Positions 1 to 50,451 of a stretch of DNA of 50,451 bases are shown here, in pieces. Position 1 is the first letter of the stretch, and every line of letters begins with the position of its first letter. Below the pieces are notes generated by a model. It searched no databases, had not been told where the DNA came from, and saw only the letters and a program-made list of their open reading frames with translations. The stretch lies in NCBI GenBank assembly GCA_038067655.1, contig JBBTNS010000002.1, positions 1-50,451 on the forward strand, read 5' to 3'. This DNA is from Nitrospirota bacterium (GTDB taxonomy: Bacteria > Nitrospirota > Nitrospiria > SBBL01 > SBBA01). Position numbers and translations under genes: made by a program.

Positions 1-1
1 C

Positions 2-3000
2 ATGTTCATTTCTCCCATCGGCCGTCACTTGGAAAATGGTAGAAGTAGACGACTGCCCAGCAGTAATCACCACTGTACTGGTGGCCAAAGTATAATCTTC
101 CACATCTTTCGCCGGGAACAGAGGCGCAACCCCAGGAGTCTTCTTCAACGTGACCGTAATATCTTTCGCGGAAATGGTATCAAGCGTCAACCGAACAGTC
201 GCCATACTCGTTGTGCCTACATTCTCATCCAAAAATTGTTTGTTCACTGAAAGGGTCACGATAGCAGGCACATTAACATCCTTAATTGTAACCTTCTGTT
301 GTTGTTCGCCTGATTCCGCCGCAAACGTCGGAACATCAATATCAATCACAACCGCTTCATCGACTTCATCTAAGTTATCAGACTGTGCTGTTAACGTAAT
401 CGAGGTTGAGGTCGCTCCCTCAGCAATAGTCAGTGTCGTCGTAGCAAAGACATAATCTGTGTTATTGATCGCGTTACTGAGTAGTGCGTTCGGAGCGATT
501 GTAACAGTGACTGTCCTGCCAGAAACCGGCGCTAACGAGACCGTTACATTCGTGGTTGTGGCGCCATTTTCTTCAATAATGAAACTCCCCACGGAAAGCG
601 TCGCCAAAGGAAGCGGATCATTATCCACAATGACAACATTCACAGGGACAACACCCTCACGAGAGACAAACTCCACGGTATCAATATCAACCGTTACCTT
701 CTCATTATGCTCATTCAACAAATCATCTTTGGAGACAAGAGAACCGCTAGCGGAGATTGCGCCTTCCGGAATCACAATTTGCGTATCCATCCTATAGTCT
801 TTATCTTGGACGGCATCGCCGGTGGTCTTCAGGTTCACCGTTACGTCGCGTCCGGACAGCACGTTTAATTTCGCGGTAATCGTGGAAAGGCCATCCACCT
901 CAGCAATGCTGGGTGGGACAGCTTCCAACGTCATCGTGGGCAATGGATCGTTATCAGTAATCGTAACCGACCGGCTCTTGTCTACACCAATCAAGCCGCC
1001 GTTTGTACCGCTGATGGTCACCGTAACCTCTTCATCATGCTCATTGAGCGAATCGGGTAATGCGGTGATGCTGATGGTCCCCAACGTGTCACCCTTGAGA
1101 ATCGTAATCACACTATCTGACAGTTTATAATCAATGTCTCTCTTAGCACGACCACCGGTCACCAAGGAAACCCGGACATCTTTGCCCGAAACCTCGCTTA
1201 ATTTTGCAGTCACCACCATACTGATCGCACCGGAAGCAGGCTCTTCTGCAATCGTGGCAACACCATCTTGAGACAAGGTCACTGTTGGCGGAGGCTCATT
1301 ATCAAAAATGGTAATCTCTCTTGTTTGCGTGGCGTTTAGTATCTCTGCATGGGTCGGTGCTGGATTCAGATTAAAGATGATCGTCTCATTTTCTTCAAAG
1401 AGATTGTCGTTCACCACCGTAACAGGAATTGAAACCGACTTCGTGCCCTCTGGGATATCAAACCGAGAAACATTCAGAGGCGAAAGCGTATAGTCATCCG
1501 TCGAGCCTTCGGTCGCGATGCCGCCCTTTGTAAATGGAACCGTCACTTGTCGGCCAGAGACCGCACTGAGCGTTGCAATGATTGTCGTTGTTGCTGTCCC
1601 TTGCGTCGAATCTTCAAAAACCGAGAGATGCCCAATCGTTAGCGCAACCGTTGGGGTTGCATCCTCATCAACAATCTCAATCGTCTGTTTCTGCCCAATG
1701 GGGTCTTCCGTCTTCGTGGCAAACAGAACTTTGCCAATCTCAACCGTCACCGTCTCGTCAAATTCATCAAAGTCATCGGGCATCACATCAAATGTAATGG
1801 AGGCTTCAAACGAACCCGCTGGAACGGTGATTTTATCTAGGAGCGCATAGTCAATACCATCTTTGGCATTGCCAATCTTCACCAAATTGACGACCACATT
1901 TTTATTCGATTTTAAATCCAATTTGGCCGTGAACAGGGTACTTTCTGAAACACTTTCCAACAGCCTGTTCTTTCCAGCCGAAAGGCTGACAAACGTGACA
2001 TCATCATCTTCAATGGTCACCGTGGTCAAATTGGTGTTCTTTGTTCCGTTTTCCGCAGTCTTGATCGCAAAGATCACATCTTCACCGAGACCTTCATCTA
2101 TGTCATCAAACATGGACGTAAGCGTGAGCGTCGTCGAGGTGGCCCCAGCCGGAATGAGAATGGAGTTCAATGTTGATGTAAATAATCCTGCGGCATTGCT
2201 TAACGTATAGTCCTCACCCTCTGTTGCATCCACTGTTGGGTCAACACCCATGGAAAGCGTGATGGTCGTATCCAAACCAGAGGGTGTGTCAAGAAATACG
2301 GTTGCCACCGTGCTGGTCGGGCTTGCTTTATCCTCTTTGATCTTGAAATCTGCAAGAGAGATACTGACCGTCGGCGGAAGATCATCGTTCTTAATTATTA
2401 CGGTCTGACTCTGGATGCCCAGTTCCTCTCCATTGATAACCAGATCATCAACGTCAAGAATAACTGCCTCATCTTTTTCATGTAACGTATCACCCAATGC
2501 GGATAAAACAACCGTAGTAGAGGTGGCACCTTCTGGAATGACGATTTGTGTCTGCAGCGTATAATCCACAACGCAATTTGGTGCAACCGGAACAACCGCC
2601 AGACACTCATCCGTCGCAGACGTAGCGGCGCCAGATGTCTTTAATTGAACAATCACATCCCGACCTGATGCGATAATCTGGCCCGACGCGTCAGCAAGCT
2701 GCACGGTAACGGATGAAGGAGCCGCCTCATTGATAGAGGTTGGCGCTGCCTGCAGGATCACTTTGGGAAGCGGATCATTATCTTTAATTTTAACGGTGAC
2801 TTCCTGGTTATTGTCGGTTGCCTTAATCAAGCTACCAATACGGATAACAACCGTTTCATCATCCTCATTGAGGATATCATCTTTTGCTGTCAACAGGACG
2901 AACCCAGATGTCTCCTCTGCTGGAATAAAGATCGTAAGCGGCAGGGTATAATCTGTCGGTTTCGCTTTTGTAGAAGTTGCAATGACCAACGAAACGGTAA

Positions 3001-6000
3001 TATCAAAGCTAGACGGACAAGTGACTGTGGGATCCGGATTCACCGAGCAGCCTAATTCTGCCGTAATTGCGGTTCGAGTCGAAGTCCCCGCCTCATCAAT
3101 GATTGCCACGCCAGAGAAAAGACGAATCACAGGCGGCTCATCATCATCAATGACCTTAACGAGTATATCCTCCTGAGTAGAATTCCTTGTGCCATTCGTC
3201 ACCGAGCCCTCGATATTCAACACGACGGTCTCGTCTACTTCATCAATGAGATCAAAAGCGGCTGTTAATGTAACTGCGCCGGAAGCCTGCCCTGCTGGAA
3301 TAACAATCGTACCTGCAATCGTGTAGTCAGTTGTGAATAGTGCGTTTCCACCCTTGACCACCGTTACCGTTACATCGCGGCCCGAAAGTTGATCCAATGT
3401 CGCCGTCACAAGCGTCGCATTCGGAGAAGTGCCGCCGCCTGTTTCACGAATCGTCAGAGCCCCTGCAGAAAGGGTCACCACTGGAAGCCGATCTTCATCC
3501 GCAATGTTAATTGTCTTTTGTTGCGTGCCAGAAAGTACGCCATTCATAACACTATTAATCGTGATAATCGCCGTCTCTGGATTCTCTTCATTTAAGAAAT
3601 CGTTCTTCACGGCAAAGGTCACTGAAGCCGAAATGACGCCCGTGGGAATGAGAATCGTATTGGGTAGCTCATAGTCAGCGTCATCTGTCGCTTTTCCCGT
3701 CTTCTTTAAGGTCACGGTCACATCCCGCCCTGCCACTTTATTTAATGCGGCTTTAACAAGCGTGGTGCCAGATGGTTCGGTCAAAGAAGATGCCCCGACT
3801 ACAGAAAGGGTCACGATCGGTTGAGGGTCATCGTCAATAATCTTAACTGTTCTCCCCTGAGGTGTCGTACTGGTACCATGCACCACCTTATCAATATCAA
3901 CCGTTACCGTTTCCTCATCTTCACTCAAGAAGTCATCGGTCGCCGAAAGCGTGACCGACCCGGTAATCTGCCCCGCTGGAATGGTAATGATAATCGGCAC
4001 TTTACTGAAGGAGTAGTCGGAAACATCGGTTGCTGTACCCCCCTTCTTCAAATGGACAGTCACCTCTTTTCCAGAAGCCGTAATCAAGGCAGCGGTCACG
4101 ATAGAGGCTCCGCCCTTTTCAGCAATATTCGCAGGATTCGTAGAGAGGGTCACCGTTGGGAGCTCATCATCATTGAGAATCGTAACCTTCTTTCTCTGTG
4201 GCGAGTTCTCAGTCCCTTTGTCTACACTCTCAATGCTAATCTCAATCGTCTCATCTGATTCGTTTAGCGTATCTGTAATGACATTGAGTGTCACAGAAGC
4301 GAGCGTCTTGCCCGCTGGGACAACAATCACAGTTTTGCCCCCGATATTTCCATCAAACGCATAATCCTCGCCCTCAGTGGCGGTGCTGCCTAACTTTGAC
4401 AGCGTTACGGTCACATCCTGACCCGACTCGGCATTCAGCTGAATTGACACATCAGCGCGCGTCGGAGACGTTTCTTCATTGAGTAAAACTTGGCTCACGA
4501 GTAAGGTAATGCCCGGGGCCGACTCATCATCCATAATCGCAACCACCGCAGGGGTTCCGCCTTTGATTCCGTCCGTAACGGTCGCAATCTCAACCGCCAC
4601 GGTTTCATTGGTTTCAAAGAGATCGTCATGTAATGCGGAGAGGGTCACCGATCCAGTCGTCTGGCCTACCGCAATTGTAATTGTCGTGGTACTGATCTCG
4701 TAGTCGGTCCCTTTGATGGCCGGGCTATTCGTCGAAGTGACCGTCAGTGTCACAGGCAAATTGGAAGCCGCGCTTAATGTTGCGGTCACCAATGTCTTTC
4801 CACCCGTCTCCGCGATAGACGCAATCGCGGAAAGGGTGACTGTTGGTTTAGGATCGTCGTTCACAATCTTCACATTCTTCTCTTGACTGCCGGCTCCGCC
4901 TGCTTCCGTCGAGCTGGTTAACGATAAAATCTTAATACTGACAAGCTCATCCTCTTCATAATTCGGATCGTCTTTACTGGTCAGCGGAAGAGAGGTCGCA
5001 GTCTCACCCGCTGGAATAATCATCAAATTGCCAAGTGTATAATCAACGCCATCCGAAGCTGCCCCCGATTTCGCTAATGTGACCGCAATATCAAAACTGG
5101 AAGGGGCAGTTGTTGTCGCGGTCACTGTCGTGGCGCCACCCTTTTCGTTCATCGTGTCGCTGGCAACAGAGATGGTTACGGATGGCGGGAAATCATCATC
5201 ATTGATGAGAACGGTCTTTTCCTGCTTGTTGTCCTTAATGAAAGCGTCGACCACGCCAATGATTGCTATCACAACCGACTCATCATCCGTCTCATTTAAT
5301 GGGTCGGGCAAGGCGGCCAGTGGAATCGAAGCGGAGTCTTGTCCCGCCGGGACAACAATCGTCTCTTTGAGCGTATAATCCACTCCATCTTTTGCGATAC
5401 CGCTCTTTGTCAGTGTCACGGTGACGTCATGACCCGACGGCGTATTCAATACGGCCATCACTGGCGTACTTTCTCCGGGTTCAGTTTCGTTAATCGTTCC
5501 TGCAACCGACAAGGAGACCGTTGGTTTTGGATCCTCACTCACCAAGGTAACCATTTTTTGCTGCTGGACTGTACTGGTTCCGTTCTCAATATTATCCACA
5601 GTGATAATAATCCTCTCCTCTTCCTCATACAGCGTATCAGGAATGGCAGCCAACGAGATTGTATTAAAGAGCTTCCCTGCAAAAACGGTCATCGTGGGAG
5701 ACAGGTTATAGTCAATGCCATCTTTCGCACTGCCGCCCTTCACAAAGTCCACCTTCACGTCGAGTCCAGAAATCGCACTCAGTGTAACACGGACAGTCGA
5801 AACGACTGTTCCCACATTTTCCCCAATCTTATCCGGGGTCACCGTCAGTGTAATCGTCGGGGCCTTCTCATCATCCAGAATGGTTACAATCTGCGGCGGA
5901 AGCGCTGTCTTGGCGCCATTGTTTACCGCATTGATACTCAACTCAACCGTTTCATCTTTTTCATCTATAGAATCCGGAATCGAAGACAAGGTGGTCGTGG

Positions 6001-9000
6001 CAAATTTGCTGCCAGGAGGAATGACAAGCATTGCAGTCTCTAGCCTGTAATCCACAGTATCTTGCGCTGTCCCTGCTTTTGACAGATTCACAGTAATCTC
6101 TTTTCCGGAGACCACATCAATGCTGACGGTCACGATTGCGGAAGTGATCCCTGCATCTTCATTAAGCTCGAAAGTGCCGACCGACAATGTAACAACCGGA
6201 GGCAACTCATCATCCACGATCATCACGGTTTGCGTCTGAAGGCCGGCCTTGATGGCATTTTCTGCACTCATAACCTCAAACACAACATCTTCCTTATCCT
6301 CCTCATCTAACTCATCATCTGTGGCATTCAAGTCAATCGAGGCCGCCTTACTTCCCACTGGAACGACAATTTGGTTCGGGAGATTCTTATAGTCAACCCC
6401 TTCGATGGCTGCTCCGGATTTCTTTAAGAAAACAGTGACCTCTTTCCCGGAGACGGTGCTCAGTGTGGCTGTAAGGGTGGTGGTGGTGGTCCCAGTCCCT
6501 TCCCCAATCTCAGAGGCCGCTGCGGAAATGGTCACAGACGGCTCATCATCATCATCCAAAAGCTTGACCGTCACTTGAGAACTCGTTCCTTTCTCTCCAT
6601 GTGTTAAGCTACCCAGATTAATCATAATTTCCTCATCAAATTCATCAAGCGGATCATCCTGTGAAACAAGTGAGACCACATTTGAAAGCGTCCCGGCGGG
6701 GATCACAATCGTGGTGGTTAAGCTATAATCAAGAGCGGTTGCCCTGCCGTTTGTGGCCAGGTCAACAGTGGTATCAAAACTGGAAATGACATCAAGCCGC
6801 GCCATCACGGTTGTCGAATTCGGACTCGATTTTTCATTAATAATACTCCGATCAACGAGGAGAGAGACTTTGGGCGGATTATCATCGCTGACGATGATCA
6901 CCGCCTGTGGCACGCCAACAGCAACTGCGTTATCGGCTCTGTCAATCACAAGCTCAACCGTCTCGTCTGCCTCAAACATGCCGTCATTCACGCTCGTCAA
7001 AGTAACCGACCCGAAAGTAGCACCCGCAGGAATAATAATGGTGGGATTGAGTTTGTAATCAGCCTCGTCAACCGCTCCACCGCCTTTTCCCAAAGTGACC
7101 GTCACTATTTTTGCCGATGCAGTGCTCAATGTGGCGACCACCATCGTCTGGGTCGTCGAAGCCGGGTTCTCATTGATACTCCCACCTTCAATCGATAGAT
7201 CCACTGTGGGAGCAAGATTCCCATTCAGAATCGTTACACTCTGCTGCTGCTGATCGAGTTCCGTTCCGTCTGTGATTTGATAAATATCAATAACAAACGT
7301 TTCAACATCCTCATCCAGCGTATCGGTCTTGGCAGAGAGTGTGACAAACCCTGATTGCTTTCCGGCAAGAACCGTAATCGTACTGATTAATGTATAATCT
7401 AGATCTTCCTTTGCTAATCCAGTCTTTTCCAAACTGACAACAACATCGAGTCCGGAGGGTTCACTCAGTAAAGCCGTGACCTTCGCGGTGTTTCCGGGAG
7501 CCACTTCATTAATACTGCCATTATCAACAGAAAGTGTGACTTTCGGTGCCAGCTCATTATCAACCAATGTAACGGGCACCATCTGCTGCAGAGGACTGGT
7601 TGTTCCATTTATAACGACGAGGCCGATATTTAATTCAACCGTTTCATTCTTTTCGTAAATCGGATCGGTCACCGCAAGCAGTGTTGTGGAAGCCGTGGAT
7701 TGCCCTGCCGGAATCACGATACGATCGGCCAATGTATAATCAAATGTCTCTTTTGCGGTACCTTGTTTAACAAGCGGCACGGTCACCGTCTTACTAGAAA
7801 TGGTGCTCAATGTTGCGATGACCGCCGCACTCGAGAGAACGCCCTCTTCATTAATACTCCCCTTATTCACAGACAGTGTCACACTCGGAACGGCATCGTC
7901 GCTCAGAATCGTCACAGTCTCTCTTTGAATACCATCAATTAATCCTCGTTCGACTTTCTCAATCTCAACAATAACGAGCTCCTCCACCTCATTGATGGGG
8001 TCATCCAAAGCGGTCAAGGTGAATGTTGTACTTGCGATACCCGCAGAAATGGTGAATGTCTTGAAATTAAACGTATAGTCCTTACCTTCTGTCGCATCCC
8101 CGTCTGTCTTCAACGTCACGGTCACATCCCGACCGGAAACCGCACTCAATGTGGCTCGGACGATGGTGCTTTCTCCCGGCCTGACCTCGTTAATCGTTGC
8201 ACTATCCACAGAAAGCTTCACCGTGGGGATTGGATCGTTGTCGGAAATCGTAACGATTTGCGGTGTTTGAGTGGTTGATTTCAATACGTTCTCAACCGTG
8301 TTGATATCCAAAATGATCGTCTCCTCCTCTTCATTGAGGGCATCGGCCTCCGCAGAGAGGGTGGTGGACGCAATCGTCTGGCCTGCAGGGATCAGAAGAG
8401 TCGTGGTCCCTAACGTGTAATCTTTTACATCGGTTGCCGTACCATTCTTAGACAGCGTTAGTGTAATATCTTGACCCGACGGCACATTGAGCTTGACCGT
8501 TACCAACGTTGAAATAACTCCAAAATCTTCACTCAAGGTATTCGCAGCGACCGAAAGTGTGGCAATGGGTTTAGCCTCATTGTCTAAAATCTTAACAATC
8601 TTCTCTTGAATGCCATTCTGTGTCCCGTTCGTTACATCACCAATCCCAATAATAATGGTCTCACTCTCTTCATTCAAATCATCCGGCATTGCCGAAAGAA
8701 TAACCGATGCCTGCGGATCACCGGCAGGAATTTTAATCTCAACTGGAAGTTTATAATCCACACCCTCTTTTGCAGTGCCCAGTTTTTTCAACTGAACAAC
8801 AATATCTTTCTGGGAGACCGTGGAAAGGAATGCGGTCACCACCGCTGTCTCCCCGATCGGCTCTTCGGTAATCGCTTCACTATCCACTTTCAAAGACACC
8901 GACGGAGGAAGATCATCATTCACAATGGCCACCGTAAGGGTTTCCTGCGTTTCCGACTTCGTCCCATTCACAACAGGAGACAGGACGCTGATTAAAACCG

Positions 9001-12000
9001 TCTCTTCATCCGCCTCATCGAGTGTGTCATTCACAGCAACCAAGTCAACAAATGCGGTCAACTGTCCCGCTGGAACCGTGATTGAATCAGGAATATTATA
9101 ATCGAGGAAGTCTGATGCGTTACCCTTCCGATCCAGATTCACCTTCACGTCGAAACCGGACACAACATCTAACGCCACCCGAATGGGCGTTTTTGTAATC
9201 GCTGCGACATCTTCATGAATCATTGCACGATCCGAAGTCAGCGTCACAATGGAAGGCGCATCATCATCAAGAATGGTAATTGTTTGACTATCCGTTGCAA
9301 GACCACTGCTGGTCCCATTCACGACCTCAGCAATATTAATAATGACCGTTTCACTGGGCTCATCCATCCGATCGTCTACGGAGGAGAAGGTCACCGTCGT
9401 AAAGAGCGTCCCTTCGGCAATCACAATGGTTCGATCAAATTTATAATCCAGTGTATTGGGAAGCGGTGCGGTGCTGGTTCCGCTTGCCCTCCCCGATGTG
9501 GCTAATTTAACGATGACCGGCCGTCCGGAGAGTGTATTTAATGCGACGGTCATCTTCGTCGTTGAGGAGGCGGATCCCTCAAATTCACTGACATTATCAG
9601 ATGCAACCGATAACGAGACCGTGGGAAGATTCTCGTTATCGGTAATAGAGATCGTCTGATCAGCCGGACTGCCGCGTGTACAAGTTGCATCGCAAAGCAC
9701 AGCCAACGTGATATTCTCCAAGTACTCGCTCAATTCATCATCTAAAATTTTTAACTCAACAACTTTGCTTGTGTCTCCAGCGAGAATGACGATCATATCG
9801 GTCAGTTCATAGTCTTTTGTGTCGGTTGCAAAATCGGTCTTCACGATACCCACATTCACATTCCGCCCTGAGGCCTTATCCAGCGTGACCGTAATCGTTG
9901 TCGTATTTGCCGAAACGTCCTCACTCAAAGCATTCGATCCAGCAGTCAGCGTCACAACCGGCGAAGGATTCCCATCCAAAATTTTGACACTCACCTTTTG
10001 GATTCCATCCTCTGTCGCGTTTAATCCGGTATCAAAAATACTCACCTCAACGGTCTCGTCATCTTCATCAAATCCATCCGTTTTCGATTTCAATATGACA
10101 GATTGCGTGTCCGTCCCCGCTGGGAATAAAACGGTCGTATTGCCGAAGGTATAATCGGTGAGATCTATTGCTGTCCCCGCTTTTTCCAACTTCACTGTAA
10201 TATCGAAGCTTGATGCGGAACTCAATGTCACGATGACCGATGTGGTTCCACCGACTTCATTGATCTCTAAAGTCCCCGCCGACACTTTCACCGTTGGCGG
10301 AAGATCATCATTCACAATGGTCACCGTCTGCCGAACAGAGACATCCCTCCCGTTTTCAATACCACCGATAGAAATAATCACCGTTTCATCATTCTCATGC
10401 ACAGCGTCAGGCGTTGCAGTCAATGTAACAAAATTAGACTGCTCACCCGCCGGAATAACGATCTTATTGGCCAATGTGAAATCCGTATCAACGGTCGTAC
10501 CGCACTTGGTGGCCATACCGCAATTTTGGGTCAGGGTCACGATGACATCTTTCCCGGCCACGTTGCTCAATGTTGCACGAATGGTGGTCGTATTCGCAGG
10601 CGCCGTCTCAGAGATGCGGGGCGAACCGGCAACCAAGGTCACCGTGGGAACCGCATCATCATCATTAATTTTTACTTCAAAACGATCCGCCCCGGAAATC
10701 TTAGCACCAAAAACCAGTTCTCCAAGTGAAACGATAATCGTCTCCCTCTCGACTCCCTCAAACAGGAAGTCACTCACGCTCGATAACGTCAGAACCTCTT
10801 CCAGTTGGCCGGCTGGAATCGTAACCTCATCAACCAGGGTATAATCATCTTTGTCCTTCGCCGTTCCAGACTTCACCAACTTGATGGTGACCGGCAAGGC
10901 TGATGCCTCACTTAAAGTCAAAGAAACACGTGTCGTCCCGCCCGTTTCTGGAATCTCAATATCCGCCACATTCAGACTGACGGTTGGCGCTCCCTCATCC
11001 TCGATAATCGTCACCGTTTTCTGTCGATTCTCTAAAATATCGCTGGTCGTTCCATTTGTGACATCAAGGATATCCATCACGACCCTCTTGTTCGTATCGA
11101 ACACACTGTTATCCATTGCACTCAACGTGACGAAACTCGAAGAGGTTCCGGCCGGAACGATGATCGTCGTTGTTCCACTGAAATTGTAGTCCGTTCCCTC
11201 AACACCCGTGCCGGAGATTCCCAACTTCACCGTGACAGGGAAGCTTGAAGGATCACTCAACATGGCAATCACATGCGTACTGCTCCCCACGCCGCTCTCA
11301 TTGATTTTCTCGCTTCCAACCAACAAGGTCACAATCGGAGGATCGTCATCATTCGCAATGGTCACGGTCTTTTGTTGCTGGCCCACCTCGTTTGCAAATT
11401 CAACGGACAGATCAAGAATTGCCGTTTCACCCTGCTCATGGGTTTTATCCCCAACCGCAGAGAAGGTGACGAACATTTCCGTCTGTCCTTCTGGAATCGT
11501 AATCGTATCGGGTAGCTTGTAATCTAAGTCGTTGGTCGCCATTCCGGACTTCTCAAGGGTAACGGGAATATCACGGCCGGAGACTAGATCAATCACCACC
11601 TTTACTATGGATTGTGTAACACCCAAATCTTCCGTGACTGCAATCGGATCAACCGCTAACGTCAGATTCGGCTTTGGATCGTCGTCTGTGATCGTAACGA
11701 CTTTCTTAAACGTATCAACCGATTTCCGGCCATTTTTCAAGGTCAGTTCATCAATCTCAAGCTCGATGGTTTCAAGATGTTCATTTAAATCATCGGGCAA
11801 TGCACTAATCACTGCACTCGCATCCAGCACGCCAGCGGCAATTAAAAGGGTGGACGTACTCAATGTATAATCGGCCTCTTTTGCGATACCCAATCTCTTC
11901 AACGTCACGGTCACATCTTTTTCGGAGAGCGTATCCAATTTAACAATAGCGTTTGTCTCTGTATTTGTCCCTTCCTCATTAATGTTATCAACGTCAGTTG

Positions 12001-15000
12001 AAATTGAAACAAACGGTGGATCATCATCATCAATAATCTTAACGGTCACTTGAGTTGATGTCCCTTTTATTCCATTTTCCACTGTGACCATATCCAAGAT
12101 GACGGTCTGATCAAGTTCATCCAAGATGTCATGAGCGGCAGATAACGTGACCGCCGCAGAAAGGATGCCGGATGGAACCGTAATCGTGAGACTCTCTAAA
12201 AGAAAGTCAGCATCTGTTGCGGTACTGTCGACATTGATGGCCAACGTCACAACCACTGGAATGCCAGAAGGACGATTTAACGTGGCTTTAATGGACGCGA
12301 CTCCGGCCGTCTCTGGAATATTGAGGCTGTTGGTTGAAAGTGTAACGATAGAAGACTCATCATCATCAGCAATCTCTATCTTTTGCTCCAAAGAATCACT
12401 CGCATTTGCATTGATCATTGCTGGATCAATGTTAATCAGGACGGTCTCACTGTCAATCCCCTCGAACAATGTATCGTGTACGGAGGTTACTGTAGTAACA
12501 CCGGTTAATGCACCTGCCAGAATGGTAATTTTTTCCGCCAATGAATAATCTTTGGTCAGGGTGGCTGTCCCGGTTCTTAATAACGGAACCGTAATGGTCC
12601 GGCTGGAAGCAAAATCCAGCGTCGCAGTCACTATTGTATTTCCACCCGTCTCAGCAATCGTGCTGGTTCCAACAGAAAGCGTCACCAACGGGAGAAGCTG
12701 CTCATTTGGAATCGTCACCGTCTGTGTTTGAACCGATGTGGTCGCTGTATTCACAAGAGACAAAATGTCAATGATAATTTCTTCATCCTCCTCAACGAGG
12801 GCATCCTTCTTGGCGGTAAGCGTGACCGACCCTTCCCCGGAAGGATCATCTTCTGCAATGGTAATCGTCGTTGTGGCTAAGGTATAGTCCACATTGTCGG
12901 TTGCCGTTCCCGTCTTTTTCAGGTTTACGGTAATGGGCTTTCCAGAGGGGGCGCTTAATTTTGCAATAACAGCCGTCGTTGATGTCGCCTCTGTGGTATT
13001 TTCTGTAATCGATGTATTAGGAGCGACTGACAATGTCAGCGTGGGCATAGCGTCGTTATCGGCAATCGTAACAGTCTTTTTCTGACCTGTCGATGTACCA
13101 TTTAGAATGGAATCAACCTCGACAACCACCGTTTCATTAAATTCATTGAGTGTATCAGCCACTGCGGAAAGAGAAACCACGGTAGAAAGGGTACCCTCTT
13201 CGATGACAATTGCTTTCGGCAGCCTATAATCTTTATCATACTTTGCATTCCCGCCAATCAGCAGGTTCACTGTGACGTTCCGACCTGATTTTACGTTTAA
13301 TGCCGCAGTCAGCGTCGTCTCTGTTGTGGTGGCTGAATCTTCTGTAACGAGCGTATTCACAACGGCAAGCGTTATTGTCGGCAGCGCATCATCGTCTAAG
13401 ATTCTAACGGTTTTCTCTAAATCCTCAGGAAACAAACTCATATCCGCACCGTCAACACGATCAATGGTAACCACCACCGTCTCATCGTCTTCATCCAAAA
13501 CATCATGAACCGAGGCTAATGTGACAGAAACCATGCCCGTTGCATGATCCGCGGGAATCGTCAGGACAATGTCGCCGGTACCGCTTAATGTATAATCATC
13601 CGTCTCTTTTGTGGCACCGCTCTTTTTCAGGGTGACCGTCACCCGTTTCCCAGAACGAGCACTCAATTTGACCGTGACCGATGTATTGGTACCCGTGCCG
13701 GTCTTCTCATTAATCGTCTCACTCCCAACAAGCACCGAGAGGGTTGGAATCGGATCGTCATCCGTAATGATGACCGTCTGTGTCTCTCCACCAACCTTAA
13801 TGATGGCAAATCCATTGGTCACGCTGTCAATGGTAATGATGGCATCCTCATTAAATTCATTGAGGTCATCTGTCTTTGCAACAAGAAGAACCGCTGCGGA
13901 GGGGGTGCCTTCAGGAATGGTAATCGAATCAGGAAGTGTATAATCAACACCATTGATGGCCACACCGTCTTTTTTAAGATTCACTGTAATCGGCCGTCCG
14001 GAGGCGTTGCTCAAGGAAGCCGTCACATTGAGTCCGGTTCCACCTGCATCTTCCCCAATGGTCGGTGAATCAATCAGAAGCTCAACCGTAGGAAGCGGAT
14101 CATCATTGAGAATTTTGACTGTCTTCTTCTGAGTCCCGGGTTTCGTTGCGTTCTCTGCAGAGATGATTTCAATATCAACGGTTTCTTCATTTTCATTGAA
14201 AGAATCCCCAATGGTATCCAGCATGATCACGCCCGTTTTACCAGACTCTGCTGGAATCAGAATCTCAAGGGTTGGGTTCTCTCCAATATTGAAATCCACA
14301 AATCGCGTCGCGGTGCTGCCGGTTAAGACAAATATCGCCTTCACATCTTTTCCTGAAATCGCACTGAGCCTCGCGGTCACGCTTGTGGTCGTCGTGCCGG
14401 TGGCTGCAGGATCCTCATTTAAGATCAATGTCGCAACTTCCAAAGCAATGGTCGGGATTGGATCATCATCCGCAATCGTGACCGTCACTTGCTGGACATC
14501 TTTCTCTTTCCCAAGCGTAACCGCATCAATATCAACGGTCACTGTTTCCGGGGACTCATTAAATAAATCATTCTTGGTCGCCAAGGTCACAAAACCCGAC
14601 TTTATTCCGGCAGGAATGTTAATGACAGCATTGTTGAACGTATAGTCGTTCGCTTTCGCCATGCCGCCCGTCTTGAGATTGACCGTGACCGGCAAGTTCG
14701 ACAGGTTATCCAATGTTGCAATGATCTTGGTGACGACTACACCGGTCGCTTTTTCTTCGATTGTGGAAAATTCACTCGAAAGGGTCACCAGCGGAGCAGG
14801 CTCATCATCCATAATTGTGGCCGTGTGAACGACTGTGGCACCCAGCGTTGCGTTGGTTGTTGTCCCCATCGTAACGTCCACCGTTTCATTTTCTTCGAAG
14901 AAGGCATCATTCACCATCGTAATCGTGATATTTGTTGTTGTTGTCCCTGCGACAATCTTTACTGGACTAACCGTTATCGTATAATCGTCGGTCAGTTTTG

Positions 15001-18000
15001 CAGAGCCGGAAAGTGTAAACGGCACGGGGACATCCAATCCGCTCACGGTAGAAAGGGCTGCCGTAATCGTCATCGTTCCAATCTCATTGACGCTCGATTG
15101 AGCGGCTGTCGTAAAGGAGACCGTCGGAGGATCCTCATCATCCGTAATCGTTGCGGTATGAGTCGTCGTGGCCCCAAGCGTTGCATTGGTTGTCGTCCCC
15201 ATCGTGACAATCACCCTTTCATTCTTCTCATCAATTGCGTCGTTGACCATCGTGATCGTGATGGTTGTCGTCGTGGCGCCCGCGGGAATGATGACCGGGG
15301 ATGCTGTAATCGAATAGTCGCTTGGGTCGAATGCGGTAGATGACCCGCTCACCGTAAATGGCACGGTCACATCCAATCCGCTCACGGTAGAAAGCACTGC
15401 CGTAATCGTCATCGTTCCAATCTCATTGACGCTCGATTGAGCGGCTGCCGTAAAGAAGACCGTCGGAGGAAGCTCATCATCTGTAATCGTTGCGGTATGA
15501 GTCGTCGTAGCACCCAGCGTTGCATTGGTCAGGGAGCCCATCGTAACGATCACTGTTTCGTTTTCCTCATCAATGGCATCATCGGGCATCGTGATCGTGA
15601 TGGTTGTTGTGGTGGCACCCGCGGCAATCATCATCGGACTCGCCGTTATCGTATAGTCATCAGTCAGCTTTGCAAAGCCGGAAAGCGTAAACGGCACGGT
15701 GACCTCCAGGCCGCTAACGGCAGAAAGTTCTGCTGTAATCGTCATTGTTCCCGTCTCATTCAGACTCAATTGTTTGTCTTGGGTAAATGTCACAGTCGGC
15801 GGCAATTCATCGCTAACAATTTTGACTGTTTTTTGACTGGTGGTCCCGATGGTGGATTCCGTGGTGGTTGCAATGCTGATTGTGAACGTCTCGTCTTCCT
15901 CATAAAGTAGGTCATCCATTGAAGCCAAAACGACAAAACCCGCGGTGTCTCCCGCGGGGATCGTGATCTCTTTTGAAGACACGTTATAATCAGACCCTTC
16001 GGTCGCCGTGCTCGTTGCAATAACGAGTGTGACTTTCACTTCTAAATTCGAAGGCGCGCTTAAAGAAGCCGTTACTTTGGTAGAGGTTCCGAAGGTTCCA
16101 GTAACTTCTCCAATGGTTTCACTGTCAACCGAAAGCGTCACCACCGGAGCTAAATCATTATTCAAAATTGTAACGGTTTGCGTTGCGCTGCCATCAGTCC
16201 CATTTACGACTACGCCGATGATTGAAACAGTAACGGTCTCATCTTTCTCAAAGAAAAGGTCATGCGTGGCGGTCAGAGAGATCGCCGCCGCCTTTTGCAT
16301 CGCCGGAACGATAATTGTTGTTGTCGCTAACTGATAATCCACTCCATCGGCTGCCGTTCCTCCCTTTGCAAGGGTCACTGTCGTCGGCAACGCGGAAAGC
16401 TTGTCCACTTCGGCTGTTACTTGTGCAATATGACCTGTTCCGCCCTCTTTAATGTTTGCAGGCAATGCGGATAACGTCACCGTTGGCTTTGGATCGTCAT
16501 CCACGATCTCAAGGAACGCCACCTGTTGATCCTGCTCCGTTGCGTTCTTCACATCAATAATTTCAAGATCAACCGTTTCGTCCCCTTCGTAGAAAGGATC
16601 GTCCTTGGCGGTTAATGTGGACGAACCTGACGATTGACCCGCGAGAATGGTAATCGTGTCGGCCAATGTATAGTCGTCTGCGTTTGCGATACTACTATCA
16701 CTCCTTTTAATCGTGACGATAATATCTTCAATGCTGACTCGACCCAGCGTCGCCCTCGTAGAAAGCGTCGCAACGCCTCCATTTTCAACAACACTGAAAG
16801 TGTCAACCGATAACGTCACGAAAATAATATCATTATCGAAAATACTAACGGTCTGTGTGGCAGGCGTTGTGGTACTCATCGTGCAAGACATACCGCAAGC
16901 CATTGTGATGATGACCGTTTCTTCGTCTGTCTCATCAATGGTATCGGCAATGGCCGCTAAAATCACAGAAGCTGATAACTCTCCGACTGGAATCTTTATT
17001 TCAAGAGGAAGATTAAAATCTTGATTCGGCATATCCGGTTTTGCGCTACCTGCTGCTGTCAATGTCACCACCGTATCAATGCCAGAAATAACATTAATCT
17101 CTGCCGTAACCGTTGTGAAAAGAGGAAGGGTCGGATCAGTATTGGTGTCGTTATTATCTTCGTTGAGCTTTTGATTGGCAAGCTTTAGCGTTACAATCGG
17201 GACAGCATCGTCATTCTCAATTGTCGTCGTCGCTTGAGCCGGGCTGCCATTTACCCCTCTGATAATGGTACCCATGTCAACCAAAACAGTCTCATTCGTT
17301 TCAAACGATGGGTCAGATACCGCACCAAGCGTCACAAAATTGTCAATACTGCCCGCCGGAATCGTAATGGATGCCCCGCTGACCGTGTATTCTGAAGGAA
17401 CGGCAATTCCGCTGAACAAAAGAGGCACTTTCACATCAAAGCTGGAGACCGCACTTAATTTTGCAGTAATTTTTACTTCTGTTCCTGAATCTTCCTTGAT
17501 GCTTTCCGGGCTGGCAGAAAGCGAAACACTGGGTTGATCATCGTCATTCACAATTTTGACTGTGACGGGAGTGAAAGTAGCTGCCTTCTCCCCATTCTCA
17601 ATCACACCTGCATCAATGATGACCATTTCATCATCTTCATTCAGGAGATCTACTTTAGGAGTAAGCGTTACAGAGGCAAACATCGCTCCGGCAGGAATGA
17701 CAATCTGAGTAGCAAGCGTATAATCGTCGGCTTTTGCATCACCGCCTACGATCAAGTTCACGGTTGTTGGGAGGCCAGAAACAACATTTAATGTTGCTCT
17801 AATCGTTGCAGTTTCAGAATCTTCTTTAACGATCCCATCCCCGCTCGTGTCATCGGTGCCTGGAAGCTTCACGCCCAAAGTGACTGTGGGTAGGGGGTCA
17901 TCATCTACAATAGTCATGGAAACTTGTCCCGGAGACCCCCTTGTTCCATTGACGACCGTTCCAATATCAACCAAAATCGCCTCATCTTTCTCATAAAGGG

Positions 18001-21000
18001 CATCCGGTTTTGTCGTTATGGGAACAGAGACGGATTTCACCCCGGCTGGAATGTCAATCTGGGCCGCTAAGTCGTAATCTGTCCCGTTTATTGCGACTCC
18101 TGAAGTTAAAAGCGGCACCGTTGTTGGCAGGTCGGATACCGCGTCCAAAGTTGCGGTAATCATCACCACCGTTGTCCCGGTTTCCTCATTGAGAACGGGC
18201 TCATTAACCGATAACGTCACCGTTGGAGGGGGTTCATCATCCACAATCGTTACCATCTTTTTCTGTACGTCTTTCTCAAAGCCTTTTCCAACGGTATCAA
18301 TCTCAATCATGACGGTTTCATCCAACTCAAATAAATCGTTATTCACCGCAGAAAGCGTGACATTCGCCGACTGAGTCCCGGCAGGAATCAAAACACTCTT
18401 GCTGGTCAGGGTGTAATCAGACGGTTCTTTGGCTGTACCCGTTGCCGTTAACGTAACCGTGATATCAAAACCAGATGCTTCACTCAGCGTAAGCGTGATG
18501 ACCGAGTCCGTTGTCGTTCCGTTTTCATTTATTTTATCGGGATTTACTGATAATTCGACTGTTGGCTCTAGATCATCATTTTTAATCGTAAACGTTTTTG
18601 TCTGTAGACTTGTCGTTGTTCCGTTGGTGATGGTCCCGAAATCAATGATCACCGTCTCATCCTCTTCATTAAATGGATCCGCCGTTACAGCAAGGGTGAC
18701 AGAAGTTGTTGTGCTTCCTTCTGGGATGACAATCTCTTTTGGTAGCGTATAATCTATCGTGCTGCTTGCGGTCCCATCGGTCAAAAGGGCAACCTTTACT
18801 TCTTTTCCGGAAGGGGTATCTAACGTCGCTGTCACGAAGACCCCTGTTGTCGCATCTTCCATCTTCTCCAGCGGAGCAAGCGTTAGCGTAACAGTAGACG
18901 CAAGATCGTCATCCACAATTTTAACGGTATCCTCAACAACTGTGCCCGCCAAACAATTACTTCCCGTTCCGCAAACCGCTTTGATACTAACCGTTTCTTC
19001 ATCTTCCTCATCCAATGTATCCGTCTTTGAGGTAATTGTCACAGAAGCCGAAGACGTGCCCGCAGGAACGATCACCTCTCCCACTAAAGTATAGTCATCC
19101 CCCTCTTTCGCCGTTCCTTTCTTTTCCAACGTGGCTTTAACATCCCGTCCGGAGATTGCAGTTAATGTGACCGTTACAGCAGCACTGCCGCCTTCTTCGG
19201 CAATACTCAGCGGCAGCACCGATATTGAGGCCTTGGGCATCGCATCATCATCCAGAATTTTAACCGTCACCGTACTTGATGCAGGGCTTTCTGAACAGAA
19301 CGTGGCATCCTGACACTTCACGGCAACGACGACCATCTCTTCATCTTCTTCATCAAATGGGTCATCGGAAGCGGTCAGCGAAACAGAAGCCGATTTACTG
19401 CCGGCTGGAATGGTGATTTCTTTGGGAATCAGAAGGTAATCGCCCGACTCAATTGCGGTTCCGGTTGCTGTTAAATTAACCGTAACGGGAAATCCAGAAA
19501 TATTATTTAATGTCGCTGTAATCGTAGATACTCCGGCATTTTCTTTAATGCTCAAAAGACTTGCAGACAAAGAGACCGTGGGTGGTGGGGTCGTATCAGT
19601 AATATTTATGGTTAAATCTGATGGAATCCCTAGGCTGGCGTTTGACGCGGCCTGAATCTTAAAAATGACCGTCTCCTCAGGTTCATCAACCAGGTCATTT
19701 TTTGCCCCTAATATAACGGGGACGGATACTTGACCCGCAAGAATATCCACTGTCTTCGTCGAAAGTGTATAATCAGCATCAGTCGCTGTGCTGCCCTCAA
19801 CAGTCAAAACCACCCGAACATCCAGCGCGGAAGGATTAGAAAGCTTCACATCAACGTTTAACGCCTTCCCTTCCAAAACTGAAGTACTCGTCGAAGTCAG
19901 GAAGACCGTCGGAGCCGGGTCATTATCGAGAATCGAAATGATGGGACTCGCGGCTCTAACAGATACTGCATTTTTGAGTCTCGCTAAATCTAAGGTAACA
20001 ATGATGGTCTCGGGTACCTCCTTTCCCTCAAAAATATCATCGTCTATTGTCGTAATCGTACCCACAGCGGTCAGAGCACCTGCGATAATGGTAACGCAGG
20101 TTGATGTCCCCATATCCGTTGTATAATCAAGAGCACGCGATGCGGTTCCGCCAAATGTGAAACAAACGGGAAGCGAGTTCGCCGATTTACCGCTTGCCTT
20201 CACCGCCACTTTGACCGGCTGCCCTTCAATAACTGATTGTGGAGACACCGCGAAGGTAATTGCAGGCGCACGACTCGTCTCAACAATAACCACTTTTAAA
20301 GAATTGGGAATCCCTATTTCGGCACCTTCCACAGATTTTATCTTTAGCTCAACAAATTCATCTGCCCCATTCACTCTTTCATAGAATTTATCCGATTTGG
20401 CACGCAATGTAACAGACGCCCTTGTTTTCCCTGCAGGAATGGTAATCCTCTCCGACACCGTGTAATCCACACCATTGGTCGCCGTTCCCACTCTTTCAAG
20501 CGTCACGATGACCTTCTGAGGAGCCTTCGCGCTCAACCGCGCAATAATCGTCGACTTGCCACTCGCTTCAGAAATTTTTTCACTGATTGTTGTGATGGTG
20601 ACCGTAGGCGCACCATCGTCATCCACGATATTAATAGTAACAACCTCAGTAAACGAAAAAGTGGCACCGGTCGCTTCCGAGATCCCAATGTTGGCCGCCT
20701 CACCCCCTTCACTCAAAGCATCCCCCATTGTTGAAAAGGTAACGAAGGCTGTTGTTTGCCCTGCGGGAATGGTAATCGTCGGCCCTATTTTATAGTCAAC
20801 ACCATTCTTGGCCGTGCCACTCATGATGAGTGTCACAACAACATTGGCGGTCAAAGCAGACTCCATTGTTGCCGTAACCTTTGCAACGCCACCCGATTCT
20901 GGAACCAATGGATTATCAACCGAAAGCGTCACGGTCGGGGCAAGATCATTATCAGCAATCGTTACCGTTGCTTTTGGCTTTGTTATTGGAAGATCGCCCC

Positions 21001-21560
21001 CATCCGCCGCATTGACCGTTAGGATAATGGTCTCATTCGGCTCCTTGTCATCGTCATCGATTGTTATCGCCCTCACAGTCCCATCGAGCTGTCCCTCCGG
21101 AATCGTAATGGTTGTAGTGCTTAACGTGTAATCGGTCGGGGATGCAGTTCCGCTTTTGGCTAATGTCACCATCACATCCCGCCCGGACTTCCGATCTAGC
21201 GTGATTGTGAAAAGAGCATCCCCACCGAGTTCGTCTATTTCAAGAATGTCTACATCAATTGAAACAACAGGCTTCGGATCGTTATCATCGCTAATATTAA
21301 TAGATACCTTCTGTGTAGCAGATGGGGTCACCGCCTCACTATTGATCTCATTAATCTCAACCGTTGCGGCCTCATCTAGCTCATTAAGTTCATCATCAAT
21401 TGTGGTCAGATTAACTGTTCCAGTTAATGTGTTTGGTGGAATGATGATTGACTTCACTGTGGAAAGGCCGTAATCCAAATCGAATTTTGCGGCACCCCCA
21501 ACTGATAAGAGAATCGTGACCTGCGCCGTCTCGACGGCAGAAAGCGTTGCGGTAATAACA
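2..21560 (-). repeat. Coding tandem array of about 65 Calx-beta modules, period roughly 315-345 bp
   Basis: Plus-strand track ORFs of about 100-112 aa recur every 330-345 bp (for example 10851, 11208, 11532; 18429, 18759). They are antisense shadows of the repeated module. My translated segments show the same module boundaries (..DDD.P.V.L..). Confidence 0.8.
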
Positions 21561-21712
21561 CCCGATCCGCCATTCTCACTAATAGTGCTAACGTTAGAAG
21601 AGAGGGTAACTGCTGGAGGAGCTGCCAGGACCCCTCCAACAGAGGAAAAGGAAAGCAATCCCGCTAAAATAAGGGATACCTTCCCCATTTTCGTCTTGGA
21701 AACACGTTCCAT
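2..21712 (-). CDS. Giant secreted Calx-beta repeat protein (putative surface adhesin). 5' end complete, 3' end runs off the left edge; at least 7,237 aa lie in the window
   Basis: The minus-strand frame is open from ATG 21712 to the window edge. The ORF track lists no complete minus-strand ORF in this frame, as expected if there is no stop in the window. Hand translation gives the signal peptide MERVSKTKMGKVSLILAGLLSFSSVGGVLA|APP. This is followed by repeated 105-113-aa modules with the Calx-beta signature (..SG.A..G.DY.L...I.IPAG.T...V.L...D...E..ETV.V.I......VTI.DDD.P.V.L). I checked this at the N-terminus, at 9.6-10.6 kb and at 14.8-15.8 kb. An alternative in-frame ATG lies at 21688. Confidence 0.85.
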   Translation of the reverse strand, partial: MERVSKTKMGKVSLILAGLLSFSSVGGVLAAPPAVTLSSNVSTISENGGSGVITATLSAVETAQVTILLSVGGAAKFDLDYGLSTVKSIIIPPNTLTGTVNLTTIDDELNELDEAATVEINEINSEAVTPSATQKVSINISDDNDPKPVVSIDVDILEIDELGGDALFTITLDRKSGRDVMVTLAKSGTASPTDYTLSTTTITIPEGQLDGTVRAITIDDDDKEPNETIILTVNAADGGDLPITKPKATVTIADNDLAPTVTLSVDNPLVPESGGVAKVTATMESALTANVVVTLIMSGTAKNGVDYKIGPTITIPAGQTTAFVTFSTMGDALSEGGEAANIGISEATGATFSFTEVVTINIVDDDGAPTVTITTISEKISEASGKSTIIARLSAKAPQKVIVTLERVGTATNGVDYTVSERITIPAGKTRASVTLRAKSDKFYERVNGADEFVELKIKSVEGAEIGIPNSLKVVIVETSRAPAITFAVSPQSVIEGQPVKVAVKASGKSANSLPVCFTFGGTASRALDYTTDMGTSTCVTIIAGALTAVGTITTIDDDIFEGKEVPETIIVTLDLARLKNAVSVRAASPIISILDNDPAPTVFLTSTSTSVLEGKALNVDVKLSNPSALDVRVVLTVEGSTATDADYTLSTKTVDILAGQVSVPVILGAKNDLVDEPEETVIFKIQAASNASLGIPSDLTINITDTTPPPTVSLSASLLSIKENAGVSTITATLNNISGFPVTVNLTATGTAIESGDYLLIPKEITIPAGSKSASVSLTASDDPFDEEDEEMVVVAVKCQDATFCSESPASSTVTVKILDDDAMPKASISVLPLSIAEEGGSAAVTVTLTAISGRDVKATLEKKGTAKEGDDYTLVGEVIVPAGTSSASVTITSKTDTLDEEDEETVSIKAVCGTGSNCLAGTVVEDTVKIVDDDLASTVTLTLAPLEKMEDATTGVFVTATLDTPSGKEVKVALLTDGTASSTIDYTLPKEIVIPEGSTTTSVTLAVTADPFNEEDETVIIDFGTITNGTTTSLQTKTFTIKNDDLEPTVELSVNPDKINENGTTTDSVITLTLSEASGFDITVTLTATGTAKEPSDYTLTSKSVLIPAGTQSANVTLSAVNNDLFELDETVMIEIDTVGKGFEKDVQKKMVTIVDDEPPPTVTLSVNEPVLNEETGTTVVMITATLDAVSDLPTTVPLLTSGVAINGTDYDLAAQIDIPAGVKSVSVPITTKPDALYEKDEAILVDIGTVVNGTRGSPGQVSMTIVDDDPLPTVTLGVKLPGTDDTSGDGIVKEDSETATIRATLNVVSGLPTTVNLIVGGDAKADDYTLATQIVIPAGAMFASVTLTPKVDLLNEDDEMVIIDAGVIENGEKAATFTPVTVKIVNDDDQPSVSLSASPESIKEDSGTEVKITAKLSAVSSFDVKVPLLFSGIAVPSEYTVSGASITIPAGSIDNFVTLGAVSDPSFETNETVLVDMGTIIRGVNGSPAQATTTIENDDAVPIVTLKLANQKLNEDNNDTNTDPTLPLFTTVTAEINVISGIDTVVTLTAAGSAKPDMPNQDFNLPLEIKIPVGELSASVILAAIADTIDETDEETVIITMACGMSCTMSTTTPATQTVSIFDNDIIFVTLSVDTFSVVENGGVATLSTRATLGRVSIEDIIVTIKRSDSSIANADDYTLADTITILAGQSSGSSTLTAKDDPFYEGDETVDLEIIDVKNATEQDQQVAFLEIVDDDPKPTVTLSALPANIKEGGTGHIAQVTAEVDKLSALPTTVTLAKGGTAADGVDYQLATTTIIVPAMQKAAAISLTATHDLFFEKDETVTVSIIGVVVNGTDGSATQTVTILNNDLAPVVTLSVDSETIGEVTGTFGTSTKVTASLSAPSNLEVKVTLVIATSTATEGSDYNVSSKEITIPAGDTAGFVVLASMDDLLYEEDETFTISIATTTESTIGTTSQKTVKIVSDELPPTVTFTQDKQLSLNETGTMTITAELSAVSGLEVTVPFTLSGFAKLTDDYTITASPMMIAAGATTTTITITMPDDAIDEENETVIVTMGSLTNATLGATTTHTATITDDELPPTVFFTAAAQSSVNEIGTMTITAVLSTVSGLDVTVPFTVSGSSTAFDPSDYSITASPVIIPAGATTTTITITMVNDAIDEKNERVIVTMGTTTNATLGATTTHTATITDDEDPPTVSFTTAAQSSVNEIGTMTITAALSTVSGLDVPVPFTLSGSAKLTDDYTITVSPVKIVAGTTTTNITITMVNDAFFEENETVDVTMGTTTNATLGATVVHTATIMDDEPAPLVTLSSEFSTIEEKATGVVVTKIIATLDNLSNLPVTVNLKTGGMAKANDYTFNNAVINIPAGIKSGFVTLATKNDLFNESPETVTVDIDAVTLGKEKDVQQVTVTIADDDPIPTIALEVATLILNEDPAATGTTTTSVTARLSAISGKDVKAIFVLTGSTATRFVDFNIGENPTLEILIPAESGKTGVIMLDTIGDSFNENEETVDIEIISAENATKPGTQKKTVKILNDDPLPTVELLIDSPTIGEDAGGTGLNVTASLSNASGRPITVNLKKDGVAINGVDYTLPDSITIPEGTPSAAVLLVAKTDDLNEFNEDAIITIDSVTNGFAIIKVGGETQTVIITDDDPIPTLSVLVGSETINEKTGTGTNTSVTVKLSARSGKRVTVTLKKSGATKETDDYTLSGTGDIVLTIPADHATGMVSVTLASVHDVLDEDDETVVVTIDRVDGADMSLFPEDLEKTVRILDDDALPTITLAVVNTLVTEDSATTTETTLTAALNVKSGRNVTVNLLIGGNAKYDKDYRLPKAIVIEEGTLSTVVSLSAVADTLNEFNETVVVEVDSILNGTSTGQKKTVTIADNDAMPTLTLSVAPNTSITENTTEATSTTAVIAKLSAPSGKPITVNLKKTGTATDNVDYTLATTTITIAEDDPSGEGSVTLTAKKDALVEEDEEIIIDILSLVNTATTSVQTQTVTIPNEQLLPLVTLSVGTSTIAETGGNTIVTATLDFASSRTITVPLLRTGTATLTKDYSLAEKITILAGALTGVTTVTSVHDTLFEGIDSETVLINIDPAMINANASDSLEQKIEIADDDESSIVTLSTNSLNIPETAGVASIKATLNRPSGIPVVVTLAINVDSTATDADFLLESLTITVPSGILSAAVTLSAAHDILDELDQTVILDMVTVENGIKGTSTQVTVKIIDDDDPPFVSISTDVDNINEEGTNTETNAIVKLDTLSEKDVTVTLKRLGIAKEADYTLSTSTLLIAAGVLDASAVISALPDDLNEHLETIELEIDELTLKNGRKSVDTFKKVVTITDDDPKPNLTLAVDPIAVTEDLGVTQSIVKVVIDLVSGRDIPVTLEKSGMATNDLDYKLPDTITIPEGQTEMFVTFSAVGDKTHEQGETAILDLSVEFANEVGQQQKTVTIANDDDPPIVTLLVGSEKINESGVGSSTHVIAMLSDPSSFPVTVKLGISGTGVEGTDYNFSGTTTIIVPAGTSSSFVTLSAMDNSVFDTNKRVVMDILDVTNGTTSDILENRQKTVTIIEDEGAPTVSLNVADIEIPETGGTTRVSLTLSEASALPVTIKLVKSGTAKDKDDYTLVDEVTIPAGQLEEVLTLSSVSDFLFEGVERETIIVSLGELVFGAKISGADRFEVKINDDDAVPTVTLVAGSPRISETAPANTTTIRATLSNVAGKDVIVTLTQNCGMATKCGTTVDTDFTLANKIVIPAGEQSNFVTLTATPDAVHENDETVIISIGGIENGRDVSVRQTVTIVNDDLPPTVKVSAGTLEINEVGGTTSVIVTLSSASSFDITVKLEKAGTAIDLTDYTFGNTTVLFPAGTDTQSVILKSKTDGFDEDDETVEVSIFDTGLNATEDGIQKVSVKILDGNPSPVVTLTAGSNALSEDVSANTTTITVTLDKASGRNVNVGIVKTDFATDTKDYELTDMIVILAGDTSKVVELKILDDELSEYLENITLAVLCDATCTRGSPADQTISITDNENLPTVSLSVASDNVSEFEGSASSTTKMTVALNTLSGRPVIVKLATSGRASGTSTAPLPNTLDYKFDRTIVIAEGTLFTTVTFSSVDDRMDEPSETVIINIAEVVNGTSSGLATDSQTITILDDDAPSIVTLTSDRAMIHEDVAAITKTPIRVALDVVSGFDVKVNLDRKGNASDFLDYNIPDSITVPAGQLTAFVDLVAVNDTLDEADEETVLISVLSPVVNGTKSETQETLTVAIVNDDLPPSVSLKVDSEAITEEPIGETAVVTAFLSTVSQKDIVVQLKKLGTAKEGVDYKLPVEIKIPAGDPQASVILSAMPDDLNEESETIIIGIGDVTNGTQNGIQEKIVKILDNEAKPIATLSVAANTLSEDFGVISTLVTVKLNVPSGQDITLTLSKNGTATDVKDYTLGTTTLLIPAGQTIASTTLSAEADALNEEEETIILDINTVENVLKSTTQTPQIVTISDNDPIPTVKLSVDSATINEVRPGESTIVRATLSAVSGRDVTVTLKTDGDATEGKDYTFNFKTFTISAGIASTTFTLTALDDPINEVEELVIVEIEKVERGLIDGIQRETVTILSDDAVPSVTLSVNKGSINEEGVLSSAAVIATLSTISSKTVTVPLVKQGTAKETFDYTLADRIVIPAGQSTASTTLLAVTDPIYEKNETVELNIGLVVINGTTSPLQQMVPVTLVDNELAPKVTLSVDNGSINEVAPGNTAKVTALLSEPSGLDVVVSLEKTGLAKEDLDYTLISTITVLAGKQSGFVTLSAKTDTLDEDVETFVIDIYQITDGTELDQQQQSVTILNGNLAPTVDLSIEGGSINENPASTTQTMVVATLSTASAKIVTVTLGKGGGAVDEADYKLNPTIIIPAGATFGSVTLTSVNDGMFEADETVELVIDRADNAVAVGVPQAVIIVSDDNPPKVSLLVDRSIINEKSSPNSTTVMARLDVISSFDTTVDLATNGRATALDYSLTTTIVIPAGTLSNVVSLVSQDDPLDEFDEEIMINLGSLTHGEKGTSSQVTVKLLDDDDEPSVTISAAASEIGEGTGTTTTTLTATLSTVSGKEVTVFLKKSGAAIEGVDYKNLPNQIVVPVGSKAASIDLNATDDELDEEDKEDVVFEVMSAENAIKAGLQTQTVMIVDDELPPVVTLSVGTFELNEDAGITSAIVTVSIDVVSGKEITVNLSKAGTAQDTVDYRLETAMLVIPPGSKFATTTLSSIPDSIDEKDETVELSINAVNNGAKTALPPQIVTILDDEKAPTITLTVTPDKIGENVGTVVSTVRVTLSAISGLDVKVDFVKGGSAKDGIDYNLSPTMTVFAGKLFNTISLAAIPDTLYEEEERIIITVDNIENGTSTVQQQKMVTLVSEDPKPTVSLSVAGTINETEPGESTPVMAVLNTPSGHDVTVTLTKSGIAKDGVDYTLKETIVVPAGQDSASIPLAALPDPLNETDDESVVIAIIGVVDAFIKDNKQEKTVLINDDDFPPSVTISVASDTMNEKGGATTVTATTTAPSSFDIAVTLAKSGAASDGVDYTLGNLMIIPAGETATSLPLTSKDDPNYEEDELVSIKILSLTSSTEAGGAGSQEKNVKIVNDDPKPTVTLSAIASIAETGGKTLVTATLSAASNLPVTLTVTSTNSPAIKGTDYEISTTTITIAVGQTTGSVTLSALHDDLFETNETVAVEIATVTDGIKGGTPAVVAIMDDESAPGITLLVSQVLLNEETSPTRADVSIQLNAESGQDVTVTLSKLGSTATEGEDYAFDGNIGGKTVIVVPAGKTLASVTLNVITDTLNESDETIEISIESVDKGTENSPQRKKVTILNDDELPTVTLSTNPANIAEKGGASIVTAALITASGKEVTVHLKKGGTATDVSDYSFSKVPIIITIPAGQITGSVTLSATDDFLSEDEETVTVDIDKVVHGTSTTPQGRTVKIIDDDPQPIVTLSVVGASSLTEPSGTTLVKAALNKVAGRDVTVTLKKTGKATDDADYELPNTILIPTGVISASVTFAVKNDFLNEENPETAIITINSVMNGVLSGTQQKTINIADEDRLPVVTLSAGALTIRETGGGTSPNATLVTATLDQLSGRDVTVTVVKGGNALFTTDYTIAGTIVIPAGQASGAVTLTAAFDLIDEVDETVVLNIEGSVTNGTRNSTQEDILVKVIDDDEPPVIRLFSGVAIIDEAGTSTRTAITAELGCSVNPDPTVTCPSSFDITVSLVIATSTKAKPTDYTLPLTIFIPAEETSGFVLLTAKDDILNEDDETVVIRIGSLIKATDNNQEVTVKIKDNDPLPKVILQAAPTSINEAAPSSVTVQLADASGQIIASGRDVIVQLKTSGAATSATDECLAVVPVAPNCVVDYTLQTQIVIPEGATSTTVVLSALGDTLHEKDEAVILDVDDLVINGEELGIQSQTVIIKNDDLPPTVSISLADFKIKEDKASPTSTVATVFLDTPSGLDTTITLSMGVDPTVDATEGEDYTLSNAAGLFTSTLNSILIPAGATSTTLTLTSMFDDIDEGLGEDVIFAIKTAENGTKNTNLTTVTIEDDDVTFVSLSAGKNRLLESVSESTLFTAKLDLKSNKNVVVNLVKIGNAKDGIDYALLDKITVPAGSFEASITFDVMPDDFDEFDETVTVEIGKVLFATKTEDPIGQKQTIEIVDEDATPTVALTIGHLSVFEDSTQGTATTTIIATLSAVSGRQVTVPFTKGGIATEGSTDDYTLSPLNVSRFDIPEGTKSVSIPVTVVNDNLFEENETIIFNLNPAPTHAEILNATQTREITIFDNEPPPTVTLSQDGVATIAEEPASGAISMVVTAKLSEVSGKDVRVSLVTGGRAKRDIDYKLSDSVITILKGDTLGTISITALPDSLNEHDEEVTVTISGTNGGLIGVDKSRSVTITDNDPLPTMTLEAVPPSIAEVDGLSTITAKLNVLSGRDVTVNLKTTGDAVQDKDYRMDTQIVIPEGAISASGSLVSKDDLLNEHNEKVTVDIDTVEFVSREGVVPVNVVIVDNDPLPLATLSVGSFIIEENGATTTNVTVSLAPVSGRTVTVTIAPNALLSNAINNTDYVFATTTLTIAEGATSTSITLTAQSDNLDEVDEAVVIDIDVPTFAAESGEQQQKVTIKDVNVPAIVTLSVNKQFLDENVGTTSMATVRLTLDTISAKDITVTLKKTPGVAPLFPAKDVEDYTLATSTVVITAGQSSTSTIFQVTADGRNEH
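14790..15810 (-). repeat. Three consecutive Calx-beta modules that are still similar at the nucleotide level (recent internal tandem duplication)
   Basis: The landmark ccgtaatcgtcatcgttcc occurs at 15061 and 15400 (339 bp = 113 codons apart), with a variant ctgtaatcgtcattgttcc at 15733 (333 bp further). About 185 nt around the first two landmarks align at roughly 90% identity by eye. The plus-strand shadow ORFs 14825..15343 and 15437..15910 have visibly related translations. Confidence 0.8.
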
Positions 21713-21828
21713 AGATGAAACCTGGCACGGATCATCTTTTTTATTTATAATGAATAACTCGTTATCTGGCACAATAACCCTTTCAATCTTTCATTCTATC
21801 TAGAAGACCAACTTCGTTGCATATGTAT

Positions 21829-21856
21829 CTATCGGCAACCTCTATCTAAAACTTTA
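21829..21856 (-). promoter_or_regulatory. Sigma-28 (FliA)-type promoter upstream of the giant Calx-beta gene
   Basis: The minus strand reads TAAAGTTT-TAGATAGAGGTT-GCCGATAG. The enteric consensus is TAAAGTTT-N11-GCCGATAA. The -35 block matches 8/8 and the -10 block 7/8, but the spacer is 1 nt longer than consensus (TAAA-N16-GCCGATAG versus N15). It sits 21 nt after the flgE stop and about 115 nt before ATG 21712. Confidence 0.55.
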
Positions 21857-21876
21857 GAAAAATTAACCATAATAAA

Positions 21877-23718
21877 TTATCGTTTCAAATTAATGATTTC
21901 CTGAGTGACCTCGTCCGAAGTCGTAATCACCCTGGAATTCGCCTGAAACCCTCTTTGGTACGTTATCATCTTTACAAACTGCTCGGTTAAGTCCACATTC
22001 GACCTCTCTAATGCCCCAGCAACCACTTTCCCACGATCTCCAATCCGAGCCGGCTCAATCAACGGGGCACCAGAACTATCCGTCTGAATGTAATTATTAC
22101 CCCCCACTCGAACAAGGCCTGTCTCATCTGGAAATGTAGCAAGCAATAATTGTGCCAAAGCGTGATTCTTCCCATTTGAAAAAAGACCGTTGATGATACC
22201 GGTATTATCAACATCAAAAGTTTGGAGCGTCCCGGACGAAAAGCCATCTTGTACCTGCTTTAACACCGTTGAGATCTTCCCAAATTGCGTCGCTCCAGAA
22301 AAATCAAACGTAACATCCTGATCCTCAGTCGCACCGCCGCTAAAATCAAAACCCTCTGTCGTGAATGCGCTGGTCGGCTCACCAAAAAGCAAGCCATCTG
22401 GCGTAAATTCCATGACGCCTGTCGCTTGTACTTCGTCAAATTCTCCGTTTAGGTTGTCATTTTTCCCGACAATCGCATTCCAAGCCCAACGACTTTCCCC
22501 GCCGCTAAGGACGACATCTAGCCCTGTCGCCGGATCCGTTCCTATAACCAATGGAACCGGTGTTAACCGGATATAGCTCATTTGAACCGTGTGTTGCACC
22601 CCGAGAGAGTCAAACATGGCCACATTACTTGTAAAGTCGGCACTCCGCCTGCCCGCAACAAAATCTTCACCAATACCAGCACTTGTATCCACCTCCTCTG
22701 TGATCGTCAACTGGGTATCAGATTGAACAGCCTGCACAATGTAAGAGCGATTTGAAACAATAATGGAATCCCCTGCTCTAATCTCGGATAAGAATTTTGT
22801 GTCAGTCCCTAAAAATACTTTCTCTTCTCCATCCGCATCACTTGGGGTCACGACCCCGGTTAAAACCTGACTGAGGCTATTGGGTTTGAAAAATGTACCG
22901 GTGGATAAGCCCGTCTTGGCAGGAATGGTTGGATCAACGAGGGTATTGAGATCAATAACAATGGGGCCGCCATTTGCATTCGTCAACATTAAGAATTCCA
23001 CGTCCTCCTTCGCACTCACCCCGGTCAACTCTGTCTGCTCATTAATGGCCTCAATCAGACTTTCTATCCCTGGTCCAATTTCATCAAAAGTAACACCATT
23101 GATGATCAAGCCTTCGAAAGGAATCGTCTCATCATTCGGATTAACTGGAATCTTCCCACTAAACGTGTTAGCGATATCAAACTCTTTGGAGGCCAGGTTA
23201 ATGGACGTGAGGACCTCGGTTGTCGCTCTCGGAGGAGAAACCCTGTTAGAAAGATCAATCGGACCGGCACCCGCGCCAGGAATTGGCAGTCCCGTAACGG
23301 GGTCAATCTCAATTGCTGTCCCCTGGAGCAACAAGCCGTCAATATTGACGACCAGTCCATTCTTATCAACATGAAACGCGCCCGCCCGGCTAAAAAACGG
23401 AGTTGCTTCCCCAAAAGGATCTTCCAGTACAAAAAAACCTTTCCCTTCAATGGCCAAATCCAGTGGATTCTGGGTACGCTCTATCAAACCCTGGCGAAAA
23501 GGGGCACGAATTTGATCCGTGAGCGCGCCGTCTCCTGTTTGGTAGCGAGACCCGCCATGAGAATGAGAAAACCGATTGATCATCTCGGAAAAGAGAATGT
23601 CGTTCTCCTTAAATGCGATCGTATCAACGTTCGCAATGTTATCGCTGATAACGGTCAATCCCCGCTGAAAAGCCTGGATGCCGCTTGTTGCTGTGCTCAG
23701 TGAAGGTATAATAGCCAT
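21877..23718 (-). CDS. flgE: Flagellar hook protein FlgE
   Basis: N-terminus ..SGIQAFQRGLTVISDNIANVDTIAFKE and C-terminus ..SNVDLTEQFVKMITYQRGFQANSRVITTSDEVTQEIINLKR are the conserved FlgE/rod-family terminal helices. The gene follows flgD. I prefer ATG 23718 to the track start 23724 because the AGGAG at 23726-23730 is 7 nt from 23718 and only 1 nt from 23724. Confidence 0.9.
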   Translation of the reverse strand: MAIIPSLSTATSGIQAFQRGLTVISDNIANVDTIAFKENDILFSEMINRFSHSHGGSRYQTGDGALTDQIRAPFRQGLIERTQNPLDLAIEGKGFFVLEDPFGEATPFFSRAGAFHVDKNGLVVNIDGLLLQGTAIEIDPVTGLPIPGAGAGPIDLSNRVSPPRATTEVLTSINLASKEFDIANTFSGKIPVNPNDETIPFEGLIINGVTFDEIGPGIESLIEAINEQTELTGVSAKEDVEFLMLTNANGGPIVIDLNTLVDPTIPAKTGLSTGTFFKPNSLSQVLTGVVTPSDADGEEKVFLGTDTKFLSEIRAGDSIIVSNRSYIVQAVQSDTQLTITEEVDTSAGIGEDFVAGRRSADFTSNVAMFDSLGVQHTVQMSYIRLTPVPLVIGTDPATGLDVVLSGGESRWAWNAIVGKNDNLNGEFDEVQATGVMEFTPDGLLFGEPTSAFTTEGFDFSGGATEDQDVTFDFSGATQFGKISTVLKQVQDGFSSGTLQTFDVDNTGIINGLFSNGKNHALAQLLLATFPDETGLVRVGGNNYIQTDSSGAPLIEPARIGDRGKVVAGALERSNVDLTEQFVKMITYQRGFQANSRVITTSDEVTQEIINLKR

Positions 23719-23755
23719 GGTCATTCTCCTTATATTAAAGGGCCCAAAATTGGCC

Positions 23756-24412
23756 CTATCTCAAAACCCTTTTAACTTCTCCCAGCGGAACCGATGCGCC
23801 ATTGACAGTCAGTGTCGGCCCCTTTTCTCCGTAGGTGATACCGGAAACCTCCCCTTCTGAAGAGATCGGCACGGCCGATAATTTCCCATCCTTATCCTTA
23901 AACGAGATCACATAATTATAAGTGCCAGCGCCGACAGCGTTCCCACTGTTGTCCCGGCCATCCCATTTAATCTCGGCTGGACCTTTTTTAAACGCGCCTG
24001 AAGACGTTATTGATCTCACCACCCCCCCAAATAAATCTTGAACCTGCATAACCACTTCCGATGTATCCTCGTTCAATTGATACGAAATCCTCTCGGCAAT
24101 CCCAGCAAGATGCGTCAATCGCCCTCCCGGCACCTCCACACGCCTACCAAGCAAATTTGATGCCGCTAAGTTACTCATTGCGACCGTTTCATGCGCCAAG
24201 ATATCCAGCTTCTTATTAATCTCGATGGAGGATTCTAGCTCTCTAAATTGAGCCAACTGTGCGACAAACTCGGTGGAGTCCATTGGTTTCAACGGGTCCT
24301 GAAACTGTAACTGCTTCGTTAACAAATTCAAGAATGCCTCTTTTCCCAATCCTTTAGCACCTGCTCCAGATGTTAAAGATGCTGTAGATGTTGTCGCTGC
24401 TGAAATATGCAT
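23756..24412 (-). CDS. flgD: Flagellar hook assembly/capping protein FlgD
   Basis: The motif ..KEAFLNLLTKQLQFQDPLKPMDSTEFVAQLAQFRELE.. is typical of the FlgD N-terminal domain. The C-terminal region looks beta-rich, as in FlgD. AGGAG lies 7 nt upstream of the ATG. The gene lies between fliK and flgE. Confidence 0.9.
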   Translation of the reverse strand: MHISAATTSTASLTSGAGAKGLGKEAFLNLLTKQLQFQDPLKPMDSTEFVAQLAQFRELESSIEINKKLDILAHETVAMSNLAASNLLGRRVEVPGGRLTHLAGIAERISYQLNEDTSEVVMQVQDLFGGVVRSITSSGAFKKGPAEIKWDGRDNSGNAVGAGTYNYVISFKDKDGKLSAVPISSEGEVSGITYGEKGPTLTVNGASVPLGEVKRVLR

Positions 24413-24423
24413 TTTATACTCCT

Positions 24424-25959
24424 TTACACATACACGCTGATTTGACCCTTTTGCCCGTCCCCAGAGAACATCCGAGTCTCTAATATTCCCAACTCGGACG
24501 TAAGATCGTGATTCAATGACTCTCCATCTTGTAAAGCAATACGTGTGCCATAACCATTTGACTGGTCACGATAGGGAAAATGACGTGAAGATTGCCCAAA
24601 ATCGCCCACATTCACTGAAAATTGATCAACAACAAAGCCGGCATTTGCGAGGGCGTCACGTAAAATCGTCTGATTCTTGTCTAAAATTTCTTTGACGGCG
24701 GCCGATTGCGTCAGAATATCGGCGGAAACGACATTTTTATGAATCGCAATGTCAATTGTAAGGGCACCCAGTTCTTTTGGCTCAAGCTCAAGACGGATTC
24801 TATCACTCCCTTTTGATACCATCTTGTTTATGGCCACCTTCTGGACAATCTGTTCCATCAGCTCATGTTCGACAATCTGGGATTCCGGTCTCCATTGGGG
24901 AGATAGGAAGCGAGTGGCAACCCTATCGCTCTTTTGCCCTTCTACTAAAGAAATCGTTTGTATCATCGGGGCAGGTTCCGTTAGTTTCGCCATAGGGGCG
25001 GGTTCTGTTAGTTTCGCCATAGGGGCGGGTTCCTGTAGCCCCGTCATATTCGTATCTGTTTGCCTACTGCTCATCCCCTCTCGCATCATAACGGTCTCAG
25101 ATAATTTCACACCCTGATCATCCGTCAAAAATTCTCGCCCCACCTCTTTAGCGGCTTTCTGAAGCACTGCCTGATCAACCGGTACAGATTTAGAAGATGT
25201 TGCCAATTCTGATTTTACCAATTCGACCCATTCAGAAGACTCAACCAATACATTCGATTCCATTACATTGGATTCCATAGCCTCCATCTTATAGCCCGTG
25301 AGACTTCTCCCTTCAAAAGTAAAGCCTGCCAAGTCTTCTCCTGAATTCTGATTCATCATCTCCTGATTGAAATGCGCCCAGTTTAAATCGGCAAGCGTCG
25401 TCTCCTTCATCTTGCTATTATTTTGCCTCAGAAGCAGGGATGCGATCAGCTCATCCAACTCGACATCGGCGATTGCAACGGTGGCAGGATAGGCCTCCTC
25501 ATTGCCATCAAATGTCCCCGGTTGTTGTCCATCTTGCGCCACGGGTTGCTGCATGGGCTGTTGCAAAGCATAGCCTGTATAATCCATGTTTACGATAGCG
25601 GGAATGTCCTGCTCAGAATTTAAAACAGCCTGTTCAGGTAAGTCAGCCATCAGGGCATGCATCGGAGCTTCGAACGAATCAGATGGTGCAATCATCCCAA
25701 TTACAGAAAGTAACGAGAGGGTTGCGCAAAGCTCATCAGAAGAAACCATGCACGATCCCATGTGCTCATTTTCCCTCTGCATCTGTGTTTCTTCTAATAC
25801 TGTCTGCATTTTCTCCTCCCTTTCTGCTTCTGTCAGAACCTCTTGAAAAAGGCTCGACTCTTGCTCTATTAATCCTGATATATTTACAGCCCCCTCACCC
25901 GCTATAATCATATTGGGACTGGTCGTTACTGATAATAAAATAGAATTAGATTCCAACAT
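24424..25959 (-). CDS. fliK: Flagellar hook-length control protein FliK
   Basis: The C-terminal region ..IRLELEPKELGALTIDIAIHKNVVSADILTQSAAVKEILDKNQTILRDALANAGFVVDQFSVNV.. matches the FliK C-terminal (Flg_hook) domain. The N-terminal and central parts are acidic, Pro/Gln-rich and low in complexity. GAGGAG RBS is present. The gene is directly upstream of flgD-flgE. Confidence 0.85.
   Translation of the reverse strand: MLESNSILLSVTTSPNMIIAGEGAVNISGLIEQESSLFQEVLTEAEREEKMQTVLEETQMQRENEHMGSCMVSSDELCATLSLLSVIGMIAPSDSFEAPMHALMADLPEQAVLNSEQDIPAIVNMDYTGYALQQPMQQPVAQDGQQPGTFDGNEEAYPATVAIADVELDELIASLLLRQNNSKMKETTLADLNWAHFNQEMMNQNSGEDLAGFTFEGRSLTGYKMEAMESNVMESNVLVESSEWVELVKSELATSSKSVPVDQAVLQKAAKEVGREFLTDDQGVKLSETVMMREGMSSRQTDTNMTGLQEPAPMAKLTEPAPMAKLTEPAPMIQTISLVEGQKSDRVATRFLSPQWRPESQIVEHELMEQIVQKVAINKMVSKGSDRIRLELEPKELGALTIDIAIHKNVVSADILTQSAAVKEILDKNQTILRDALANAGFVVDQFSVNVGDFGQSSRHFPYRDQSNGYGTRIALQDGESLNHDLTSELGILETRMFSGDGQKGQISVYV
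24968..25040 (-). repeat. 27-bp in-frame tandem repeat (about 2.6 copies) inside fliK, encoding (T/Q)EPAPMAKL
   Basis: Units ggggcaggttccgttagtttcgccata (24968-24994) and ggggcgggttctgttagtttcgccata (24995-25021) are followed by a partial third copy. The protein reads LQEPAPMAKLTEPAPMAKLTEPAPMIQ. Confidence 0.9.
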
Positions 25960-25995
25960 TCTTTTCTCCTCAATACGCTTACGCCATTATACAAA

Positions 25996-26010
25996 GCAAA
26001 AGGCATACCA
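25996..26010 (-). promoter_or_regulatory. Sigma-54 (RpoN) -24/-12 promoter candidate for fliK-flgD-flgE
   Basis: The minus strand reads TGGTAT-GCCTT-TTGCT against the consensus TGGCAC-N5-TTGCW. The GG and GC dinucleotides have the correct spacing. It lies 37-51 nt upstream of the fliK ATG. Confidence 0.5.
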
Positions 26011-26026
26011 AATGAAATAAAGCAGT

Positions 26027-26034
26027 GGGGGGGG
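26027..26034. repeat. G8/C8 homopolymer between the putative enhancer repeats and the sigma-54 promoter
   Basis: gtggggggggac read directly in the sequence. Confidence 0.9.
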
Positions 26035-26072
26035 ACTTGGGGTTGTTTTAGACTAAAGATAGTGGAGCAGAA

Positions 26073-26144
26073 GGGACATTTTTGCCTACTGGTGATTCGT
26101 GCTTCCTCACGAGGGAGGAGAGTGGGGGAAATTTGCCTACGGGG
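26073..26144 (-). promoter_or_regulatory. Pair of direct repeats about 70 and 120 bp upstream of the sigma-54 element; possible enhancer-binding-protein sites
   Basis: Plus-strand gggacatttttgcctactgg (26073-26092) and ggggaaatttgcctacgggg (26125-26144) share the core tttgcctac, with the two cores 51 bp apart. Confidence 0.25.
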
Positions 26145-26203
26145 CTCTGCACGGCGTTACGCTTTGCGCAGTCGTTTGAGGTGACTGGAAGGATCACCCC
26201 CTG

Positions 26204-26809
26204 CTATTTTGCCTTGCGATCACGCTTGATCTGAAATTGACGTCTGACAACATATCGAATGATATGTTCACGAGCAGGCTCGGACAAAAGATGCGGATAA
26301 AGCAGAAGACCATATTCTTTTCGGTCAGTTTCTGATTGACTCTCAATCTCCCCTTTCAAAAAAAGCTCTTTGAACGGCAAGATCGGGAGGACAAAATGTA
26401 ACTCCAAAATCTCTCCAACCCGATGGGGCGTTGGTGTTTGTATTTTCATTGCCCCCAAACTCATTTCAACAATGGCGGTACGATTCGGATAAAACGTCTC
26501 ATCCCGGATGGGTGCCAAAGTCTTAATCAGTAAATTTATTTTCCAGTCCAGACAAAGAAGCAACTCGACTAAGTCCGCGCCAATCTCGTCTCTTTTTTCG
26601 TACAATTTTTCAGAAGAACTCATTGACTCCATCGAAGGGAAGGCGGGAACATGATAAATCGCACTTTTGACTCCGCGTCCTTGCTCACTTGTTTCGCTTG
26701 GATCAACCACGCGATAAATCGCATGACAATCAGAAGAAACAGAAACCCCACGATCAAGACAATCGCCTTTTATTTCATTTTTATTGTCAGACTGCAGACG
26801 ATCTTCCAT
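26204..26809 (-). CDS. PilZ-like protein (putative c-di-GMP effector with non-canonical binding motifs)
   Basis: The C-terminal half ..NRTAIVEMSLGAMKIQTP...VGEILELHFVLP...LKGEI...LLLYPHLLSEPAREHIIRYVVRRQFQIKR resembles a PilZ beta-barrel plus terminal helix. EMSLGA stands in place of D/NxSxxG. I see no canonical RxxxR at the usual distance. The ORF overlaps the upstream GGDEF gene by 23 nt. Start codon is uncertain. Confidence 0.45.
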   Translation of the reverse strand: MEDRLQSDNKNEIKGDCLDRGVSVSSDCHAIYRVVDPSETSEQGRGVKSAIYHVPAFPSMESMSSSEKLYEKRDEIGADLVELLLCLDWKINLLIKTLAPIRDETFYPNRTAIVEMSLGAMKIQTPTPHRVGEILELHFVLPILPFKELFLKGEIESQSETDRKEYGLLLYPHLLSEPAREHIIRYVVRRQFQIKRDRKAK

Positions 26810-28295
26810 CTGTTTCTTGTACTCCTTCCTTCACCGCTATATTTTCTAGATCAGACGGACTCATCTGAATTCGATTTCGGCCATTTTTCTTCGCAATGTA
26901 CAACGCCACATCGGCCAAATGAAACAGGTCCTCCGGATTTTTCGTACGCGAGAATGGAAAAATGGAGATGCCAATGCTCACCGATAAATGCAGCGCCTCT
27001 TTTCCCTTTCTAAAAAGATGTGATTCAATTGCCTGCCTCATTCGCTCTGCGGCGATCTCGGCCTCTTTTTGATTCACCTCCGGCAAAATAATAACAAATT
27101 CTTCTCCCCCATATCGGGCCACGACATCAATCTCGCGAATGACTTGTCTCAGCAACAATGCAATCTCCCGGAGCACCTCATCGCCCGCAATGTGGCCATG
27201 AAGGTCATTGATCTCCTTAAAATGATCCAAATCAATTAAAAATAATGCCAGCGTCGTTTCCAATCGATCGGCCCGCTTTAACTCCCGCTCCAATATATTT
27301 AAGAAGGCCCTGCGGTTTAATATGTGGGTCAATTCGTCGGTGGTTGCTAACTCCTTCACCTGCTGATACATCTCAGCATTCCTAAGGCTAAGCGACAACG
27401 ATGTTGAAATCATCAAAATGCTTTGTATCTGATATTCATTCAAAGCAATTAGATTCCCCGCCTCCACCCCCATTGTCATTCGTAATACACCTAATTTCTC
27501 GGAACCCGCAATCAGGGGAATCATCACTTCATTTCCATCTGAAGAAAGTTTCGGATTCGACTTCTCGTCGAATTCAAAAAAGGCCGCTCGAAGCAATTCT
27601 CCTTCCCCCTTCAGATATTCCACTTCCGCCACATCTTTTCGTTGAGGAAAGACCCAAACTCGGTCTAGATTGCCCCTGCCTTTTAGAAACAATGATAAGG
27701 ACTGATAAGAAATTAACGGTCTAATCGTCTCAGAAAAAGCACCAACGGTTAAGCCGGGATTTAAAAACGAGGCCACCGTTTGATTGATCTGATAAATACG
27801 CGCAAGGTCCCGATTCCAAATCTGAAGCCTTGCCTTCTCCTCAAGAAGGCGTTCATTCGCAAGCGACATCGAGCACATCATCCCTTCAGCATTGAGTTTG
27901 GTTTGAAGCCCTTTCTCGATTGTCTTCTCCAATTTTTGAAACAAAATCGGCGTGCTTAAATAGTCATATACTCCTTCTCGAAGGAGCATACAAAGCACCT
28001 CGGCCTTAATTTCGCCTCCAACCAAAATCACACAGACGGTTGAATTCATTCCACGGACGCGATCCAAAAAAAGATGTGTATTCTCAATCGCAGTCTCTCC
28101 TTCTAGATAAATCAGCACGACATCCATGGCCCCAGAATCTTGTGTTGTTCGGCCAAAAATATCACAAAGGCTTGAATCCTGAAACAAAAAATCAAAAGAG
28201 ACGGGATTGTCGAGCTGGAAACCACGTCTACTTAGAAATACGCTTGCCGTCTCCAGAATGGAAAGTGGAAAATCAACTAATAGTACTTTAGGCAT
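26787..28295 (-). CDS. Diguanylate cyclase with degenerate receiver-like domain, GAF-like domain and GGDEF domain
   Basis: The GGDEF domain reads ..TDELTHILNRRAFLN...LFLIDLDHFKEINDLHGHIAGDEVL...REIDVVARYGGEEFVIILPE...SIGIS...LFHLADVALYIAKKNGRNR. The active site is GGEEF, and an RxxD I-site (REID) sits 5 residues upstream of it. The central part is GAF-like (..MIPLIAGSEKLGVLRM..). The N-terminal 120 aa have a REC-like layout. Confidence 0.9.
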   Translation of the reverse strand: MPKVLLVDFPLSILETASVFLSRRGFQLDNPVSFDFLFQDSSLCDIFGRTTQDSGAMDVVLIYLEGETAIENTHLFLDRVRGMNSTVCVILVGGEIKAEVLCMLLREGVYDYLSTPILFQKLEKTIEKGLQTKLNAEGMMCSMSLANERLLEEKARLQIWNRDLARIYQINQTVASFLNPGLTVGAFSETIRPLISYQSLSLFLKGRGNLDRVWVFPQRKDVAEVEYLKGEGELLRAAFFEFDEKSNPKLSSDGNEVMIPLIAGSEKLGVLRMTMGVEAGNLIALNEYQIQSILMISTSLSLSLRNAEMYQQVKELATTDELTHILNRRAFLNILERELKRADRLETTLALFLIDLDHFKEINDLHGHIAGDEVLREIALLLRQVIREIDVVARYGGEEFVIILPEVNQKEAEIAAERMRQAIESHLFRKGKEALHLSVSIGISIFPFSRTKNPEDLFHLADVALYIAKKNGRNRIQMSPSDLENIAVKEGVQETDGRSSAV

Positions 28296-28306
28296 AACAC
28301 AAAACC

Positions 28307-29080
28307 TTATCGGTCTTGAAATTTAGGCTGTCTTTTCTCAACAAAGGCCGATAACCCTTCCTTCATATCCGCGGTTTCACAAAGCGTTCCAAAAATCTCG
28401 GCTTCAAGAGAAAGCCCTGACGAAAGGTGATGAACGGATTCCGCTAAAATAGCCCGCATGGCAGCAGAAACCGCCATTCTCCCTTTTGCGGCAATCTTCT
28501 TGGCCAACCCTTGTGCCTCCTTCAAGACCTCTGTTTCGGCAACCACACGATTCACAAGCCCCATTCCCTTCGCCTCTTCCGCACTCACCAAATCACCGGT
28601 TAAAATTAACTCCATCGCTTTCGCCATCCCAATCAGCCGAGGGAGTCGCTGCGTTCCGCCAAACCCCGGCATAATCCCAAGACCCACTTCTGGCAAACCG
28701 AGCCGAGTACGATCTCCGGCAATACGCATATGACAAGCCAGAGCGACTTCCAACCCCCCGCCCAAACAAAAACGGTTGATCGCCGCAATAATCGGCTTTT
28801 GCAGCCATTCCATCTTATTCAAAAGCGCATGGCCCCGCTTGGAAAGCCGTTCGCCTTCCATCGCATTGGGAATGGCCAAAATCTCATGCACATCGGCTCC
28901 TGCAATAAAAAGAGAGCCGCCAGTTAATACAATCGCCTTCACCGCGACATTTTCTGAAAGTTGATCAATGACAGACTCTAATTGTTCAATCAGGGGCGTC
29001 GTAATTAGATTTTGCGGCGGATTGTTAATCGTAATCGTTGCAACATTGCCATCTATTTGTTCTGTAACTAATTGATCCAT
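28307..29080 (-). CDS. Enoyl-CoA hydratase/isomerase (crotonase) family protein
   Basis: ..VATITINNPPQNL...KAIVLTG....FIAGADV...FCLGGGLEVALACHMRIA...LGLPEVGLGIMPGFGGTQRLPRLIG.. is the crotonase fold, with both catalytic Glu positions present. I use ATG 29080, which has a GGAGGG RBS 6 nt upstream and lies 13 nt after the upstream stop, rather than the track start 29143. Confidence 0.9.
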   Translation of the reverse strand: MDQLVTEQIDGNVATITINNPPQNLITTPLIEQLESVIDQLSENVAVKAIVLTGGSLFIAGADVHEILAIPNAMEGERLSKRGHALLNKMEWLQKPIIAAINRFCLGGGLEVALACHMRIAGDRTRLGLPEVGLGIMPGFGGTQRLPRLIGMAKAMELILTGDLVSAEEAKGMGLVNRVVAETEVLKEAQGLAKKIAAKGRMAVSAAMRAILAESVHHLSSGLSLEAEIFGTLCETADMKEGLSAFVEKRQPKFQDR

Positions 29081-29093
29081 ACGATCCCTCCAA

Positions 29094-30323
29094 CTAATAG
29101 CGGAAAAAACCCTGGCCCGTTTTTTTCCCCAAATAATTTGCATCCACCATTCTTTTTAACATGGGAGCCGGCCAAAAACGCTCCCCCTGCTCGGCAGCTA
29201 ATTTTTTTAATTCCGACAAAACCGTATCAATCCCAATCTGATCGGCATAATGCAGCGGCCCCCCTTTATCTTGAGGAAAACCAGTCCCCGCCATCATTGC
29301 AATATCAATATCGTTCGCAGAAGCCACCCCCTCTTGGAGGGCAATCACGGCTTCGTTTACCATAGACATCACCAGACGCGACGAAAGACTCACATGAGAA
29401 GAAGACTTCGAAGCGCCAATCGCGGAAACGATTTCGGAAAGCCCGTCTGTTGAAACATTCCCACTTTGTTCAGAATCACCGTAGGGACCGTAAAATCCAA
29501 AACCGCTTTTTACGCCTAAGCGACCCGCATGATAAAGCGCGTTTAATATCTTTGCCGGTTTCATCCGCGGCCCGTAGGCATCATAAAGAATCTCGGCCAC
29601 TTTGACAGAAACATCAATCCCAATCGTATCCAAAAGCGCAAACGGCCCCATTGGCATTCCAAAAGCAACCATTGTTTTATCAAGCGCAGAAGCCTCAGCC
29701 TCCCCCTCTTGCAACGACATCGAGGCTTCATTCAGGTAGGGCATCAAAAGGCGATTCACCAAGAAACCGGCACATTCCGTAACCCGAATGGGGATTTTCC
29801 GGATCGATTCTGAGAACATGACCAAATCGTCAATTGTCTCGCGGGAAGTGGCCATTCCCGGAATAATCTCCACCAATTTCATGGCCGGCGCAGGATTGAA
29901 AAAATGAAAACCAATCACCTTCTCCGGCCGTTTTGTCGGGGCGGCAATCGCCGAGATCGGCAAAGAGGAGGTATTGCTCGTTAAAAGGGTATTCTCCGAG
30001 CAGACCAATTCTAATTCACAAAACAATTTTTGCTTGACTGACACGTCTTCAAAAATCGCTTCAATGACCAAATCCACATCCGAAAACCCAGAATAATCCG
30101 TTACCCCGGTAACCAATGCCATCTTTTGTTCCATTTCAGATGCGGTCATCTTTCCCCGATCCACACGACCCTGATAAATATGGCGAACTGCCGCAAGGCC
30201 CCGATCCACCTGCTCTTTTTTTACATCCTTCAAGATGACAGGAATGCCCGCATAGGAAATAACCTGTGCAATGCCCGAACCCATCGCCCCCGCGCCAATC
30301 ACCGCTACTTTATAGATATACAT
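29094..30323 (-). CDS. 3-hydroxyacyl-CoA dehydrogenase, NAD-binding (equivalent to the FadB C-terminal half)
   Basis: The N-terminus KVAVIGAGAMGSGIAQV is a Rossmann motif. ..IGFHFFNPAPAMKLVEI.. is the 3HCDH signature. There is an additional C-terminal 3HCDH-like domain. AGGAG RBS present. Confidence 0.9.
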   Translation of the reverse strand: MYIYKVAVIGAGAMGSGIAQVISYAGIPVILKDVKKEQVDRGLAAVRHIYQGRVDRGKMTASEMEQKMALVTGVTDYSGFSDVDLVIEAIFEDVSVKQKLFCELELVCSENTLLTSNTSSLPISAIAAPTKRPEKVIGFHFFNPAPAMKLVEIIPGMATSRETIDDLVMFSESIRKIPIRVTECAGFLVNRLLMPYLNEASMSLQEGEAEASALDKTMVAFGMPMGPFALLDTIGIDVSVKVAEILYDAYGPRMKPAKILNALYHAGRLGVKSGFGFYGPYGDSEQSGNVSTDGLSEIVSAIGASKSSSHVSLSSRLVMSMVNEAVIALQEGVASANDIDIAMMAGTGFPQDKGGPLHYADQIGIDTVLSELKKLAAEQGERFWPAPMLKRMVDANYLGKKTGQGFFRY

Positions 30324-30365
30324 TGAGACTCCTAATAAAAATTCTTACTCAATTAGATGATTGTC

Positions 30366-30394
30366 ATTGTAATGTGCTTGATCCATTTTGTAAA
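30366..30394 (-). promoter_or_regulatory. Sigma-70-type promoter for the dehydrogenase/hydratase/GGDEF/PilZ unit
   Basis: The minus strand reads TTTACA-N17-TACAAT, about 40 nt upstream of ATG 30323. Confidence 0.45.
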
Positions 30395-30428
30395 GTAATT
30401 CGGCCCCTCTTAGCTTGCGCCGGATGAT

Positions 30429-30458
30429 TTGACAAAAACAGACCGCAACGACTAAACT
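30429..30458 (+). promoter_or_regulatory. Sigma-70-type promoter for tRNA-Gly
   Basis: The plus strand reads TTGACA-N18-TAAACT and ends 9 nt before the first tRNA nucleotide. Confidence 0.45.
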
Positions 30459-30467
30459 CTGCACCAC

Positions 30468-30542
<75 letters not shown>

Positions 30543-30543
30543 T

Positions 30544-31500
30544 CTATTGCACAGCGCGAACAATCAGCTTAAATTGCTGAGTCACCCGACTCCCCTTTCC
30601 GTCGCTCACCTCTAACTCTACATCAGTTTGATCCTCCGACACCGATACCGCTTCCCAAGTGACCAATCCAGATAATGCGTCAACCACCATGCCAGACGGC
30701 CCTTTTAAAAGGGTATATTTTAATGAGTCTAAATCAGGATCGTTCGCCACAATCTGGTAAAAATATTTTGGCTCCTTGCCTCCTTTGGGAGGGATCGAAC
30801 TAATTTGAGGAGGACGATTCACAACAGTAAGAATAGAAGAATTTTTCGGTTCTCCTTTTCCGTAAGCATCCGATGGGGTCACAACCACTAAAATTTGATC
30901 CGCGCTCTTTACCTGTTCGCCAGAAAGAATATCTTGATCATTCCCATCAACGAAACTTCCATTGATCTGCCATTGATAAGAAAACTGAATCAAATCAGCA
31001 TCACCATCGGTAGCCGTAGGCTCCACACGAATAGGGTTCCCAGCGTAAACGGGAATAGGGGAGAGTTCAATCTGAGTCAAGACAGGGGGACGATTGCCCA
31101 TCTGCATCGAGGCAGCCATCGGGGAAGACACTGCTTTAGCCGTCTCTTTGTCGATCAGCGTCACCTCAACTGAAACAATATCGCCCAAGCGAAATGGGCC
31201 AGGGCGAAGAAGTTGCCCCGTCCCAGCCTCTTTCTGATTCACACGCCAAAGATAACGATAGGAAACAGATTCCGAATCCGGTGGATGGGTCTGTACCGTA
31301 GCCCGAAGGACTGACTGTGGATTCGGAGCTTGCGGGGAGATCCCGACCCCCTGAAGGGTCACGACTGCCCCCCCCTTCTCTTTGTCGGGAATGGCTGTTT
31401 GCTTTTGATCTTCGCGATCATCCCCCTCTTGGGTCGTGATAACAATCAAGATCAATAAAAGGACTAAAATAATAATCATCCCTCTTGGAGAGAAGATCAT
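30544..31500 (-). CDS. Single-pass membrane protein with three Ig-like modules, the last a He_PIG/dystroglycan-type cadherin-like domain
   Basis: N-terminal TM helix GMIIILVLLLILIVI. Two related modules carry Y.W..N motifs (SYRYLWRVNQKE and SYQWQINGSF), each ending NRPP(V/Q). The C-terminal module YFYQIVANDPDLDSLKYTLLKGPSGMVVDALSGLVTWEAV...EVSDGKG has the 'putative Ig' (He_PIG) signature. Its ATG overlaps the pilY1 stop (ATGA). Confidence 0.7.
   Translation of the reverse strand: MIFSPRGMIIILVLLLILIVITTQEGDDREDQKQTAIPDKEKGGAVVTLQGVGISPQAPNPQSVLRATVQTHPPDSESVSYRYLWRVNQKEAGTGQLLRPGPFRLGDIVSVEVTLIDKETAKAVSSPMAASMQMGNRPPVLTQIELSPIPVYAGNPIRVEPTATDGDADLIQFSYQWQINGSFVDGNDQDILSGEQVKSADQILVVVTPSDAYGKGEPKNSSILTVVNRPPQISSIPPKGGKEPKYFYQIVANDPDLDSLKYTLLKGPSGMVVDALSGLVTWEAVSVSEDQTDVELEVSDGKGSRVTQQFKLIVRAVQ
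31368..31375 (-). repeat. G8 homopolymer (coding strand) in the Ig-like membrane protein gene, codons about 42-45
   Basis: The plus strand has C8. The minus strand reads GAG AAG GGG GGG GCA (EKGGA). Confidence 0.9.
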
Positions 31501-34500
31501 TGTACTTTATCCATGAACAGTTCAACCCCTGTCTTCTTTGGAGTCAGCAAAATACCGAAGCGATCAACATTCCCCAGAGAATTTGAGACGATAATGTCAA
31601 TGTCGGGCACACCATTCTGACTATCCCCTCCTCGGCCAACAACAATGGAAACACTAGAAAGAATTCCCTTGCCCGCATCTATATCACGCAAGACCTTTCC
31701 GCCAGAATCGACAGTATTAAACACTCCTTTTGGGTTACCAAGATTTGCAAAAGCAGTCCCCGTTTCATAATAAACTGCCGAAAGACTCGAGTTCCCAAAG
31801 ATGGAACAAATACCGCTCGATAGATCTGGGGTATAGGTTGGCACAAAGAGTGCCCCTGCAAAAAGTGTCGGGGTCGAGAGCACTCGTTCTCCAGCCTTAA
31901 GATCGATATACCATCCGTTTTTCGGCTCATTCTCATTATTTATTTCTTCATCTGCAAATTCAAAAATGTTTTTGCCGCCCCCCCCCGGACAATTAGAACA
32001 GATGCCAGACTCTTGCACGTCCACATCCGTCATATCGTACAGACTGCTGTCTTTCACGAATGGAATCTGCTCAGTACACCCTTCTTTCCACTTGGAAGTT
32101 TGACTATTCCAGCAGCCGTTAGGACCTCCTTCCTTGATTCCGTAAATACCCCCGGCAGATAAATCGTCTTGATCTTTCCCCGGACCCGCAGAAAACAGGC
32201 GACCCGTTCCAAAGTAAACCCAAGGCGTCTGCTTCTTATCATTGCTAATCGTTGCGGGCATTAAAACTGGCTCCTCCGGGTCAAACAAAACAGAAAAAGT
32301 CCAATCCTCAGGATCCGCCTTCTTATTCGTTAAGATGCGATGCATCTTTCCCTTCCAACTCCAAATGTCGTTACTGTTCTTTGTGCCATACGTTTTCCCA
32401 ATATAGACGCCGTCTGTAATATACTGTTTTTTGGCACGCTTCTTCCCCGTCCCATCCGTCGTTATTATAAAATCTGTCTCAAGATCAATGGTAGAGGGGT
32501 CTCCCATGAAGGCATATCTATCCGGATTATCTTGGTCTATTTGTCTTTTATGGACCAGATTGCCCGTTTTTAGATCAACAACATAAAAATGGCCATATTC
32601 GTTTACGTTTCCAAACCGGTTCGTGTTAGACACAACCTCCCGTTCTCCATTGTAGGAAAGAGGCCCCGATCCAAAGACAGCGTACCACGTTCCTTTATCC
32701 TCCCCAGATACCAAATCTGACTTCATTCTCATAACCGCAGGAACCCCCTTGGTAAACCCTAAATCCGCATCTCTAAAAGCCCAAAGAAATTTAGGCGCAG
32801 CAGGAGCATCGCCTACATGTCTTTCCGGATTCGTAATGTCGAAGGCAAAATAAGCAGATCGAAATCGATCTTCTCCAGGATCTGTTGTATTTGTATTCGC
32901 ACTCGGATTGAGATTAAGCGGATACAATGCGCCGCCCAGTCGCATGCTGGCGATCAAAATCGTTCCCCAGCCATTGGGATGATCTGCATCTGGTTCAAAT
33001 ATCCGAGCATCTACAACACTCGGAGTGCCATCAACAAAATAAAAATGTTGATCCTTCGTATATTCTGTTGACGTAATAAATTTCAGATGGGGTAATAGCT
33101 CTTGAGGAATAAAGCCCCAAAGCTCCTTGCCCAAAGGAACATGGCCACCACCCTCCGGCCTTATCGTCTTGAAATAGCCATTCTCTTTTTCAGAGGTGTC
33201 GGGATCATCACCCGAATGGTAGAACCCACCGTTAAAAGCATGAAGCATTCCATCGTTTCCGCCAACATAGATCACTTGCCGTCTCTTTTTATATTGATCA
33301 ACAAATCGGATATAAGATGTGTCGCCATATTTCTTATCTAGTGCATCAAGGGGAGCAGCAACCACAGTTGGATCTGAATGAATGATATCACCTAATTTCC
33401 ATGTAACAGCTTTATCCCCAACAACTCTTACTCGATTACGAAGCCCCGTGACTGCTTCTCCACGGATAAAGTTAATAATATTTTCGCTTTCAGCTGAGTT
33501 GGTCGCCCTTAGATAGGGTGCTAGATGATCGGCCGCCCCGCCTTGAAACCGAAACACACCCCGCTCATCCGTCTGTGTCCAAATATTCCGCTCGTTTGCA
33601 GGGTTCGTCGCTAGCAATTTGCCTGCTTCCCATAAATGGGCCACATCTTCAAGGTCACCAATGGTAGTGCAAGCATCTTTACCAGCCGCATTTTTGACGA
33701 CTTTCCCCGTCTCATCTGACTGGCACCGAAGCGCTTGTGTCTTCCTGGAGGTTTCGTTATAGAAAGTCCTGATAATGGCGTCCTTATTTAACACCAATTT
33801 TCGATCTCCACCCGCATCTTCCCTAAGCTGTCCGCGATCATCCACAAAAAAGGCCTGTAAATGCCCCACCCAAGAGACGGGTCCTGACACTTCGGAAACA
33901 GTGGGGAGAAAGTACGCTTGATAAGCAGCCCCTTCGCCGGTTGAAGAGGTTGATAAAAGTGAAACGGCAGATGCCGCAGCCGTCTTCTCGCCCATCGCAT
34001 AAATCGCCGTTAGAAGCGCATTCTTCATCTGCTCACCATTCTTGGCTTCAAAATAATGATCCGGGATCCCATCTGGAATTGCTACACGTGATTCGTTATT
34101 AACGATATCCCACTCCGATTGCAGATCGGGCTTCTGATTATCATTCTGATCATTAAAGCCACCAAACTTCGCCGCATCGCTTACTACATTTGGCCTAAAC
34201 GGTGTGGTCGTTGCTGTGCTCGTTCCTACTGTGGAAGGCTTCGTAAAAGTGAGAAGGGTATAAAGCGTCACACTTTGCATTCCAGATAGTCTCCCTCCCC
34301 CCGGATTCGTTGTAGGCTCTTGCGGACTAATACCATCAATTCCTTTAATGTGTGCAATGGGCCCGGATTCCGGACGCAAATCGGTTATATGCCCCCAATA
34401 AGCAACATCATCCAAATAGTGAGTCATCCCACTTCTACTAATAGGCCCTACGCAACGACGTGGAACAGGTGCGTGGTAAGGAGAGCAGACATCATGATGC

Positions 34501-35666
34501 CCTGGACTCTCATAAAGCCCTGTACGCACAGCAAAGTCTCTAAGCTCCACAGGGATATCTGTATCCTGCGTCGGGAGTCCGTCTGTCACAAGAAGCACAA
34601 ACGAATTGCAACAACTCACCCACTGATAATCCTCTTTTTTTGAGTCTCGACTTACGTTTTGATAATATGGGTCAGTCGTAGTACCTACAGTATAATCAGC
34701 AGGAGCATATTGGGGAGGAATTTGAGCATAGTATCGGATCGCCTCGTAAAGCGACTCGGCAAGGGGCGTATTCATGGTGGGAGCCATTTCTTCTACCTTC
34801 TTAATAATCTCAAGAACATTGCCTCCAAAATCCACCAATTTTTTTGAACCTTGGCTATGGTTAAACACAAAAAGGCCAAAACGGGCAAGACCCGCAGTCT
34901 TTTGAATAACCCCTACCGCCTGTGCCGGATCCTCCACCTGCACTCGAAGCTTGAATCTTACAAATTTTGTTTTATCTGTTGTCGATTGAGTGATTGAGGG
35001 GCACCACCCTAATACAGGGTTCGTGCCTATCCAAACAAGAAGCTCAGAACCAATGACTTCAGTACATCGAACGCCAGGAAATGTGCTAGAGGGACCCACA
35101 TTATCAAACTTAACAATCCGCCGAAACGTCCCATGTTTCTTAATCAGCGTAGCGCATTTGTCCTTATCCGACCTAATGACATCGCATTGTCCGCCTGTTA
35201 AGGCACTTTTCAAGATATCCATCCTGCTCATGGTCAGCCAGTTTAAAAAATTGCCATCCCACGGCCTGGAGGAATCGCGACAACCCAATGGAGAACCCGT
35301 CCTGGGTCCAGCAGGCGTAAATCGATCAACATTATATGCATAGCATTTGTTCGTATCAAAATACCCTGTAAATTGCGTCCGATTTCCTCTCGCGTCTGCC
35401 GCCCTATAGCCCATCTCAGTAAAAAGCTGTATTTGTTCAGGAACACTACAGAAATAGGCAGAGGAAGCATAAGCACAGATTGCCATACTCCCGGAGTTGT
35501 CTAGTAAAAGTAGAATGTTCGGTTTCGCATCTGGACTTAAAAAGGGAGGAATGGAGCTCAGTTCAAGAGCGGTGGGCTGCGATGCCCAAGAGAAATTGGG
35601 CCCAACCAGCCCCAGCATCATCACTAAAAAAAATGCCCACTGTTTCTTTGTATTTACTGTTTTCAT
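31497..35666 (-). CDS. pilY1: PilY1/PilC-family type IV pilus tip adhesin with an N-terminal vWA-like region
   Basis: Signal peptide MKTVNTKKQWAFFLVMMLGLVGPNFSWA. MIDAS-like LLLLDNSGSM. The PilY1 hallmark ..WKLGDIIHSDPTVVAAP...Y..F....KKRRQVIYVGGNDGMLHAFNGG... is present, with ..ELWGFIPQELLPHL.. further downstream. The gene follows fimT-pilV-pilW-pilX. I prefer ATG 35666 (GGAGGG RBS, 6-nt spacing) to the track start 35699. Confidence 0.88.
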   Translation of the reverse strand: MKTVNTKKQWAFFLVMMLGLVGPNFSWASQPTALELSSIPPFLSPDAKPNILLLLDNSGSMAICAYASSAYFCSVPEQIQLFTEMGYRAADARGNRTQFTGYFDTNKCYAYNVDRFTPAGPRTGSPLGCRDSSRPWDGNFLNWLTMSRMDILKSALTGGQCDVIRSDKDKCATLIKKHGTFRRIVKFDNVGPSSTFPGVRCTEVIGSELLVWIGTNPVLGWCPSITQSTTDKTKFVRFKLRVQVEDPAQAVGVIQKTAGLARFGLFVFNHSQGSKKLVDFGGNVLEIIKKVEEMAPTMNTPLAESLYEAIRYYAQIPPQYAPADYTVGTTTDPYYQNVSRDSKKEDYQWVSCCNSFVLLVTDGLPTQDTDIPVELRDFAVRTGLYESPGHHDVCSPYHAPVPRRCVGPISRSGMTHYLDDVAYWGHITDLRPESGPIAHIKGIDGISPQEPTTNPGGGRLSGMQSVTLYTLLTFTKPSTVGTSTATTTPFRPNVVSDAAKFGGFNDQNDNQKPDLQSEWDIVNNESRVAIPDGIPDHYFEAKNGEQMKNALLTAIYAMGEKTAAASAVSLLSTSSTGEGAAYQAYFLPTVSEVSGPVSWVGHLQAFFVDDRGQLREDAGGDRKLVLNKDAIIRTFYNETSRKTQALRCQSDETGKVVKNAAGKDACTTIGDLEDVAHLWEAGKLLATNPANERNIWTQTDERGVFRFQGGAADHLAPYLRATNSAESENIINFIRGEAVTGLRNRVRVVGDKAVTWKLGDIIHSDPTVVAAPLDALDKKYGDTSYIRFVDQYKKRRQVIYVGGNDGMLHAFNGGFYHSGDDPDTSEKENGYFKTIRPEGGGHVPLGKELWGFIPQELLPHLKFITSTEYTKDQHFYFVDGTPSVVDARIFEPDADHPNGWGTILIASMRLGGALYPLNLNPSANTNTTDPGEDRFRSAYFAFDITNPERHVGDAPAAPKFLWAFRDADLGFTKGVPAVMRMKSDLVSGEDKGTWYAVFGSGPLSYNGEREVVSNTNRFGNVNEYGHFYVVDLKTGNLVHKRQIDQDNPDRYAFMGDPSTIDLETDFIITTDGTGKKRAKKQYITDGVYIGKTYGTKNSNDIWSWKGKMHRILTNKKADPEDWTFSVLFDPEEPVLMPATISNDKKQTPWVYFGTGRLFSAGPGKDQDDLSAGGIYGIKEGGPNGCWNSQTSKWKEGCTEQIPFVKDSSLYDMTDVDVQESGICSNCPGGGGKNIFEFADEEINNENEPKNGWYIDLKAGERVLSTPTLFAGALFVPTYTPDLSSGICSIFGNSSLSAVYYETGTAFANLGNPKGVFNTVDSGGKVLRDIDAGKGILSSVSIVVGRGGDSQNGVPDIDIIVSNSLGNVDRFGILLTPKKTGVELFMDKVQ
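31978..31986 (-). repeat. G9 homopolymer (coding strand) inside pilY1, encoding ..CPGGGGKN..
   Basis: The plus strand has C9. The minus strand reads CCG GGG GGG GGC GGC AAA. Confidence 0.9.
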
Positions 35667-35689
35667 TTCAATCCCTCCTTTGAATTCAT

Positions 35690-36385
35690 CTATAGACACT
35701 TAAAAAAAGCGGAACGCGCAATAGACATTGCAGTCTGATTCCCTATCGGGGGAACTGCCCCCCCTGTAGGAACCGTCATTGCTATAATAGAATAATAATC
35801 CCCTTTGCCACAGCCAGCGCCTCCTGCCTTACGCGGATGCCCTGAAGTTGTCCGCGCGAATCCCTGCAACGAATTATAAAATAAATAATCCACATCAACA
35901 GAAGATGCACCACACTCAGGAGCAAATGTTCCAGCCTTAATTGTTATATTTGCGGCGGCAGCACCACCCACTGCTAGAATATCATCTAGAACTAAAGTGT
36001 CGTTTGGACTCAGTTCTTCGAAAAAATCATTCAGGGTGTCGTCTCCCCTTGCCAGGTTGGTTGAAACCGATATTCCTGTACCCTTCGTACCCGCCGTATC
36101 CTCGGTTTTTGAGTTAATCAGAGCAATTTGACTAGCCCCTTCATCAGAGACCTTCGCCAACACATCATACGCAACCATCAGTGCTGACTGTGAACATTGC
36201 GCAAGCCTCCTTTCTCGTACATGCTGGATTGAAACCGACTGTCCGATCATACCGCTTGTCAATGCCATCACAATCAGCGCTGTCACCAAAGCAACGGTCA
36301 AGACCACTGTAATCAGAATCGATCCGTTGTTTTTTCTGCCCATCTTTAAAAGTCTAATACCGCTCATTTTTATAATCCCTAACAT
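35690..36385 (-). CDS. pilX: PilX-like type IV pilus minor component
   Basis: The N-terminus ..GRKNNGSILITVVLTVALVTALIVMALTSG has the PilX_N-type hydrophobic segment, and the gene sits between pilW and pilY1. An ATG at 36385 overlaps the pilW stop (TAATG). The track start is a TTG at 36391. Confidence 0.7.
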   Translation of the reverse strand: MLGIIKMSGIRLLKMGRKNNGSILITVVLTVALVTALIVMALTSGMIGQSVSIQHVRERRLAQCSQSALMVAYDVLAKVSDEGASQIALINSKTEDTAGTKGTGISVSTNLARGDDTLNDFFEELSPNDTLVLDDILAVGGAAAANITIKAGTFAPECGASSVDVDYLFYNSLQGFARTTSGHPRKAGGAGCGKGDYYSIIAMTVPTGGAVPPIGNQTAMSIARSAFFKCL

Positions 36386-37380
36386 TAGCAACGAGGATCA
36401 TTTGGGCCACAGCCATCATTCACTAATTCTACCACTCGGGTTAGAACCATTCGCCTGAGCCTGCCCGGAGCCTCCCCTGCCCTCGAACGATCTTCTAATA
36501 ACAAAGGAGGCTTACCGCTCTTATAGTCAGGATTCCCATCGGGCATTGTCGCCACCAACGAGACCCGCATCGCAAGGTAGCCCAGCTTTGACTCAGGGAA
36601 AAATCCGTTCCCGTCCACAGGGGTATCAACAGCAATCGGCCCCACTGCTGGGTTTTGGTTGTTTAAGAGGTAGCTAACTTGTAAGTCTTCAATCCCGGTT
36701 GCAATCACAACCGGAGGTCCTCCACCGGCGGGTGCCGCCAAGAGAGCAGGACCCGGCGCATTGGCTAAGTTAGACGGCCCAATAGAGTACAGCAGGGATT
36801 GTACTGTAAAAACCCCAATCCCAGGAGGATAGACCTGGTCTGGCGGTAAGGATGTGTTAAGCGTTACGGCGTTGTCCGCGACTGCGCCAACAGCCGATGT
36901 AAAGAACCCGCCAATTGTAATCAGATTCCCTCCCTCAATCAGTTGAGTTCCTCCTGGGGGGGTCACAACGATGGTGCTCGCGCTTATACCAGGATTGGCT
37001 CCTGCCTCCAACGTTCCTACAAATTGTTTTGCCCCAGAAATGATTAAACCATCCGGCCCGTCGTTACTATTAATGGGCGCAACCGGAATACAGAATCCTC
37101 CAAGCGCAATACGAACATCTGGGAGCACCCCTGCACATCGGAAATATCCTTTCGAAACACCACTATCGAGAGGGTCTATCGTTCCAAAGCCCGCCGCCCG
37201 AATATCGCTCACTAAAATATCCATCGCTAATTGTAACCTCACCTGCATATCTTTTCTTCGATCTTGGTTGGCCTGAAAGAAAAATGTATCGATATAAAAT
37301 TGATAGATTGCAGTTGTGACAACACCCACCATGGCAATCCCGACCATCAGCTCAATTAATGTAAATCCCTTCTCTTTCAT
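36385..37380 (-). CDS. pilW: PilW-like type IV pilus minor pilin
   Basis: MKEKG|FTLIELMVGIAMVGVVTTAIYQFY carries the prepilin cleavage/methylation motif. Size and operon position fit PilW. It starts 1 nt after the pilV stop. Confidence 0.8.
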   Translation of the reverse strand: MKEKGFTLIELMVGIAMVGVVTTAIYQFYIDTFFFQANQDRRKDMQVRLQLAMDILVSDIRAAGFGTIDPLDSGVSKGYFRCAGVLPDVRIALGGFCIPVAPINSNDGPDGLIISGAKQFVGTLEAGANPGISASTIVVTPPGGTQLIEGGNLITIGGFFTSAVGAVADNAVTLNTSLPPDQVYPPGIGVFTVQSLLYSIGPSNLANAPGPALLAAPAGGGPPVVIATGIEDLQVSYLLNNQNPAVGPIAVDTPVDGNGFFPESKLGYLAMRVSLVATMPDGNPDYKSGKPPLLLEDRSRAGEAPGRLRRMVLTRVVELVNDGCGPNDPRC

Positions 37381-37381
37381 T

Positions 37382-37837
37382 TTATTGCCCTACAAAGGAA
37401 TTGAGTGTAAGAATATTATCTGGCGGAAGGCCCGCGGGCACCGGCCTGCCGATTGTCACTGTAACCCTCATACCCGACACCCCTGCGACTAAACCTGTTG
37501 CCACGGTTCCAATCATCCCTGGAATGGCCTGCTGAATTTGAACCTGCCAGTTCTGGCGATCAATTTCGGCCATCGTTGGCACCCCAGAAAGAACAACGGG
37601 ATCGGTTCCTACGTTAAAATTATAGGCAGCCGCCATCTTATTGTTTCGACGCACCATTTCAATCATATTCTCGGCGGTAGTAACCGCCTTCAGCCTGTTA
37701 GCACTCTGCGCACTTTGTCCTAGAATGGCGATATCCGCAGACGCAATGGCAAGGACAGCAATGGTCAAGATCACAAGGGAAATCATCACTTCGATCATCG
37801 TAAAACCATTCTCCATTTTCATCTTAATTTTCCTCAT
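37382..37837 (-). CDS. pilV: PilV-like type IV pilus minor pilin
   Basis: ..MENG|FTMIEVMISLVILTIAVLAIASA carries the prepilin motif. Length is about 150 aa. ATGA overlap with the fimT-like stop. Confidence 0.8.
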   Translation of the reverse strand: MRKIKMKMENGFTMIEVMISLVILTIAVLAIASADIAILGQSAQSANRLKAVTTAENMIEMVRRNNKMAAAYNFNVGTDPVVLSGVPTMAEIDRQNWQVQIQQAIPGMIGTVATGLVAGVSGMRVTVTIGRPVPAGLPPDNILTLNSFVGQ

Positions 37838-38394
37838 AGAATCTCACCTGAAGGGATAATATTAATTGCTTTCTCATTCCCATTCGCGTTTACAAGATTT
37901 GTGGACACTGGATCATTGCCTGGAGGAATCACCCTCCGCCCCGAACTAGAGAAGGTAACAGAAATAGGGTCAGGAAATGTAATGCCTCCTTTTAAAGTTC
38001 GAGTTAAATTCGGCATTAAGCCCCCACATAGACCGGATGGAACCTGCTGCTTTCCTGACTCCCCAATAATCGTCTCACATCCATTCCAAATACCATCCCG
38101 TGCAACCCCATTCCCTCCAGCAACACCACCATTATCAATAAAAACCCGCCATGTATTCGCCTCGGCCCCAGCAACTCCCGGAATAAGCTCTACTGTAGTG
38201 GTCTGACCCGTTGCCATCGCCGTCATTCTGGCGATCTGCAGCCCCCCCCGAATATCAAGCATATCACTTCTCAATCTATTGTTTGCCACCCACACCTGAT
38301 AATTTGGAATTGCCATCACGACAATAACAACAACAATCGCGACAACAACCATCACCTCAATTAAAGAAAAGCCGTATCTCCCGATCGTTCTCAT
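37834..38394 (-). CDS. fimT: FimT/FimU (GspH-domain) type IV minor pilin
   Basis: MRTIGRYG|FSLIEVMVVVAIVVVIVVMAIPNYQVWVANNRLRSDMLDIRGGLQIARMTAM matches the prepilin motif plus the GspH/FimT N-terminal pattern. It is the first gene of the coupled operon. Confidence 0.8.
   Translation of the reverse strand: MRTIGRYGFSLIEVMVVVAIVVVIVVMAIPNYQVWVANNRLRSDMLDIRGGLQIARMTAMATGQTTTVELIPGVAGAEANTWRVFIDNGGVAGGNGVARDGIWNGCETIIGESGKQQVPSGLCGGLMPNLTRTLKGGITFPDPISVTFSSSGRRVIPPGNDPVSTNLVNANGNEKAINIIPSGEIL
38242..38249 (-). repeat. G8 homopolymer (coding strand) in the fimT-like gene, codons about 49-51
   Basis: The plus strand has C8. The minus strand reads ATT CGG GGG GGG CTG (IRGGL). Confidence 0.9.
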
Positions 38395-38416
38395 CTAACC
38401 CTCCCGCATAAATATA

Positions 38417-38432
38417 AGCAATAAAAATGCCT
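38417..38432 (-). promoter_or_regulatory. Sigma-54 -24/-12 promoter candidate for fimT-pilV-pilW-pilX-pilY1
   Basis: The minus strand reads AGGCAT-TTTTA-TTGCT against TGGCAC-N5-TTGCW, within a 130-bp AT-rich intergenic region. The GC dinucleotide is about 24 nt upstream of ATG 38394 and the SD GGGAGGG lies between them. Confidence 0.4.
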
Positions 38433-38524
38433 AGATAAAAATATAACAATAACAATACATTACAGAATATACTCAGTTTTTTATTTTATTTTAGGAAGGA
38501 TAGGGAGCATCATTATGTAGTGGA

Positions 38525-39535
38525 TTACTTATTGTATGGCTGCCCTTTATAGGTTCCTCTCTGAGGGATCAGGGGGACAACGTCTTCAAAAAAGGGGATT
38601 CTATATTCCTCATTATACTCGATATCGAGCTGATCCACGCCCTCCCCAGTTAAACCGCGACCGGCATAGATCGCACCATGGACAGAAAAAACATCCCGCA
38701 ATGTAATCTCCCCATTCGTATAGAAAAATCCATCCAGATTAATGCGATTAAAATTGATCGAATGGGGCGTACCCCCTTCAATCTCGATAGGGCCTGAAAA
38801 ATAAAAATAGCCAGTATATGGGCCCTTGCCCACATGAATCGTCGTACCATGATTGTCAATATAGACCAATTCTCTTTTTTCCCCATTCGCAAAAAGAGAA
38901 TCAAACGACACGACCTCCACTCCATTTTCTTCAAGGAGGCCATTTTTTGAAATCGTCAAATAACGGCCAAATCGCTTCACAAATCGCTTTATTTCATGAT
39001 TCGGAAAGGGGAGAACTTTCGGGGTTTCCTTCTCTCGCTCAGAATCCTGGTCACGCTTGTCGAAAGAGAGATCCTCGAGAACCGGGGGCATCGGATTAGA
39101 GGTTAGAAACACTTCAACATTTCTTCCTAATGGATCCCTGACCCTTACCCTGCAACGATCTTTTAATTTGGAAAACTCAAATGAAAGGGTCCCTCCGATC
39201 TCCATTTCATGATCAAAGGTCAGTGGAGACTCTGTTTCGTCCCCCCCACACTTACGATTAAAAAAGGCAGGATTTGGAGAGCCTTCCGGACGGCGATACC
39301 AAGAAAGTGCGAGATCAATACCCGAATCCATGAGGGCATTTTGAGTGATCTCTTTTTGAGTATAACGCGCAATCTGCAACTGGGTTGTTCCGTTTTGCAA
39401 TACAAAAAGACCAAGGCCGCTCACCAACATAAGCCCCATCATGACGATGAAAAGGGCTGCGCCTCGCGTTGCTTGCGTCGATACGATGCTCCCGCTGATT
39501 ATCCGATATTTTTCAGGTAAATCTCGGTGTTCCAT
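38525..39535 (-). CDS. PilX/GspK-like pilus or pseudopilus assembly protein
   Basis: The N-terminus ..TRGAALFIVMMGLMLVSGLGLFVLQNGTTQLQIARY.. resembles a PilX_N/GspK-type segment. Length is about 336 aa. The ORF overlaps the upstream pilin-like gene by 37 nt. Confidence 0.55.
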   Translation of the reverse strand: MEHRDLPEKYRIISGSIVSTQATRGAALFIVMMGLMLVSGLGLFVLQNGTTQLQIARYTQKEITQNALMDSGIDLALSWYRRPEGSPNPAFFNRKCGGDETESPLTFDHEMEIGGTLSFEFSKLKDRCRVRVRDPLGRNVEVFLTSNPMPPVLEDLSFDKRDQDSEREKETPKVLPFPNHEIKRFVKRFGRYLTISKNGLLEENGVEVVSFDSLFANGEKRELVYIDNHGTTIHVGKGPYTGYFYFSGPIEIEGGTPHSINFNRINLDGFFYTNGEITLRDVFSVHGAIYAGRGLTGEGVDQLDIEYNEEYRIPFFEDVVPLIPQRGTYKGQPYNK

Positions 39536-40224
39536 TCCGAATCCTTCCGATTCAAATTTTGACCCGAAGATGATTTTATGGTTAACACTATTTTCTGAAT
39601 CTGATTTCGCTTATCCATCAGGGCGTTTTCAGGAATCAATACGTCACCTTCATCAAAATAGCGGAGTTTAAAGTTGGTGATACCTGATGCAACCTCTTGA
39701 AGTCCCCCACCCGTATCTCGGTAAAGCGTATTGGGGCCTCTTGTATTATTCTGCTTATCACAAAGTGCTCGGCCCGACTTCCCGACCCACTCGTATCGAA
39801 CGTCCTCATTGTTGTCATTGTTTTTATTAAACGTGCCGCTACTGTCCACATCCACCATGAAGTGAAAAACTGTTTCGGATACCTCCATAATTGGCTCAGC
39901 ATTTCTTTGTCCGCGTTGACACGCCACTGGAACACGACCATTTGTTTGAGGACCAAGAAAAGTGGCAGTGGTCGTGGATAGTCCCGTATTTTGAACTTCG
40001 TTTCTGAAAAGAGAGAGTGCAACATGCGACTGTTGATGTGTTTCTGCAATCGCAAGCTGTGATTCATAGTCACGAGAGAAAAAGGTGAGCAACTGGTAAA
40101 AAGCCGTCAGGACAACCACCATGATGACGGAAGCGATCATGACCTCAATGAGTGTGAAACCGGTGCTGCGGGTCGAGCATCGCGTGCGGATACTCACAGG
40201 GCACGTTTCCATCGGAATTTTCAT
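39499..40224 (-). CDS. PilW/GspJ-like prepilin-type protein with an unusually long leader
   Basis: ..RCSTRSTG|FTLIEVMIASVIMVVVLTAFYQLL carries the prepilin cleavage/methylation motif, preceded by a 22-aa leader counted from ATG 40224. The gene begins 54 nt after the rpsM stop. Confidence 0.7.
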   Translation of the reverse strand: MKIPMETCPVSIRTRCSTRSTGFTLIEVMIASVIMVVVLTAFYQLLTFFSRDYESQLAIAETHQQSHVALSLFRNEVQNTGLSTTTATFLGPQTNGRVPVACQRGQRNAEPIMEVSETVFHFMVDVDSSGTFNKNNDNNEDVRYEWVGKSGRALCDKQNNTRGPNTLYRDTGGGLQEVASGITNFKLRYFDEGDVLIPENALMDKRNQIQKIVLTIKSSSGQNLNRKDSEWNTEIYLKNIG

Positions 40225-40278
40225 TTCCCCCCGATATCTGTGGTTTTCGCGCGAAGCCTCACGCCGTCCGCAGGACCC

Positions 40279-40656
40279 CTATTTTTTAGCGTCTTTTTTG
40301 CGAATCGTATGTTTCTTGGGGCCTTTGCGCGTTCTGGCATTGGTACGGGTCTGCTGCCCGCGCACAGGGAGACCGCGCCGATGACGAATTCCCCTGTAAC
40401 TACCAATATCCATAAGCCGTTTAATGTTCATCGAGATTTCACGGCGAAGATCTCCTTCCACGCGAGTTCCCTTCTCAATCGCCTCACGAATGCGTAAGAC
40501 TTCCTCTTCCTTGAGATTCTTTACACGGGTATTTACATCAACATCGGCCTCTTTTAATATCCGAGCAGACGAGGGACGTCCGATACCATAAATATAAGTT
40601 AATCCGACCTCTACTCTTTTTTCGCGGGGTAAATCCACCCCAGCAATTCGTGCCAT
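40279..40656 (-). CDS. rpsM: 30S ribosomal protein S13
   Basis: [26 protein letters not shown]....RVKNL.EEE...IR.......[44 protein letters not shown]. Confidence 0.97.
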
Positions 40657-40721
40657 TTTTGTTATCTCCTGAATCTATCTTGAAAATAAATCTATTATAC
40701 AAAACTGCCAAATGCGAAGAT

Positions 40722-40835
40722 TTACCCTTGCCGTTGTTTATGACGCGGATTTTTACAAATAATCCGAAGCACCCCTTTTCGACGGATCATCTTACACTTC
40801 GCACAAATCCCTTTTACTGACGAACGAACTTTCAC
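40722..40835 (-). CDS. rpmJ: 50S ribosomal protein L36 (37 aa, GTG start; not in the ORF track)
   Basis: Hand translation gives [46 protein letters not shown] lies upstream. The gene sits between infA and rpsM, as in most bacteria. Confidence 0.92.
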
Positions 40836-40846
40836 CTTTTTCTCCC

Positions 40847-41080
40847 TTATACAATCTTTTCTCGGCCGAACCGATATGTAATCCGCCCTTTGGTTAAATC
40901 ATACGGAGATAACTCAATCTTGACCTTATCTCCAGGAACGATCTTGATATAGTGCATGCGGATTTTACCTGAAATATGGGCAAGAACACAATGCCCATTT
41001 TCCAATGCAACACGAAACATCGCATTCGGCAATGTTTCCAAAATCTTCCCCTCTGTCTCTATTACGTCTTCTTTTGCCAT
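40847..41080 (-). CDS. infA: Translation initiation factor IF-1
   Basis: [70 protein letters not shown]. Confidence 0.96.
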
Positions 41081-41097
41081 AAAAATAATATTCTCAA

Positions 41098-41847
41098 TCA
41101 GACTTTGGATAAAATCACAGGCCCATCCTTCGTGATCGAAATCGTATGCTCAAAATGGGCTGATAAAGAATGATCGACCGTTACGGCCGTCCATCCATCC
41201 GACAAAACACGGACAGCACTCTTCCCCATATTCACCATCGGCTCAATGGCCAACGTCATTCCCTCTTTCAGTCTCGGCCCTTTTCCAGGCGGGCCAAAAT
41301 TAGGAACCTGCGGATCTTCATGAAGATTCCGGCCGATCCCATGCCCCACAAAAGCCGTCACCAAAGAAAACCCAGCGGCCTCTGCACAAGTCTGCACCGC
41401 ATTCGAAATATTCGAAAGACGCTGCCCCACCTTCGCCTCAGCAATCCCTGCATAAAGAGAAGCCTCTGTCACTTCAATTAACGTACGGGTCTCGGCAGGA
41501 AGCGTCCCAATCCCAACGGTCAGCGCGGCATCGCCATAAAAATCTTGGTAGATGACACCCAAGTCTAACCCAACAATATCTCCCTCTTCAACCACCCGTT
41601 TGGACGACGGAATCCCGTGAACCACTTCATCGTTGATCGAAATACAAAGTGTCGCCGGAAAATTGTGATACCCCTTAAATGCAGGGATACCGCCCCGTTT
41701 TCTAATCCAGCTCTCCGCGAAAGCGTCTAATTCTTTTGTGGTCATCCCGGCCTTGATATACTGCTTCAGTCCGGACAAAACCTCCGCCACAATTTGACTG
41801 GCGTGAGCAATTTTTGCAATCTCGTCCGCAGATTTTAATATAATCAT
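41098..41847 (-). CDS. map: Methionine aminopeptidase type I
   Basis: ..[25 protein letters not shown]...[10 protein letters not shown]...GDAA.T...G...[18 protein letters not shown]...GMTLAIEPM...EHTI.ITKDGP. The start is either ATG 41847 or the GTG at 41853 used by the track. Confidence 0.93.
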
Positions 41848-41933
41848 ACCCACTGATCATTACGTCATCAAACATACGAAGGTGCATGCCCAAAAATATA
41901 CTATTTCAACAGACTCGATAGTGAAGCGTCGCG

Positions 41934-42578
41934 TTACGCCGTACGCAGCACCGCTGCCATTACACGCTGCTCTACCACCTCGAAAGCACCATTGGCATCA
42001 ATATGAGAAAGCAATCTTTCCTTCTCATAATACATAATGAGCGGAGCCGTCTCTTTTTTATAGACAGACAGGCGTTCCAAAACCGTATCAGAATGATCAT
42101 CTTTTCTTTGAATCAGGCCGCCCCCGCAAGTGTCGCAAAGCGATTCCTTCTTCGGAGGACGATTTACTAAATGGTATATTTCATTACATTTTGGACAGGT
42201 TCGACGTCCCGCAAGCCGTAGAACCAACCCTGACTCATTCATTTCAAAAAATAAAACGCGATCAACCTTCCCGGATTCCCCCATATTGGACAAAGCATCG
42301 GCTTGTTCATTGGTTCTAGGAAAGCCGTCTAAGATAAAGCCCTCCCGCATATCCACATCTGACAGCCTGGATTTAATAATCCGAATTACAAGCTCATCCG
42401 GAACAAGCTTTCCAGAATCAACATACGACTTGGCCTCTTTTCCATTCGCATCCCCCTTGGAAATAGCGACACGCAGGATATCACCCGTCGCTACATGAGG
42501 AATACTTAGTTCTTGTGAAAGCCGTTTTGCCTGTGTTCCTTTTCCAACCCCGGGCGGCCCTAAAAAGATGAGCCTCAT
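41934..42578 (-). CDS. adk: Adenylate kinase with a Zn-type lid (CPKC...CDTC)
   Basis: MRLIFLGPPGVGKGTQAKRLS...ATGDILR...G.LVPDE......GFILDGFPRT..QA. Confidence 0.96.
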   Translation of the reverse strand: MRLIFLGPPGVGKGTQAKRLSQELSIPHVATGDILRVAISKGDANGKEAKSYVDSGKLVPDELVIRIIKSRLSDVDMREGFILDGFPRTNEQADALSNMGESGKVDRVLFFEMNESGLVLRLAGRRTCPKCNEIYHLVNRPPKKESLCDTCGGGLIQRKDDHSDTVLERLSVYKKETAPLIMYYEKERLLSHIDANGAFEVVEQRVMAAVLRTA

Positions 42579-43897
42579 CAGGCGCCTGCACCTCTCCCGG
42601 TAATCCGGCCTTTCTTTAAAAATCCCTCATAATTGCGCGTTAACATTTGTGTCTCAATCTGTTGCGCCGTATCTAAACCAACGCCAATCACGATCAAAAG
42701 CGACGTTCCCCCGAAAAAGAAGGGAACCCCAAACCGGTAAATCAAAATTTCCGGCAAGACGGCAACCAAGGCCAAATAGCATGCCCCCACAAGCGTAATA
42801 CGGGTTAACACACGGTAAATATAATCGGAAGTATTGCCGCCGGGACGAATCCCCGGAATAAATCCGCCATACTTTTTCATATTATCGGCCATATCAACCG
42901 GATTTAAAACAACCGCCGTGTAGAAAAATGCAAAAAAGACAATCAACAAAGTGTATAGTATCGAATGAAAAAATGTGCCGGGAGACAAATAAGCGCTCAC
43001 AGACTGAACCCACGGTACTGTAATAAAACCCGCTAATGTCGCTGGAAACGCAATGAGCGAGGAAGCAAAAATCGGAGGAATCACCCCAGCCGTATTAATT
43101 TTTAAAGGGATATGGGTGGACTGCCCACCATACACCTTTCGTCCCACAACACGACGCGCATATTGAACAGGAATCTTCCTTCGACCCGATTCTAAAAAGA
43201 CAACTGCGACGGTCACCGCAACCATCAGGAATAAAAGAAAAGTAATAAAGAAAATACTCACCTCACCCGCTTGGTAAAGTTGGTAGGTGCTGAAAATCGC
43301 GGACGGAATGCCCGCAACAATTCCCGCAAAAATGATCAATGAAATCCCGTTACCAATCCCCCGTTCTGTAATCTGCTCTCCGAGCCACATCAAGAAGGCA
43401 GTCCCCGCTGTAATGGTAATCATGGTCATTATTCGAAACCGCCAGCCGGGGTTTTGCACAAAAATACCCTCATTCATCCCTTCTAGACCGATAGCAATCC
43501 CCATTGCCTGAATGAGTCCAATACCGATGGTTGCAAGGCGGGTATATTGCGTAATCTTCTTTCGGCCCTGCTCCCCTTCTTTTGCTAATTTCGAGAGTGT
43601 AGGAACCACAACCGTGAGAAGCTGCATAATAATAGATGCAGAGATATAGGGCATAATGCCGAGGGAGAAAATCGAAAGACGAGAAAGTGCACCGCCGGAA
43701 AAGATATCTAAGAACCCCATAAGGGGCCCACCCTTCTGAGTTAAAAACTCTCGAAGCGCGTCGTTATTCACCCCAGGCGTTGGAACATGCGCTCCCACTC
43801 TAAAAACAGCCAATAGGGCAGCGGTCAATAAAATCCGTTGTCGTAGCTCGACAATTTTGAAGATATTGCGAATACTGGTTAAGAATCGCTCAAACAC
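42578..43897 (-). CDS. secY: Preprotein translocase subunit SecY
   Basis: 439 aa and multi-TM, with ..ELRQRILLTAALLAVFRVGAHVPTPGV.., ..SIFSLGIMPYISASIIMQLL.. and ..GGFIPGIRPG..T..YI. Confidence 0.97.
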   Translation of the reverse strand: MFERFLTSIRNIFKIVELRQRILLTAALLAVFRVGAHVPTPGVNNDALREFLTQKGGPLMGFLDIFSGGALSRLSIFSLGIMPYISASIIMQLLTVVVPTLSKLAKEGEQGRKKITQYTRLATIGIGLIQAMGIAIGLEGMNEGIFVQNPGWRFRIMTMITITAGTAFLMWLGEQITERGIGNGISLIIFAGIVAGIPSAIFSTYQLYQAGEVSIFFITFLLFLMVAVTVAVVFLESGRRKIPVQYARRVVGRKVYGGQSTHIPLKINTAGVIPPIFASSLIAFPATLAGFITVPWVQSVSAYLSPGTFFHSILYTLLIVFFAFFYTAVVLNPVDMADNMKKYGGFIPGIRPGGNTSDYIYRVLTRITLVGACYLALVAVLPEILIYRFGVPFFFGGTSLLIVIGVGLDTAQQIETQMLTRNYEGFLKKGRITGRGAGA

Positions 43898-43900
43898 AAT

Positions 43901-44344
43901 TTAAGACGCAGATAAGCGCTCCACTTTTCCACCAGCCGATTCAATTTTTGCAACGGCCTGCAGGCTAAATTTATGGGCGCAAACAATAAACGGCTTTGTG
44001 AGCGTTCCTTCTGCTAAAATCTTAACTTCGCCCTTTTTAATGATACCCGTTTCCTCAAGCATCTTTGGATTAATAACGGTATTTGCGTCAAAGCGCTCCA
44101 ACTGTTCCAGATTCACAATTGCATATTCTTTCCGAAAAATGGAACGGAAACCCCGCTTTGGAACACGTCGAATCAGCGGCTGTTGGCCCCCTTCAAATCC
44201 AGGCGGCTTGACACCCCCCGATCTTGCTTTCTGCCCCTTATGCCCCTTCGTAGAGGTCTTCCCGTGACCGGAACCAGGCCCACGTCCAATTCGCTTTTCT
44301 TTTTTTCTCGCTCCCTCTCCCGGATAGAGCTCATTAATTTTCAC
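43901..44344 (-). CDS. rplO: 50S ribosomal protein L15
   Basis: [44 protein letters not shown]...[16 protein letters not shown]. Confidence 0.96.
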
Positions 44345-44525
44345 TCGATACCTCCACGACAGAAACTAAATGACAGATCTTATGGGCCATTCCCCGAATC
44401 TCCGGCGTATCCAGAAGAAGAACCGTTTTATTCATTTTTGTTAGCCCTAAACCTAAAGCAACCAACCGATGCTTTTTTGGCCTACCAATATAGCTTCTTT
44501 TCAATGTAATAGAAAGCTGTTTCAT
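44334..44525 (-). CDS. rpmD: 50S ribosomal protein L30
   Basis: [61 protein letters not shown] 44525 has a GGAGA RBS, so I do not accept the 15-aa N-terminal extension in the track. Confidence 0.92.
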
Positions 44526-44572
44526 AATATCTCCGAAAGTTAGGCCTAAAAAGACCGATCCTAATGGCACCC

Positions 44573-45076
44573 CTAATCTAGCGGAACTGCAGGGGTATGC
44601 CTCATTTGTATTGCCTCTTCACGCTGTTTTAATTGAGATAGCCCATGCAATGTGGCACGAACGACGTTACAAGGATTGCCACTTCCCATGGATTTACACA
44701 ATATATTTGTAATGCCCGCCACCTCCATCACCGCACGCATTGCCCCACCCGCGACAATCCCTGTCCCAGCAGAGGCCGGCTTTAATAACACATCTTCTGC
44801 ACCATAATGACCGATAACTTGAAAAGGAATCGTATTAGTCATCTTTGGAAGGGTGATTAAATGTTTCTTTGCGTTTTCGATTGCTTTACGAATCGCTTCC
44901 GGAACTTCAGCGGCCTTTCCTTTTCCCATTCCGACCTTCTCTTTTTGATCCCCAACAACCACAATCGCTGCAAATGAAAATCGCTTTCCACCCTTAACCG
45001 TCTTAGAACAACGATTAATAAAAACGATCTTATCTTTTAGACCTTGGGCATCCGGTTCTGACTTTTTCACATACAT
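44573..45076 (-). CDS. rpsE: 30S ribosomal protein S5
   Basis: ..[39 protein letters not shown]...AKK.... Confidence 0.96.
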
Positions 45077-45109
45077 ACTACCGATTCCTCACTTTGATAT
45101 AAAAATCAA

Positions 45110-45469
45110 CTAGAAAAGAAGGCCGCCAGCACGGGCAGCCTCAGCAAGTGCCTTGACTCTTCCGTGGTACAGATAGCCACCCCGATCAAAAACAATACTC
45201 TTAATATTCGCAGCCTGAGCTAAAGCGGCCACCTTCTCTCCCACGGCTTTCGCCTTATCCGACTTGGAGGAATCTGCAGGCAATCCCTCTTGATTCAACG
45301 AGGAAAAAGAAACTAGCGTTTTTCCAGAAAGATCGTCAATAACCTGTGCATAAACATGATCCAAGCTGCGATAAACAGATAGACGCGGCCGCTCTGGTGT
45401 ACCGAAAATCTTTTTACGGACCCTTTTATGCTTTCGTTCTCTGGCTAAAACTCTTTTTGCTGTCTTCAT
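45110..45469 (-). CDS. rplR: 50S ribosomal protein L18
   Basis: ..[35 protein letters not shown]........[24 protein letters not shown]. Confidence 0.96.
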
Positions 45470-45470
45470 A

Positions 45471-46010
45471 TTATTTCTTTCCGGACTTCCCTTCTTTTCT
45501 TATAATCTGCTCATCTTTATACTTAATACCTTTGCCTTTGTAAGGCTCCGGTTTTTTGAGCGCACGTATCTTGGAGGCAACCTGCCCCACAAGGTACTTA
45601 TCAAACCCTTTGATCGAGACAACAGTCTGCTTTTCAACAGAGGCATCAATCCCCTGTGGCAATGGATAGACAATCGGGTGAGAAAAACCCAAATTCAATG
45701 TTAAATTGCGTCCAGCAACAGCGGCCTTGAATCCAACGCCGGTAATTTCCAAAATCTTCTGATAGCCTTCCGTTGTTCCGACAACCGCATTATAGATTTC
45801 GTTTCGAATGAGACCATGTAACGCACGATCATCCCGATTATCTGTTGCCCGACTCACAGAAATCTCCTTGGGTGAAATCGCAACGGAGATAGACGGCGGC
45901 AGAGGAAGATTACTTTCTCCCTTAGGCCCCTTCACAAAAACCTTCTGATCACGAACGCTAACGGCAACCCCAGCTGGAACCACAATAACTTTTCGACCAA
46001 CACGTGACAT
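45471..46010 (-). CDS. rplF: 50S ribosomal protein L6
   Basis: [16 protein letters not shown]......V.VKGPKGE...........GYQK.LEI.GVGFKA.......L.L.LGFSHP....P.GI..........I.G.DK..VGQ.A.KIR....[10 protein letters not shown]. Confidence 0.96.
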
Positions 46011-46048
46011 ATTTAGATCCTCACCTTCACCAATTTTCCAAAGTCCTG

Positions 46049-46078
46049 ATTATAATGAATTAAGACGGATTTTGTCAA
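46049..46078 (-). promoter_or_regulatory. Strong sigma-70 promoter directly upstream of rplF
   Basis: The minus strand reads TTGACA-N18-TATAAT. Both hexamers are perfect consensus. It lies about 38 nt upstream of the rplF ATG, in the 119-bp gap after the OmpA-domain gene. Confidence 0.6.
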
Positions 46079-46129
46079 GGAAAAACTGTTTTCTCTGCCA
46101 GATTAGGTCTGTATCCTGAGCTTCTACAC

Positions 46130-49100
46130 TTAGCGGAGTCTTGTTTCCTGATCGAACTTCACCCTGATCGTGAAGTAAAATCCTTGTGCCGTATATCTTG
46201 CCCTCGTAAAATCTCGATCATAAAAACCACTCACATTATACCCCAACGACAGCCACCCATTTCTCACAGGCGTAATCCCAATGGACGGCCCAACCGCATA
46301 CTTATAATTGTCATCATTGTACGAATTCAACCGACTCGCATGTAATCCAATATCCAGCCACGTCTTAATGTCATGACGCACATCAAAGCCGATTAAGTCG
46401 GTATACCCCTTATACTCAGTCCCATTATATTGATCAAACGAATATTTCGACCCGTAATAAATAGACCACTGATTCCGCTCATTTAACGAAAGTATATTCC
46501 CCTCGATGTCCGTTTGACTCCACGCCTTCGACACGCGATTGATATTCAAGTGATTAATCACCGCCTGCGATCTCGCCTCTCCACTTTGCGAAAGACTCCC
46601 GGCACCAAACAGCCCAGCATTGGGAACCCCAGTGCCATATTTCGACGTCTCATGTCTTAACTCCAACCGATCTAAAACAGACCAATTGAAGCCCAACGGC
46701 CGATACGCAACCGACAAATTCACATTCCCCAATTGCCCCTGCGCACCCACTTCACGATTCGTCTCGAAATATCGGATAGACGACGCAAAGGCAACGCCCT
46801 CTTTCGCCTCTCTTAAAAAGCCCGTCGTCACACCCACCCGATCCTCAATACCCGCATTCCGATTCTCTACTCTGATATTCCATGACCAGAGCAAATGCCG
46901 ATACGTCGCTCCCGCTGATACCGCTAAATAATCATCGTGCAATACGCCGCTGCCCAAAGATCCTCCCGACGCAATCGGATGAACAACATTGTTCACCGGA
47001 GATTGTGTTTCCGATTCATTAAATGTCCGGCTCTGGTCCAACGAAAAATCCACCCCCCAACGATCATTAATCAGAAACGATTGCGACAACCCATACGACG
47101 CATACTGACGCGCCCCCTGCTCGCTGATACTCTGATTCAACGTACTTGACAACCTGGCTCCCGCCCATGGATTCGCCTGCAACCCAAACCGCGTCATCTG
47201 CGTGTCAAACGATTCCCCGTCACTCATCTCATGCGCTACAATTAACTTCGCATCTTTTGTGAGGCTGTAACCCGCCTGCACCAAATATCGAGACGGATAA
47301 TCAATGCTGCTATTCTTACTATTATCCAGCGACACATCCGCACGAATAGACACCTCCAAAGCGTCACTCAATAACCGCTTCGTCGCTCCCACATTCACTT
47401 CATGCGACTCAAATGCACTCGTCGTCGCAGATACTTTATCTCTCGCGACTTGCACGCCCCCAAACAACGACAAAGACTCCCGTTTGTATTCTAACTTCGA
47501 CGACAGAACCTCTCGCTTCTGCGTCGTCGCGACACTCTCATCACGCGATACCTCCGCCGATAAACCTAAAACATCCGTAATCTTCAAACGCCCCGATAGT
47601 CCATACCGCTCGCGGCCAATGTCAGCAACCGATTGCTGCTTCACACCAAACCCCGCATCGAGCCGATTCGTATACGCTAATAATCCCCAACGATCCGCTT
47701 GATGCTCAAGCTCAACCAAAAAACCGTCCGCATCAATCGCATTATTCCCGGTCTGCTCCGATAGCGCACCCTCAATCCGAAGCGCTGTCCCACCAATCTT
47801 TAACGCCGCGTTCAATCCCGTCAAATCAGTTCGTGTATCGTCGTTCTCATCTCGAATCTGCGACGCACCTAACTTTAACTTCCCGTCAAACAGCTTCACC
47901 CCAACATGACCACCCGCATTTAACTCCTGATCAGAAACCCCCAACGTCTCGTAGTTCGCAATAATAAAAATCGGATTTAAATTAAAATCTCTCGCTTGGA
48001 TGGGTTCCCTAAAATAAATCGTCCCAGCGCCATAGTCGATATCGTAATCTAAATGACGGGTTAGCTCTCTCGTCTGTACCGTCTTATCCGCATGATAGCG
48101 ATCTTTCGTCAGAATCTGAATCCGCTCACTATTTAACACCAAGCCGCCGCGGCTTAGCTTATACAGACCAGATGTCCCGTCTCCTTGAATCTCGTCTCTG
48201 ACAAAATGCTGCGGCGTCTCAGCGCCAAACACCGTAAAGAGTAATTTGTCACCAGAATAATTCGCCTTCACACCATTGAGCGACCGGCTGTAACGCGCAA
48301 GCCGCGTCTGATCTAACCCCGTCTCAAAATCCCCAAACATCGCATAAAACGCCTTCTTCTCTACCTTGATATAAAGATTACGCTGCGATTGCGCATCTTT
48401 CCCTTGCCCAGTCGCGTCCCCGTACAGGGTATAAAATTGACCCGGATCCACCACACCAAACAAACTCTGCTTCCGACGCAAATGCTCCGGCTTGTCAGAA
48501 TCAAACGCCAACGTCATCAGCCATTCCCCGGAAATCTTCCCCTTCGCGTACAAACTCACCTGACCATCGGTATACACGTTGTCCTCAATCTTATCGGCAA
48601 ACGCCGCCTCATGATTGTCCTTGATCGTGTTATACCCAACCGTCCCTTCCGCAAATCCCACCAAAATAAAATCACGCAAATCAGGTTGTAGCACAACTCG
48701 CAGAATGTCACTCCCGTTGGTCGTGAAAGAACCAGCCCCTACACCATCAAGCGCAGCACCACGAATTTGAATGACGGCTTCGCCCGTTTGTGTCGTCGGC
48801 GCCAATTTAATAAACACAATCCCGTCGTTCCCGTCCGCTTTCCACTTCGGATCAAAACGATCCATCCCGGCTAACACCCGCTTCTGATCCATCTCCAATT
48901 GTTCTAACCCACGATACGGCGGCAAAACCACAAACGATCCCGCCTCCCCAAATTTCACTGGATTCCCCAATTCATCCGCCAACCGCACCGCTATCGTCGG
49001 TACCGTTATCCCGTCCGCAATCAAATAGGACCGGTCAGCAAGAAACTCCACCTGCCCAACGGAACGTGGGAAAATGGCACTGCCGTTGGGCGACAAAGCA

Positions 49101-50449
49101 ACATCACTTCCAACGAGGGTACCAGAAGAAACCGGCTCAACATCAAATGCCCCCGCCATCGCATACAAAACCGGCTTATTCCCTTCTACGACTTTCGACC
49201 CCTCATGAGAAAACGCCAATGAAGACGTCGGAGTATCTATTAAGAAAGACTCAGAACGCTGGCTCGGAGCCTCCAAGAAGGACAGAGAACTCTTACACGG
49301 CACCGTCGCTTCTGAAATCGGCGTCTTTAAGTCAATTTCCTTCCCTGCACTAAATAACGCATAGGAACTAATCTCAAACCGCCCTTCCTCAGGACAGGCC
49401 GTCCCTTCCGGCTTCTCATGCGCAATGACAACAACACGACGATTCAACGCACGACCCTCATCCGTCGTATTATCTCCAATCGGTTCCGTCGCCGCCTTCC
49501 CAGTCATCCGAACATATTGCGCAGGAAGCAATAACCGATCCATTAAATAATCGGCGGCAAGCTTCGCCCGCCCCTCCGACAACGCTTGGTTATCCGAAAA
49601 ACCAATCTTCTCTGGCGCAAGAATCAAATTACTATCTGTATGCCCAATCACCTCTAAATAATCAAACGACTCGCCGGATAACTCATTCGCAATATTCTCT
49701 AACTGCACCTGCTCGGAAGGTCTAAGCACCGCGATCCCATTCTCAAAGTGCGCCCGCATCACATGACGATTCGAGACCAACGACTCCCCAACCGCATCAA
49801 ACGTAATCACACGACGAGCGTTCGCTTCCAGATCGCCCAATGCAAAGACCATCCGGTCTTTGCCGATCACAGGATCGCCAGAAACAACACCGTCCACACG
49901 AACCGTTCCAGAAAGGAATTGCGCCCCTTTCGGCAAAGCGCTATGCACTCGGACATCGCTCACGGGCGCATCGCCGCCTTCTACATCAATCCGATACGAT
50001 AACCGCGCAGGGTCCGCTTGCGCAGAGGCAATAATCTTCACTTCAACTCGGCGATTAGTCGCTCGCTCTGCTTCACCTAAGCCGGGCTGAATCGGCCTTT
50101 CGAAATTATGCCCAGAAATAGCTACTTTATCCCGCGAAAATCCAATTCCCTCACGAAGATAAGTCGCAATCAAATTGGCACGCAATATCGAAAGGACTTG
50201 ATTATCCATGAAATCATCTTGCGCCTCCTCAATGACTCGAATCGGATCCGTATGTCCCACAGATATTAACTTGCTAACACGCAACCCCTTTAACTTATCA
50301 ATCAAAGGATCCATCTGAGAAAGCTTCTGCCTAGAAAGATCAGGCTTACCAAAATCAAACCGAATCACCATCTCAAATGTCTGATCTGGCGGCTTCGGCG
50401 CCATCACCCATTCTCCCGCTATCTTGACACGAAGAGACGGAATCGGGAC
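46130..50449 (-). CDS. Large outer-membrane-associated protein: two OmpA-like peptidoglycan-binding domains, a DUF11-like segment, a Big_1-like Ig domain and a C-terminal beta-rich region of about 850 aa (putative barrel). 5' end off the window
   Basis: The frame stays open upstream of the track start (GTG 50407) to the window edge. The OmpA_C-like motifs are ..ISVGHTD.....NQ.LS..RA..IATYL.......I..SGH....P........ATNRRVEV and ..VIGHTDS........NQALSEGRAKLAADYL......V..TGKA..EPI.....EGRALNRRVVV. The Big_1-like motif is LIADGITVPTIAVRLADELGNPV. The C-terminus shows alternating-polarity beta-strand patterns and ends ..GFYFTIRVKFDQETRLR. Confidence 0.7.
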   Translation of the reverse strand, partial: VPIPSLRVKIAGEWVMAPKPPDQTFEMVIRFDFGKPDLSRQKLSQMDPLIDKLKGLRVSKLISVGHTDPIRVIEEAQDDFMDNQVLSILRANLIATYLREGIGFSRDKVAISGHNFERPIQPGLGEAERATNRRVEVKIIASAQADPARLSYRIDVEGGDAPVSDVRVHSALPKGAQFLSGTVRVDGVVSGDPVIGKDRMVFALGDLEANARRVITFDAVGESLVSNRHVMRAHFENGIAVLRPSEQVQLENIANELSGESFDYLEVIGHTDSNLILAPEKIGFSDNQALSEGRAKLAADYLMDRLLLPAQYVRMTGKAATEPIGDNTTDEGRALNRRVVVIAHEKPEGTACPEEGRFEISSYALFSAGKEIDLKTPISEATVPCKSSLSFLEAPSQRSESFLIDTPTSSLAFSHEGSKVVEGNKPVLYAMAGAFDVEPVSSGTLVGSDVALSPNGSAIFPRSVGQVEFLADRSYLIADGITVPTIAVRLADELGNPVKFGEAGSFVVLPPYRGLEQLEMDQKRVLAGMDRFDPKWKADGNDGIVFIKLAPTTQTGEAVIQIRGAALDGVGAGSFTTNGSDILRVVLQPDLRDFILVGFAEGTVGYNTIKDNHEAAFADKIEDNVYTDGQVSLYAKGKISGEWLMTLAFDSDKPEHLRRKQSLFGVVDPGQFYTLYGDATGQGKDAQSQRNLYIKVEKKAFYAMFGDFETGLDQTRLARYSRSLNGVKANYSGDKLLFTVFGAETPQHFVRDEIQGDGTSGLYKLSRGGLVLNSERIQILTKDRYHADKTVQTRELTRHLDYDIDYGAGTIYFREPIQARDFNLNPIFIIANYETLGVSDQELNAGGHVGVKLFDGKLKLGASQIRDENDDTRTDLTGLNAALKIGGTALRIEGALSEQTGNNAIDADGFLVELEHQADRWGLLAYTNRLDAGFGVKQQSVADIGRERYGLSGRLKITDVLGLSAEVSRDESVATTQKREVLSSKLEYKRESLSLFGGVQVARDKVSATTSAFESHEVNVGATKRLLSDALEVSIRADVSLDNSKNSSIDYPSRYLVQAGYSLTKDAKLIVAHEMSDGESFDTQMTRFGLQANPWAGARLSSTLNQSISEQGARQYASYGLSQSFLINDRWGVDFSLDQSRTFNESETQSPVNNVVHPIASGGSLGSGVLHDDYLAVSAGATYRHLLWSWNIRVENRNAGIEDRVGVTTGFLREAKEGVAFASSIRYFETNREVGAQGQLGNVNLSVAYRPLGFNWSVLDRLELRHETSKYGTGVPNAGLFGAGSLSQSGEARSQAVINHLNINRVSKAWSQTDIEGNILSLNERNQWSIYYGSKYSFDQYNGTEYKGYTDLIGFDVRHDIKTWLDIGLHASRLNSYNDDNYKYAVGPSIGITPVRNGWLSLGYNVSGFYDRDFTRARYTAQGFYFTIRVKFDQETRLR

Positions 50450-50451
50450 AA

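What the first reader, a model, noticed from the sequence alone, without database searches (positions are those of the whole stretch)
21829..21856. Near-consensus sigma-28 (FliA) promoter places the giant Calx-beta protein under late flagellar control
The 164-bp gap between the flgE stop (21877) and the giant-gene ATG (21712) contains, on the coding strand, TAAAGTTT-TAGATAGAGGTT-GCCGATAG. The enteric FliA consensus is TAAAGTTT-N11-GCCGATAA, and the Bacillus SigD consensus is TAAA-N15-GCCGATAT. Fifteen of the 16 specified bases match. The one deviation is a spacer 1 nt too long (TAAA-N16). A chance match of this quality in a 164-bp gap next to hook genes seems unlikely to me. If it is functional, a surface protein of more than 7,000 aa would be expressed only after hook-basal-body completion, through the FlgM/FliA checkpoint. 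I am not aware of a described giant Calx-beta protein under FliA control.
Basis: partly seen in the sequence, partly recalled or inferred. Interest (0 to 1): 0.72.

Follow-up and report, generated by a model that had tools for sequence, protein, structure and literature searches.

The report
Conserved sigma-28 promoter before giant adhesin gene
A textbook flagellar "late gene" promoter sits in front of a giant surface-protein gene directly behind the flagellar hook genes of an uncultured Nitrospirota bacterium; it is kept in eight diverged relatives, so it is very probably real, though a surface adhesin tied to flagellar regulation has a precedent.

Summary
About 2.7e-7 such matches are expected by chance in this gap.

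Comparison settles the promoter call. Eight lineages, whose FlgE is only 45-57% identical to the window's, all carry fliK-flgD-flgE followed by an orthologous giant gene (one is 17,648 aa). All keep the two promoter boxes (117/120 bases). The spacer sequence drifts (49% identity) and is 12 nt in six lineages and the canonical 11 nt in two. A close relative without the giant gene lacks the motif.

The organism belongs to Ca. Troglogloeales (Nitrospirota). That same relative has flhB-flhA-flhF-flhG followed by a fliA-like 5' fragment. The giant protein has at least 19 Calx-beta and 6 LapA-type repeats and a signal peptide.

Corrections:
- The gene starts at GTG 21772, not ATG 21712.
- "Only after hook completion" is not established. 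The window has no terminator after flgE, and a conserved perfect sigma-54 motif lies inside flgE.
- There is a precedent: Vibrio cholerae FrhA, a Calx-beta adhesin regulated as a FliA-dependent class 4 flagellar gene.

Verdict: a real sigma-28-type promoter, and a new member of a known kind. The unusual part is the conserved hook-operon/giant-gene module.

The parts
21849..21856 (-). -35 element TAAAGTTT of the sigma-28-type promoter, preceded by a conserved C at 21857
   Evidence: Read directly. Identical in 7 of 8 orthologous loci; L008 has TTAAGTTT.
21837..21848 (-). 12-nt spacer TAGATAGAGGTT
   Evidence: The sequence is not conserved (49% mean pairwise identity, against 95% for the boxes). 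The length is 12 in six lineages and 11 in L007 and L135.
21829..21836 (-). -10 element GCCGATAG (extended GC plus core CGATA)
   Evidence: RCCGATA is kept in all eight lineages, and the last base varies (G/C/T).
21820..21824 (-). Predicted transcription start, about 7 nt after the -10 element (around A 21822). Inferred, not mapped.
   Evidence: Inference from the geometry of E. coli sigma-28 promoters (own knowledge). No transcript data were available.
21778..21784 (-). Shine-Dalgarno sequence GAAAGGG of the giant gene
   Evidence: A GAAAGG(G/A) block is conserved 5-7 nt before the GTG in the aligned orthologs.
1..21772 (-). Giant gene, open for more than 7,257 codons and running off the window. 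The true start is GTG 21772 (MPDNE...), followed by a signal-peptide-like segment ending ...VLAAPPAVTLSS and then Calx-beta and LapA-type repeats.
   Evidence: The ORF is open to the window edge and GTG 21772 is the first start codon after the in-frame stop at 21793. GTGCC(A/G)GA... is conserved, and gene callers use this start in L002, L007, L008 and L010. Pfam finds Calx-beta in 11+8 stretches and the LapA domain in 4+2.
21877..23724 (-). flgE (hook protein, 615 aa), last gene of the fliK-flgD-flgE operon
   Evidence: Pfam domains Flg_bb_rod, LlgE_F_G_D1, FlgE_D2 and Flg_bbr_C.
23756..24412 (-). flgD (hook cap)
   Evidence: Pfam FlgD, FlgD_ig and FLgD_tudor.
24424..25959 (-). fliK (hook-length control)
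   Evidence: Pfam Flg_hook.
25995..26010 (-). Sigma-54-type promoter TGGTATGCCTTTTGCT upstream of fliK
   Evidence: Conserved at the same place in L002, L007 and L010, and in the Manganitrophaceae loci L132 and L133.
22142..22157 (-). Perfect sigma-54 consensus TGGCACAATTATTGCT inside flgE, 281 nt before its stop. Possible internal promoter reading into the giant gene.
   Evidence: It lies at the same distance from the stop in seven lineages (window, L002, L005, L007, L008, L010, L135). Its codons are invariant in the six lineages that were codon-aligned, where only 27 of 194 invariant-residue columns keep an invariant codon. It is absent from L132, L133 and L134.

Best explanation
This is a functional sigma-28 (FliA/SigD-family) promoter dedicated to the giant gene. 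RNA polymerase carrying the flagellar sigma factor would bind TAAAGTTT and GCCGATAG, start transcription near 21822, and produce an mRNA with a leader of about 50 nt, a GAAAGGG ribosome-binding site and a GTG start at 21772. The product is a Sec-exported surface protein of more than 7,257 aa built from Calx-beta and LapA-type repeats, most likely an adhesin or surface fibre. The hook operon upstream (fliK-flgD-flgE) has a sigma-54-type promoter, so the locus follows the sigma-54 then sigma-28 hierarchy known from polar flagellates, with the giant gene wired into the late tier alongside flagellin-class genes. Shown here: the motif, its conservation, its link to the giant gene, the protein's domain content, the sigma-54 motifs, and a fliA-like gene start in a close relative. 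Inferred: actual recognition by FliA, the transcription start, FlgM-checkpoint timing, and the adhesin function. Timing is probably not exclusively late in this organism, because read-through from flgE and a possible internal sigma-54 promoter may also feed the gene.
For: The motif is exact and unique in the window, and its chance expectation in the gap is 2.7e-7. Eight loci with FlgE 45-57% identical to the window's share the order fliK-flgD-flgE-giant gene, while the DNA upstream of fliK differs, apart from the two genes just upstream (GGDEF and a small unknown gene), which L010 shares with the window. All eight have the motif between flgE and the giant gene: 117/120 box bases are conserved, against 49% identity in the spacer, and the spacer is 12 nt in six loci and 11 nt in two. 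The giant proteins align from the N-terminus and are orthologous. The negative control L011, from a MAG whose SecY is 87% identical, has flgE but neither the giant gene nor the motif. L136, from the same MAG, carries flhB-flhA-flhF-flhG followed by a 67-aa ORF start whose five NCBIfam hits are all FliA/WhiG sigma-28 models (best E 4e-8). The +1 spacer is compatible with function. The C. pneumoniae hctB sigma-28 promoter has it (PMC3333780). In a metagenome scan, spacers of 11, 12 and 13 gave 72, 39 and 9 hits, and the spacer-12 sites precede 2 flgM-like and 2 chemoreceptor genes, the latter two behind identical promoter sequences. From memory, Yu et al. 2006 (PMID 16855242, not readable here) found that 11- and 12-nt spacers are transcribed equally well by E. 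coli and Chlamydia sigma-28 polymerase.
Against: There are no transcript data, so neither the start site nor FliA dependence is shown. The window's own genome was not available beyond this contig, so fliA, flgM and the organism's real flagellin promoters were not seen. The fliA evidence is a 67-aa fragment, below the family cut-offs, in a relative. No class III flagellar promoter from this clade could be retrieved for comparison. In the window and in L002 nothing resembling a terminator separates flgE from the giant gene, and a sigma-54-like motif lies inside flgE, so the sigma-28 site may not be the only or main driver.
Confidence: 0.8

Rival explanations
1. The giant gene is transcribed mainly as the fourth gene of the sigma-54-dependent hook operon, by read-through from the fliK promoter or from an internal sigma-54 promoter in the 3' end of flgE. 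On this view the sigma-28 site only adds a late boost, so expression is middle plus late rather than checkpoint-gated. This rival is compatible with the promoter being real; it disputes only its dominance.
For: Sigma-54-type motifs are conserved upstream of fliK (26010-25995), inside fliK (24550-24535) and inside flgE (22157-22142). The two exact TGGCAC-N5-TTGCT matches in the 50-kb window both lie on the sense strand of this operon; at up to 1 mismatch the window has 3 matches against 0.61 expected. Synonymous codons at the flgE site are invariant in six lineages, against 14% elsewhere in the gene. No terminator or hairpin follows flgE in the window or L002.
Against: Four of the six loci folded (L005, L007, L010 and, weakly, L008) have a hairpin between flgE and the -35 box; L135 carries the same palindrome by sequence. 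L134 keeps the sigma-28 motif but has no internal flgE sigma-54 motif. The flgE site encodes a conserved LAQLLL peptide, and L011, which has no giant gene, still has GG-N10-GC there, so coding constraint may explain part of it. Strict conservation of a separate sigma-28 promoter argues that read-through alone is not sufficient.
Confidence: 0.3
2. The site is recognised by a sigma-28-family paralogue (WhiG/SigD-like) or another sigma factor that is not coupled to FlgM export and flagellar assembly, so the gene is not a flagellar-checkpoint gene despite the motif.
For: Sigma-28 controls non-flagellar genes in non-flagellated Chlamydia (hctB, tsp; PMC12282069, PMC3333780). No flgM gene and no full fliA gene was seen for this clade.
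Against: The motif sits directly behind the hook operon in all eight lineages. The only sigma-28-like gene seen in the close relative follows flhF-flhG, the normal position of flagellar fliA. The same order (Manganitrophaceae) has a complete-looking flagellar export cluster.
Confidence: 0.1
3. The motif is a chance match or a decaying relic of a promoter that once served another late flagellar gene, with no present function.
For: The spacer is 1 nt longer than the enteric consensus, and the last base of the -10 element differs from the consensus.
Against: The chance expectation is 2.7e-7 in the gap. 117/120 box bases are kept across eight lineages in which neutral sites are saturated, with only 14% identical codons at invariant FlgE residues. 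The motif is absent where the giant gene is absent.
Confidence: 0.03

Closest known systems
Class 3 sigma-28 (FliA) promoters of E. coli/Salmonella (consensus TAAAGTTT-N11-GCCGATAA) and SigD promoters of Bacillus subtilis
   Same: The -35 box is identical and the -10 box matches 7 of 8 bases, including the GC extension and the CGA core. The site lies upstream of a gene, next to flagellar genes. Two orthologues (L007, L135) have the canonical 11-nt spacer (consensus as given in PMC2859248).
   Different: The spacer is 12 nt in the window and in five other lineages. The target is a giant non-flagellar surface protein. The host is an uncultured Nitrospirota lineage in which no sigma-28 promoter has been mapped.
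Chlamydia hctB (and tsp) sigma-28 promoters
   Same: This is a validated sigma-28 promoter whose spacer is one nucleotide longer than the consensus (TNAAG-N15-GCC in C. pneumoniae; PMC3333780), the same spacing as here. Its target is also non-flagellar.
   Different: Chlamydia has no flagellum. Here the promoter is embedded in a flagellar locus.
Vibrio cholerae FrhA (flagellum-regulated hemagglutinin A)
   Same: FrhA is a large surface adhesin containing Calx-beta repeats. Its expression falls in FlrA, FlrBC and FliA mutants, so it is treated as a class 4 flagellar gene. It is linked to a flagellum-regulated diguanylate cyclase (PMC6890996, citing Syed et al. 2009). In the window, a GGDEF gene lies two genes upstream of fliK.
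   Different: In PMC6890996, frhA expression also depends on the flagellum-regulated diguanylate cyclase CdgD by a route the paper calls unclear, and no sigma-28 promoter box at frhA is described in the passages read. FrhA is an RTX adhesin, a family I know to use type I secretion. It is far smaller (about 2,250 aa, from memory) and, as far as I know, not adjacent to the hook genes. The protein here has a Sec-type signal peptide and is at least 7,257 aa (17,648 aa in a relative).
LapA-type giant adhesins of Pseudomonas
   Same: Pfam LapA-domain repeats (6 stretches) and Calx-beta repeats in a very long extracellular protein.
   Different: The N-terminus looks like a cleavable Sec signal peptide rather than a LapG-cleaved retention module. 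The C-terminus (RTX repeats, type I secretion signal) lies outside the window and was not seen. No lapBCE, lapD or lapG genes lie nearby.

Membership tests
Sigma-28 (FliA/SigD/WhiG)-dependent promoter | -35 element TAAA(GTTT) | tested here: met
   TAAAGTTT at 21856-21849. It is kept in 7 of 8 orthologous loci; L008 has TTAAGTTT.
Sigma-28 (FliA/SigD/WhiG)-dependent promoter | -10 element GCCGATAA with the critical CGA core | tested here: met
   GCCGATAG at 21836-21829 matches 7 of 8 bases and has CGA. RCCGATA is present in all eight loci.
Sigma-28 (FliA/SigD/WhiG)-dependent promoter | Spacer of 11 nt between the 8-mers (12 nt tolerated) | tested here: inconclusive
   The window has 12 nt, so the canonical 11 is not met. 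Twelve is the conserved state in six lineages and 11 occurs in two orthologues. The same +1 spacing is found in the validated C. pneumoniae hctB promoter (PMC3333780) and upstream of flgM-like and chemoreceptor genes in metagenomes. Spacer-12 sites are less enriched for flagellar genes (4/35) than spacer-11 sites (at least 19/65).
Sigma-28 (FliA/SigD/WhiG)-dependent promoter | Correct orientation and distance upstream of a gene, and conservation with that gene | tested here: met
   The -10 box ends 39-60 nt before the conserved GTG in seven loci; in L134 it lies about 210 nt before the called ATG start. The motif is absent in L011, which lacks the gene.
Sigma-28 (FliA/SigD/WhiG)-dependent promoter | A sigma-28 gene in the same genome | tested here: inconclusive
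   The window's genome cannot be inspected. In MAG GCA_016195485.1 (SecY 87% identical), a 67-aa ORF start after flhG gives five NCBIfam hits, all to FliA/WhiG models (E 4e-8), below the cut-offs because it is a fragment.
Sigma-28 (FliA/SigD/WhiG)-dependent promoter | Transcription start about 7 nt downstream of the -10 element, dependent on FliA | not testable with these tools
   No transcript data or genetics are available.
Late (class 3/4) flagellar gene gated by the FlgM-FliA checkpoint | Transcription only from the sigma-28 promoter, insulated from middle-class operons | tested here: not met
   The window has no hairpin or terminator between flgE and the promoter. Sigma-54-type motifs lie upstream of fliK and inside flgE. 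Some relatives do have a hairpin after flgE.
Late (class 3/4) flagellar gene gated by the FlgM-FliA checkpoint | The anti-sigma factor FlgM is present and exported through the hook-basal body | not tested
   No flgM gene was seen in any locus of this clade.
LapA/RTX-type giant adhesin | Long array of Ig-like, Calx-beta or LapA repeats | tested here: met
   Pfam finds 19 Calx-beta stretches and 6 LapA-domain stretches in 7,257 aa.
LapA/RTX-type giant adhesin | C-terminal RTX repeats and type I secretion signal; N-terminal retention module with a LapG site | not testable with these tools
   The C-terminus lies beyond the window and beyond the 10-kb flanks of all related loci. The N-terminus instead looks like a Sec signal peptide (…LILAGLLSFSSVGGVLAAPP…).

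The most novel reading that the evidence does not exclude
In one Troglogloeales clade, a 7,000-17,600-aa Calx-beta/LapA-repeat protein has become a fixed, dually controlled (sigma-54 plus sigma-28) member of the flagellar regulon, physically fused to the hook operon. It would then be not just an adhesin that happens to be co-regulated but a flagellum-coupled structure, for example a fibre or tether deployed together with the filament. This would be the first giant protein with its own sigma-28 promoter box within the flagellar assembly hierarchy.
Probability: 0.15. Interest if true: 0.75.

Novelty: new member of a known kind. Interest (0 to 1): 0.5.

Why it matters
The promoter type is textbook, and adhesins tied to flagellar regulation are known (FrhA), so the mechanism is not new. 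Three things are new. First, there is comparative proof that a sigma-28 promoter, usually with a 12-nt spacer, is maintained in an uncultured Nitrospirota order that includes the manganese-oxidising Manganitrophaceae. Second, its target is one of the largest bacterial genes, up to 53 kb. Third, this gene is locked behind fliK-flgD-flgE in eight lineages. This gives a concrete, testable handle on when such giant proteins are made, namely together with the flagellar filament in cells that are swimming and about to attach. It also offers a simple cis-element for finding late flagellar genes in these genomes.

Tried and rejected
- An exact look-up of the window's FlgE found nothing.
- The single genome-contig scan with FlgE gave one 5.4-kb Troglogloeales contig that ends inside flgE, so it shows nothing downstream.
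- A protein search with the first 600 aa of the giant protein returned no protein longer than about 1,040 aa, none of them the giant orthologues, so the C-terminus and secretion type stay unknown.
It returned no locus of this clade and no clade-specific flagellin or flgM promoter, and served only for spacer statistics.
- Yu et al. 2006 on sigma-28 spacer tolerance is not held in the library; its result is quoted from memory only.
- Rfam found no riboswitch or other RNA family near the leader. The only hit is a tRNA at 30468-30539.
- NCBIfam and Pfam gave nothing for the 201-aa ORF between the GGDEF gene and fliK.
- The hairpins after flgE in relatives were considered as intrinsic terminators. 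They lack a following U-tract, so I do not call them terminators.
- Papers on Manganitrophaceae and aquifer Nitrospirota say nothing about this locus.

Full report
**Observation.** On the minus strand the window reads ...CGATAA TTTATTATGGTTAATTTTT C TAAAGTTT TAGATAGAGGTT GCCGATAG ATACATATG....
- The -35 box TAAAGTTT is at 21856-21849, the spacer is 12 nt, and the -10 box GCCGATAG is at 21836-21829.
- The ORF ending at 21877 is FlgE, preceded by FlgD and FliK, all on the minus strand.
- The site is unique in the window. TAAA-N14-17-GCCGATA occurs once against 0.09 expected. The full motif with up to 3 mismatches also occurs once.
- From the window's base composition, the 15 specified bases with a spacer of 11 or 12 are expected 2.7e-7 times in the gap and 2.3e-4 times in the whole window.

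**Who and where.**
- The window's SecY falls in a 90%-identity cluster with SecY of MAGs named Candidatus Troglogloeales bacterium. This order belongs to Nitrospiria, Nitrospirota, and also contains Ca. Manganitrophaceae.
- Every gene annotated here is on the minus strand; only the tRNA at 30468-30539 is on the plus strand. In order of transcription these genes are: the end of a ribosomal-protein/secY/adk/map cluster; type IV minor pilins with a 1,400-aa protein that has a PilY1 beta-propeller domain; two fatty-acid oxidation genes; a GGDEF diguanylate cyclase; a 201-aa unknown ORF; fliK-flgD-flgE; and the giant ORF.

**The giant gene.**
- The ORF is open from 21772 to the window edge, more than 7,257 codons.
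- The first start codon after the in-frame stop at 21793 is GTG 21772. It is preceded by GAAAGGG.
- The block GAAAGG(G/A)-N5-7-GTGCC(A/G)GA is conserved in the orthologues, and gene callers chose that GTG in four of them.
- The protein therefore starts MPDNE..., followed by a short variable segment and a signal-peptide-like stretch ending ...AAP(P/S)(A/V)VTLSS.

**Comparative test of the promoter.**
- The window's FlgE is not in the public collection, and its best relatives are at most 57% identical.
- I fetched contigs for seven of these relatives, whose FlgE is 45-57% identical to the window's.
- With the window, this makes eight lineages sharing the order fliK-flgD-flgE-giant gene: window, L002, L005, L007, L008, L010, L134 and L135.
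- The called giant products are 17,648, 13,294, 11,924 and 11,350 aa. The last three are cut by contig ends.
- The DNA upstream of fliK differs between the loci, except that L010 shares with the window the two genes just upstream of fliK (a GGDEF gene and a small unknown gene).
- The giant proteins align from residue 1 and are orthologous.
- In every one of these loci the sigma-28 boxes lie between flgE and the giant gene:

| Locus | -35 box | Spacer (nt) | -10 box |
|---|---|---|---|
| window | TAAAGTTT | 12 | GCCGATAG |
| L002 | TAAAGTTT | 12 | GCCGATAG |
| L005 | TAAAGTTT | 12 | GCCGATAC |
| L008 | TTAAGTTT | 12 | ACCGATAC |
| L010 | TAAAGTTT | 12 | GCCGATAT |
| L134 | TAAAGTTT | 12 | GCCGATAT |
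| L007 | TAAAGTTT | 11 | ACCGATAT |
| L135 | TAAAGTTT | 11 | GCCGATAT |

- 117 of 120 box bases match the consensus (95% mean pairwise identity). The 12-nt spacers are 49% identical, and the rest of the intergenic DNA aligns poorly.
- Neutral sites are saturated between these lineages. Only 27 of 194 invariant FlgE residues keep the same codon in the six codon-aligned lineages.
- This is the footprint expected of a two-box promoter. That the spacer length toggles between 11 and 12 is itself typical of sigma-28.

**Negative control and fliA.**
- MAG GCA_016195485.1 (Ca. Troglogloeales bacterium) has a SecY 87% identical to the window's.
- Its flgE contig (L011) has a hairpin and then convergent, unrelated genes. 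It has no giant gene and no sigma-28 motif.
- Another contig of the same MAG (L136) carries flhB-flhA-flhF-flhG followed by the first 67 codons of an ORF. All five of that ORF's NCBIfam hits are FliA/WhiG sigma-28 models (best E 4e-8); the scores are below the cut-offs because only about 40 residues overlap the models.
- Manganitrophaceae contigs (L132, L133) show a full export cluster: two-component sigma-54 activators, then fliK-flgD-flgE-fliLMNOPQR-flhBA-flhF-flhG.
- So the order is flagellated, a close relative very probably has fliA, and the window's clade has the giant gene where Manganitrophaceae have fliL.

**The extra spacer base.**
- The validated C. pneumoniae hctB sigma-28 promoter is described as TNAAG-N15-GCC, one base longer than the TNAAG-N14-GCCGATA consensus (PMC3333780). 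That is exactly the spacing found here.
- From memory, Yu et al. 2006 (PMID 16855242, not held) reported equal activity of 11- and 12-nt spacers with Chlamydia and E. coli sigma-28 polymerase.
- As an independent look, I scanned JGI metagenomes for CTAAAGTTTT-N10-12-GCCGATA. The 120 hits split 72, 39 and 9 for spacers of 11, 12 and 13. Chance would give equal numbers.
- Downstream ORFs of the spacer-11 sites include 11 FlgM-like proteins, 6 flagellins, one FlgK and one CheW, out of 65 ORFs.
- Spacer-12 sites include 2 FlgM-like proteins and 2 Cache-domain chemoreceptors, out of 35. The two chemoreceptor sites have identical promoter sequences.
- Spacer 12 is therefore a minority but genuine state at true late flagellar genes.

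**Upstream regulation and the limits of "late only".**
- A sigma-54-type motif, TGGTATGCCTTTTGCT (26010-25995), lies about 35 nt (from its last base) before the fliK start. It is conserved in L002, L007, L010, L132 and L133, and repeated TAGGCAA boxes lie further upstream.
- Unexpectedly, the window's only two exact matches to TGGCAC-N5-TTGCT both lie on the sense strand of this operon. At up to 1 mismatch the window has 3 matches against 0.61 expected.
- One exact match is in the 3' end of fliK (24550-24535), 123 nt before flgD. The other is in the 3' end of flgE (22157-22142), 281 nt before the stop.
- The flgE site lies at that same distance from the stop in seven lineages: the six codon-aligned ones and L135.
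- The flgE site encodes LAQLLL, but its Leu and Ala codons are invariant in all six codon-aligned lineages. Manganitrophaceae and L134 encode a similar peptide without the motif.
- L011 keeps GG-N10-GC there despite having no giant gene, so the meaning of this site is open.
- The window and L002 have no hairpin between flgE and the -35 box. L005, L007 and L010 have 9-13-bp hairpins there, and L008 a weak one, though without a U-tract.
- The giant gene in this organism may therefore also be reached by sigma-54-driven transcription. The sigma-28 promoter is real, but exclusive checkpoint gating is not demonstrated.

**Comparison with known systems.**
- The site passes the sequence-level membership tests for a sigma-28 promoter. 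The functional tests (start site, FliA dependence) cannot be run here.
- Non-flagellar genes under FliA are well known.
- The nearest analogue for the target is V. cholerae FrhA, a Calx-beta/cadherin RTX adhesin whose expression drops in flrA, flrBC and fliA mutants and depends on a flagellum-regulated diguanylate cyclase (PMC6890996).
- It may be relevant that a GGDEF gene lies two genes upstream of fliK in the window and in L010.
- This case differs from FrhA in four ways: the promoter boxes sit directly on the gene, the gene is far larger, it has a Sec-type N-terminus, and it is fixed behind the hook operon.

**Verdict.** It is wrong on the start codon and overstated on exclusivity and novelty. 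I rate it a new member of a known kind, with moderate interest driven by the conserved hook-operon/giant-gene module.

Noticed in passing
window 22142-22157 (-) and 24535-24550 (-): The window's only two exact sigma-54 consensus sites (TGGCAC-N5-TTGCT) both lie on the sense strand inside the 3' ends of flgE and fliK. Both are conserved in the clade, and the flgE site has invariant synonymous codons. They may be internal promoters for the giant gene and for flgD-flgE.
   Followed up: partly
window 25995-26010 (-) and about 26060-26150 (-): A sigma-54-type promoter, TGGTATGCCTTTTGCT, lies before fliK and is conserved even in Manganitrophaceae. Upstream are repeated TAGGCAA-N(5-8)-CC boxes (two copies in the window and in L002), which look like enhancer-binding-protein sites.
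   Followed up: partly
L005 about 4157-4186, L007 about 10580-10605, L010 about 11972-12003, L135 about 3308-3332: A palindromic hairpin, GGGG(C)AAAAGA(C)TTTTT(G)CCCC, ends 3-5 nt upstream of the -35 box in some orthologues but is absent from the window, L002 and L134. The arm sequences differ between loci while pairing is kept. No U-tract follows it, so it could be a transcript-end hairpin or a regulator binding site.
   Followed up: partly
L002 (ENA ERZ1292636, 65,168-nt contig), gene from locus position 11967: The orthologous giant gene is called at 17,648 aa (about 53 kb) and seems to end about 255 nt before the contig end. If so, it is a complete gene and among the largest bacterial genes. 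Its C-terminus could not be fetched.
   Followed up: no
L011 and L136 (NCBI MAG GCA_016195485.1): A relative with SecY 87% identical has flgE followed by unrelated convergent genes and no giant gene, so the giant gene is variably present among fairly close relatives. The same MAG has flhBAFG followed by a fliA-like ORF start.
   Followed up: partly
window 26204-26809 (-) and 26787-28295 (-): A GGDEF diguanylate cyclase and an overlapping 201-aa ORF with no family match lie just upstream of fliK. The same pair precedes fliK in L010. This suggests a possible c-di-GMP link to the hook/giant-gene module, as with CdgD and FrhA in Vibrio.
   Followed up: no
window 21712-21772 (-): The giant protein has a conserved MPDNE N-terminus and a variable extension of 10-30 aa before the hydrophobic signal-peptide core. 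This is an extended signal region of unknown role.
   Followed up: no
window 31497-40224 (-): A type IV pilus minor-pilin cluster (four N_methyl proteins plus a weak PilX_N match) with a 1,400-aa protein that has a PilY1 beta-propeller domain and a 318-aa Ig-domain protein. Further along, at 46130-50407, is a 1,425-aa protein with two OmpA-type domains.
   Followed up: no
L040, L123, L125 (metagenome loci): Three unrelated metagenome contigs carry spacer-12 sigma-28 motifs in front of small ORFs that begin MSVSGI/MSVGSI and are rich in Ser and Gln. They may be an unannotated family of late flagellar proteins (FlgM-like?).
   Followed up: no
window 30468-30539 (+): A tRNA gene (Rfam, 68.9 bits) on the plus strand, opposite to every gene annotated in the window.
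   Followed up: no
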